This document shows positions 1 through 64,000 of a DNA stretch of 64,000 bases, piece by piece. Positions within the stretch are counted from its first letter, which is position 1. Each line of letters opens with the position of its first letter. Under the pieces are notes generated by a model that was not told the DNA's origin, searched no databases, and saw only the letters and a list, made by a program, of their open reading frames with translations. Position numbers and translations under genes: made by a program. The DNA is from Marsupella aquatica (Eukaryota; Plantae; Marchantiophyta): the NCBI GenBank assembly GCA_973895155.1, contig OZ316892.1, positions 5,736,476 to 5,800,475 on the forward strand, in the 5' to 3' direction.

Positions 1-1123
1 AACTAAGAATGTACATGGCCTGCTGCACAATGTCGGTATTAATCCTAGCCTCACATGCCTCATTGGCACTCGTTGGAGTCCCTCCCAGGCCACGTGGAGA
101 GGCATCTGGTATCTGCAAATCTCGGCCTTCGAAGTCATCAGTGTCTGCCTCTGCATCGCAGTGGCCTCCAATGCTCATATTGTCATTGTCCACGTTCTAT
201 TCAATGTCCATTGGTTGCAGACCATCATCAGCCTCCACTTCAAGTCCAGCTAAATCGCTATCGGATTCTGCATGACTGTCGGGTTCTGCATCGCTCTCGT
301 GTTCTGCATTGCTCTTGGGTTCTGCATCGCTCTCGGGTTCTGCATCGCTCTCGGGTTCTGCATCACTCAGGAGTTTTGCATTGCTCTTGGGTTCTGCATC
401 GCTCTCGGGTTCTGAATCGCTGTCAGATTGTGATTGCCAATCGTCTGGCACCTGAATCCCGATGTGCGCTATTAACTGCTTCCTCACCCGTTTCTCAGAA
501 TCCAATAAGCAGTTCCCGTACCAATACAATTGCGCTAGGTAGTTTTGCAAGTATGTTGGTTTCCCCAAGGCCAGATGCTTCAGCTGATCAAAAATTACAT
601 TCCTCAGCAATAGAGCCCAATTTATGGTGCTTATCCCCTTCCAAGCTGCTATTATAGTATTTGCCAGGTTGACAGGTGCCACAGACGACTTCCTTGGATG
701 GAAAATTGGGACTAGAAATTGCATCAGAAGGCAGCAGTCATGGTCGATGCACTGGCTGACCTTCCAACCACAACTCGTTTTCCTTCCCCCACCAAAATAC
801 GAGTCAGACAAGGTATTGTGTTTAGAGTAAAGGCCTTCACCTTCCCAAGGGCATTGAAAAGCATCAGCTACAAAGTGGAGACTCCATTCCTGTGGTTTGC
901 CTCTAACACCGTCGGTCGCATGGGACCTCCTCGGCCTTGGAACTAACATTTCGTCAACGTAAGAGATAGATAGCACGCCCCAAGGAATGAACATCAATGT
1001 CGTCAGTTTCATTTTCCCCAACATTCCATGCAACTTCTTCACATCCTGTAGCGACGTTGGGAGCTCCGCCAAAACCTTTTTAGGTACTGCAACGACGTCC
1101 GGCTCCTCATGCACAGTCACCAT
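1..1123 (-). pseudogene. Plant-TE-associated ORF (bryophyte retroelement accessory-type) with acidic DAEPES repeat tail; interrupted by a stop and running off the window edge
   Basis: ORF 1123..197 has the motif string WS..FVADAF..P.EGEGL...GW.VSQC...LMQFLVPIFHP...V.LANTIIAAW.G...INWA......PTYL..YL.QLY, which from memory resembles TE-associated hypothetical proteins of liverworts and mosses. The frame continues past the TAG at 197-199 to the window start. Confidence 0.5.
270..425. repeat. 18-bp coding minisatellite (GGTTCTGCATCGCTCTCG-like; encodes DAEPES/NAEPKS)
   Basis: About 8 imperfect 18-bp units visible directly. Confidence 0.9.
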
Positions 1124-1586
1124 CGCGGCTTCAAAAAAAGTCAGTTCTCAATGTTGGGCAGCTGCGCATTGCGGTATGAAGGCATTTCAATACCACATTT
1201 GGCTGTGCGGAGGTTTAAGCAAAACGCGCCCAAAGTTCAAAGCAAGGTTTAGGGTATTGGGTACGTATGCGCGTTGGTGGGAAATATACCTTCTGAAATA
1301 AACACTTGTTGTACAATACTGTTAATTGAGTTGGTATACCGCCACTCAATATTGAAAATGAGCCTCTCTGTATCACTGCATAGGCCAATATGAAAATGCA
1401 AATGTACGTGCCTAATAACAATGAAATAAAATGCGAGACAGTGGGGAAGGTGAAAAACAAATACCGGAATGGGTATTAGAAGAAACATTTCATAGAATTA
1501 TCTTTGGTTCCTCCCACATCCATAATTATTTAGTAGGATGCTGCCACAATAAATTTAAATACACTAGTTTTAGTGTTCTCAGCGAA

Positions 1587-3187
1587 TTAACGCATTGTAT
1601 CTAATACTCGATGGAGGCATCCTCCTGGCTGTCTATGGAAATGTAATGCATGCGTCATGACAGTTGATTGCAATCCGAGTCTACGTCGTGCTGCAGCTGC
1701 ACTACTGCGATTGTTTCGGTAATGAAGCAAGTTCGGTGCATCATTATCAAAATCATTTTGTTCCTCCACTTCTAACTCCCCATCTTCATCTATCCACAAA
1801 TCATTTCTGCTAATAACAAAATTGTGTAATTTTGTACACATTAGTATCCAATGTACGAGCCACACACAATCTTTGTTCTCCTTCAGTTGAATCCGCATTT
1901 CCTTCAACGAATGCCAACGTGACTTCAGTACCCCAATGCAATGCTCATTTGTTACCCTGGCAGTTGCAACACACATGTTGAATTCCTCCTTCTCCTGGCT
2001 GCTCTCAGACCGTTTGTAGGAGCAAACCAAATGCTCCATTATCTGGTATCCGCTGTCTCCAAGCAAGTACTGAGTTCTTCCAAAAAGGTGTCCATCATTT
2101 TGTTTGCGGTAGAGTGCTGATCTTTTATAACAAGTGAGATCTGAACAAGACCCGGGCATACCTGCATGATGCAAGTAGAGTGCAATCAGTGATCATCACA
2201 TGAAGGTCTTTTCACATCCAACTTTATGATATTGCGACATGGCAAAATCATGTTATCGTGACATCGCGACATCCTAGCGAAGAACATGCTTCATTATTAT
2301 CCTTCTTGATAGTTTGGTAGTCAGACACGGCGACATCACAGAAGAAAGGAGAAGGACATGCTTACCAGTGTACATGTATAGGATCTTGCGTCTGTGATCA
2401 CAAACAACTTGGGCATTTAGCGAGTACCTTGACTTCCCGTCAAAATAACATTCTCCACCAGTTTTGGGTCTTTGAGACAAAGGGATTAACGTTCCATCTA
2501 TCAGCCCAACGCAGCCAGGAAAACCTCTTTTGATAAACTCGTCTGAAATCCTTTGACGCTTTGCTCTCTTAGGCCATTTCAAGTATTCCTTCAGGGCACA
2601 CTCTAAAGCGGTCACTGAGCGGGTTGTGAAATTGCAAAGTGTCCCATTACTTACTCCCCATGTAGGAATGAGACGGGAAAGGCATGCACCATTACCATCA
2701 TGACCTAGCCGATCAAGAGCCACTGCAAGCTGCCAAGCAATAGGTGCCTGTGGATTGTTTGATTCGCTTTGAAAAATGGGGTGCTCCTCAATGAGGTCAA
2801 CAAGTGCATAGAACGATTCCCGGTCCATTCGAGTCATTTGCCGAAACTCACGAGGAAGCATACAATCAAAAAATTGGGTTACATATTCTTTTGACTTGTT
2901 GAAGAAGATTCTATCATTCAAAAATCTAGTGCTGTCCATGACAGCATACAATTCAAACAACTCTTCAGGATTCCCCTCCAATTCTGACATGTCCCCACAA
3001 TCATCAGAATCATCAGAAGAGTCCAGGTCTATATTGAATCTGAATCAGTGAGCTGTACATTGTCACTGCTCATACAATCAGCACTTGAGTAAATTCCGTC
3101 ATCATCAGAGCTTTCAAGTGCAATGTTCAGCTTCAGTGTTTCCCTCACAGCAGTGAGAGCCTTCTGACGTTCCAATATTCGAGGCAT
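1587..3187 (-). mobile_element. PIF/Harbinger (DDE_Tnp_4 / HARBI1-like) transposase, 2 exons (3187/2990..2366 and 2161..1587), with an N-terminal frameshift near 3031
   Basis: Motifs FPGCVGLIDGTLIP, YFDGKSRYSLNAQVVCD, G|MPGSCSD, YLLGDSGY and ARVTNEHCIGVLKSRW. GT..AG intron at 2365..2162. An upstream MPRILERQ start at 3187 joins the main frame if a 2-nt ATAT duplication near 3031 is removed. Confidence 0.92.
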
Positions 3188-3377
3188 GATGGCACTGAAC
3201 AGAATTACAACATCATCAGGAACCAAAACAAGTGTGGAGACCAATCACAATATTGCTAAAAGGGTTGTGCATCCATAATCTTCTTTGGTCAGAATTGTGC
3301 TCAAATAAAATCATCAGAAACCATGGCCATTGCCTATTGAAAGATTGGATTACAATACAGAACCAAAATTGTTTGGC

Positions 3378-4025
3378 TCACTCATCATCGCTATCTAGAT
3401 TATGGAATTTCAAAGTCCTCACTAAATCATCTAATACTTCTGTGATCTGCTTGGCTGTTTTTTTCCCCTTCTGTGATGACGTGCTGGCCTTCCTGGGGGA
3501 GACAGCAGCTAGTCGGTGTGTAGGATAGTGAGGAGAAGGGGGAATAGATTGGAGCACTGTGTCCACAAAGGACATGTGCAAGACCTTCACCGCATATTCA
3601 TTTACAGATAGAGTGATTTCCACTCGATGCAATTTTTGGGTGACACCAAGGACGATGCGTGTCTGCTCCAACTCACTTAACAGTGCAAGGTCATGTGGAG
3701 TGCAATCCAACATGGTGGAGGCTACTTCCCATATCTGTGCACGCATAGGGGTAACTGGCGCATGTATTGCATCGCAAAGAACTACATGGAATCGAAAGGT
3801 AGGCTTTCCAGGGAGATTGTGGTTACATTTGGGCCCAAACTCGAGGGACTTCAGGCACAGTCGCCCGGATGTGAACCGGTGAGGACACGCAGAATATAAA
3901 AATTTCCTAGGATGGGGATTTGGGGCCTCAAAGTTCACTAGCCATGCTAGAGCAGGAGAGAAATTTCTACACTATCCAGCTGATCTACTTTCATCCACTT
4001 CAGCGAGAGACGTCCACCCAACCAT
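3378..4025 (-). pseudogene. RPA70 C-terminal (DBD-C)-like Zn-ribbon OB-fold protein with an in-frame TAG at 3974-3972
   Basis: LYSACP..CLKSL..CNH..PTFRFHVVLCD..AQIWEVASTML.CTP.DL matches the YxACP-CxKK-C-RyxlxxxlxD-FdexAexllG pattern of RPA1 DBD-C. The frame extends upstream to ATG 4025 (MVGWTSLAEV) through one stop. Confidence 0.6.
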
Positions 4026-4641
4026 GGTCGCTTCTGCAATTCATTCCGGGATTAGGCACTATGTCATACACAATATGTAGAACCTCGTGGCACTTTCATG
4101 AAACTAAATCACAAACTTGTCCATCCTGGATCATGGGTGAATGCTGAGAGTACGTACCTAGCTAAGTTTGCACTGATCGTTTGATGTTGAACTCGTCCCG
4201 GTACGCGATCTCGATTTCTCTACAAAACCACCACCAAAATTCAGGGAGCACAGTCACAGCATGCGAGGGAGAGTAATAATTACTTGATTATTCATGTCAC
4301 GCACCAAAGAATTGAACGTCTACCGCTATGGTGAACTTACATGATACCTGAGGGCCTGGGGAGACCTTCATTCGCGACCTTGTGGGGAGACTTTGTTTCT
4401 CGTAATGGATGACGGGGACAATTCTGAAGGTGTGGCTTTTGGTGCGTCGTGTTCAAACTGTACTGCGACAAAAGAGGTGTACAGTATTGGCGCCCACGTT
4501 AAGGGACATGTGTTAAAGTTAAGTGTTAATGCTACTGCCCGCAGCCAATACTTACGGGACCCGATTTGGGGCTCCCATAATAGTTACGGCCAGACCCATA
4601 ACTACTTCATTACGGGTGGACGTTAACCCACTACGGGCCAG

Positions 4642-4654
4642 CTTTGAGACGCCC
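4642..4654 (-). mobile_element. Candidate PIF/Harbinger terminal sequence (GGGCGTCTCAAAG)
   Basis: Resembles GGGC/GAGCATCTCCAA-type PIF/Tourist ends and lies upstream of the transposase cluster. No partner TIR is seen in the window. Confidence 0.3.
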
Positions 4655-4765
4655 TAGTAGATACCCGATTGAGGGCACACAACTTCTCCAAAAACTTCTA
4701 TGTCTTCATTTGCCTTTTTTAGACAGCGGGTGTATGTCCTATTACAAAGTGCCTAGACTCTCATA

Positions 4766-5165
4766 CCCGGTTTGGACTTGTCGGACAAATAGCAGTATTT
4801 ACAAAGACAAAAGACATATGTCGTCCCGGTCACTCCCGGTTGATCCCGGCTGCAAAGTGAATTATTTACCGGCTCGGCCCCTTCCCCCCCCCCCCCCGCC
4901 CCGGCCTCCCTCCCCGGCCCGGTCTCCCCACCCTCCCCCCCAGCCTCTGTCCCCGCCGGGCCGGGCTGGGGGGTTTTAGGACCTGGCCGGGAAAAATTTT
5001 GACCAGGCCGGGAGAGTGTGGTGCTCGGCCGGGAGGGGTTGGGAGAATTTGACACCGGGCCGGGGAATATAAGGGAATATTGGACAAATAGACGGTTTTT
5101 GGATGGACAAGTTGTCATTTGTCGTGTCGGACAAGGACACATCTTGTCCGACAGTGAAAACCTGG
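4766..5165. mobile_element. hAT-type MITE (400 bp)
   Basis: Perfect 8-bp TSD CTCTCATA at 4758-4765 and 5166-5173. Imperfect ~22-bp TIRs (CCCGGTTTGGACTTGTCGGACAA vs reverse complement CCAGGTTTTCACTGTCGGACAA). GC-rich, CCGG-rich interior. Confidence 0.85.
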
Positions 5166-5664
5166 CTCTCATATTCTTTGGAGGCCCAGATGATTGGTTT
5201 TAGGGTCTCTAGACAAATTCCTTGCTAGGACCCTTCTCGTGATTCATTCTGGAGCTTTACCACTTGGTTACCACTACAGGCTTTTGAACAGTTTACTACA
5301 AACTTGGTATCACTTTAGTTCCTTAGTTTGCACTAGCAGAAGACTCTTTGGCATTTTTGCTCAGATTGATCAAATTCTCAGATTGATCAAATCTTGTGCC
5401 TTTGGGAACTGTCTCATGTAGCGTTACCCTGATTTTCAGTTATTGCTCAATCATTTTCATTTTCAATCATTTTTGCTCAGATTGATCAAATATGATGTCC
5501 AGCTCAGTATAACATGGTGAAACACTTTGGTAAAAGTAATTAGGCTGGAGTAGGCACCTCCAATTGGCATCTATAGTCAAAGCCAAGTCTGTTGCACACC
5601 CAACTAAAAGTCGATCAAGCGCAAGTATATATCCCAGTATATATAATGCCAAAGAATAAAATGT

Positions 5665-7090
5665 GCATACAGGGAGACAGGATCCCAATGGCAAGAAGCC
5701 CAATAAGGGGTGGAAGCAAAGGAAAAGCCCCTAAACACCAAAGAGCCCCAGAGTCAAAGACCCCCAGAGTCCGCAACAACAGCAAAAAGAAATGAGAGAA
5801 TTGTGACAATGTCTGCCCAACCTGAGAATAACAAACAAGGAGTCTGAAGAGATCCTAGTAAGTCATTTACAACTATAATAAGGGATCTTGCAATTTTTGT
5901 CCTTTGTCCCAATACAAAAAAGCTCATGGGCGGGAAAGATTCACAGCCGTTAGATTTGTTTGGCTATTTTTCCTGACCATTGATGGAAGAAATGGGCACC
6001 CCCAGCGCATATGTGCTTCCCCAAGCTGCCCCATAAATGCCCCGACCTGACTTCCCATGGGCTGGCCCTCCTTGCGCTGTGCAATGCAGGGGCATAGAGA
6101 TTGTCAAAGAATAATAAGATCATGAACCCCAATGACTTCCACATTGCAGAGGGTTCAGACGTAAGACTATGAAATTCTAAAATGCCACAGAATTGAATGA
6201 ATAAGTTCCAAATATGACACTTTTTCCTCAGGTCATATAGGCATGTGCAGTCAAACGTGCCTAAGTGCATAACTGCACCAAGTTGGGGGTCTTCCCAAAT
6301 GTTTGTTTGTGTTGAACCTTGTTGGGTGGAGTCACCGTGTGTCCAACTAACATCAATGGCGAAAAAGTAGAGCGCTCTTACAATATCAGAGAAGTAGTAT
6401 AGGCAAGAACCTTGAACGTGGGCAAGGTCTACAGTGGAGCCGTTACATGTATATTCTTGTCTTTACTGCTGTATTAGAAAGATTTCATTTGTCAATGTGC
6501 TCTACTCTAGACCTTACTATACAGCAGTAAAGATAAATATCTACTATGGCACGATTTCATTTGTTATGGGGCACTAACTGTAGACCTTATTATATAGCAG
6601 TAAAGATAAATATCTTCTAGGACAACTTCCTGTTCTCATTACCCAGTGTAGTATCTCAAGTTCTATTATTTAGTGACAAAACATAATTATCTGGTAGATC
6701 TTTGTTTGCTCCGTCGCACATCTTGATAATTAGATACCCATTCCTAGAACACTCTCAATTTCAGCTCTCGCTGATCACTTCTTTTTGCAACGGGTGTCAA
6801 TTACACTACAAAAAGCTTAGGCATTCACTATCCTTGTAGGGCCAAGACTATTTGTTTTCGGACCTCAAGTCAAATTTCTTCTTTGTGACCCTCCTATGTG
6901 ACGTTCACCTGAACTTTACCAGACTTTCAGTTTGCTGCTTAGTAGAGCTTTAGTTCTTTTGCCGTTGTTGGGGACACTTAGGCTTTTTTATTCTTCAACT
7001 TTTTTGGTACCTTGGTTTTCCTGGATTGCCCCCTGTTTCCCTCCCTCTATTGGGTCTCTGGCCGTTGGGATCTTGTCTCCCTGTATGACT
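5665..7090. repeat. Pair of inverted dispersed repeats (~5665-5790 and ~6950-7090), possibly non-LTR 3' tail or SINE-like
   Basis: CATACAGGGAGACAGGATCCCAATGGC..CCCAATA near 5667 matches the reverse complement of TATTGGG..GCCGTTGGGATCTTGTCTCCCTGTATG near 7050-7087. Confidence 0.6.
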
Positions 7091-7789
7091 TTTAATTTGT
7101 TCTTTGATAATATCAAACACTATAATAATAGATCCCTGCCAAAAAGCGGGATTGTTTGCCAACAAAAAGGAGAGCCAACCCTGGCCTTTCATAAAAGAAA
7201 AATTCTTTGGCACCACTAGATCCACCCTTGCACCCTTCCTATCTCTTACCTGTCTACCTTAGCTGCCCTGCATGTGCTTGCACTGCCCATGATGATAAAA
7301 TGATATAACTAAAACAAATATATTTTTTACGCTGACATGATTGCATAGATGACAATCATAATGACAACATTTCTTTGCCTCAATTATATTGTAATTCTTT
7401 ACCTCATCTTGAATTTCTGCACATGCAATCCATGGCACCAAAGATTGGGGTTGTGGGGAACTGCACATAAAAAAATGACATACACGGTGTTGTGTTCGAC
7501 ATCTTATAATAAAACTTGTTATTTCTTTTTAATGAATGAGTGTACACCATATATTACCACATTTTGATGCATGATTACCAACAGGGCAAAGATTGCATGG
7601 TGGCAATGACAATACTCATCTACAATTCACCTCACCTTGACATATTGTTGCACCAGCAACAACACGGGCATAATGATAATCATGCAACCCATAGACTTTG
7701 GGCTATCATACACTATAATATGGAATTATACCTTTTTGAGGTGTTATATCTTATTTAAATTAATCCATGGACCCCCATGTTATTTTAGA

Positions 7790-8910
7790 GGCAGGTATCT
7801 AGAAACTGAAGCCCAAATGGACCTCCAAGTCTAAAGAATTTTTTTTCAAAAATGGACAAGTCAATGTTTGACACTTGGAACAGTTGCCAAACTTACCAAG
7901 GCAACCATAATTAAAATGAATCGCAAAACCAGCTGCAATGTGAAATACTGTTTAATGTTGGGTAGCATAATAATTGCCCACTTCAGCAAAACGGTGCTCA
8001 ACGGTTTCCTCCACGGTACGGAAAGGATGTCAGATGCACTCAAGTTGCATCGAAAGTAATCACTTGTCAATTCCTACACGCAGAGAGACGAAGAGAGAGA
8101 AGCCATCGGTGTCATCAAATCACTAACTTTGCAGAATTGTTTTAGACAAAACGTTCATGGAAACATATCTCCAATTGTAGAATTCAAAATCGATTGAATG
8201 CTAGAGAAATTTAGAAACTCATGACCACTTTAGTACTTGACTCCCAATGTCACACTCATTGGAAAGCTAGAGAACATTGGAAACTCATAATCTCCTCATA
8301 ACTAAACTAAATCTATCAATGTTAAGTTCATTAAAATCTAAGGAAATTCTAAAACTAATTATCTCCTTAGTACTCGACAAAATCTGTCAATTTTTGGTTC
8401 ATTCTCATGGAAGGGATCAACATTTCAAGGGTTGTGCAACAGAGATTTCTATTCCTATTTACATTAGAGATTATGAAATCACGGGTAAAATCTCTTTTTC
8501 ATATTACTTATTCAATTCTTACTAAATGGTGACAATCCTGAGCTCATTAGTACTGTCTCGTCAAGATCTTTCCAACGCCATGTTATACATGAGGTTTCAT
8601 TATGATTTTGACTCAGCAATGTGAAATCAAAAAATAATTGTTGTCGGGAAAATTTTGCGTTCTGAATAAAATCAAACTATAAATGACACCGTTACTGGGA
8701 GCAGTTTTACCTCAATCTTTGTCTTTTGATTTGCATGTCAGTTTTTTTACATTCTCTTTTACGGCATGACGTCCTAGTTTTTACAGAAAAGTTGCCACAA
8801 ACACGAATGCAGAAATTAATTTTATCCAAAAACAAATCTCTTTGTGTTTGCAACGTGCCATGATGATGTGACATTCCGTGGAGCCTGGAATTTTGGAAAG
8901 GACCCCTAAT
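7790..8910. repeat. AT-rich non-autonomous DNA-TE-like repeat with copies at ~18430-18960 (inverted), ~19025-19240 (direct) and ~24450-24650 (inverted)
   Basis: Shared blocks such as AACAGTTGCCAAACTTACCAAGGCAACCATAATTAA and CACAAACACGAATGCAGAA..GTGGAGCCTGGAATTTTG. Confidence 0.7.
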
Positions 8911-11900
8911 GGGGGTCTTAAACTAAAAACGGTGGGAATAAATTGTACGTGACTGTTTGAAAACACTTTATCATCACCATCTGACTGAGAAAAACACCCT
9001 CCTTGTGACACTCCTAGGCTGCTGCCATGCGGCTGTGTATGCTTGTGCTTGCGGAATCAATAGAGGGTCAAGAAAGTTTGATAAGATTCTGAAATGTAAT
9101 ATATGATATCGCCAAGTTCTTTAATGAGCATGTCTGAATAAAGATGAAATGTGGTGTTACTCTCTTCCACTTATTATCATATCTATATCACTTTGTTTGC
9201 ATTTTCCCTTGTAAACAATGAAGGCTTGCATCCCATGAACATTGAACAACATGTACTCATATGTGTATTTAAGCATCCTAGGCATTATGTGTTCATTGTG
9301 ATGATTGACTTATATGCTTGAATTCATTTATGCACACTAAACTTGCACACTCATAACTGCAATGACAAAATGGCCAAAACAAACTAACAACCACATGGCC
9401 AAAACAAACTCATGGCCACATTCAACTATCACATGGGTGTGATGACAAAGTGGCCACTGACCATGTGGCCACAATGACACATAAGATGTCTTTACAACTT
9501 TCTTGCCCCATTTGCATTTATTTGCCTTGCCTCAACATCTTTTCTGAAATGCATGGGCATGGGGCTAGTTATACATATTGTGCTACCATATTTTGGTTTA
9601 AGGAATTTAATTCCCAATTACATAATCACTGGAAATAATTTATTGGTACTCGTCAATTAGTCTGGAGCTCTCCCTCCCTCCATCACTTCTGCAAAAAAAA
9701 TCCTACTAGCCCAATGCTTGTGCATTGCACAATATTGTCTATCGTAAGTGACATTGAGCAGGATTTGTTGTCAAACATAAGTGAAATGACCAGGCAATCA
9801 AATGCTGTTGGGAGTTGGTCAGTCGACCTACATTTCAATGGGCATGTGAGAACGTTAACACAACGCTCGGGTGCTGTGTTTGTTTTGGGTGTTGCATTCC
9901 CAAATTGTTTAATTGACATTCAACACAAAATGTGCAAATTCATGACAACAACTCCATATTATGAGCCTCATCATTGCATGCAGATCAAAAGTGGCAACTG
10001 GAATGGTCTTGTTTTCAATTACAAATTTGTGCTCTCCCTTGAGTAAATTCAATGTTTGAATTAACTAAACATTCCCTACACATTCCTGTTACAGATGAAA
10101 TATTGTTGCGAAGTAGAAGAAATTTGAACCAAAATAATGCCCTCTAACATGCATCAATTTTAAGTCTATAATCTCTGCTTACACCCTACATTCATCTCAA
10201 ATGCCAAATTTGAATACCACGCCTGAACTCAAACACAATGCCAATTTTTGAACACAATGTCACGTGTATACAAAAAACCAAAACAAAAAGTCAAAACTCA
10301 AAGACAACAACCTGGGCGCATTATTTGAATATAGCACCCCATGGTCCAGTATCTACAACTATGATACCCAATGCCGCCAAACTCATCCATAGTTGTCCAT
10401 TTACAAAAACAGTTATGGGTGGAAATGATCAGTCTGTTTACAAAAACAGTTTTGGGTGGGAATGATCAGCAGCCGTTGGATTTGTTTGCAAAAAGGGGGA
10501 GGCAGGGGTACTCCGTCCTCACGCCGGGCCTGAGGCAGGGGTATGCCCAACTGCCCACGACTCCCTCCCTCATAATTGATGTATGCCATGCTGCCCAGTG
10601 CCCAAGAGTGGAGCCGGTATGCAACCTGACCAATGCCCATGACTTCTGCCAGGCCCTCGCTTTCTCACTCACCCAATTGTGCATAGGCATGGCACTCGTT
10701 CAAATATAGTGCCATGACGCTTTGTTCGGGGAAATTTGAATGCATCACCCAAACCAGGACTCAAACTCGAACACGACCCAATATTCAAACACAACGTCAG
10801 AATCATCACAACCATATATAAAACCAAAATAGAAAGTCAAAACTCTAACACAAAGCCCCAAACCAAGTATTTGAATATAGCGCCCCCATGATTCACTCCT
10901 AAAATATAGCCCCCATTTGTTATGGGAAGACGGTAAGTCCCCACTCCCGAGCTGCCTCGTTCCACTCCTCCTCCCACCACCAGAGCGAAAAGCCGAGCGG
11001 GCGACGAAGACAGAAGACTGAACGAATCATTCCAGTCCTTTCCAGAGGAAGACACAGACTGAGAGGGCAGGGGTTCGGCATCAGACCTCGAACGCGAGAG
11101 GCTCGGCCCGGTCGGAGAAGCGAGACGCAGCGCAGCTATGGTGCCAGCCACGGGCCTAACCCCCTGTAGGCTCTCTCTCCCTCGTCCCCTCTCCTCTCCT
11201 CTCTCCTCTCTCTGCCCCTCTCCTCGTCCGCCATCATTCTCGTCCCCTCTCGCGTCCTTTACAATCATAATTGCTGCATGCGCGCGAATCATCAATCGAG
11301 CATTGCTACTTCATCGCAATACGTCATGTCTGCCATTTTGTGAACCGCGTGCTTTTTTGTTCGTCCGAATTGTGATTGTCGCGCTTCGTTCTGGTTCTTC
11401 TGGTTTGCTCGCTGTCTTGTGGGCGCATTTGCTGGTGCTTCGCAAGATTACCTTCCTTCGTTTTTGGTGATTGCTTTGGTCTGCGTTTTTGTTTCTTCGG
11501 TTGGGGTTGTTGCGCTTCTTTCCGGTTCTGCTAAGTTGCTTGCTTTTAGGTTTTGCTTGGAGAATTGCTGTGTGTGCTTTGCTGCTGCTCTCTCGATTCG
11601 ATCTGCCTACCATTTGGGCAGTTGCTTTCGTGTGCTTTTCGTTCTTCCGTAGTGGCATTGCCGCGCTGGTTATTCTTTGTGGCTTGCTTGCTTTTAGGTT
11701 TAGCTTTGAGAATTGTCGCGCTTCTTGATTCCTGTTGGAAGATCTTGGTTCTATATCTGTCTATGCGTCTGTGTCTATCGCAAGTTGCTCTCGCCTAGTC
11801 CGTTACTTTTGCTTTCGTTTCCATTGCTTTCAATTCCTGGCATTTTCTTTTTTCTGCAGAATTGAGAATTTTGGCGCGTCTTCGCCCGTCTTTGAAAATT

Positions 11901-13438
11901 TTACTTCGTCTTCGGATTGTGCCTTCACAGATCTCTTTTTCCAGTCTACTGTTTTCGGTTTGTGAATCCCTTTCCTTCCCATTTCTTTCATCTGCTCTTC
12001 AGCTGACAATTTTGAACGCGGCTTCATCCGTGTTTTGCATTTGGCCTTCATCATTGGAAATCTCTAGTTGTTTGGAATCATGGCACTCCATGATACCCTC
12101 TTCTCATCCACTTTACCCTACCCGTATGTGATTCAGGCATTTGGTTCCTTTGCTATGTGTGCTGGCTTGACTGAGTGACTGTTTGTCGTATGCTTCCGGT
12201 TCTTCTTTCTTGCTTGCAAGCATCGCATCAAATTATGTTGCGATGCTTGAAGTTCTTCATCCATTTTGGAATATTCTCGTCTGATGTTGTTTTGCTGCTG
12301 TCATGATTTGAATGTCGTGCGCTGCTGGTTCTTGTCTTTGAGTCGCTCTCCAGTCTCGAGTTGTGGTAACGGATTATTGTTTCCCCTGTGTTTGTTTCCC
12401 TGTCCACATCCGATTGGGCTCCTGGTTGCCAGATGTGTTACGGTTTGTGGAATTCTGTTCTCTGGTCGAAGGTGCTCCGCGTATATCTGAGGAAAGGAAA
12501 GAAACAGGGGGAGAGGGACAGTGGGAATTGAGTTGAATGAGTTTTCCTGCATAGTGATCATGAGAGGAGGGTAGGGTACAGAAGGTGCATTTTAGGCAGA
12601 GAGAGTGGGAGAGAAGTATAAGGGAATTGGCAGTCCATTACTGTCAATCTGGATGTTTGCACACTTGAGAGAGTCGGGGCAATGCTCTCCCAGTTTGTAC
12701 CGGGGTACGATGGGTCGCCTAGGTGTTGCCTGGCCTCGTCAAAAAGGTGGGAGAGAGGGCAGAAATGCTCCGTCAAGGAGTTGCGGGAATAGTTTCTTTA
12801 CAGTCTTCGTGCTTGGTATACGAATGTCTGAATGTGCTGTAGCCGACGGCTCCTTTGTGCTTGTTGGTTGCGGCTAGAAATCTCGTCGAGAAGCGCTCCT
12901 CTAAATGAAAATCCAGCACGAGCTGTTTACCTATGTCTCACGGCCTTCTAAAGTGGCGGGGGCCTGATGTCTAAATTTACTGCGAGTCTTCATTGTAAGC
13001 TTTTGCGGGTCGATCTTTTCTCGCGCTTGTCACAGACGCACCTCAACTTTTTTGCAATTCAGAGCGATTGAATAATCCCGAGGAGTGGTTTCTAAGGCAA
13101 ACATTTGGCTCTTTGCAATCGCACAGGGGAAACAGTATGACATCCATCCTTCTGGTGTTTCTTCCTTGTGTAATGGCTTAGGTGTCCAGTGCCGCTTTAT
13201 CGAGAAGGTGTCTTACTGCGAATGAGCTCGAAGTGCTGTGGAGTGGAGATATGGAGGCTGGGAATGTCCGCTGGATGGGCGACTATATGGATACACAATG
13301 TCAACTCAAATGCTTTTTTCGGGAGCTGTTCTGACAGGAGTAGGAGTCTGATTGACAGCCTGCTGAACCAGATCAACAGGAATGTAGATGAGGAGTGCAA
13401 TCGTTGTGGATTAGAGAAGAATATATAGCTGTGTCGAC

Positions 13439-16400
13439 ATGATCATGGCCGGCAGGCTGGTCCCAGGCTCTCTTTATAACCTGAACTCCGGAAATGCACA
13501 AGTCGGGAACACTTTGCATGATCTCAACACTGTAGCCTCTAGGAATGGCGATCTTGAAGGCATCTCCGAGGTGGACCGAGATGCCACCGGTGGCGACAGC
13601 TTGGACCAAGAGGAGGACTCCAACTCGGGGGTACGTTTGCTTCTCTTGACAGTTTTTGGAACAATAGTTTCCATGACTGTTGATTCTTCACAATTCTTTC
13701 TGCAGACACCTTTAGGGCTCCAAGAACATTATGCTTTGATTCTGCGCTCGGAGAGTTTGCCCCTCATATCCTTTTAGGTGAATGTTACGTTCACCCCAAC
13801 CATTTATTAACTTCACCCCGATACTTCTATTTTTATGAATGCTTTTCTATCAATATTCCTATCTGCGGTTGATTAGAGATTGAGTTCTGAACATTACAGT
13901 ACTGAGCAACGGGGAAATTAAATACTATACTTTATGGCCGATGCTCATCCCTGGAATGCCCTTCGAAGGTAGTGCTGGGACGGCTAAAACCCAAATGCGG
14001 TGTAGTTGTCACATGATCAAAATCTACTATTGTAGCTGTTCTGGGTTGCGGCGTGTGATTGAATGAATGCTCCATAAAAACATTTTGAAGGTTCACAGAC
14101 TGATGTTGTCAGGGTGGGGTGTCCCAGTCATATGGGAACTCTCTTGCCTTGCAGGTTGTTAGTGGTCCAGAAACAGATCATTCGATGATACCAGAGGGAG
14201 ACGACCCTCCGAGGTCTCCTTATGGTTTACTGAGTTTGAATGGTAAGATCATAGCATTTTATAGTTTTCTTCTCTTCGCTTTAATTGCTTTGCCCTGAGA
14301 CACTTTTGCTGAAACGTTGCGCAAGTGATAAATGTAAGTATCGCACGAGAAACGAAGTTAGTCGCCTGTGGTTATGGTTCCTATTACATTCTTGACTAGA
14401 GGCAATCCAAACTGACCAGAAACAAATGACATAATCAACAGGCTGGATGTATTTGTCACAGCTTCCAATCATTGAAACTATTGTTTTACTTTGACAGATG
14501 TTATACCAATCGAGACTGCGAGGGCCAGGTTTTTGCAAATTATCATTGATCATTTTATCATATATCATATTGTGGCGACACCAGAGTCACCCCCTGATAT
14601 GAATTTTAACAGTCCCAACAGTAAGGAGAAGATGAAGAAGAGGAGGGCGAGGGACGTGGCTTACGAAGGGGATCCCCGGTACTTACTCCCTTTGACATTC
14701 GTGGCAAATTTGTATGAAACCTTGATACACGAGGTGAATCAGCGCTTGGTCACTGTAGAGGGTATACACGAGAAGACAATGGGCGTGGCCCTCGAAGCAG
14801 CCGGGGGATTATACCGGCGACTTGTCAAGAAGTATCCAAAATCAGGTGAGGTTGTGATGGTGACAACGAAGCTCAGTATCTATGATTATACTACAATCAC
14901 CTGACTGTGGAGCCTACAATTCGTGCCGTCAGAATATGCTGTTCTCCTTAATCCAATATGTTGTATATGTGGGTAGTCATTACCGTCAGTGTAGACTGTG
15001 GAGGAATTCTGCTGATGCTTTCCGGCTGACTTTCATCTTAGGGAGCCCAACAACCTTCAAGAGGAGAGAGATGGCCTCTGCACTGGAGGCAAGGACCAAA
15101 TTCCCACAATTAGTAACAGGTGATGAAAAGCGCGTACGATTCGTGGTAGTTCATGGGCTGGAGCTGGTGGAGCGTCCTTCGTCTCTTCCTCCGGAGGATG
15201 CTGAGTGGTAAATATCTCTGTCTCTCGTCATACCGCTAAGCTGGCGATGCCCAGTCCATCTAGAACAGCTTGGTTCTCTGGAGTTAGAAATAGCTTTACA
15301 GTTATTGTTACCTCCCAATGGAATTTATGGTCAAATACCTGATTCGCTAAAGTCAATGAGTAGTGTATACTCCTAACCCGCCACTGTCCCCGAAGCAAAC
15401 CTGGTGGATCCAGGTTACCATAATTAGTCAATAATGTTTTTAACATAGTTAAAAAGTGCTCTATTTTGTCCTGGCACAGGTTTGGGGACAGTGGTGGTTC
15501 AATTTGAATGCTTTACTTCCGTAGTGCTCTTATTTTCAAACAATGGCAGGTTCAAACGCTTGACGGGAAGGCATGAAGCTGCCATCTCACCAAGAGATTA
15601 CAACTTCTTTTCCCCAAGGGTCAAACATCGTCGTGCCCCTCAGCATTCACTTTCTAATGTCTCTGTTCTACCAGTAAGGATTCGTGGGAAACTTTAGTAG
15701 GGCTCCTTTCTGCTGTAATACTAGAACATTTTGATGCCTTAACTAGACTCGCGTAGGTAGCCGAAGAATTATAGTTGCATATGAAGAGCAGTACAGGATA
15801 GGTCTTCAACGAAGGAACAGTTCGTTAGTTTGGAAGACTAGCTGATATTCCGTTTGTGTTGGCAGCCTTACCCTCCTTTGGATGCAGCTTCGGGGATGCC
15901 TCCACCCATCCGAGTTGGTCCGCAGGTATGGTCTAGCAACTGGGTTAGATTTTCTGCTCACTACTTTCTGAACAAAGCTCACAAGTGTAACGTCTAACTT
16001 CTATGTAGTGAGCCTTAGCAGATGATAATTTAGTACATGTCGGCAAAAGTTTGTGATGAGTTCACTCTTTAAGATTCATAGCCTATCCTAAGTTTTAGTT
16101 ACATTGTAAAGGTTCCTAGGCCTATCAAGTGTTTTTGTGGCTGATCGGTGTCATGGATGATAACTCTTTTTCCACATGTTTCTACAGTTTCAAGTGCAAG
16201 ATTCTGGAAGCATGGCTGCACGCTCACCGGTAATGGCACTTTTGACTTACGGTGCTTTATTAGAGGCTTGCCGTCGGTTTTGCCGTGATGAGTTTTCTTA
16301 CGTCCTCAGGATGCTCCTCGTCTAATGAATAAATTGTTCCACTTTCCGAATGTGTGGCAGCCACTTAACGCTCAACAACAACAATCACACCAGCAACACC

Positions 16401-17075
16401 AATCTCATAGCTCTTCGCATTTACTCGCACCTCCACATACATCTCATGGTCAACATACACCCACACATCCCTCGCATTCAGTTCATGGGCCCCTTACTCC
16501 CCACGGACCTCATACTCAACATTTCCCTCACACTCCACCCCATGTTCAATCTCCAGTGCTGCACCCAGGCGGAGGTTCAATGATACTCGTTGGCTTGGTG
16601 AGTATTAGAATTTGCTTTGAAGATTTGAGTCGATTATTTTGGTGAAATCCTTGACAGTTGCAGAATTTGCATTCTAATACAGTGCATATGATGTGGTGAG
16701 AAAGCAGTTTTGGCTGTTTGTTGTTGAACAATGTCGTCCAGAGGACAGTTTAGGCCCCACTTATCACCGACGAAACCAGTGTTTCCGTTTTCCTCGTGTT
16801 TAATGCAGCATTACTTTTTTTTTAGGGTTGATGAGCGTCATGTACTGTATAAATTGAAAACCATTTAGCATTACATGAGGAGTAAACCATGCGATATGGA
16901 TAAGTCTGGAAACATGTCGTCTTTTGATGGTTGGAATCTGTTGAAATGTGAGCAGGCACCAAACACTCCTGCAAAGTACTGCGATGAATGTGGAGCCCAA
17001 TATTGGCGGGACACTTCAAAGTACTGCTCCGAGTGTGGAGCCAAGCGATTAGATAGGAACGTGAGCGGTCCTTGA
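13439..17075 (+). CDS. Conserved uncharacterised plant protein (At2g02148-like) with His/Gln-rich region and C-terminal double zinc ribbon; exons approx. 13439-13630, 14155-14242, 14498-14845, 15042-15207, 15550-15673, 15866-15925, 16310/16361-16597, 16956-17075
   Basis: Phase-consistent GT-AG exons encode LHDLNTV, PIETARARFLQIIIDHF, YEGDPRYLLPL.FVANLYETL, GVALEAAGGLYR.L.KKYP, FKRRE, KRVRFVVV.GL, DAEWFKRLTGR and PAKYCDECGA.Y.RDTSKYCSECGAKRL. An additional exon between 13630 and 14155 is uncertain. Confidence 0.88.
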
Positions 17076-18429
17076 GATAGACTACGGAGCCAATGCTAAC
17101 TGCAGCTTGGCATTGGAGTGAGATGTTCTAATTAGTCAAAAGGTTGGGGAATCACATTTTAGCCCTGCGCGTTACAGAGGATAATGAACAAGGCTAGTCT
17201 TCGTTCTAATTTCATGTGGGTGATAATGATTCTGATTCCAGTGCGAGCGAGAAATCTCGTATAATCGAAACCGAACCTGTGTCAGGTGTCTTCTTTGCGT
17301 TTTTCGGCCCTCTACAGTCGGCAGTTCTTGCGTTTATTACACCTGTACGCATGGAGATTGATCAGCATCTAAGATGAAGATTGGCTTAGAGTGGGGAAAT
17401 TCCTGTAACACCTCAGGCAGCGATTGTTCTCGATGGAGGATGGAACACTTTCCGAGGCATTTTCGAGATTTTCTTTGGTCTACAAACGGAGCGGCACAGC
17501 ACAGCATAATATAGCCTCTAGATCTTCTTTGCTCTACGATGTGTCTTATCATTCCTTGGTCAACTGAATATGGTGGTATAGGTAGTGGACTAAAGAAGGG
17601 AGTGTCAACTGTAGAGGCGAAGATGAAGTGTCTTCTCGCTCAATGCGCATCTCTCAAGCTAAGACCCATTAAAGGGCATGAGATGCTCAAGAATTGGGTG
17701 TCTCACCATTGTTCAATAACTAATCAATAGATATCAGTGACTTTGCCATCCATCTGAATCCTTTAGTGCACCACATTGGAGGCTTGCAAAGCTAGAAAAT
17801 GTGGATGTACCTCTTGTAGATTTAGTTTGTACTCTGGTTTTTAATCATCAGTGTCTTTTTGTTAGCACAACCTCTTGTCTACCTAGTTTTTCTAGGTGGG
17901 GTTGGGTGTCAGTCTTTTCTTCATTGGGTTTGGTTTGGTCCTCTGGTCATTTTTCCTGTTTTCTCTTGTTCTACTTTCTCTTGTTAGCACTTTTTCAGTG
18001 AATTTGTTTGTCCCGGCGTCAACATCAGGACTGCTTCTGAATCACAAGTCAAGTCTTCAAACAAGGCTGAAGCTGACCTCCATGTTTGCCAAAAGGCTAA
18101 AATGGACTCCTGTAACCTGGATGCCACCTAAACCCTGTTTTCTGCCCAGATGCATATTGCACAGGTGAGTGAATGTGACAGAACTAAAGATAATTATCTT
18201 CATAAATCTGTGGCTTTCTCAATATTAGATTCCTTGGAAGATCGTTTGAAGATGTCTCTAAGTGACCATGAAACTCCTAATTCTGTTGCATACAATTGAA
18301 GGTCTAAATTTGATGACAAACAACTTTGGGAGATGTGAAGAATGTTAGCAAGTGACATTGTAAAGGGTGTCACAGGCCATCCGGGTTGTATAGTTCACAA
18401 GCTGCTGGGTCCAGCTTGTTTTCAGCTTC

Positions 18430-19240
18430 TCTTCAAAGATAGATTTTTTCAAGTACTAAGTAGATTATGAGTTTCAGAATTTCTTAAATTTTTTAATGAA
18501 CTTAAAAGTGATAAATTTAGTTGAATTTTGAGTAGATTATGAATTTCTAATATTCTCTAACTTTCAAATGAGTGTGACATTGAGAAATTTTATCAAATAC
18601 TAAAGTTATCATAAATTTCTTTAACTTTTTAATGAACTTAAGAATGATAAATTTAGTTGAGTTTTGAGGAGATTATGAATTTCCAATATTCTCTAGCTTT
18701 CAAATGAGTGTGATATTGAGAAATTTTATAAGTACTAAAGTGATTATGTGTTTCTAAACTTCTCTAGTTTTGGATCCATTTCAAATTCTACAATTGGAGA
18801 TTTTTTTCCATGAATTTTTTTGTCTCAAATAATTTTGTCTCAAACAGTTTCTCTCTCTTAGTCTGTGTGTGTAGGGATTGATGTTAATTATGGTTGCCTT
18901 GGTAAGTTTGGCAACTGTTTCAAATATCAAATATTGACTTGTTCATTTTTGAAATTTATTTTTTGTAGAATATGATTTATTTTATGGTTTGAATAAAATC
19001 AAAATCAAAATAAAATTATTAGTGGCAGCAATTTTACCTCAATCTTTTTGTCTTTTGATTTGTTTGTCAATTTTGTTTACATTCTCTTTTATTGCATGGC
19101 GACCTAATTTTTACATAAAACTTGTCACAAACACGAATGCAGAAGGTTATTTTATCCAAAAAAAAGTCTCTTCATGTTTGCAGCATGTCACTATGATGTG
19201 GAGTGTTGTGGAGCCTGGAATTTTGAAAATGACCTCTAAA
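18430..19240. repeat. Further copies of the AT-rich repeat seen at 7790-8910, with an internal ~130-bp tandem duplication
   Basis: Inverted match to 7840-8370 and direct match to 8700-8905. Confidence 0.7.
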
Positions 19241-19309
19241 CAGGTCATAAACAGGTTTTAGATAAGAACCCCAACCCAAACATCATTATCATACCTAGCC
19301 CGGAAAAAG

Positions 19310-20170
19310 ATTACCGGGCAAGACTTTATGGGCACAAAGATTACTGGGCAATACTTTCTGGGCACAAAGACAAAAATGATGTGGGGCAAGATTTTCTGGG
19401 CACAAAGATTACATGGCAAAACTTCCTGGGCACATGGTTATGGAAATGGTGGCACACACCTATAACCCACAGTACTTGAAGGGCCGCCCAAGGGGCCGAT
19501 GAGGCTGGAAATGGCTCATTTACGCAGACCAGAAGGAGAGGGGAACTGGTCTTCAATACCCAGAAGACTTTAGGTCAAATTCATTTTTGGATTATTTTGT
19601 GTAGGGTAACCCATCCCCAAGAGGGGGTAATGGGATGTAATCCCAGAGGAAGCTGAGCCCGAGGGGGTTACATCCATTATCCCCAAGTGGGGATGAGTTA
19701 ACGAGTGTAAAGCCTGAGTGAATTTTTACAAAACATTTGGTTCAGTTTGACATAGTAAAAGTCTGATCAGTCACTGTTTGTCACTTGCAATTACCCTGTT
19801 TCTCATTCACATTTCATAATCCCCAGGCCAAGCTGGCTCAGGGTTCCGTGGTTTCACCTGGGGTAATGTCTCAAAACTTGGTACACAGATACAAAGAAAA
19901 AAAATTCACGAGGGGTTTACTTTCAGTGTGAGAATCTGATTTTCTTTCCTATGCCTTTCTTTCTGACAGGAAATTACCGGGCAAGACAAAGATTCGGGGC
20001 AAGATTTTCTGGGCACAAAGATTCCGTGCAAAACTTTCTGGACACATGGTTATGGAAATGGTGGCACGCACCTATGACACACCTTTCTTCCAGACAAGAA
20101 ATTACCGGGCAAGACTTTCTAGGCACATGGTTATGGAAATGGTGGGACACAGCTGTAACCCACCTTTCTT
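19310..20170. repeat. Degenerate ~30-bp tandem repeats (TTACCGGGCAAGACTTTCTGGGCACAAAGA) in two blocks, 19310-19470 and 19970-20170
   Basis: Units and the shared GGCACATGGTTATGGAAATGGTGG segment are visible in both blocks. Confidence 0.8.
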
Positions 20171-20788
20171 CCTGACAGGAATTACGGCCTCCCCCCACGA
20201 TCCAGCCACCTGACTCTCGCGCGCACTCACGTACTCGCCTGCGCTCACGTTCGCCTCCCCTCCGATTCCGCTCGCCTGCAATGATTTTGCTCGAAGCTCC
20301 TGATCTTCGTCCTTTGACCCTAACGTTGTGATGGTGAGTGCGACAATGGCCGTAAAGTTTTCGACAGCAGCAGCAGGGTTTCAACCATCTACTACTGCCG
20401 TCGGTGCTTCGTCGTCTGGATTCCCTTCTGCTCCAGTGTTGAGATCAGGACGGAACAGCAGCTGAGCCGCTTCAAAGTAGTTGGCCCCGGTCTAATATCA
20501 TTTTACATCAATCTTCTCCTCGTCTTGCTGTTGATGTTGCAGCTGATGTCTACAGATTTTGGTTCTGTCAACTGCCGCTGGAATGTTTTGGACTGCAGCC
20601 TCCGATGAACACCAATGCTTGGATGCGCATTCCCTACGAACCGCTCAGCTGCCAGGAGCTTTCAGGATCGAGTCTACCATCAAAAGCTGTTTGCTGACTT
20701 GCAGAGAGAATTGAGAGAAGTATGTGAGTGTACAACCAAAGAGACCCAGTGCTTCGATGCTCACACGGACTATTGCTTTAATGCCACG

Positions 20789-22213
20789 ATGGCTAGCGAG
20801 GAAGCGGTGATTGTGGTTGTGGGATGTGAGACGGAATACAAGGCCCGTGTTGCAGACGCTCTCGCTAAATGGCGTAGAGCATCGGAAACCGAAACTACGA
20901 AAGGCGGAGTTCGCATTTTTCGGAGGGAATCGTCCCCTGACGCAGTAGTTATAGACACTACACCTTTGGCAGACCACTTTTCTGAGTGGGTAGAGGCTGA
21001 ACAGTGGATTTCGTTGAATGGGTTAAGGAGGTTGTTTGGGAAGCTAATTTGTGTGATATGTGTCCTTCCACTTCAAGTCGGTCCAGAAGACGCAAGACAC
21101 AGCGAGTTTGCAATTCAGCCTTTCAAAGGGATGCATATACTGGGGCACATTTTCGCAGAGCGGAAACGAAACATTCTGATTCTGGCGAAGTTAGAAGGCA
21201 CCAACGACAGAGTAGCTCTGAGGTCAGGAGTCATAGATGCTCTCCAACGAGACGGATATGTGAAGAGCAATATTTTCTTTGAGAACATGGGTGCAGAAGA
21301 TATGATCCTGACTGTCAGGACGACGCTAGAACGCAGTGCTTTTCAGTGCAAAAGCTCAAACGAGTATTCAGGCACCACAATACAGTTCCGTCTCAAAGAA
21401 GTGACATCGAAATGCAAAGATCGCGACAGATATGGGTGTTGGGGCCCTGAGCGAGTGATTTTACTGGGGAGGACGGGGAGCGGGAAGTCTACTCTTTATC
21501 AAATGCTTACCAAGGGAGGGCTTGACCCTTCCTCAAAGTCCGCTGCAAGCTCAAGTATCAGAGGAGAAACCAAAGCAGTAATGCGTGGGGAAGGACGAGG
21601 CTGGTACGTGATTGACACGCCAGGCTTTGGGGAGCTGAAAGACAAACGGAGCACCATATCCACGGAAGAAGCACAAATGAGAATCAGAAAATATGTTCAG
21701 TACATTGAGGGTACTTACTCTCATTTTATCTACGTCGTAATGAAGGATCGAATCGACATGTTGGACAAGAAACTCTGGTCATTCTTTCAAGTTCTCTTCG
21801 AGGAAGGACATAATTTCACGGTCGTGGTTTCCAACGCAACCCAGACTTGGGTGGACCGAAACATATCAGCTTTACAGACAGATTTCACTGGCTGCGAGAA
21901 TTTTCTCAGCGGGGAATTCCCTCCGACGGCAACCGATGATGGCGAGTGGGAGGCAGAGCTGGAGGAGGTGCGAGGAGAATCATTAAAACGCCTTGAGGAC
22001 GAGCTCGCCAGTCTCTCCAGATTCGGCATCTCCAACGACGTAAACGACATCTCAAGAAGAACTACTCAAAATGATATGAGTCGGAGCGATAGTTTTTGGA
22101 AAGTTGGAGTCGTCCTTGGTGCCCAAAAAATTGCGGCTGGTATTGTTAGAACACAGGAAAGGTTGTACGACATGCTGAAGGTCGATGAAAAATTCGTTCT
22201 GTTGCCGGAGTAA
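20789..22213 (+). CDS. Intronless AIG1/GIMAP-Toc34-septin-class P-loop GTPase with an N-terminal degenerate GTPase-like domain (ORF open from ATG 20615)
   Basis: C-terminal half has G1 LLGRTGSGKST, G2 GET, G3 VIDTPGFG and YSHFIYV. N-terminal half has VIVVVGCETEYKARVADAL and VVIDTTPL. Confidence 0.85.
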   Translation: MASEEAVIVVVGCETEYKARVADALAKWRRASETETTKGGVRIFRRESSPDAVVIDTTPLADHFSEWVEAEQWISLNGLRRLFGKLICVICVLPLQVGPEDARHSEFAIQPFKGMHILGHIFAERKRNILILAKLEGTNDRVALRSGVIDALQRDGYVKSNIFFENMGAEDMILTVRTTLERSAFQCKSSNEYSGTTIQFRLKEVTSKCKDRDRYGCWGPERVILLGRTGSGKSTLYQMLTKGGLDPSSKSAASSSIRGETKAVMRGEGRGWYVIDTPGFGELKDKRSTISTEEAQMRIRKYVQYIEGTYSHFIYVVMKDRIDMLDKKLWSFFQVLFEEGHNFTVVVSNATQTWVDRNISALQTDFTGCENFLSGEFPPTATDDGEWEAELEEVRGESLKRLEDELASLSRFGISNDVNDISRRTTQNDMSRSDSFWKVGVVLGAQKIAAGIVRTQERLYDMLKVDEKFVLLPE

Positions 22214-22433
22214 CGGCAAGTCTTGTGGTTACAGGTGTCCTACCAGAAGCAATTCAATCTGTTCTTCCATGTATGATATGATAAACTCACTACGAAAGTG
22301 GGGACAACTTTGCCAAACTTTTGTAGTTGCACTACAACACCGCCCTTGTTTTTTTTCTCCCTTATTTGAAGGAAGAACATCGCTCCCTTTTTTTTTGTAT
22401 TGGACTGAAATGAGGAAGAACATTTAGGAGATT

Positions 22434-22746
22434 CTCCCCACCCCAATAGTGACATACATACATTCATTGTAGTAACCAATTTCAGGGGTGAGCCCCCACT
22501 CTCCCATCTAAATAGTGACATACATTGTTGCACAGAACCCAGGTGTGAGCCCCCACTGTCCCCATCCCAATAGCTACATACATTGTTGTAGAGAACCCAT
22601 TTCAGGGGTGAGCCCCCACTCTCCTCAGCCCAATAGTGACATACATTCATTGTGGAGAACCCATTTGAGGGGTGAGCCTTCACTCTCCTCACCCCAATAG
22701 TGAACTACATTCATTATAGAGAACCCATTTCAGGGGAGAGCCCCCA
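22434..22746. repeat. ~60-bp tandem minisatellite, about 5 copies
   Basis: Unit CTCC..CCCAATAGTGACATACATTCATTGTAGAGAACCCATTTCAGGGGTGAGCCCCCA. Confidence 0.9.
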
Positions 22747-23168
22747 TGGATTCAAGAGCACCAAGAGAGTACCAGAGTATTAAATCAAGGCCACAAAGTA
22801 CACAACCAAGGGCCTAGTAGATAATCAGAACTCCCATCCACTACCCACAAATTCCATCCCACCCACACACATCCACACCCTCCCATCCACTACCCACAAA
22901 TTCCATCCCACTCACACACATCCACACCCCTATGTGAGGGGGGGGGGGGGGGGGTTGAATATGGGACCATTAAGGTTGAGGCTAATCCTCTAGCCAATTG
23001 ACCTCATACATAGCCAATTGACCTCATACATTTTTATGTCAATCTGCCTTAGAACATGTGTTTCCTTTTATAGCTATTATAAGTTTCTTCCCTAAATCTT
23101 TGTCATATCTTTTTTGATCTCGTTATACATTCCTCTTAATCTGTGTTAGGTATCTTATGTTTAAAGAA

Positions 23169-23599
23169 TCTTACTATAAAAACGCCAACTGAAGTCTACT
23201 GTGAAAATCCTAGATCTAGAGTGAAGACTCTAGACCATAACTCTATGGTCATCATGTGTATGTGAAAAACTCATATGGATGTGCATACAAAAAGAATAAT
23301 ATGCACATAAAGAAGAATGGTATATTATATATAACAATTAAAATGGTAGTTTTTTTTATCATTTTATTAACCTTCAAAGAATATGGCTATCATGTGCTTG
23401 TGAAAAAGTCATATGGATGCACATTCAAGAATGATGTGCACATAAAGGAAAATGATCTACTATATATGATTATTAAAATGATGAGTTTTTTTATAATTCT
23501 ATTTACATTCAAAGAATATGAATAGAGAATATATATTCTGATGACATTTTTATTGTCTTCTCCGCTATTCACGTTCAAAGAATGGATAGTCGGGGCTAG
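23169..23599 (+). mobile_element. Small non-autonomous Helitron-like element, copy 1
   Basis: Starts A|TCTTACTATAAA and ends with a hairpin (CCGCTATTC..GAATGGATAGTCGG) plus CTAG|T. A homologous copy at 44244-45445 has the same termini. Confidence 0.7.
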
Positions 23600-24819
23600 T
23601 TTTAGTATGGATATTGACAATCAAACTAGGACATTGAGTAGTAACTCATGCTAGGGAGCTGGGAATGGAGCTATGTGATGGAGCAGGCTAACTTGGGAAG
23701 GTTTGGGAGATGCATTTTTTGGTCTGCACCTCTCTTCACTTTCAAAGAATGGGGGAATTAGTGTGAATTTGGGCTAGTTAGATCTAAAACATGCAGCATA
23801 GGGTGTAACTCTGCCATGTGCCTACAAGTTGAATATAATTTCCATATCAGGTAAACCCCAAAACTGTTGAAAAGAGTTTTCATATCAAGGTAAAACCAAT
23901 TTTTATATTATATATCTGAGTGTGTTGAAAATAATTTGAAAGTGAAGCCTGGATAGACCTCCATGTTGGAGACACTGCTCTTGTGGACCACATTTTGGTG
24001 GGTCCATACTTAGGAGTTTTGGGCTTCTAAGATGATTATGAACCTTAAATAATCTTTAGTTTTTTGTCTGCAAGGAAACTAAGTAGAGAAGCCCTAATAT
24101 GTCATATTAACTCAATGAAAATTAATCTAATAAGATTCCATGATGAATACCTCCACCAAAATGGCCAAAAATTTACCATTGCTTTGATGGAAGTATAGCT
24201 CACCTACTCCTCTAGCACATCCTAAAAACTAAAAAATATTTGAATTTATGAACATCAAGTTATTACAATTAATCTCAAATTTTGGGAAATGTGGTAGAGA
24301 AACCTTTTGGTCCATGGGAGCATTATTTTCAAAGAATTTCCATAGGAAGGTAAACCCAATTGTTATTTTCTACATGCGAGTGTGTTCCTTCATTTTCAAA
24401 GAATTTCCATAGCAAGGTAAACCCAATTGTTATTTACGGACCCCCATGAGAGGTCCATTCCAAAATTCCTGGCATTAGAGAGTGCCACACCAACAACAAC
24501 CGCACCAAACAAGACTTGTCAGTTTTGTGAATCAAATTTATAGTTTTAATTTGTGTTTGTGTCAATTTGGGTGTAAATTTTGGGACACCATACCGTAAAA
24601 AGAAATGTAAAAAAATAAAAATACAAAGAGCAAGAAGGGTAAAACTGTCACTATATAATTATTTTAGTTACATATGTAGGTTTGAAAATTAAATTCAAAA
24701 TTTTTAAAAATATTTTTCAGAATAAACAATGGCTAAATAAGTAACTTGATAACTTACTTGTTAAAAGATAACTGGCAGCCAGGGGTCCACATACTAATTT
24801 ATATATCTTGAGTGTGTTC

Positions 24820-25115
24820 CAGGGTTTGCCAAATTTCACCTCCCCAAAAATCTTTAGCCACTTTTGGCATGGCAAAAATTAGCTTACTATTTTTCTGTCT
24901 CATTAGCCAGTGTTACACCCAATCACCGGCCCCATTAGCCAAAATCTAAAGGTCACCGGCCCCATTAGCCAAAATCTAAAGGTCAGCCTTAAATTTAATG
25001 AGATCTGACGGTCAGTAATATAATTGAATAGTGAATCTTTTGAGCATCTTCTCCTTCACACACCTGTACATTCGCCACTCTGGCGAAAAAGTAAAATCCT
25101 TAAAAAATACGTTGG
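24820..25115. repeat. MITE-like dispersed repeat; copy at ~51770-52036, partial copies at ~45930-46115 and ~47635-47720
   Basis: Shared TGTCTCATTAGCCA..CCCCATTAGCCA..TTTTGAG.ATCTT.TCCTTCACACA..GCCACTCTGGC.AAAAAGTAAAA. Confidence 0.75.
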
Positions 25116-25807
25116 TGTGTTCCTTCTACGCACTAACGTACCACGAGGCACATGAAGTCTTGCACCTCTTTTAATGACGACCGTGCCTCCCTATAAATGC
25201 CTCCCTCAGGCATGCCCATCCGGATTGACCTTGTTGACACAGGAAGACCGAAATGTCCCACGAGCTCATGAGAAGACTTTGCTCTCCAGTCCTATGCCAT
25301 AGCCGCGTAAACGGTTCCCATTTTCTGCGGGTCACCACGTTGCGACGAGTTCAAGCAAACTGCGAAGACCAATTCGTTTGGAAGCTTGCTGGAACCTGGA
25401 CTTCCTTGCTACTACTACGCTCACAAAAGGTCGTCGTGAGAGACCATCACGACTGCAGCGTTGTTGACTGCTGTGGAGTTGAACTTGGTATGAAATCTGT
25501 CTGTAGCTCGAGAAAGAGGCATTGAGAGTGATTTGATTTTGTGACAGCGACCGAGTGGATGTGATTTGCTCCAGTCAGTCTTTCGCTTTGCGATTCCTTA
25601 AGTGGCGAGGGAATTGATTGTTCGAGTTGGGAACGGGTCGATAGCTTTAGTCAGACATCGGAGGGGGCATTAATCAGTTTGTAGTCTCTTCCGTTCAGAT
25701 AGTGAGTCGGAATCAATCAGGCAGAGCAACAGGAGGTCGAAGTTATTGAGCCTCATCTGTGCTTGTAGAACGTTCTCCAGACGGTGGGGGGAATTGGGGC
25801 TTCCAGA

Positions 25808-26584
25808 ATGTCTCTGGAGAAGAAAGTGGTGTTGTTCGGGAGAACCGGCGATGGGAAATCCACTGTTGCCAACGCTCTTGTAACCGGAGGCATTGAAGAG
25901 GTGGTGTTCGCATCGAGCGATGCTGCTAGAGGCTGTACTGCTGAGATTAAGAAAGAGTCTGGAAGGGGCTGGTCGGTTACTGACACGGTGGGGCTCGGAG
26001 AAGCTGACACGGGAACCATCTCGAACTCCCAAGCGAAGGAGATCTTGACAGAGTTTCTGAAGAAGGTCAAGGATGAGTACTCACACATCATTTTTGTGCA
26101 GAAGGCAAATAGAGTTACTTTGATGGATGAGATGAATTGGTTATTGTTCAGTCAAATATTCGAGGGTGCAGAAGAGGCGTTTGTTATTCTCTTCACCTCA
26201 GCGGACCAAAAGTGGCTCGACGAGAACAGAGACAAGCTTCCAAACTACATGAAAGATGTCGAGACCCTGGCGGTTGACATACCTCCAATAAGCCATCGAA
26301 AAGTTACGGAGAGAAGGCAGAAGGAGATCCGGGAGAGATCTATCCGAAAACTTGAAGAAGATCTTGTGACAATCTTCGCGAGGAGGGGGAATATATACTC
26401 TACACCCACAATTGCTAAAATGAATGATGCAGAGCTAGAGGAAAAGTCATCATCTTTGATGCAGTTTATTGTCGACGCTATTAAGAAAATGTTCGATCCG
26501 AATATGTGGCTAACAATTGCGTCAAAACTTTCCTCTTTGGTGTCTGTAGCCGACTTGATCCTTCAAGTTATAAATATATCATGA
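25808..26584 (+). CDS. Intronless AIG1/GIMAP-like P-loop GTPase, paralogue of the C-terminal domain of 20789-22213
   Basis: KVVLFGRTGDGKSTVANAL, RGCT, GRGWSVTDTVGLGE, YSHIIFV, then a C-terminal amphipathic/hydrophobic tail. TATA-like CTATAAAT near 25191. Confidence 0.88.
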   Translation: MSLEKKVVLFGRTGDGKSTVANALVTGGIEEVVFASSDAARGCTAEIKKESGRGWSVTDTVGLGEADTGTISNSQAKEILTEFLKKVKDEYSHIIFVQKANRVTLMDEMNWLLFSQIFEGAEEAFVILFTSADQKWLDENRDKLPNYMKDVETLAVDIPPISHRKVTERRQKEIRERSIRKLEEDLVTIFARRGNIYSTPTIAKMNDAELEEKSSSLMQFIVDAIKKMFDPNMWLTIASKLSSLVSVADLILQVINIS

Positions 26585-28579
26585 TTTAGTTCAGGACTGA
26601 GGTATTTACGAGTGTTATAACCTGAGATTGAGGAACATTTCCGTTTTCAGAGTGGGTGATTGATTGCAACAGCTTAGACTGATCAAGGACCTAAGTTGTG
26701 TAGATACGATGGAGACCGGTTGCTAATTCTATGATCCGAGTTCAGTCTGTTGTTGGCGCCCAGAATTTCTCTGTACAAAATTTCATGAAAATATTCAATA
26801 TAGCTTTGATATCTGAGCCGATCTACAGTGAGAGAGGCTGATTTATCTGTCTGTTGCAGAAGACTTTCTAAGATATCGCTGATTGTCAATCGAGATACGC
26901 GTTGAAAGACTCACGAGTGGTGAAAGACATTTAGATTGCAATTCAGACACGCATTGCAAGAGTGAAAGTTTTACAGTGCATTTTGACTCCGTGCTCTCTT
27001 TATTATATAGGTGATTAGAATGACTTCAGCAGTCAGTCTAAACCGAAAGAAGTGGTCTGGGTGAAGTATGAAATCTACAGTATGTCTGATTTGAATGGCC
27101 AGGATTAATTTCTTTTTGCACGATGTAGGGGAGGATCTAATAGAACACTCTTAGACAGGACTTAAGCGACAGTGCTTGAGAAGATGGACCTGCAAAACAG
27201 ATTATTTTGAATCTTGGAGGCGACAGCGAGAAAACCACGTTGTTAAAAATTGCTTTCAGCAAAGCTTAGCAGCTAAAATAGGTCACTCTTGTAAACCCAA
27301 ATGGAAAACATTGAAAGCATATTCCATTTGGGTAGTGTTCCGGTCCTAGGTCAGAAGTTTAGTACGGTCTGTTTCAATACCTCCAATTTCGGTTCATCTT
27401 AATCGTTCCTGAATTCCGAGAAAGGAAACGAGATGAAAGTTAGCAGGTGGGCTTGATGAAGTTTTCATGTGGACAGGAAGCAAGTTTGTGTCTAACCGTT
27501 TTACCATTCAGACATCAACAACTAGATTGTCTTTCGACATAAGTTGAAGTGTAGCCCACTCGAATGTCTATTCAGAGCGGCTCACTCTAGCTTATATGCT
27601 TCTCTTTTAAGAGTTGTGTTTTCTCATGCCAAGGATTTCTCTCAGCTGTTGCTTCGACAGCCTTGGACCGACCTTCTTCTCTCCTTTAGACGCTTTCGAA
27701 TCATTTCTCATAATGTTTTGGTTCTTTGACGCACCTCAGTCCAGAAATTGGCCACGGATTCACTCTCTTACCTCTGGACAATATACCACCATTGAATCGT
27801 CTGTCCACTTGTTTAACAGTACGTTTGTTCTTTACAAGCATACTTCAAGGAGCAGTCAGATTGTGTCTCTTTTTCACAGTGACAGTATCGCAGTGAATTA
27901 AGAGACTACACTCTACAGCCGGTTTCCTTCTGCTGGTTGGGTTTGCTTGCTGTTTGACAATGAACAATTATTCCGGTCTCCCTCTCTAATTAAACAACGA
28001 ATCAGTAGTTGGAACTCGTGTAGACTTTGAATGACCGACTCGTGGATGAAATTATCCATGAGTACTTGACTGAGTCTGAATTGCGTGATCTGTTTTGAAC
28101 TGATGCAGAAACACACTACTCGTATACGCCACCCCTCACTACCCCAACATCAGTAAATTCCACCCAACAGACAATACACGCACAGTTGGGGCAAAGAATG
28201 TGCATTCCACAGTGAACAAGAGGTCAACATCCTGAGAAATCGTGGTAAGTATTCCTCAAAGTTGGACTACGAGCCTAAGTTAATTTTCACATGAGTAACC
28301 TTACACTTGTTAAACGCAACCAAGAAGTTACTCACATGTCCCCCCTTGGGCAGTCCCTTAGATCAGGAAAAAGGAGTCGGAAAACGAATTCTTATACACC
28401 AACTAATGTCCTTTCAGACCAGGGCTTGATTCGCCATCTACCACATTATTGTTAGATGGCGAAAGTTAAGTTGCAAGCTTTTAATAACCGACAACAGAGT
28501 TCAAGATGGCCCTCTAAATTCTGACAATAAGAATTTTCCTTGATGGAGGAGGAACTAAACAGTGGATCCCCGATCAGTT

Positions 28580-28822
28580 TGTTGAAAGCTAGATTACTGT
28601 GATCTGCTCTACAAATGAGGAAGCAGTAAAGAACTAAATAGGGCCAGAAGAAGGAGGCGAAGGCAAGCCAGCACCGGAAGCAGGCCCGAGGTCTAACAAC
28701 CAGGAGACAGCCGTTAGCACAGCACATGTCGTCAGAGGGACAACGGAACACAGCACCAGGTGAGGTAACAACTCTCTGACTCGTAACCAAGTGGAACCTG
28801 TGAGAGTACACAAGTTCCAACA
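28580..28822 (-). repeat. 3' LTR of Copia A
   Basis: Direct repeat of 34032-34274, adjacent to the PPT. Confidence 0.97.
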
Positions 28823-28883
28823 CCCCCTCTCGAGGAAGAGAGAGGGAAGATGAACCAGAACAGCAGAAGCGCACGCAGAAGCG

Positions 28884-29492
28884 ATGGAGCCGGGACGACG
28901 ACGAGAGCTGAAGCACACGATGGTCAGGGGACTAGCTGTAGTAGTGGAAATGTTGGGATTATGTTTCCAAGTGTGTCATAGTATTTGCATCGGTGTGGCA
29001 CAGTGGTTGCGACAAGAGGAGAAACCAGAGAATAAGGACAACCGGAGCTCCCCGGAGCCGCAAAGAGTGAAGACAGTGAAGAACCACAGTGAAAGTGCCC
29101 CCTTTGAAGCAAGAATCCAGCCGGGAGTGTCGACATATGTCACACCAGGTCAAGCGACGGCGGAGGTGAGGGAAGTGGAGAGCATCACGCAATTGGCGCA
29201 GCATGAAATGCGAATTCCCGGAGAAGTGAATCGGCAGCAGTCATGGCGCAGGAGTAGTGAACATCGATTGCAGATCAGGGGAGCAATAATGTTGAAGAAG
29301 TATTATGCAGTAGCAATAGGACGGGTACCGGGGATATATAGATCGTGGGCAGAGGCGGATAAGCAGGTGACAGGGTACTCAGGGAATTGTCACGAGTCGT
29401 TTAGGACCTTGGCAGAGGCGGAGCAATTTATGTCTGTGTATCATCCAAGGACAGGAGAGGTAGAGGTAGAACAATTGTATGTGGTGAGGTAG
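28884..29492 (+). CDS. Antisense accessory ORF of Copia A: N-terminal hydrophobic helix plus C-terminal RNase H1 hybrid-binding / Cauli_VI (viroplasmin) domain
   Basis: KKYYAVAIGRVPGIYRSWAEADKQVTGYSGNCHESFRTLAEAEQF fits the YAVxxGRxPGxYxxWxExxxQVxGYxGxxxKSFxTxxEAxxF consensus. The ORF fills the pol-to-PPT interval, and a homologue is present in Copia B. Confidence 0.85.
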   Translation: MEPGRRRELKHTMVRGLAVVVEMLGLCFQVCHSICIGVAQWLRQEEKPENKDNRSSPEPQRVKTVKNHSESAPFEARIQPGVSTYVTPGQATAEVREVESITQLAQHEMRIPGEVNRQQSWRRSSEHRLQIRGAIMLKKYYAVAIGRVPGIYRSWAEADKQVTGYSGNCHESFRTLAEAEQFMSVYHPRTGEVEVEQLYVVR

Positions 29493-29518
29493 GAGACGAG
29501 ATAGAGATGGAGAAGAGA

Positions 29519-32516
29519 TTATGTGGCGGCAGATATTTGTGTAACCGAGTTGACTCCAATAAAGGATTTGTGTTTTTCAAACTTGAGTCGCCCGAGAGGT
29601 TTTGTGAATAAATCAGCCGGGTTTTCAGAAGAATGAACATATGCGAGGGATATTTCCCCCTCTAGCACCCGCTCACGAATAAAGTGGTGCTTGCCCTCGA
29701 TGTGCTTGGTGCGAGCATGAAAGACCGGATTTTTAGCAAGCTTAATGGAGCCTTGATTATCGCAGTGCAAATGGAGATCGAGAGAGGAAGGGGAAGAGGC
29801 CAGTGAGAGGTCCGAGTGAATAGAAGCATCAGAAAAGGTAAGAGGCACCTGAAGAGGGGAGGTAATGTGAAGCTCGTTAAGTAAGCGGCGGATGTAGACC
29901 CCTTCCTTTGCGCCTTCAGAAAGAGCTTTATATTCTGCTTCAGTGGTGCTATCGGACACGGTGGGTTGCTGTTTGCTGGACCAAGAAATGGGTCCGGAAG
30001 CAAGCTGAAAGCAGTAGGCGCCGATAGAGCGGCGAGTCTCAGGGCAGCCTAGAAAATCAGCGTCGGTGTAGCCAGCAAGAGAAATTCCAGGTGAGCGTGA
30101 GTAGTAAATGCCATGATCGGTGGTATGGCTGAGGTAGCGTAGAATGTGTTTGACAGAGTCCCAATGTCGTTGTTGAGGCCTGGTCATGTAGCGACTAACG
30201 ATGCCAACAGCATAGGCAATGTCGGGACGGGTGTGAGTGAGGAAAATGAGTTTCCCAACAGCATGGCAGTAGTCGGTGATGTCCACAGGAGGTGTGTTGG
30301 TCTCAGAAGTGAGAACATGCCCTTCTGGTAGGGGAATGAACTCAGGTTTAGAATTGGCTAAACCAAATTCGCAGACCAGCTTCTGGCAATAGGAATGTTG
30401 ATGAAGAAGAAGTCCGTCATCAGTGCGAAGAAATTCGATGCCTAAGTACTTCTGCACTGGTCCGAGATCTTTCATTTTGTATTGTTGGTGGAGTTGGTCT
30501 TTGACGGCGGCAATTTTGTGAGAGTCGTTTCCTGTCACTAGGAGATCATCAACATAAATCATGATAATGACAATAGAGGTACCTTCGCAGAGAAAGTAGA
30601 GATTGTTGTCCGCCATGCTCCGGGTCCAGCCATTGCGCTGAAGGTAAGCGTCGATCTCTTCATACCAGGCCCGTGGAGACTGCTTGAGCCCGTATAGGGA
30701 CCGCTTCAGACGGCAAACCAAGTGTTCAAGTCCAGGGACTTCAAAGCCACGAGGTTGTTGCATGTACAATTCTTCAGAGATGGTGCCGTTGAGAAAAGCT
30801 GTTATAACATCCATGTGATGCAGTTCCCATCCAAGAGCCACGGGCAGAGCGATGATAGTGCGAAGAGTGGACCATTTGACCACAGGGGCAAATGTCTCAT
30901 AATAGTCAATGCCGTATTTTTGCTCAAGACCCCGAGCCACCAGGCGTGCCTTCAAGCGGAATCGGGTAGGATTCGGATCCGGTTTAGACCGGAAGATCCA
31001 TTTAGCAGACAGGGCTCGTTTGCCGACAGGAAGAGGAACAAGCTCCCAGGTACCCATGGCCATGAGAGCCTCAAACTCTTCTTGCATGGCTTCACGCCAC
31101 AGGGGGTGGCGGAGAGCTTCAATCTCAGAGATTTCGTCTGATTCAGGTTCGGCTGATTCAACGAGAAAGGTGTCCATGTGGTCAGGCCTCCAGCTCATGT
31201 CATAGTCTTGATGCCAAGGTGGGGGACGCTTCACACGTTGGGAGTGTCGAGCAACATGAATTGGAGCCGGAATCTGTGGAGATCTAGTTTGAGAAGAGTT
31301 AGCCGTAGGGCAGGCCGAAGTCTCAGTGTCCTCGTCAGGGGGTGTCACATATTCAATATTGCCGTCAGCAGTTGAAGGGTTGTCGACTGCAGTTGCCCCC
31401 TCTTGGGCCGATGGACCAAACTCAGGATCAGTAAGCAACGGAAAGAAGAGACTGGTGACAACTTCTTGATTTGAACAGAAGTCGTAAAAGGAACCTTCAA
31501 TGATGTTGACGTTGGAGGCAATAAGGATACGTTTACGAATGGGGTCAAAGCACCGATATGCTTTGGACTGTGCGTCGTAGCCGAGTAAAACAGTGCGTAT
31601 TGCTTTAGCGCCCAGTTTGGAGCGCAGATGCGGAGGAAGAAGAACGTAGGTAAGACTGCCAAAGATCCGAAGGTGATCCAAGTGTGGTTTCTGACCCCAA
31701 AGAGCTTCGAAGGGGGTCATCAATTTGAGAGCCCGAGTGCCACATCGATTCTGGGTGTAGTTGGCTGTGGCAACTGCTTCTGTCCAAAGATTGATTGGCA
31801 CGTTGGAGCTGAGAAGAAGACTACGGGCACCTTCCAAGAGAGTACGGTTTTTGCGCTCAGCCACACCATTTTGATGAGGAGTGCGAGCAACGGTGAGTTG
31901 ACGACGGATCCCGTGTTGTCGGCAAAAAGTGAGGAATTCAGAGGAAAGGTACTCGCCACCCCGGTCGGAACGTAAGCAAGAGATTTTCATGGACAACTGC
32001 TTTTCAACGAGTAACTTGAATTCCTGAAACTTAGAGAAGGTTTCACTTTTGTGAGAGAGAAAGTATACCCAAGTGAAACGTGAAAAATCGTCAATGAAAG
32101 TGAGGATATATCGGTGTGAAGTGGAGGCAGGAAGGGGACCATAGAGGTCAGAATGAATCAGCTCCAGTGGTCGGGAGGCACGGGTCGCAGATGATTTTGG
32201 AACTCGATCGCGGTGGTGTTTGGCCACAATACAGGTCTCACAAGAGCGTTGAACTCGTGGGATGGAAGGTAGGCCATGAGCCAAGTTATGATGTGACATG
32301 TGATGGAGCATCTGAAAATTGACATGGTGGAGTCGTTTGTGCCAGAGGTCAATGTCGTCCTCCATGGGAGACGATTCAGCAAGAAGCATTGGTGCCGGCT
32401 GAGCGAGAGAGTGTGGTCGAAGACGAGTGGTGGTGCAGAGAGGAGAAATCGAGGGAAAAGATCGTGGAAGCCGATACAGGTGATTCCTGGGATCTCGGGT
32501 GCCCCGTAGGAAGATC
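29519..32516 (-). CDS. Copia A pol: GAG-pre-integrase, integrase, RT, RNase H (continues the gag-PR ORF after a 1-nt frameshift at 32517-32519)
   Basis: LWHKRLHH..C..C, FIDDFSR, SDRGGEY, QNGVAERKN, MDVITAFLNG, YGLKQSPRAW, YVDD, GYTDAD, STTEAEY, HCDN, NPADLFTK. Confidence 0.95.
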
Positions 32517-33851
32517 TTTCTGAGGGTTATCCTTGTCAAAGACAAGACAAGAGTGAGAATTGAAGAAGACATTGTGGCCAGCGTCAGTGAGATTGCCAAT
32601 GGACATGAGATTTCGTGTCATACCCGGGACGTACAAAACATTGCGGACGGTTTTATTGGGAGCAATATGGACTGAACCGCTTCCAACAACAGGGAGTTTA
32701 GTGCCACTGGCGGTGGCAACGGAGCCGGCACCACTGGAGTGATGCATGCCACCAGAGAAAACAGATTTGTCTCCAGAGACGTGAGTACTAGCGCCTGAAT
32801 CTAAAATCCAATCGTTTGTGCTAGTGCTAGGGAGGATCTCAGTGAAATTGGCCTCCAAATCTGCACCGGAGTCGTCGTTCTCATCGGCCGGGTCAGCTTC
32901 TTCTTCTTTATCATACGGAGCTTCGACTTCATGAAATATTTCAGCTACATTGGCCTGAGGACGAAAACGTCGGAGACTGGCAGCTCGAACTTGAAGTTGT
33001 GAGATTTGTTCGTCGACCTTTTTGAGGTCACAGTCGGATTCCCAGTGTCCAGACTTGCCACAATAGTGACAGGAGGTAGGGCGTCGCATGCCACGTCCAC
33101 CGGTTGCACGCGGATAAGAGTTGACCCGTGGAGGATAGCTGACAGCAGGTCTGGGGGTGAAACTGCCTCTTCCACGCCCTGAGGATTGATTGAACCGAGA
33201 CACAAATAGGGCCTCCTCGGTAGGCTCAGAACGTGACTGAATATTGAGCTTCCATAGCTCTTCGGCCTGCATACGCTCCAGCAGGCTGTTGTACGAAGGT
33301 CGTGGTGTACGGGCAAGGTCAGCGGAGAAGATGGAGACAAAGGTTCCCCAACTCGCAGGTAGTCCACGGAGCACAAGGTGAATGAGCTTGTTGTCATCTA
33401 CGGCAGCATCCATGCTGGCCAGTTGGCCAGCGAGGTTGTTGATTGTGTTGATGTATTTCTCAACAGGGGTGCCGTCGGTCATGCGAACAGTTTGTAGCTT
33501 CTCTTCCAGTATCAGTCTGCGTTGATATAGGTCGCCACCGAATCGTTGTTGGAAATGTGCCCAGCATTGAGCTGGGTCATCAGAGTACTTATCTACAGTG
33601 GGCAAGAACTGAGCTTTCACTGTAGCTGCAAGAATAGAGGTGGCCCTCACTTTCTTCTTTGCGATCTCACTTTCAGTCAGGTGTGCCCCACCATCTTGAA
33701 CTTGACCATTGGCATCCGGCTTGACTCCAAAGTTCAGTTCCGTGAACAGATCGTCACGCTTCAGGAGATTCTTCACAAAGATGGTCCATGCTAAATGATT
33801 GCTGGCTCCTTCCAGCTTATCTACCTCAGTAAACATCTTCATCATATCCAT
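32517..33851 (-). CDS. Copia A Gag (UBN2-like), CCHC zinc knuckle and aspartic protease
   Basis: KLEGASNHLAW, VLRGLPASW, CHYCGKSGHWESDC, WILDSGASTH, NVLYVPGMTRNLMSIG. Confidence 0.95.
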
Positions 33852-34031
33852 GGTCGGATGACAGAGAATGTCGCAACAGTATTAACCACGAGGAACTTTC
33901 ACTCAGGACTGTACTGTGACTATTCTAATGCAGGAGTAAGATGCCAGGGAACTTTCGACCTGGGTTACTAGCCTGTAGCTTGCACTAATTTCTCATCTAG
34001 AGAGTGCGTAGAGACTTGTGCTCTGATACCA

Positions 34032-34274
34032 TGTTGAAAGCTAGATTACTGTGATCTGCTCTACAAATGAGGAAGCAGTAAAGAACTAAATAGGGCCAGA
34101 AGAAGGAGGTGAAGGCAAGCCAGCACCGGAAGCAGGCCCGAGGTCTAACAACCAGGAGACAGCCGTTAGCACAGCACATGTCGTCAGAGGGACAACGGAA
34201 CACAGCACCAGGTGAGGTAACAACTCTCTGACTCGTAACCAAGTGGAACCTGTGAGAGTACACAAGTTCCAACA
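34032..34274 (-). repeat. 5' LTR of Copia A
   Basis: Immediately followed on the minus strand by the PBS TGGTATCAGAGC. Confidence 0.97.
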
Positions 34275-35372
34275 AGTTGAGTAGATATGGTCTGGAAAGC
34301 CAGGTAGCTAGTACCCGAACGAAAACCTGTGCAGGTGACTAAATGCAGTACACTACTAGCGAAGATAAAGTATGCCTACCTCTTTACGTCCTCAATGCTA
34401 TCTGTGCTAGCCATGAGCTACAGTATTGTTATAGCCAATGGACATTATATTGTACATCATACGATAGCTCATCACAAAAGCATGAGGTGCTATTGGACGA
34501 GTGATTATCACAAATTGATGCTTAAGGCCTTCAAAGACATGGACTCCGAGAGTTACCCCACGTATCACTCGTTCATATCCATGTCCACCAGTCACTCGCG
34601 ATCAGCCCCAGTAAAGCAGTAGCGGCGGACTTGACGAGCCAGAAGTTCCTTGAATATTTCTGGTCACCAAACCCATCCACCCACCTGCCATAAGTCCCCT
34701 CAAAATCCAAATTGTGCCGGCTCCGACTCGAAATCTCTTGGCCCTCCCTCGTTTTTGTCTGTATGTCGTATTGTGCAATTGCAACAGGGTACAAGTAAAT
34801 TTATGGGGGTCACAGGGAGGGGGAGCAAATCAAACCAGGGTGTGAGGAATTAGGAGACAAGGGACAGATCATCGACCAGGCCAGAATAGGAGAACTGTTT
34901 TATTTGCGCTAGAATGGTCTCTTGCTGCTTTGGTAGTTATCTGGGAATTTGCACTAAGTAAACCCATTCACCCATTTTCTAGACCAATATCCTTGTGGAG
35001 AAACCCTGACCCACGTTCAATTTCTCACATCACCGCGGCTTAAAGTCACTACGGACCACTTATGTCGCCATAGAGAAGATTAACCTAGTGAGTCCTTCCA
35101 GTTTAACTCTCGGTTTCTTTAGTTCCATAGCATTAAGGAGGAAGTGTGTTTGCTTTGCTTGGCCCTTTTGAACATAATTTTCCCCCTCTGTTTGTTAATT
35201 TGCATTGCAATATGGAGGAAGTGGTAACTTTGTCCAGATGTTTATCGCGGGCTCGGACTGCGGACCCCTAGTGTGTTAGACTAGCGTGATAACCATCTAC
35301 ACCAACCAGACTCGACCCTGTAGCTGCCCTTGACTTATTTGTATATTAAAATATGTCCAGACACCCATTTGT

Positions 35373-35717
35373 TGTTGAAAATCTACGTACATACATTGTT
35401 CTCGGGTTCTACCCTCATCACGCCAACTGCACCACTTAATTAGTGAACCGGTGATCAACTGTAAATTGATTAACAGCTGCTGGATATTCTTTACTATTGT
35501 CGCTTGACAGATCAGCTGTCACCCATTTTTAGTTCTCTAGGACAAAGTCCCCCCTTGGATGCTAACCACCCGCTCCTGTGTGACGGACGCATTCTAGCCC
35601 TTCGATGATTCTCATCCTAAGGCCAGGTTAGCAAGCCGCTTAACGGCTGTTTCTCTCTCTGTGTATAATTTCTCTCTTTCACGAGGGCACATCAAGCATT
35701 CTCAGAAAATTTCTACA
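35373..35717 (+). repeat. 5' LTR of Copia B
   Basis: TG..CA ends, followed by the Met PBS. Confidence 0.97.
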
Positions 35718-35777
35718 TGGTATCAGAGCTACCAGATTTCTGAGACTCTTCACTCCACGACATTCCAAGGTCCCACC

Positions 35778-38700
35778 ATGTCTTCCTTTGACACCACGAA
35801 TATCTCCTTCTCAGATAGTGAGAAGCTGGTAGGAGCACTCAACTACATTATCTGGGCCTTTCATGTCGAACAAGTCCTACGTGAGAGAGGGCTGTGGTAC
35901 GTGGTCGATCCTTCTGCTCAGCCTGTCACCAATGGGCAATCTGGAGCAGGGGGAGTGAATCCATAGAACTTAGGATCAACCACAGCCACCAGCAGCACGA
36001 CGGGAGCCCCAAGCAGCACGACAGGAGCCACCAGCAGCACAGCTGCAGCTGGACCCATCGTGGACCCGCTTCAGAAAGACAAAGAGCGGGTAATCATAAT
36101 TCTTACCAAAGCTTCCATTGTCTCTATATTTCCTATCATTAGGAAACTGCGCACGGACCCAGCTAAGCTCTGGGCCACTCTTAAGCAGAAGTTTGAATCC
36201 ACCGCGATTCAGCGGAAACTAGATCTTAAAACTTCCCTTGTTGAGTTCAAGTTGCCTGAGGGGGGATCCGTTGAGGAATACCTCAAGAAAATTGAACATC
36301 ATGTGATGCAGCTAGCTTCAATAGATGAAGAAATTCCCGACAAGGAGCTCATTCAGATTGTACTGCGTAACCTTCCGGCTAGTTGGGCGTCATTCAAATC
36401 TGTTTATGGTGTCCTATATTCCAAAGATACTACCGCTACCTTTGCAGACTTTGAAGAGTACCTCCAGGCTGAGGAGTTCAGCCGGAAGCCTCTTGGAGAC
36501 AATGTGGAACACTCTCTAGTGGCTGTTTCAAGCGACAATAAGCGTGAAGCTCCGACACCCCACCATGGAGATCCACGTAGGGACTACAACCATGGTGGGA
36601 GAGGTCGTGGTCGAGGCAGGCTCAACCGGTGGGGGCCCAGGAACACTGCACCACGAGCTTTCGCTGGCAGGCCATCCTGCAACTACTGCGGATAAGAAAG
36701 GACACTGGGAACTTGACTATTTCGAGAAGCAGGCCTACGCTGATATCAAGTCCATGTCTCCCACTCAGATGAGAGAGTTAACTCAAAGCATCAAGGACAT
36801 CAAAGGTCTTGGACCCAAGTCTTACCTGACTACCCACAGCGACATTGGGGATAGTGACTCTGAGAAGAACAGTGCACCCACTGATGATCAGTCAGCTCTC
36901 ACAGTTGAAGCGATGCTCAGTGAGTTTGACGACACTTGCCTTGACAGTCACACCTGGGTCCTTGATAGTGGCGCCTCCACTCACATTAGCCGGGATAAAA
37001 GCAACTTCATCTCACTTCGTGGCAACTCGTCTAAGTCCAACGTCTTAAGTGCCAGCGGATCCAAGATGCCTGTGGCCGGATCCGGTTGTATTCCTATTTC
37101 AAGCAATAAAGCAGTCTCCGATGTTCTTTACGTCCCTAGTATTACAAGGAACCTTCTCTCCATTGGGAAGCTTACCGACCAGGGACACTCCGTCATCTTC
37201 AACTCGTCAAACAGCTATATTCTAGATCAACAACGACCACACAAGGTACGTCTCAAAGGAACACGAGATCCACTGAGTAAGTTGTATAAATTACAGCTTC
37301 CCTGTAGCGCAGCTGACCAGCCCGAATGCTCTCAACGGCGACTGCTCATGCACTCAAGTCTGACGTCCCAATGTCATCTATCGGAATCACGACTCTCTAC
37401 ATCTCAATTATGGCATCAGCGTTTGGGCCACTCTAGCTCTCAGAGAATTGCTCACATGACTCGACACAATCTTGTTGCTGGAGTCCCTCCGTTGTCCTCT
37501 GAAGACCACATTTGTGAGACATGTGTGAAGGGAAAGCAAACCCGTCACAAAATTCCTAAGGCTGCCACTTCTCGATCACAGAGGCCTTTGGAGTTGATCC
37601 ACACAGACCTATGTGGACCTTTTCCTGTACCAGCACTCTCCGGCGCAAGGTACATTATCACCTTCACTAATGATTATTCTAGATTTATGTGGGTCCATTT
37701 TCTCAAGCTCAAAAGTGAGGCACTTGAGTCCTTTAAATCCTTTAAAGCACAAGTTGAAGTCGCCTTTGAGTATAAAATAGCATGTGTCCGTAGTGATAGG
37801 GGTGGCGAGTATACATCAGAGTTATTTCGTTCATTCTGTCTGACTCACGGCATATCTCGCCAACTAACTATTGCGAGAACCCCATATCAAAATGGGGTTG
37901 CTGAAAGAAAGAATCATACCCTCCTAGACATTGCTAGGTCACTAGCCTTCGGCTCCAATGCTCTTGCATTTCTCTGGGAGGAACTAGTTCGCACCGCCAA
38001 TCACATCAACAACCGTTGCAGCACTCGCGCTCTTAATCTTTCCACACCCTTTGAATGCATGACATCTACGAAGCCTGATCTAGGCCATTTTCGGATCATT
38101 GGTAGCACTGCACACGTTCACATTCCCGCAGCTCTACGCAACAAACTAGAGGCGAAGTCCATTAAGTGCGTTCTACTTGGCTATGATGACCAAAGCAAGG
38201 CTTACCGTTGCTATAACCCAGCCACTCAAAAAATCCTCATCTCCCGCGACGTTATAATTGATGAATCTACTCTTGGCGATTTCCTCCCCTCACCCATGGA
38301 CCACTCTGAAAGTCTATTTGATCTCTTCTCGTTTGACGCAAGTGACTCCCTGATCTTTGTCCCTCCAAGTCTCTCGGGCCATCTTAACTCTAGTTGTCCC
38401 GCAACGGATCCGTCTGAGCCTTCCTCTATTAGCTCAGATTCCCCCCCGGACTCCTTAGATCTACCTCCGGATCTTCCCCCGGCACCACTCCGACGGGCTC
38501 GCCATCGCAATACTGAGCGCACACGGCCACCCTCCGGGCGTCTAACCTCCTTTCCGCGTAAATACGATGATTTTCATGTCTCGCTTGAAGCTGAGATCTC
38601 TGCACTCTGCACCGCCCTCATTGCAGACTCCAGTAACGATATACAACTCAGTGCCGCCCTTCAAGATCCGCGTTGGGTCGAGGCTATGCAATCCGAGCTT

Positions 38701-40237
38701 CAAGCACACGAAAAAAATGGCACATGGGATCTTGTCAATCTTCCTCCGGGGGAGAAGGCCCTATCTGCTCGATGGGTGTTAAGGGAGAAGATTGATCATG
38801 CGGGAAACTCAAAATTCAAGGCTCGAGTAGTGGCCCGTGGCAACGAGCAAAGAGAGGGGCTTGACTATGATGAAACATTTGCACCAGTCGTTCGGTGGTC
38901 AACAGTCCGCCTCATTGTTGCCCTTGCTGCCGCACATGGGTGGCCTCTATTGCATATGGACAGCGTTTCTCAACAGCACCCTACGGGAACTCATTTACAT
39001 GAAACAACCACCGGGCTTTCTCATGCCAGGACATGAAGAGCTTGTCTGTCGACTACGAAGATCCATCTATGGCCTCAAGCAAAGTCCAAGGGAGTGGTAC
39101 AAGGAAGTAGATGCCTTCCTCAGGTCAATTGGATGCACCCGAAGCTCTCTTGACCCAAATCTATATTTCAAAGAGCAAGACGGGAAAACCGCAATCATTC
39201 TACTATTTGTAGATGATCTGCTCATTATCGGGAGTGGACAACATCTCATTGCTGAACTCAAGACGCAACTACAGTCCAAGTATGAAATGAAAGACCTTGG
39301 CACAGCCCGACGCTATCTTGGAGTAGACTTCCATCAGTTTGATGACGGCATACTACTACATCAACAATTCTATGCTGACCAACTAGTCCACGAGTACGGG
39401 ATGGAAGATTGTCAACCAACTGCTACACCACTGCCAGAAGGTCTAGAGCTATCTGCTGAGACCAACACACCTGACATAGATGTCACGACATACTGCAAGC
39501 TGGTAGGAAAACTCATCTATCTCACCAACACCAGGCCCGATGTTTCCTTTGCTGTTGGACTGATCAGTAGATTCATGAGCCGACCTCAGCAAGCTCACTT
39601 TGATGCAGCTATGCACATAGTCAGATACATCAGAGGGACAACTGATCACGGTGTGTTCTACAAGAGAGGGAGCTCACTAGAGATTCAAGGATACACAGAT
39701 GCAGACTGGGGCAACTCCTGCCCAGATACACGTAGATCCACGGGTGGATATGTTCACAAAGTAGCAATGGGTCCCGTAGCATGGAGCAGCAAACGGCAGC
39801 CCACAGTCTCACGCTCAACCACGGAAGCTGAGTATAGAGCACTCTCCGACGGTACTCAAGAAGGAGTTTATCTGAAAAGACTCATTGAAGAACTACAGAG
39901 ACACCAAATCGCACCCGGCAGTCTCAAGCACACCAACTTGGAAATATCGGTAGATCTCGAGAATTCCATCGTTCCCACGCTACAGGACTTACACATGCAT
40001 TGCGATAACATGAGTGCAATCAAATTGGCCAAAAATCCAGTATTTCACGCTAGGACAAAGCATCTCGAAATACATCACCACTTTATTAGGGAAAGAATAT
40101 TAGAAGGAGAAATCTCGGTACAACATGTGAGGTCCAACGAACAGGTTGCCGACATCCTGACTAAAGCTCTCCCTAGAGCAAAGTTCTGCAGAAACCGTGA
40201 TCAACTCGGCATGAGATCCCTTGCTCAAGTTTGTTGA
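35778..40237 (+). pseudogene. Copia B gag-pol, disrupted
   Basis: ATG at 35778. In-frame TAG at 35964. Frameshift near 36690 in the Zn knuckle (CNYC..KGHWELDY, last Cys changed to Tyr). Integrase FTNDYSR (D to N). Frameshift/deletion near 38960 in the RT HMD..TAFLN motif. FVDD and RNase H motifs intact. Confidence 0.95.
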
Positions 40238-40259
40238 CAATATCACGATGCTCTGCTAT

Positions 40260-40769
40260 TCAATTTTTGAGCTCTAATCCTGGCGGGCACCATTGCGCTG
40301 CATATACATATCTGCCTCCTGCATGTCTTGTTCTAAAGGACTTGAATTTGTTCCCTCTATAGCCACTAACCAGCGGCTCTGTTTCCTCCCACGTCATATA
40401 CACTCCTGGACGTCGACCTCGGGCTACTGCATAATATCGACGTGGAGGGTCCCTCGACACATCTGGGATCATTGCAACTGGAACTCCCATTACTGGTGGC
40501 CAAGATTCTCGATTCACCTCATCTCTCCATTGAGCAACTCCTGACTCCCGATGGACCGGAGTCCGTTGTAACTCCACTGCTGTATGCACCACTTCCGGTC
40601 TACTATTTACCTGAGTCACGCGTGCATCTTGTTGTCTGGTACTTAACCTCTCCTCGCGACCACATCTGAAGGAGTCTACCAAGAACCGTGCCAGTGCAGA
40701 CAAGATGTCTAACATCGCAAGAAGGAATTGGAATGATGTATCACGTAGTGCATTGCCTGCCGGTGCCAT
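40260..40769 (-). CDS. Antisense accessory ORF of Copia B: hydrophobic helix plus RNase H1 hybrid-binding / Cauli_VI domain, with a probable 4-nt insertion near the C-terminus
   Basis: RRYYAVARGRRPGVYMTWEETEPLVSGYRGNKFKSFRT. Removing 4 nt near 40325-40328 gives FRT-MQEADMYM, which aligns with FRTLAEAEQFM of Copia A. Confidence 0.82.
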   Translation of the reverse strand: MAPAGNALRDTSFQFLLAMLDILSALARFLVDSFRCGREERLSTRQQDARVTQVNSRPEVVHTAVELQRTPVHRESGVAQWRDEVNRESWPPVMGVPVAMIPDVSRDPPRRYYAVARGRRPGVYMTWEETEPLVSGYRGNKFKSFRTRHAGGRYVYAAQWCPPGLELKN

Positions 40770-40867
40770 CTTCTTTCTGGACCTGTCTGCCTGGGAGTAT
40801 TGCCTCCTTTGGCACTTCGACGTTGCATATCTTCTCTCTCTATATGCGTGATGAGGTCAAGAGGGGG

Positions 40868-41203
40868 TGTTGAAAATCTACGTACATACATTGTTCTCGG
40901 GTTCTACCCTCATCACACCAACTGCACCACTTAATTAGTGAACCGGTGATCAACTGTAAATTGATTAACAGCTGCTGGATATTCTTTACTATTGTCGCTT
41001 GACAGATCAGCTGTCACCCATTTTTAGTTCTCTAGGACAAAGTCCCCCCTTGGACCCGCTCCTGTGTGACGGACGCATTCTAGCCCTTCGATGATTCTCA
41101 TCCTAAGGCCAGGTTAGCAAGCCGCTTAACGGCTGTTTCTCTCTCTGTGTATAATTTCTCTCTTTCACGAGGGCACATCAAGCATTCTCAGAAAATTTCT
41201 ACA
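40868..41203 (+). repeat. 3' LTR of Copia B
   Basis: Direct repeat of 35373-35717, preceded by the PPT and followed by TSD TTTGT. Confidence 0.97.
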
Positions 41204-41693
41204 TTTGTACCATAAAGTTGCTTGAACCGAAGCAGCAAAAGCCCGACTGGAAAGTGAAGCTACACGCATGAATAGAAAGAGAGCGAGAGCACGACCGACC
41301 TCTTGAATGATCACTGACTCTTGAGGCTGAGCCACCACTTCGAGTTCAGTGAGAAATCCTGATCCGTCGGTATCTGAAGTGTAACCATGAGTTATTCTGA
41401 GTACTGGCAAGCAGGAATTGCGAAAACCGATACTAACTCCCAATCCAGAGCCCGATCCGGAGCTCTCGCTATTGAAAGCGATCTTGATCATGATGATGTC
41501 AGTGTATGGCTGCTTGACGAAGTGAGGAAATCAGAATTGAGGTATTCCACACAATGGGACATTCTCTGAAATCCCTGAAGCAGGTTTCGAGCGGTATAGC
41601 GATATTTGATAAAGTTTCACACATTTCGATACTCACCAAAACCCCCAGAGGATGCATGGGATCTCATCCTCATGGGATCGCTTCTACGAGACC

Positions 41694-41842
41694 AAGGGAG
41701 ACCACCCTATATTATTAAGCCTAAGTATTCCTCAATGACCCATAGTGTACAAGTACCGTGAGGGAAACGTGAAAAGAACCGTAAATGAGGGACTTAAATA
41801 GAAACCCTGAAATCCGGTCCAAACAATCAGTCGAAGGAAGCT
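41694..41842 (+). pseudogene. Organellar large-subunit rRNA fragment (mitochondrial rrn26-like NUMT)
   Basis: AAGGGAGACCACCC..AAGCCTAAGTATTCCTCAATGACC.ATAG.GTACAAGTACCGTGAGGGAAA.GTGAAAAGAACC..CCTGA..AACAATCAGTCGAAGGA corresponds to the conserved 23S-type AGTACCGTGAGGGAAAG region, here diverged. Confidence 0.75.
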
Positions 41843-42419
41843 GGCTAAGTATCCAAATGTGAATCTTGGAGTCTAACTTTAATTCGAATTATCTGAAGAG
41901 CTTGTATGGGGAGCTCAACGAGGCTGATCAAATGCAAAGGACATATAAGATGGTAACAACATGTCTGAAAGCACAAGGCTTTATGCATCTCATTATAATT
42001 TGGACTCATATGTATATGGATCTAGACAACAACTGGCCTGGGTCCGAACTCTTGAAACCGTTTGCGGTAGGGGACGAGGGTTCACCTGGATCTTCTCATC
42101 AGTTATCATTTCGCCCAATCATTGTGTGATTGGAGGATTCGATTTCGCCAGAGTCTTATTTTGGCCACCTGAGTCCTGGTAATGCATTACAGTAGCTTAA
42201 AAGTAGCGGCGGGACTGGCAGCCCACTGCCGGAGCAACAGGATGAAAGAAGGTTGTAAGAGAAAGCGAGTAGTGAACCAAATCAGAGTTCCTATTCAATT
42301 CATGGTCATCAGATGACATGGCTCTCTACAATGACGCGGGCAATGACGCATGTACTGGGCGAATATACAACTGCATGAACTAGCATAATTATGTTCTCAA
42401 AAACGTCCGAACTCCACGC

Positions 42420-43150
42420 TCAATGTCCACTCATCAGGCTTTACGTTGGATTGCTTCTGATGTGCTGGCCCTGCCATGCTGACTCGCTTCGGCATTCTCG
42501 CCTATTCGGTCTTGGGCCTCTTGGCTCTCAGACCTCGATCGGGCTGCCGGCGCTAATTGCTGAGGATTCGGCATGAGTGTATTGCGGGAGTTCGCGAGGG
42601 ACTCTTGAGTTCTTGTGGTGCTTCAACGTACAAGGCTTCCATCGTTCTTGGTTTCAGTTATTCACCTTGAGAGTCAATGTGGATACCTGTGAGTCTCTGG
42701 ATATCAAACAGTCGAGTTGCCTGAGTGTCTGGCGCTGCAATCGACTTCTTTTGCGCCAGACATTCCCTTTCGTTTGCTACCATATATGCATCCATAAACT
42801 AGAGAGCTTAGTCTCCAGAAATTGTCAAAACGTCGAATGGTTTGCTAGAATTCCAAAGTTTGCGGACTGCCATGTCTTTCGAGATTTGAAGATGCAAACT
42901 AATTATAGTGTAGCTATAATAATATATTTCATACAAAAGCAATTATATCTCAGAGTTACCTCCTATCACATGTCTTAGTGAATCAATTTATTTTCCAGTT
43001 CATTCTCTCAAACATCAATAGTTGACAGTTCTCAGTTACCAGCTGATCCTGGAGTGTTCCATCCAAGATTACATTCAAAAACCAGCCAGGCTACCTGAGT
43101 GTCCATAATTGGACACGTTTCGCCACTGAAAGTCATGCCCAAAACATGGC
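42420..43150. repeat. Diverged direct duplicate of ~59525-60200
   Basis: Collinear blocks including GGCTCTCAGACCT, GATATCAAACAGTC, CGCTGCAAT..ACTTCTTT, GAAATTGTCAAAA and TCCAAGATTACAT. Confidence 0.7.
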
Positions 43151-44243
43151 CAGGCCAATGAAAGTGATTCCCTTTTGCCATTGAACCGTCTTGGCTATGA
43201 AATATTGATGGCCAAAGGACGACCATGATATCAACGAAAGTGATTCTACATGCATTACAATTTTATTGAAAAATGAGTTCACTATTCACTAACCTACTTT
43301 ACATGATTTTCACCATTCATCGATAAATATCAATGGCTATGAACAAAGCTATAACTATTTTATCATCTCACTGTAGCACTATCCAAGTTTCTGTTTGGAT
43401 TGGCATTAAAGAATGTGTATAATCTGTGTGTCTGAACCAGACATTTCCTCTACACTTATCACACTAGTATTTTCAATTGTCACAGAAGTGGTAAGGCACA
43501 TAGGAGGCACAGTTTTCACCATTGAGAGTAACATCCAACGGATATGAATTAGTAGTGACATGGATTTTGTTCTAAATTTATAAAATTTGCGAGTCATCAA
43601 ACCGATAAAAAAAATCATCATTGCAAAGGTATACTCTATTCTTCTGCATTTCACACCTACATAATTGATCTCTTGCAAATTTGTAATTGCATGACAGGAT
43701 TTTCTTTTAAAGTCAAAATCTTTATTTTTCCATCATTCCACGCAAAACCAGTTGATTTTATTAGTATCTTTCCTCCCTGCTTTGCTCCATATTTAAGTAG
43801 CTCAACATGGTTACATTTTTGGTTGGCATTTTATGCGCTATTCTTCATGGAAGTTTAATTTATTCCACACATTTTACTATATAATACACTAAGCTACAAA
43901 ATCCCTCAGTAGGTCATCTTCAAGTTTCATTTTTATGGGTGATAACTTTTGGCCAAAAGCAAATTGCCCTAAAGTTTTTATAGGGTTGTGTAACGTTTTC
44001 TAACTTTCTGGTAGTGACATATATGATCAGTTTCAAGAGGAAAAATCAAGGATCATACATTTGGTAGTCCATAACTTTTGTTGGGCAACTTTAAAGTACT
44101 GGTAGTAAAGGTACATCAAGTTTGACACCCATTTGAAGAAATAACTTTTTTGTTGGTAACCTAGTAGTGAAGGTAAATACACTCTTGAGGTTTCAGCCCT
44201 GCAAGTAATCACACATCAAAATGTGATATTATAAGGGTCATGA

Positions 44244-45445
44244 TCTTATTTATAAAGCGCCAATTACAAGCTAGAGTTATGACGTAACTAGGCTTCTAGA
44301 GTGAAGCCTCTAGACGATAACTCTATTCCTCATCATGTGAATGAGAAACCTCATGACCCCGGGCTCATGACTATGATGTATGTCAAATGATAATCATGCA
44401 TGCTTTTTGTCATGATTTCTATTTGCATTAAAAAATGGTTTCTATATATGCATGCCCCCACCATAACATATGTGCATAGAAAGAGAGATGTGCATAGAAA
44501 AAAATAGTATGTTATGTATGATTATTGATATGATGACCTTTCATGATGGTTTTTTTTATAATTTATTAAACTGGCCACCACGGCAAAGACCAGCGAGGGA
44601 CAAAACAATACAAGCCAAGGGCCAGGACAAACCACAACCGACGCCATAATGCCAACACCACAACAGTCCTCAAAGCCATCTTCAGACAGAAGGGCCAAGA
44701 GGTAGCTAATACCAAAAACGAATACACACAACAGTAAGGCAAAGCATCTCCTAATGGTAAGGTGACCCAACACTGGCAAAAATGAGGTCCTAACAACAAA
44801 GACCCTGGCTAATCAATTCAATTGTGACTAGAACCCCTAGCAATCAAAGCAATGATTTCAATTAAAGTATGATGTGATAGTCTGGCCTTGTGCACACTGC
44901 TAGTCTGGTGAAGAGGAGCTTGAATGTGGACAGCAGCTCCCTGTAGAATGAGGTGCAAAGGATGCCTGGTAGTGTTAGCATGAAACGTACGTTGCCGCCG
45001 CTCAATCCAAATGCTACTAAGCATCTCATGATTGAGAAGGAGGAAGCCATGATTGTGCTTTTGGGACCGAATAACAGTGTAAACCTTACCAAAGAAGGAG
45101 CAACCAGCAGCCTTGTTTAGACTGGTGCCAACAGCAAGGAGTTCGAGTTGAGTCCAACAGGGTCTCAACCGTGGGCAGTCACAGAACAGGTGTTCAATTG
45201 TTTCAATATTCCCTTGGCAGGCTGTACAAAGGCCATCACTCATGGACCACTTCAAAGCACTCAAATTAGAAAAAAACCCTCCTTGGAGCACCTTCCAAAA
45301 AACAAACTTAACATTAGGAGAGGTCCATCCTTTCAATGAGATTAATATTTTTATCATTCAAAGAATGCAAGTAAGGTATATATTTGGTGATATTTTTATT
45401 GTCCTCCCGCCTATTCATGTTCAGAGAACATGTAGTCCGGGCTAG
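44244..45445 (+). mobile_element. Helitron-like element, copy 2, interrupted by a LINE fragment
   Basis: A|TCTTATTTATAAAGCGCC start and ..TAGTCCGGGCTAG|T end. Both flanks of the insert match 23169-23599. Confidence 0.7.
44552..45335 (-). mobile_element. 5'-truncated L1-type LINE (zf-RVT C-terminus, 3' UTR, poly-A)
   Basis: VKFVFWKVLQGG...GLCTACQGNIETIEHLFCDCP...IWIERRQRTF. AATAAA plus an A-tract on the minus strand at ~44550-44568. Confidence 0.85.
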
Positions 45446-48400
45446 TTGACTTGAAGAAAATAATGATTATCATGGCATGGACGTCGTACAGTGTATATGT
45501 CACCGTCCATGTCATATTTTGTCCATGTCATTTATTTATTTATTTATTTTAATTTAATTTAATTTTTGTCCATGTCATATTTTGATTTGGAGTTACCCGG
45601 ACCCTTTCAGAAATCCTAATAGAACATTCCATCCAAGAGATGGTTGACTTATGTCTTTAGCTCCACAAGAGATGCACTAAAGGCTAGAAAGCGCAGTCTC
45701 AAAAAGTGCTAATTGAATGCACAAAGTGGCCGAAGCCTGTTCTAGCAAGCAAGCCATTAAACCCAACCAATAACAACAGTTTGGACTCGTGGACTGATGA
45801 TGAAGGCATAGTAAGCAGCCTAATACGTGCAGCTCTAGTTTGCTCATCAGACAACTACTCATTCAAAAGGTCTGGTCTCTGGAGGATTGTGTGGCGGGAG
45901 TGAAGGACTACCACACTTAAGATGATACTGTAGCGTATTTTTTACTGGCAAAAATTGCCTAGATTCCACCGCAATACCCATCTAGAAATAGGCCCATTAG
46001 CCAATGTTTAACATTCCCTGTCAAACCTAGGAAATTATAAAATTAAAGTCAAACAATAATCTAATAAAATTAGATGAAGATTCTTAGTAAAAGATCTTGG
46101 TACCCTGGCGAAAACGATGGCTATTTTCTGATGTCATATACTCTTACAAGACGGTGGGGCCCTGTTAGTGTCTTTCCATCCAAAACAAAGTTGATGGTCA
46201 CTTCCACACACCAAGTTAAAATACCTGAGTCATAGAGTGTCAAGTCTGGAAGTAATAAATGCTTTTCACTGAAAACAAATAGCCCGTTGCTCCACTTTTC
46301 AGACCACACATCTGCCAAAAAAGGGACCCACAAGGGTCCCATTGAAAGATGCCTACAGTAGGTTCGGTAGTGGTTTTGTTTGATTGTGCCCCCAAATTGA
46401 AAGTGAAATGTGGGCTGTTTGGACTTTGGAGGGCTTGACCCCCTCCTCTTTGTTGAAGAAATGAAATTAGTTTCAGAATTGTCGTTCTTTTGGGGAACTG
46501 GCGCACTGTCTTGGATTAACCTTTATACAGAATTTTGACAGATTATTAGGGTCTTTTTTGCTTAAACCACCACTGGCTATATAAAAGGAGGAGTGTCCAA
46601 AACTTCTCACTTTTTCCCATCCATCTCCTCTACCTTGAGACTTTGCTTCACAATTGTGGGAAAAAATACCCAAAATGGTGAAATCTGTGTAACCATATTT
46701 TTGTCTTGGCTAGTGGGGCTTTAAGCTTGCAAACTGACCTTAGAAATCTAAACTCTGTAGTATGCGATCCTACGCTGGCCACTCTCATGGTCTGTTTATG
46801 AAATGCATTCTGGTGGGAAATTTTGTTGGCCATCAGATGTATGCATATATCTAAGGGATATCCAAGGCCATGAGATCTTCCTAAAGGCCTACTATGTGTT
46901 GTTAGCCACCCTTTTAGTGATTGATACAAGTCCCTTTCTTCTTCTTCTTCTTCTTCTTCTTCTAGAGCAAGGGGCCAAGTGCCCAGTCCACTGAACCCCA
47001 GACTAATCCAAAAAGCATCAAACACAATGGCACATAGCCAAGTAATGGAGGTCACTTTTCATTACAGTCGATCCTTTTAGAGTATATATATATCTTGTTT
47101 AATATCGGAAATATCTCATATTCATAGCTTACATCCCTATTTTGAATGAACAGGCAGCTTGCAACATTCATCACTATTTGTTTTGACCCCACACTTTGTC
47201 AGTGAATTTCAGTGATGCTACAAGGTACTCAAGCCCGGGCTCAAAGTTGAGGGATCTAATCATAGATCTCTAACGAGGAAGACTAGTGCACCTCAGCAGT
47301 GGCTTGCCCCTCATAGGGCATCCATCTTCGTGTGTTACAACTCTAGATGTAGACCATTACCATATGGTAGGTGTAGACTATTAGCTCCTCGCACGATGGC
47401 AATGGTAGATATTTTCCCTGTTGTTTCGTTTCCACTTTATAGGCTTTTAGGGTATAATTCCCTTTGCTCACTTCCTTTGAGTTTGGTGTTTGTCCCCTTT
47501 GTACTTTCCTCGGAATGTTATTGGTTGTACTTTGTTGACACTTTTTGTAATACATTGCGTTCTGCTAATGACGATGAGTTGTTTGTTATAGACTAGTTAT
47601 ACCTTGTGCCAGAGCATGGGTATAGGGAGGTGATTTTTAAGTGGCAAAAACTTGCTAGATTCCACCTGAATGACACAATGCTAGGTTTCTGTTCTTCCAT
47701 TGGCCAATTCCCCACCTACTCGTAGACAGGTATGGGGGAATATGATCTCAACAGTCCCTAGCAAGGTAGTGATTCTGGTTTTCCTTTTTTTAGCAGGTTT
47801 ATGGGCTGGGTTTAACTTACGTGGATTGTTTATAAGGATAGCTTTGATGACACTTGTCAGGCTTGTTGGCCTTGTATCTTTTGCTGTCGCTCTTGCTGCT
47901 GAGGCAATGAAGTTTTTCTTCTGCTCGGTGAGTCCAACGAAAAGCAATCCAAAGAAGATTGGTCAAAAATTTAAAAAGTCAACTCATGGGCGGGCTCTTG
48001 GGTACTGTCCAACCTGTCTAAGTGCAGATTGGATAACTCTACTGAGTGGATAAGTGCAGACTGGAGAGGGTTTGTTAGATACAAGCAAACAGTAATTTTT
48101 GCCCTCCAGGAAGGCTATTGTTAGGGTGTCTCAAAGTTGACAATTTGATCGACTATAACTCCTGAGGTACGGTTAGGGACACACAAAGTTACTGCCTACT
48201 AAATTCATAGTCCATAATTTTTGCCATAAGGATTGGTTGTATGCCATTACAGTCAGTCATTCTAGATGCCAGTGAAAGAAAACACCAAAAACATGTGCAG
48301 GACCTTGTGAAATATTTATGACCATTCCTTTATGGCCAACTGTCATCATCTGTAAATTTGGAGCTTTGCGATGCCTTGTGACCAGGGGTAGTTGTAGCAG

Positions 48401-50254
48401 GCATGCAAGCAGAAAACAATTTGTGTTGCAAGCAAATTTTGGTTTCAAAAATAATCATGATTGAATTTTGTGTCATTGTTTAGTCAAACCCAATTTAGGG
48501 TCCCCAATTTTGGCTAGTGAACTTGCTTGCCCTACCATAAAAATATGATAATCAGCCAAAATTTGAAGGCATTAAGAACCACTCTGACTTTTGAGTAGAG
48601 AGCAATACTCTCCTTGCTAGCAAAAATTCCTGTTTTCTTGCATCATGCAATACCTCTGTCACTGGTGAGGGGTGACTTGCTAGGTCGCCCCTGTGGGCTC
48701 ATTATGGCACCTATTTTGGCTGAGTTGGAGTTGTAGTGTATTTCTAGGACTCCACATGGCCAGCAAGTCTCCTAACCCCAAAAGGAGTCCAAAACTGAGG
48801 TTTTCTACAAAAATGACACAAGTTTTGGCTAGGGAATTTTCCCAATGTAAAGAATGTTTTCCTTGCAACAGGAACATTTTCTTCATTGCTTACATGGTAC
48901 TGACCCCCAGGCTAGTCATGTACTCCCCTTTCCCCTTTGTTTGCAAATGCATAAAAACTTCAAGTGCATTTTGATCAACCCTCACTAAATGAACATGTGC
49001 AAGTGCATTTCTGTCTATATGTAAAGATGCATTTAGCAGTTACTGCAAAGAGTACTTACACATGCACTTATCCAGTTTACAAGGGTTTAGGGTATGAGGA
49101 CTTTAAGGTGTGGGCTTGGAGTGACTGAGAGGGTAGGACACAAATTGAGCGTGGAGGTCAGGGTTTGGGTGGAGGTGGTCAAGACCTAGTTTATGCCTTT
49201 AAGTGCATAAACTGCACATGTTGCAGTTCTTTAGTTCTGCACTTACCCATTAATGAATAAACTTCACTCCTTGTGCTTATTGGGTAGTGCAACACATATT
49301 GAATAAGTCAGGGGATAAGTTCTTCCTGGGGGCATACACTTAGACACTGCTCAAGCCATGGTACAATATATAGCGGATCTCAAATGGTCCCCCGCCCATG
49401 CCTCCATGTTCCTCCCCTTGCCTGCCTCATATACTTTCTCCTTCCTCACAAGCTCCATGACAAGTCAAGGTTTAGAGTTTGGAGGATGGAACTTCAATGT
49501 GTTGTCCCCAAAGAAATTGTGCCAATTTAAGTTCCATTTTAATTTTTTACCTTGTGAGTCAACTCAAGTGATACTCGGGGTGATACTTTGATGCATGATT
49601 TTTTTCTCGCAAGTATTGGGGATACATTCACACTCGTCTTGGGCCGAGTACCCTATTTAAACACAAACCTTGACAATGTTTGTTTGGTCTGAGGCATGGT
49701 AGCAACGTCTAAAGTGTGACTTTTAATTAGTTGCATTTCCTTTGAATTGGGGAAAACATGTGCAGGACCTTGTGAAATAGTTCTGACCATTCCTTTATGG
49801 CCAAAAGCCTCGGGGGGGTCACTTCCACAAATGTTGACATCATGTGTGAACGAAGTAAGGGGCGTTTTATTCATTTTAGGGAAGTACTTAGAAGTAGCGA
49901 GGAAGTAAGTAAGGGGGTAACAATTCAAAAAGTGCCACTTGTCATCACATGATTCATTGCTTGCCACGTGTCAATAAATGATTGATGGGTTTTTTGAGCT
50001 TCCTATTCCTTTTTGAGAGAGTGATTAAATAGGGGCGTTCGCACATGGTATACAACAATTTCATAAGGTGAACCCCCCGAGCCAAAAGCCAGTGTTGCAT
50101 TTTTTACATTTCCTTTTTGCTCTTGGTAATCGCCATATTGTAGCTTAATACAGTGCTGCGGACAGGATCTCAATGTATACACTAGATGGAAGGGTGCGGA
50201 GGTATGAAGCAAGGCCATTATGTTTGTACTAGCCCAATGCCCGTGCATTGCACA

Positions 50255-51065
50255 AAAGTTGTCGAGGTGAGAAAAAAATGTCAAGGAGAGTAAAAGATGT
50301 TGAGGATAGTAAAATATGTCAAGAAGAGAATTTAAGATGTGAAGGTCAGCAAGATGTCGAGGAGATAAAAAAATGTCAAGGATAGAAAAATGTGTCAAGG
50401 AGAATGATGAAAAGATGTCCAAGAGAGAAAAAATATCGAGAGAAAAGATGTCAAGATGAATAAAATATGTCAAGGTGAGAAAAGATGTCAAAGACAGCCA
50501 GGGTCAAGGAGAGCAAAGACGTCAAGGTGGAAAAAATAGATGAGTGAGAAAATGATGTTGAGGTAAGGAATAAATTTCAAGGAGAGAAAAGATATATGTA
50601 GATAAAGGAAATTTTGTCGATGTGAGAAAACAATATTGAGGCGAGGAGAAGATATCAAGGGGAGAAAAAGATGTCGTGGTGCATAGGACAAAGATCTCAA
50701 AATGAGAAAAAGATCCCAATGCCCGTGCATTGCACAAAAGATGTCTAGGTGTGAAACGATGTTGAGGTGAGAAATAGATGTTGGGATGAGAAAAGATGCC
50801 CAGGTGAGAAAAAATGTCAAGTTGAGAGAAAGATGTCAAGGTGTTTGAGAAAATGTGTTGATGAGAGAAAATGATGCAGAGGTCAGAAAGATGTAACCAA
50901 GGTGAGAAAAAGATATAAGTTGATAAGAGCAAAAGATGTTAAGAAGAGAAAAATATACCACAGTGATAAAATATATCAAAGTGAGAAAAAGCGGAAAGTA
51001 AGCGATGCATGATCGAAGTAAGTCATTGAGAGAAATTGTTGTTGAGAAAAAACATTGTCAAGATG
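50255..51065. repeat. Degenerate ~18-19-bp minisatellite (GATGTCAAGGAGAGAAAA)
   Basis: Dozens of units are visible; related units occur near 58490-58570. Confidence 0.9.
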
Positions 51066-51769
51066 AAATTTTTTCAAACTGGACGTGTTGCTAAAGGAAA
51101 AGTGTTGTGGTTGTGGAAGGATTTAAGTTGAATAGTAGATTTATTAGTATTGTCAATCAAAACAATTGCCAAGAAAATAATTGTTGAATCAGTGAAAATG
51201 TTTGTTGAGTAGAAGTAGTGTTGCATGGAAGTCGTTGTGACTCAAATGGTGTATTTGCAACCATGTTGTCGATATGGAAAACAACAGGTGTTAATGAAAA
51301 TATGTGAGTGGATAAGGATTTAGGGATCAAAACACATTTAAAATCATCTATTTTGGGCATACAATTCTCTCTCAACCTCCAATCTCTCCCTTTGAGTCCT
51401 CATATTGCCCCAAATCTCAAAACCCCTTAATCATATACAGGACATCCAACCCACATGACATATCAGCATTTTTATGCACTCGCAATCAAGCTTCAGTTGA
51501 TAGACCCTAGGTGTATGTCGGTTAGGACATACCTTCACAAAAGATCCAAGACATTTGCAGACACCGAGTATCCATCGAGGATGACGCTTATTGGAGTTCG
51601 AGAACAGGCCTCGATGAGCATGGCTTGCCAGAAGCCAGGCATAGAGTCAGGCACCCACAGTAGGTAAATTTGTTCTGTCCTCACCTAGGTCAGCGAGGTG
51701 AGGGTACAATGTGTGGTACTCTGCAGGTGAACTAAAGGGAGTCATAGGGCAAGAGAGTGCAAAGCAAAG

Positions 51770-52036
51770 TTTGTTTTAGTGGCAAAATTTTACCAAATTC
51801 CACCAATAAGCTTTTGCCACCTTTGGCAAAACTTCACTAATATTTTATGTCTCATTAGCCAATGTTCCACTTAATCACAAGCCCCATTAGCCAGAATTTA
51901 ACGGTCATCCTTAAATCTAGGGAGATTTGTCGGTCAGTAAATTAATCAGATAATGAATATTTTGAGTATCTTTTCCTTCACACATTGAATATTTGCCACT
52001 CTGGCAAAAAAGTAAAAACCTTACAGATTAAGTTGG
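51770..52036. repeat. MITE-like repeat, copy of 24820-25115
   Basis: Collinear similarity visible by eye. Confidence 0.75.
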
Positions 52037-53743
52037 TGCAAAAGAATGAGACCATGCCACTGGGAAGAAAATCTGACCAAGGACACAAAATTGGGTTAGG
52101 TGGGCAAGGCAAAAGTACTTTTGGGTACGATGAGCGAATGAAAATACTTTGGGTACCTTAGGTGAGGTGAGGGTACAATTCATGGTACTGTGTGCATGTG
52201 GAGGGAGGTGGAGAGCAAAGCAAGTGCAGGGCAGGAGGTGTGAGCCTATTTTGCCTCATCCAAGGGTGCTGAAAAAACTTCACATGTATTCAATAGTCAG
52301 GATATGTTCCCACCTTTTGTCATTTTTGTACGCATACGATTCAAGATTTTAGGCAGTATCACATCTTATAGTGTTTGATGCTTCTACCTCCATTAAGTAG
52401 TATCAGACTATGTTCATTGGCCAATTTTTTAAAATCTTAAAATTTTATAAATTTTTTAAAGGGGAAATCTGTCAACAACAATTGTCCCAAATCTATCAAT
52501 CTCTACTCAAGTTAACTATCACAAAATCATGCTTCTCTGGGTTATTGGCAAAATTTTTGACTACCTTTGGTTGGATGGTACATGGTTAAGAATGTTGTCT
52601 TTGATGGCCTTCAGAATGTCTTTTGAAACTTGGTAATTAATGTCACCATGTTAACGGGGGACTTTCCAATGCATAGTGTGTTAATCGGGCCAAAACCGTA
52701 GTTGTGAATTGTGTGCACTTATCAAATAAATGCAATATTATTGGATAAGTGCACTTTTTTGTATAAGAGTACAGATGCACTTATAAGGGTTTTGCACTCA
52801 AAAAGCTGTTTAAAAGAATGATTCAATGCGTATTTGAACTTAGGAAAGGTGCAAAGAGTGCAAACTCACTGTGAAGAACAGAACAGGATGCCTTGCACTC
52901 CACGAGGTTTTGGAATATGAAGTTTGCACTTAGAGAGAGGCGACTGTAGTCCAGCCAACAGTTCGAATCGAGGACACTTTAAATAAGGTTCGTCCAGAAA
53001 GCTTCATCCAGAACCCATTCAAGTGAATTGGACACTAAGCATTTGCAGCGTGAGCGAGGTTGAGTGACAGCCCCGCGAGGACCCCTGGAGGTACGTTGCC
53101 ATTGATACGTGAGCCTTCCCGTTGATACATGGGCCTGTATCGATACTATCAGCATCGCGGCTTCATGAAATCGAGGAGAGATGGAGTAGAAATCGTAGTT
53201 TGAGCGAGGATGGACAGTTTGATAATGCTGTGATAGAGGTAGCTGCACGCACAACCTCTACTCATGCCATCAATCACCTTAGAGTCTCTGAGCTTGTCCG
53301 ATGCATGTTATGTAACTAATAGTGTTTGAATGTGCTCCCGTTTGCGCGAGTGCGAGTTCCAACAATTGGCCGATATATCGCCCCCCTCCATAGAAGGATG
53401 TAGGCTCCCTGGTGCGACATGCCTGACCGATTTTGATTCACCTAGCTTCTAGCTGGCGACGTCGGACACAGCACACAATGTTGTGAACGATTGTGTCAGT
53501 AGTTTAATTTACTTGTAGCCATGGATGAAGTTTTAGCCCCGGGGTATTAGCTCACATAATCACTAACTTTGAGACGTTTAAGACCACATGCAGGTTTGGT
53601 CAAGAGCAAGCAGTCCTAAGGCTACCTTAAGGTCTTAACTGTCAGTCGGACTTACAATTTGAGTTCTGCGAATTGCAGAAATTGGTTTCGGTTGTTCGAT
53701 CAGACCTTCACACCGTGGATCAATCGATTGGCCGAGTCTGAAG

Positions 53744-56700
53744 ATGGCAGCATCGACTAGAGGTACTCGTCTCCGACATCTTATCATCACATTCGTGATC
53801 CTAGCCGACGTTGGGCAACTGTCTTTGTGCGGTTCTTTTAGCAGCAGTCTCGAGAGTCATGCTAGAGCTTTAAAGAGGGTGGGAGGAGCTACTACTACAG
53901 GGTTCAATGTGGTACCCACTGGTGCGCCCAGTACTGCTCGTTCCCTATCCGACAAAGGAAGGCGAAGATTCTCGCTTGAACCAACTATAGTCATCAACCC
54001 GATCAAGTCCAGCAAAGAAGTGGAAATTCTCATGGCTTTCAAGAGTGAAATCACGGGCGACCCACAGGGAGTGCTGAAAAGCTGGGGATCCCTGTAGATG
54101 GGCGGGGGTTGGATGCTCTCCGAACTCCAAGTTGGTCACCACACTCAATCTTAGAGGCCATGACCTGGTAGGAACGGTCTCAACCCTCCTCGGTCAGCTT
54201 CTATATCTGCAGAATCTCGACCTCTCCCAAAACTTCTTGCATGGCTCAATACCAGCCAGTGTTGGCAACTGCTCTAATCTGTTGCATCTCAACATGTCGT
54301 TCAACGATCTAAATCACGACATCCCTCCTCCAGTAGGAAATCTTGACAGACTTCAAACTCTAGACTTGTCCAACAACAATCTTACCGGAGGGATTCCAGA
54401 AACACTTGGCAACTGCTCGGCATTACAACATGTGGATTTAGGTACGAATTCGTTTGACAAAGGTATTCCTTCTCAATTCGGCGCTTTGTCGAGTTTGAAG
54501 TTTCTCAGTCTCGAGAACAGCTCAATTTCTGGCTCCATTCCACCTTCTTTGGGTAATTGCTCATCACTGACCGAGCTGTGGTTGAGCTACAATGTTGGAC
54601 TGAGGGGGGAGCTCCCATTCCAGTTGGGGAAGTTGATTCACTTGCAAGATTTTCGGATACTAAGGTGCAGTTTCGGGGGGAATTTCCCCACGTGGACACT
54701 GAATCTTACTTCAATGCAGCACCTCAACCTAGGTGAGAATCAGTTGGCTGGTCAGCTACCTCAAACCGGCTGGAGACAATTATCTAATCTTGCCTTTCTG
54801 GGATTGGAATTCAACTCGTGGGATGGATCTGAGGTTCCCCATGAGATCGGTTCATTGCCTAATTTGTATATGTTTAACATCGAAAATGGTGGTCTCGTCG
54901 GAGAGATTCCAAGATCCATTTTCAATATCACCTCCCTTCAGATTCTTATGTTGCACGAGAACCACTTGACGGGTGCTATTCCAGATGAAATAGGTTTGCT
55001 GACAAACTTGGAATGGCTATATCTTTGGAGTAACGCATTCAGCGGCGTACTTCCCTCCTCATTATCTAATTGTTCACTTTTTCAGTTCCTTATGTTGGGA
55101 GAAAACCCAGGATTTGATCCTCAACCTTTGCCCTCCTGGATAGGATCGTTCCAATATTTGAGTAGTCTGTACTTCCCTGAGATGAATTTTCAAGGAGAAA
55201 TTCCGACAGAGATTGGTCAACTGTCCCAGATAGGTGAATTTTTAGTGTTCTCTAACAATTTGTCCGGAGTCATTCCAGCTTCTCTGGGAAACTGCACTAC
55301 TATTTACAATTTGGAAATGTACGGAAATCAACTAGCCGGCCAGCTTCCCCCTGAGTTGGCACAACTGTCACTATTGCGAAGCCTCCAAATTTCAGATAAT
55401 GCTTTCTCAGCTGGCCCTTTCCCGAGGTTCATCTACAATCTAACCAGCATATACGACATAGGAGTCCAAGATAATCGATTCAATGGAAACTTGTTAGAAG
55501 GAGATTTTGGAAGCTTCCAGAATTTGGATTCTTTTGAAGTCAGTAATAACTATTTTGACGGCCCGATTCCTGGATCCTTCAGCAATTGTTCCTACCTGAC
55601 TACTTTGGATTTGCAAGGAAATACCTTGAGTGGAGAAATTCCATCCGGGCTCGCCAACTTGACCATTCTACAATCGCTTCTACTGGGAAGCAACAACTTT
55701 CATGGAAGTATTCCTGTGGACCTTTTGAGGAACTTTAATTTGATGGAATCCCTTGATTTCAGTGACAATAACTTGGATGGTATCATCCCAGTGCAGATTG
55801 GCCAACTTGTCAACTTGCAGCAATTGAATATGTCTGCAAATCATTTCATCGGGGCACTTCCGGATGCATTGCGCAATTGTACACAGCTGCTGTCAATGGA
55901 TTTGTCACGCAACAGACTGACCAGCAGTATTCCGGGAGAAGCTTTTGCAACGATGTCTTCTCTGATCGTGCTGAATTTATCCCGCAACTTAATTTCAGGT
56001 TCATGGCCATCACAACTTGGTGGGCTGAACAGAATTGTGGTGATAAATGTGTCTGCCAACAACATCTCAGGACCGATTCCTTTGGGTCTGGGGGGGTGCC
56101 TTTCGCTTGAAAGCTTGGATGTCTCTTACAATCAGTTGTCAGGAGCAATTCCTCAAGATCTTGGATTGCTGAAGTATCTTTCCACCTTCGACGCTTCTTA
56201 CAACAACTTCAGCGGGCCAATCCCTGCTTCTGGTGCTTTCCGGGCCAACCTGACGACGGCTTCATTTTTGGGAAATCCTGACTTGTGTGGAGGTGTTCTT
56301 GGGCCTCAACGACTCTGTCCAGTTGAAATAGCTCCGCCAATGGGGAAATCACATTGCAACGGTTTTGAATGTCCCCTGGTGTGGATATCTGTAGTTTGTG
56401 CTGTGGGGTTTGTTATAATTCTGCTGGGAGCCTTGTATGTCTCCACCCACCGTTATCGCAAGAAAGCAGAGAGCGGGGACCTGGGACTCGTCACATTCAC
56501 CACTAATCCTTCCATGAGGTTCTTGACGAAATTCGACATAATTGCTGCCATGGGAGCCGGGGAGGACTCTACAATCGGAAGGGGCCCCAAAAGCGTTGTG
56601 TACAAGGCTACTTTACCTGGGGGGGAGATAGTTGCCATCAAAGTTCTGAAGGATCCAGTGCCATCTACAATTGACGGAGAGAAGCTTTGCGCAAAGGAGT

Positions 56701-57892
56701 TCTTTAGCGAGGCACATACTCTTGCTCAGCTACGCCACCGCAACATCATTAAGGTTGTCGGGTTGTACTCTACACAGGATATCAAGGCCATCTTGCTGGA
56801 ATACATGCCCAACGGAAGTTTACATGCAAAGCTACATGGAAATGCCCAGTGTGACTTGACTTGGGCACAAAGATTCAGGATAATCTTGGGTGTGACCCAT
56901 GGAATGGTGTACCTGCACCATGAATTTCCAGATCCGATCATCCATAGAGATTTGAAGCCAAGCAATATACTTCTGGATGCAGGTTTGGAACCAAAAGTCT
57001 GTGACTTTGGCATTTCCAAGTTTGTGGGATACAACGATGGGAACAATGGAGAAGTCTCTGCCTCTACCATTTGTGGCACCTTTGGCTACATGCCCCCAGG
57101 TGAGTTTCTCTACTTAACTAGGTATCAGTATTTTTGTACTCTAGATATGTTTGGTTCCTGATAAAGCTAGGCTGAAACAAATCATGCATTTCACCCTTTC
57201 CACTGTTTGATCCGAATTTACTGCACTACATGAGCATTATAGGGCTTAAAGTGTTGTTGGTATTACGATGTTAGGGAGTATTTTACGTACTCTACATTAT
57301 TAGGCACGGAAATATTTAACGTGTGTTCTGCTGATTTGTACTGCATTCAAAGTAACACTATCAATCTGTTGTAGTCCAGTGGTATATCGAAATGAATAAT
57401 TAATGATTTGTCCAGTGTAACGTGTGATCTTTGACGTTGTTTCCTTCCTAACAACATCGTGGGCCGCTTGTCTATCTAGAATACGGGACAAGTACGAGAG
57501 TCAGCACCAAAGGGGATGTTTACAGCTTCGGAGTGGTTCTTCTTGAACTCTTGACTGCAAAACCAGTGACCCAGACTCAAATCATGACGAATTCGGGTCA
57601 AGATGAGGGTCTAATTGGCACAGTGCAACGCAGTTTTCAAGAGTCAAAGATAATACCTGGGATTACACCACTGGAGGTGCTTGATCCAACTCTCGGAATA
57701 GAGGGTGCAGGTGATGCTGTCATTAGGCAGCAAATGGTGCTAACTTTGCAGTTAGGCCTTTTCTGCACAAGGATGCTGCCGGAAAGCCGCCCATCCATGA
57801 CGGTTGTGCTTGAATTCTTACTTGAAATTGAGAAGATGGGTCAGGGAGCAGTTACTGAAAAAACTATGGATGAGCTTCTCAAGGAAGTATAA
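53744..57892 (+). CDS. LRR receptor-like kinase (LRR-XII/XI-like, RD kinase), exons 53744-57099 and 57480-57892, with a frameshift in the LRR N-cap at ~54084-54087
   Basis: Signal peptide. LRRNT (ILMAFKSEITGDPQGVLKSW / DPCRWAGVGC) split across two frames. More than 25 plant LRRs, GNPDLCG cap, TM segment, kinase VAIK/HRDLKPSN/DFG, intron at GYMPP|EY, STKGDVYSFG. Confidence 0.93.
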
Positions 57893-59269
57893 TGTTAATT
57901 CCATCTTCCACATCCAGACCTAGAAATTCTGACTCATTCGGATTGAGACTGAAATACATTACTAGATACTTTGTTCTCCATAGCAACGGGAGAGTTACTT
58001 GTCTAGGTTGTGTTGATTTTCTGTCCCGAGTGGTGATGGAGCTAGATGATTGAGAGTTTGAGAGGGAAGTTAAGCCGGGAAGTAAAGTGAAGCTTCCTTT
58101 TTTTTTAATTCATAGCTTGTATACACAGCATTTAGTAACATGCGAAGTTTTCTACTCCTCCAGGAAGATGACTGGACGCTGTAGTGGGGACTGAAATCCA
58201 ATGACCAATGATATTGTTCCACGTATCTTCCTAAACTAGTCACACCTTGAAAGTCATTAGTTTAGATTGATATAATTTGCCTGGATGTCTGGGAGGTACC
58301 AATTCACTAAAACTTTGCAAATACAATTGTAGGTAACTCACACTAAGCAGAATGATGAGCCGAGGCAAGGCAATAATGAGTGAATATTAATATCTTCGTG
58401 CATAATTACTCTCCTTAACGTGTAACTTTTAGGAAAACAATGCCAATGAGTGGCGTAGATCATGGCAATTAATGTCTAAAAAATTTTAGATGTTGAGGTG
58501 AGACAAAAATGTATTATGTGTAGAAAAAAACGTCAAGGCTAGACACAAAGATATCAAAGAGAGGCAAGAAAATGCAAGTAATAAAAGGAACCACCTTGTC
58601 ACAAAGTCCAAGCATAATTAGTTGTCTGTAAGGAGGGATTATTTTTGTCTCATTTTGATCATTTTTAGTATAATTTTTTAGTTAAAAAAAAACAATATTT
58701 TCTATATTTAATTTATATTCAATTTCAAGTATTAATATTTTTTTGACATGGGGTAGGATTGGGCAGGCTAAGGGCAATTGAGATTCAATGGGGTGTGGAT
58801 AGATCTGATGGTGTCAGAAAACACTTCTTTGATGAAGGATAGGATTGGTTCCCCTTTTTTCTATTTTAATTTGTAAAATGACCTTGGACTCTTTTGGGAG
58901 GATAGGGGATTATAGTAGTAGATACCAAATCTAAATGTGTGGTTTGTTTATTGGCATCCCAATTGGCATTCTAAGTGCACTCCAAACATTTATGCCTTGA
59001 ACCATGCCTTAGAGTGAATGATATCAAGAGAAGACATTGTGTCCAAACCATCCCTTAGGGGTTTTATTTTTCACAAAAATGACACATCACGTGCGATCAA
59101 GTATAAAATTATTTTATTTGTTCCAAGCTCAATCCCCATGCGTTGCACAAAAAATGTTGTTGCATTTCAGATGTCATCAAATAATTGTTGTTAAATAAAA
59201 TATGTGGTTGCTCGAAAGATGTTATATAAAATATGTCATTGCGTAAAAGATGTCAGTAGTTTACTAAAA

Positions 59270-59440
59270 GATATCATTCAGTGAAAGAAGTAAATGCATA
59301 ATAGATTACTTTGAATGTGCTAAAGAGATATCATTCAGTGAAAGAAGTAAATGCATAATAGATGACTTTGAATGTGCTAAAGAGATATCATTCAGTGAAA
59401 GAAGTAAATGCATAATAGATGACTTTGAATGTGCTAAAGA
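59270..59440. repeat. 57-bp tandem repeat x3
   Basis: GATATCATTCAGTGAAAGAAGTAAATGCATAATAGAT.ACTTTGAATGTGCTAAAGA starting at 59270, 59327 and 59384. Confidence 0.95.
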
Positions 59441-61166
59441 TGTAGAACTTGAAAACTTATCATGGTGCAAAATATATCTTTGTTAAAAAGGTCTGCACAC
59501 AAAGGAGCACCCAAGGCTGCAGGATCCATGTCGACTCGAGGTATTCATTATTATTGGACCGCTTATGATCTGCTACCCTTGCCTCGCTTTGGCCCTCTCA
59601 GATATTTGGTCGTGGCTCTCAGACCTGAACCCTCCCCTTGGGCTACTGTCTGAAGCTCTTGCATGCGTGGGTTGTGGGAGTCTTGTGCTACGCATTCTTC
59701 ACTGCTCTTGATTTTAGTTATTCACCTCGACTAATGAGAACATGTTGACATTGAATCGCGACTCTCCTGATATCAAACAGTCATGTTCTCTGTCTCTCCG
59801 CTGCAATAAACTTCTTTGTGTCTGAGGTTCTGTTTAGTTTACTGCCATGTATAAAGATAAACGCAACAACTGAGGCTTCCGAAATTGTCAAAAACGTCCC
59901 CGTGGAGAACTCCATAGATTGTGCTGACTGGCATGTCGTTCGTAATCTGGTGTAGATGTTTCAGACAAAAACAATAACTATGACTTACTTCTAGTATGAA
60001 ATACACTAGACCTGAATCAAGATATTGTCAAGACACCACACTCGATGGAAGCTTAGGCTACATTCCCTCAAAATAAACAGGTGACAGCTCGCTGACCATA
60101 TCTTGGAGTACTACGTCCAAGATTACATCCCAACTAAGTATCCGTCTTTGGACATATATAGATGGTAAGAGGTTTCGGCCCTGATAGTTATGCCTGAAAA
60201 ATCATTGGGCCCTAAAGGTATGCCCCCTTGCTTACCGATTCGTTGAGCATAAATAGAGAGATGACAGAGGAGAAAAAACCATTACATAACAAGTATTCCA
60301 TGTGATTCGGGTTCATCTTTGCCCTCATCCCCATTTGTTTGTGATCCTCAATTAGCATCAGGGTCTAGAAGGAGCTTCACAAGAGCCCCAAGGAGTAGCC
60401 CTTTATTAATTAGATTAGTCGCCAGTAGCATACAATACATGTTAAATACAGTACAGAAACAGATATTCGACACTTTAAACTGTACACAACACTAATCTAC
60501 TAAAAACATGTTACATGAGGTTATATTATATATTATATATATATATATATTAGAACACTTAGCTACAAAATGCTCGTGTAAAGCACCCTTCGAAGATGGA
60601 AAAAGGGAACATCGTTGACATTCTATCCTCCAGAGTTGCACTAGAGGCTAGACAGCGCGCAGTCCAAGAAAAGCTCGAATTAAATGCATAGTGGAAGCCC
60701 ATTAAAAAATATTCCATGATTCCAGCAAGCAAGCACACCTATAAGCCAGCCAGTAGCAGCAGTCGAGAAGCACATGGACGGACGAAGGCTGCTGCTGACG
60801 ATGAGCGGTGTCACTCATCCGAGGACTCCCCATGATTCCAATCCCAAATGTCTGAAGCTTTGGGTGGTGAGGAGAAGCACCCACTACAGTTACTATCGTA
60901 GAGCTCGTCCATACTAAATTTAACACCTGATGTCATTTAGATATATTTAATGGAAGTCCAAAGATAACTTTTTTTCTTAACACCAAAAGTTGCACACTCT
61001 CCCAGTGTACCTCCGGTCCCATCCCACTAGAGTTATCATTTAGTGTGAGATGTTATTCTAATGCACTCTTATGTAATATTTATAACGTAAGATTGTCATT
61101 GTAAAACACAACATTGTATACATTGATCACAATGCATACAAACATCAATCCTAATGTCAAACTAAG

Positions 61167-62566
61167 ATCACCACACTCAATCTGAGAGGCCTAAGGCTGG
61201 TAGGAACGGTCTCAACCCTCCTGGGCCAGCTTCTAAATCTGCAGAATCTCGACCTCTCCCATAACTCCTTGCATGGCACAATACCAGCCAGTGTTGGCAA
61301 CTGCTCCAATCTGTTGCATGTCAACATGTCGTTCAATTAAATGAAGAAGACCTCCCTCCTCCAGTGGGAAATCTTGACAAATGTCAAACTCTAGACTTGT
61401 CCAATAACAATCTCACTGGATGGATTCACGAATAAAACACTTGGCAACTGCTCGGCATTACCACATCTAGAGTTAGGTACGAATTCTTTTTGACAGAGGC
61501 ATTTCTTCTCAATTCGGCGCTTTGTCGAGTTTGAAGTTTCTCAGTCTCGAGAACAGCTCAATTTCTGGCTCCATTCCACTTTGGGTAATTTCTCATCACT
61601 GACCGAGCTATAGTTGAGCTACAATGTTGGACTGAGGGGGGAGCTCCCAGTCCAATTGGGGGAGTTGATTCACTTGCAAAAATTTCTGGTACTAAGGTGC
61701 AGTTTCGGGGGGAGTTTGCCTACGTGGACACTGAATCTGACCTCAATGCAGCATCTCAACCTAGGTTACAGTCAATTGGCTGGTCAGCTACCTCAGACAA
61801 TTATCCAGTCTTACCTTTCTGGGATTGGATGACAATGTTTGGGATGGATCGGACATTCCACATGAGATAGGTTCATTGACTAATTTGTATTATCTTACCA
61901 TCGATAATAGTGGTCTCGTCGGAGAGATTGCAAGATCCCTTTTCAATATCACCTCCGTTCAAATTCTTCTGTTGCACGAGAACCACCTGACGAGTTGACG
62001 GGTGCTATCCCAGCTGAAATAGGTTTGCTGACAAACTTGGAATGGCTATATCTGTATAGGAACGCATTCAGCGGCGTACTTACCTCATCTTTATCTAATT
62101 GTTCACTCTTTCAGTTCCTTGAAAACCCAGGACTTTATCCTCAACCTTTGCCCTTCTGGACAGGATCGTTCCAATACTTGATTAATCTCTATTTACCTGA
62201 GATGAATTTTCAAGGAGAGATTACGAATGAGATTGGTCACTGTCCCAACTACAGCAATTCGAAGTGCTCTTTCACAATTTGTCCGGAGTGCTTCCAGAGT
62301 CTCTGGGAAACCGCACTAATTAATATTTACTATATTGACGTTAATTAGCTCCAATCAGCTCGCCGGTCAGGTTAAGGGTGAGTTGGGACAGATTTCACAA
62401 ATGAAAACTCTCGCCATTTCAGATCACGTTTTTTCAGATGGCCTTTCCCGACGTTCATTTACAATCTGACAAACTTATACGACATTGGAGTCGAAGGTAA
62501 TCGATTCAACAGAAACTTGTTAGAAGGAGATTTTGGAAGGCTTCAGAATTTGATTTATTTTGAAGA
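61167..62566 (+). pseudogene. Partial duplicate pseudogene of the LRR-RLK ectodomain (corresponds to ~54135-55540)
   Basis: High nucleotide similarity with multiple stops and frameshifts. Lacks the signal peptide, TM segment and kinase. Confidence 0.93.
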
Positions 62567-62928
62567 CGAATTCAGGGAGACGAGTCCCTGCATTGTCATT
62601 CAATGCACCTCGATTCTCCCCCATAGTCCACCGGAATACTCTCCATTTTTGTGTCTCACTTTAGTTTCAGGCCAGCCACATTTTTGGGTCCCGGTTCAGT
62701 TTTGAGGACACAAATTTTTGAGGAGTTCTAATGTTTGATAGTTTTAACTTATTCACAAATAATGTAAAACTATAATATCAATTTTAAAAATATCAATATA
62801 TTTGTTAATATAAAATATAAAATAATTATAAAATATTAAATGGTAATGAGCATGGAGAATTGATGCACAGAAGTAGTGTGTGACCTAGTTGTATTGGAGG
62901 TCAGTTGAGACTATGATGTGGCATGTTC

Positions 62929-64000
62929 AAGGCACACGATAGGCAACTTTTCTTTTCTTTGATTGAGGGCATGGAAAGGAATGAGGGGGCGGGGGTGTCT
63001 AATCGTATCTGAAAATGAAAATGGTAAATGAGATATATATGGGGGTTTCAAGTAATTTGGAGATAGCAAAAATAACAAAGGAAACACCCATGAGAGCCAG
63101 GGAGATAAATACCTATTTTGTTAATTTCTTGTACCTGCCCATTGTTGTGAGGTGCCAATCATGTTCCTGGTGGGGTAGTTGCTTTCAGTTTTAGGAAGAA
63201 TCCAACAAAAGAGGTTAGCCTGAGAAGCCAACAAAAGAGATTAGAAGTCAAAAGGCAAACAATATTAGAGGTGGTGTTCACAGGAGAAGACAGGCCTTGT
63301 GCAACAAGCTGAGAAACCAGTAAGACAAAAGAAAGCCCCTTGAAAAAGGCACAAAAACCAACCCAGCAGAAGGCCCCTATGAAGCGAGTCCAAAAGTGTG
63401 TGGTAGAGAAGACAACAGGGCCAGGATTGAGAAGTGTGCTCCAATAGACAGGTTTTTTAAAGTTTGCAAGGAATTGGTGCAATCATGGGTCTTAATTGGT
63501 TGAGTGTCTTGACAAATGTGTCAAGCACAGCACCTTTGGTAGACTTGTTTTCCAGGGTAGCCAACTTAGACTATTTCCAACCTTGTATGGTAGACTGCCA
63601 TTGGCTTCTAGGTTTTCTATTGTTTTGAAAAAAAAATTCATGAATAAAGTTTTGCTTCTTATACAATAAAATGTGTGCTTACCATGAATGATTTAGGAGA
63701 TAAATGGTTTTTTATGTGATCATGTCACTCTCCTCAACTTTTCTGTTGCTGCTATATGGAGCATCCTTGGACCTTCATATCCCCAAGTCCAATTTGTTTG
63801 GACATTATTTTAATTTTTATGCCTGTCTTTGATGGGTGTCTCCTTTGTTATTTTTTCTATCCCCAAAATTACTTGAACCCCTCATATATATTTCATTTAC
63901 CATTTCCATTTTCAAATACAATTAGACACCCCGCCCCTCTAACTTTCATTCCTTTCCATGCCCTCAATCAAAGAAAAGAAAAGTTGTCTGTCATGTGCCT
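62929..64000. mobile_element. Long inverted-repeat element (Mutator/foldback-like), arms at ~62929-63110 and ~63815-64000, probably extending beyond the window
   Basis: AACTTTTCTTTTCTTTTGATTGAGGGCATGGAAAGGAATG... is the reverse complement of ...CATTCCTTTCCATGCCCTCAATCAAAGAAAAGAAAAGTT over about 180 bp. Confidence 0.8.

Follow-up and report, generated by a model that had tools for sequence, protein, structure and literature searches.

An antisense ORF encoding a nuclease-free RNase H1 hybrid-binding domain in Copia retrotransposons of a liverwort

The window analysed here, a stretch of 64,000 nucleotides from the genome of the liverwort Marsupella aquatica (contig OZ316892.1), contains two Ty1/copia retrotransposons, E1 on the minus and E2 on the plus strand, each accompanied by an ORF antisense to its own gag-pol. 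The features are as follows.

28580..28822, minus strand: E1 3' LTR, TG...CA, 243 bp
28823..28831, minus strand: E1 polypurine tract
28884..29492, plus strand: ORF1, antisense accessory ORF, 202 aa, intact, with an N-terminal helix, a disordered linker, a hybrid-binding domain (HBD) and a short tail
28890..29018, plus strand: ORF1 N-terminal helix, residues 3-45, with a hydrophobic core (KD19 maximum 1.89)
29298..29441, plus strand: ORF1 RNase H1 HBD (Cauli_VI), residues 139-186
29519..32620, minus strand: E1 pol frame (integrase, RT, RNase H)
29765..29872, minus strand: E1 RNase H stretch containing a lineage-specific insertion of ~24 residues
32376..33851, minus strand: E1 gag-protease ORF
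34020..34031, minus strand: E1 primer-binding site
34032..34274, minus strand: E1 5' LTR
35373..35717, plus strand: E2 5' LTR, 345 bp
35718..35729, plus strand: E2 primer-binding site
35778..40237, plus strand: E2 gag-pol
39893..40000, plus strand: E2 RNase H stretch with the insertion, of the same length as in E1
40260..40769, minus strand: ORF2, antisense accessory ORF, 169 aa
40329..40439, minus strand: ORF2 HBD, residues 111-147 in frame
40859..40867, plus strand: E2 polypurine tract
40868..41203, plus strand: E2 3' LTR, 336 bp

Both elements exhibit the Ty1/copia order gag-PR-IN-RT-RH with an RVT_2-type RT (Pfam: Retrotran_gag_2, Pol_BBD, gag_pre-integrs, rve and RVT_2, in the Copia order), together with TG...CA LTRs, a primer-binding site (PBS), a polypurine tract and a target-site duplication. 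E1 and E2 are young elements: the two LTRs differ by one mismatch in 243 bp in E1 (28580-28822/34032-34274) and by one substitution and a 9-bp indel in E2 (35373-35717/40868-41203), the duplicated target sites measure 4 bp (28576-28579/34275-34278) and 5 bp (35368-35372/41204-41208), respectively, and an empty insertion site of E1 was seen in runs X3 and X4. The PBS of both elements, TGGTATCAGAGC, we take to represent initiator tRNA-Met of the full tRNA type. RNase H acidic motifs are retained in both elements; the pol of E1, which in this copy occupies a different frame from gag, also has those of RT, and the E2 copy of gag-pol is disrupted by one in-frame stop and two frameshifts. As proposed in the earlier note on this DNA, the LTRs of E1 and E2 are dissimilar (no common match longer than 10 nt) and their polyproteins clearly diverged, with an identity of 54% in RT-RH, 44% in the integrase region and 28% in gag.

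The two antisense ORFs (28884-29492, plus strand, and 40769-40260, minus strand) lie where they had first been noticed and take up the spacer, 630-700 nt long, that separates pol from the polypurine tract. Their stops are indeed 26 (E1) and 22 (E2) nt from the pol stops, but the ATGs are not inside the 3' LTR, as had been thought; they belong to the internal region and precede the LTR edge by 61 and 98 nt. When either spacer was shuffled (2000 mononucleotide shuffles), no ATG-initiated ORF of such length arose. As the ORFs nowhere overlap pol, we rejected the view that they are its antisense shadow. ORF2 is probably frameshifted near 40331, in the last HBD helix, judging from the better fit of the neighbouring frame (with an X at the break) to the domain profile (58.6 vs 53.6 bits, reaching profile position 48 vs 44 of 50). 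The ORF strand carries no TATA-like motif in either LTR or leader. AATAAA, a common motif, occurs downstream of both ORFs.

Searches with the Cauli_VI profile (PF01693, cut-off 21 bits) bore out the suggested domain identity, with scores of 68.9 bits for ORF1 and 57.3 bits for ORF2 (E 4e-19 and 2e-15), and of 42.0 bits for the corresponding ORF of a third family, L026, described below. The ORF1 domain matches the sequences of PDB entries 1qhk, 3bsu and 6vrd, and its AlphaFold model superimposes on 3bsu with an rmsd of 0.5-0.7 A over 44-46 columns (probability 1.00, E 1.7e-3 to 2e-2), the predicted fold comprising three strands and two helices. The catalytic RNase H domain (PF00075) is absent, PF01693 being the sole Pfam domain found in ORF1, ORF2, the L026 ORF and P0135; the model of the latter is poor (mean pLDDT 44.5) and has the same order of helix, linker and HBD as ORF1. 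A search with ORF1 yielded three homologues among 186 candidates, every one recognized through the HBD. A profile search of 1.84 billion proteins gave 9,162 matches; the 150 listed are multi-HBD proteins, none of which matched the pol or N-terminal parts, and RVT_2 was absent, by Pfam, from the 41 of them that were scanned, so that these matches add no member to the family. The HBD also occurs fused to RNase H and to Pif1 and UvrD helicases. The ESM Atlas also contains Basidiomycota Cauli_VI clusters at 0.85-0.90, which we mention as a lead only.

The ORF is not restricted to the two Marsupella elements. A third family, represented by L026 on an independent metagenome contig, has an accessory ORF on the same strand and in the same place, its stop being separated from that of pol by 18 nt, which extends the lineage-level occurrence proposed earlier; copies and families alike keep an antisense ORF in the stretch from pol to the 3' LTR. 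At 28 other Copia loci, from 14 families, where the sequence continues for 350 nt or more past RNase H, no such ORF was found, nor at three further loci. E1, E2 and L026 have in common the RNase H insertion of ~24 residues and belong to one RT-RH clade (SH-aLRT 99 in a quick tree inferred with no lineage-labelled references), in which they group with elements of the liverwort Calypogeia; in RT-RH, the three families are separated by ~1 substitution per site. The accessory ORF and the insertion occur together in all three elements with known 3' context, out of 19 insertion-bearing rows of the tree, and neither occurs at the other measurable loci. Scans of viral contigs revealed no member of the lineage, and the three further loci, which came from a scan of genome contigs, lack both the insertion and the HBD. 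The clade likely comes from liverworts and is apparently an unclassified Copia lineage. Membership in Bryco was rejected on the PBS type, presumably full tRNA-Met in E1 and E2 as against half tRNA-Met in Bryco. In REXdb, the PBS is 1/2 tRNA-Met in all six Bryco elements. In a tree of the HBD itself only one of 45 inner branches is starred and the three families do not group together; a single capture of the domain in the ancestor of the clade is nevertheless what we infer.

Purifying selection on the HBD, which the earlier note had expected, is evident from 36 codons compared among the three families: synonymous sites are saturated (pS 0.71/0.88/0.92), while pN stays at 0.28/0.32/0.47 (Fisher p 2e-4 to 5e-7). 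Between E1 and E2, pN in the HBD is on a par with the 0.25 of the RNase H core, and pN is also below pS in the RNase H insertion. The linker evolves almost freely. Within the L026-like family identity is 88% in the HBD and 72% in the linker, and in an 89%-identical subfamily the linker (28980-29147) shows 16 nonsynonymous and 7 synonymous differences, i.e. close to neutral (omega ~0.58, p 0.18, from a contig most of whose other differences are not listed). Of the 29 changes listed for this subfamily, none introduces a stop, and one is a 9-bp deletion that preserves the frame. We conclude that the ORF is very probably a selected accessory gene.

Outside the HBD, where the earlier note had described an EVNR..SW linker motif and a common N-terminal layout, the two proteins resemble each other no more than shuffled sequences do: the best local score there, 31, was matched by 115 of 500 shuffles, so the linker motif is not supported as homologous and the N-terminal resemblance is compositional only. 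The hydrophobic segment is missing upstream of the ATG in L026, and most members of the L026 cluster begin at the same downstream Met; this weakens the suggested role as a membrane-tethered replication scaffold and leads us to reject an obligatory membrane anchor. Where present, the N-terminal helix probably serves for docking or self-association.

No description of a Copia element with an HBD was found in the literature searched (Repbase and subscription journals being outside its scope). The nearest counterparts by position are the antisense ORFs of Ty3/gypsy Tat elements (aORF-3R / eORF-3'R: Grande gene23, RIRE2, Retand TRP28, Ogre PMD), which likewise lie between pol and the 3' LTR and are kept across families (PMC7264820, PMC11963269, PMC6317226); the present ORFs differ in their Ty1/copia host, in the 630-700 nt spacer and in encoding a domain whose structure and biochemistry are known. 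A review states that, in plant LTR elements, the products of antisense accessory ORFs had neither a clear database match nor a known role (PMC7264820). Tat elements have also gained an RNase H-related module, the archaeal-type RNase H (PMC4408406, PMC6317226), but this is catalytic and resides inside the Gypsy polyprotein, while the Copia ORF encodes a binding domain alone, separately and in antisense. PF01693 is likewise found inside a transposon in the captured gene capE of a Pleurotus Helitron, a single DNA-transposon copy for which the available text of PMC4289320 reports no lineage conservation. In the REXdb table, eORF-3'R is scored for 1% of SIRE, while Bryco, Lyco, Gymco, Ale and Ivana show none, at a cut-off of 250 codons below which ORF1, ORF2 and the L026 ORF all fall; in the available text of PMC9289625, no Copia domain gain passed the filter among 4,811 consensus sequences from 121 angiosperm genomes. 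Existing surveys would miss the clade through this length cut-off and the focus on angiosperms.

Compared with the N-terminal HBD of RNase H1 (PF01693; 3BSU, 1QHK), the Copia domains agree in fold and in the core residues Y29, R35, W43 and F61 (human numbering), but they come without a catalytic domain and stand C-terminally, after a helix and a disordered linker. Of the hybrid-contacting residues, Y29, R35 and W43 are retained in ORF1, ORF2 and L026. Positions 57-60, occupied by the contacts R57, F58, K59 and K60 in the human protein, read C-H-E-S in ORF1, K-F-K-S in ORF2 and I-H-Q-K in L026. K59 is thus changed in two of the three families (Glu in ORF1, Gln in L026), at a position where K/R is found in 221 of 252 background domains; combined loss of K59 and K60 lowers the hybrid affinity of the human domain about tenfold (PMC6846478, available part). 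These changes count against the hybrid-shielding reading favoured below. His replaces F58 in the same two families, and the ORF1 domain has a net charge of 0 against a background median of +3 (252 domains). ORF2 keeps K-F-K, yet is the probably frameshifted one. Asn at position 56 is common to all three families and occurs in 7 of the 252 background domains.

We tentatively favour the possibility that this insertion-marked Copia clade carries a selected antisense, nuclease-free HBD ORF whose product binds hybrids and shields them from host RNase H. The ORF would likely be expressed from the 3' LTR side, the 3' LTR of E1 being the predicted source of the ORF1 antisense promoter; the protein may then coat the RNA:DNA replication intermediates and compete with host RNase H1, which locates its substrate through this same domain. 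Counting against this reading, reverse transcription occurs inside particles, where the HBD protein would need to be packaged. Antisense transcription has a precedent in the 3' ORFs of Grande and Retand, which are transcribed (PMC7264820), and one Ty1/copia element is restricted by host RNase H, in whose absence both the hybrids and the mobility of Ty1 rise (PMC4214602, available text).

It is unlikely that the HBD was instead repurposed in the manner of the caulimovirus P6/TAV protein, as a protein- or dsRNA-binding module tuning host translation, TOR signalling or silencing. To our knowledge, Copia gag-pol needs no reinitiation factor. P6 offers a parallel as a separate nuclease-free HBD accessory protein of a reverse-transcribing plant element; among viral structures, P6/TAV proteins give the best matches, and two of the three families have altered basic DNA-contacting residues in a fold that is kept. 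However, P6 has ~520 aa, is sense-encoded and multidomain and self-associates through D1-D4, whereas the Copia proteins (169-259 aa) resemble it in the HBD only, longer alignments giving an rmsd above 20 A. Of the caulimovirus link drawn in the earlier note, the shared domain stands and nothing beyond it, and the best single-domain sequence matches include RNase H1-type proteins. Antisense transcription would itself yield dsRNA (PMC7264820), and the domain as it occurs in P6 has TOR, eL18 and eL13 as binding partners (PMC5902531, PMC5670102, available parts). These partners, together with the dispensability of the domain for RNAi suppression according to the available part of the review PMC5902531, weaken the analogy on which an anti-silencing shield had been proposed.

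We regard as fairly improbable a role of the HBD protein in helping the element's own enzymes, whether by targeting RNase H in trans, perhaps via the insertion, or by tethering the integration complex to host R-loops. The conserved acidic motifs of RNase H in both elements, the constraint on the insertion and the use of the HBD as a targeting module in RNase H and helicase fusions are consistent with such a role. So is the joint occurrence of ORF and insertion, but it provides no independent evidence since the three elements are related by descent; fusion to pol would be simpler than antisense placement, and all other Copia elements, as far as we know, replicate without such a helper. A complex prediction for E1 RNase H and ORF1, made without alignments, scored 0.00 and speaks neither for nor against such a role.

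Very unlikely, finally, is a passenger origin, in which fragments of host RNase H1 were captured, perhaps repeatedly, and conservation reflects selection in the donor genes: the non-HBD regions unalignable between families, the ungrouped HBD tree, the probable break in ORF2, several truncated database members, the near-neutral linker and the Helitron copy with PF01693 as captured cargo (PMC4289320, available text) would suit it, but position, strand and end spacing are identical in kind across these distant families, the rare Asn is common to them, open frames of 169-213 codons fill a spacer whose shuffles never yield them, the listed subfamily changes keep the frame, the HBD is better conserved than the linker within one family, and transduced cargo is usually sense-oriented (PMC7264820).

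Returning to the shielding of hybrids, the domain is small, its structure is solved and its contact residues are known, so that binding, competition with RNase H1 and localisation are directly testable. The wider proposition that a bryophyte Copia clade encodes an RNase H1 decoy against host hybrid-clearing nucleases, Copia having captured the domain more than once in parallel with P6, we consider rather doubtful. If true, plant Copia elements would have in the decoy their first accessory gene with a defined nucleic-acid-binding domain, and if hybrids are protected by it, it would constitute a transposon-encoded answer to the RNase H restriction documented, in the available text of PMC4214602, for yeast Ty1.

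The window holds two complete Ty1/copia elements, E1 and E2, arranged head to head, each with an open reading frame antisense to pol (ORF1 and ORF2, respectively), which occupies the spacer from the pol stop codon to the polypurine tract (PPT).

Features of the two Copia elements.
34274 to 28580, minus strand: E1, 243-bp LTRs differing at one base, 4-bp target-site duplication
35373 to 41203, plus strand: E2, LTRs one substitution and a 9-bp indel apart, 5-bp duplication
28884-29492, antisense to E1 pol: ORF1, 202 aa
40769-40260, antisense to E2 pol: ORF2, 169 aa
29765-29872, minus strand, in E1, and 39893-40000, plus strand, in E2: RNase H stretch with an insertion of about 24 residues

Equally long ORFs appeared in none of 2000 shuffles of either spacer. 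The ORFs stop 26 nt (ORF1) and 22 nt (ORF2) from the pol stop, in agreement with the earlier note, which had given 22-26; its placement of the ORF starts inside the 3′ LTR needs correction, since the ATGs lie 61 nt (ORF1) and 98 nt (ORF2) short of the LTR and both ORFs thus begin outside it. The Cauli_VI domain (PF01693) proposed for both proteins, i.e. the RNase H1 hybrid-binding domain (HBD), is borne out: ORF1 and ORF2 match the Pfam profile far over its cut-off, and a profile comparison with PDB entries matches them to the N-terminal domains of RNase H1 from yeast and human. When ORF1 is modelled with AlphaFold, residues 3-45 form a helix and 139-186 the HBD, both predicted with confidence, and 60-134 are disordered; the HBD as modelled superposes on 3bsu at 0.5-0.7 Å. 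The suggestion that the two proteins share one layout is supported for the HBD; in the rest, the ORF1/ORF2 score was met by 115 of 500 shuffles, so that no homology between them is detectable outside the HBD, and comparisons with the family of L026 (a JGI metagenome locus representing a third family) fare no better.

E1 and E2 are recent insertions from old, separate families, which have unrelated LTRs and identities of 28% in gag and 54% in RT-RH. The 4-bp duplication of E1 (28576-28579 and 34275-34278) is confirmed by the empty site present in contigs from runs X3 and X4; among Copia elements, the REXdb table gives 4-bp duplications only for part of Gymco-II. Gag-pol is intact in neither copy, with gag and pol of E1 lying in different frames. 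E2 has near-identical LTRs, yet over 35778-40769 its gag-pol contains one stop and two frameshifts and ORF2 itself is probably frameshifted: a gain of 5 bits upon reading across the putative break, which would sit close to 40331 within the final helix of the HBD, modestly suggests this. Such a damaged element with young LTRs would be either a defective element copied in trans or a product of indel errors in the assembly. The 5′ LTRs of E1 and E2 are only about 1.1 kb apart, possibly reflecting a shared insertion preference, and the pair (28580-41203) is flanked by AIG1-like genes and an LRR kinase. At 20615-22213 and 25808-26584 (both plus strand) are two GTPase ORFs of the AIG1/MMR_HSR1 type, apparently without introns, the N-terminal part of the first (about 270 residues) having no clear Pfam match. 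An LRR receptor-like kinase ORF (54078-57161, plus strand) is followed 7 kb downstream by a tandem copy that is partial and diverged (approximately 61100-62600, plus strand). Pieces of a PIF/Harbinger-type transposase (DDE_Tnp_4; 1587-3044 and 197-1147, both minus strand) adjoin an ORF that contains an acidic 18-bp tandem repeat.

Among the best 120 of 1,572 database matches to the E1 RNase H region, the top ones are Logan and JGI polyproteins and two proteins of Calypogeia fissa (50-70% identity), all sharing the RNase H insertion, for which we found no name. The insertion shows pN below pS, and other clade members have 16-26 extra residues. In a quick maximum-likelihood RT-RH tree (72 rows, every insertion row retained and alternate other rows removed), 17 insertion rows cluster with one truncated row (SH-aLRT 99), C. 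fissa proteins being among the 18; E1, E2 and L026 fall inside an 11-row subclade (98), E1 and E2 on separate branches divided by about one substitution per site. A further row that has a longer spacing is unrelated and falls outside the insertion clade. The grouping points to a liverwort or some other bryophyte as the likely host. The clade is apparently an unclassified Copia clade of bryophyte type; membership of E1 and E2 in Bryco was rejected because the type of primer-binding site does not fit.

Scanning JGI metagenomes with a degenerate RNase H motif yielded 38 loci, of which L026 alone, distinguished by a long insertion (77 residues versus 47-53 in 32 other loci, five not being measurable), has an HBD, again antisense and directly beyond the pol stop (213 aa; PF01693 match 1e-10). 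The domain is missing from all 28 of the 37 other loci (14 families) with at least 350 nt past RNase H, and from three further Copia loci. Close relatives of the L026 protein number 24 across ENA, JGI and Logan, and several of them come from contigs 5.3-5.5 kb long. Two of these public proteins, P0135 and P0140, possess a hydrophobic Cys-containing N-terminal segment resembling that of ORF1 and ORF2 (hydrophobicity maximum, KD19, 1.8-2.8). Most of this segment is missing from L026 and most cluster members begin at a downstream Met, so the N-terminal helix is not universal. Many members share the start Met of L026, upstream of which the frame holds only the tail of a P0135-type segment, then a stop; the contig begins at a PPT-like sequence (L026:1-80). 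A further ORF-bearing family in the same genomes is hinted at by contigs of low depth with some 80% identity over the HBD (29294-29419) and RNase H (29555-30178), a link between the two regions being suggested by equal depth only; of three codons with listed HBD changes, two are synonymous and one is Ser-to-Thr.

When the HBD is read in the antisense frame, differences are concentrated at third codon positions. Over 36 gap-free codons, chosen because they are alignable, the three family pairs gave pS of 0.71, 0.88 and 0.92 and pN of 0.28, 0.32 and 0.47 (Fisher p 2e-4, 5e-7 and 6e-5), a signal expected whether selection acted on donor genes or within the element; for E1/E2, the HBD pN is near the 0.25 obtained for the RNase H core. 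Selection in the element is favoured by the same position and strand in three families, by an Asn at human position 56 common to all three (7 of 252 background domains) and by the higher identity of the HBD (88%) than of the linker (72%) within the L026-like family. In an X3 subfamily, 89% identical, the changes listed include a 9-bp deletion that preserves the frame but no stop, and its linker appears only weakly constrained (28980-29147; 16 nonsynonymous and 7 synonymous changes listed, omega about 0.58, p 0.18). The 48-column HBD tree lacks resolution and is compatible with one capture or several.

Our literature search found no description of a Copia element with an HBD. Well-known carriers of antisense 3′ ORFs are the Gypsy Tat elements (PMC7264820, PMC11963269, PMC4408406), which resemble the present case in the position of the ORF but differ in that ORF1 and ORF2 reside in Copia hosts. 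The REXdb survey, counting only ORFs of at least 250 codons, describes Copia extra ORFs as chiefly the SIRE sense ORF, and its table of CDD matches does not list PF01693 (PMC6317226); an angiosperm screen reports 15 uncommon domains, in Gypsy only (PMC9289625), and one report has PF01693 as Helitron cargo (PMC4289320). In public proteins P0221, P0223, P0282 and P0307, repeated HBDs occur in fusion with Pif1 and UvrD helicases.

The ORF product is an RNase H1 HBD without the nuclease domain. The human enzyme touches the DNA strand through Y29, W43, F58, R57 and K60, and R35 supports its RNA-binding loop; W43A abolishes hybrid binding and K59A/K60A weakens it about tenfold (PMC9603397, PMC6846478). 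Y29, R35 and W43 are retained in all three families. At positions 57-60, ORF2 keeps K-F-K, and the C-H-E-S of ORF1 and I-H-Q-K of L026 suggest that affinity or specificity is likely shifted. Since the obligatory duplex of the element itself is the RNA:cDNA hybrid, and yeast Ty1 is reported to be restricted by host RNase H (PMC4214602), we tentatively predict that the accessory protein acts as a decoy, coating hybrids and competing with host RNase H. A protein-binding or dsRNA-binding role like that of the caulimovirus viroplasmin P6, whose HBD binds TOR and ribosomal proteins, seems rather unlikely, and the analogy lends no direct support to anti-silencing, as this HBD is reportedly not needed to suppress RNAi (PMC5902531). 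It is doubtful that the protein helps the RNase H or integrase of the element in trans, and quite improbable that the ORF is a passenger; the gene is well supported as a real, selected accessory ORF at the level of the lineage. By its geometry and by analogy with Grande and Retand (PMC7264820), this putative decoy would be expressed from the 3′ LTR side.
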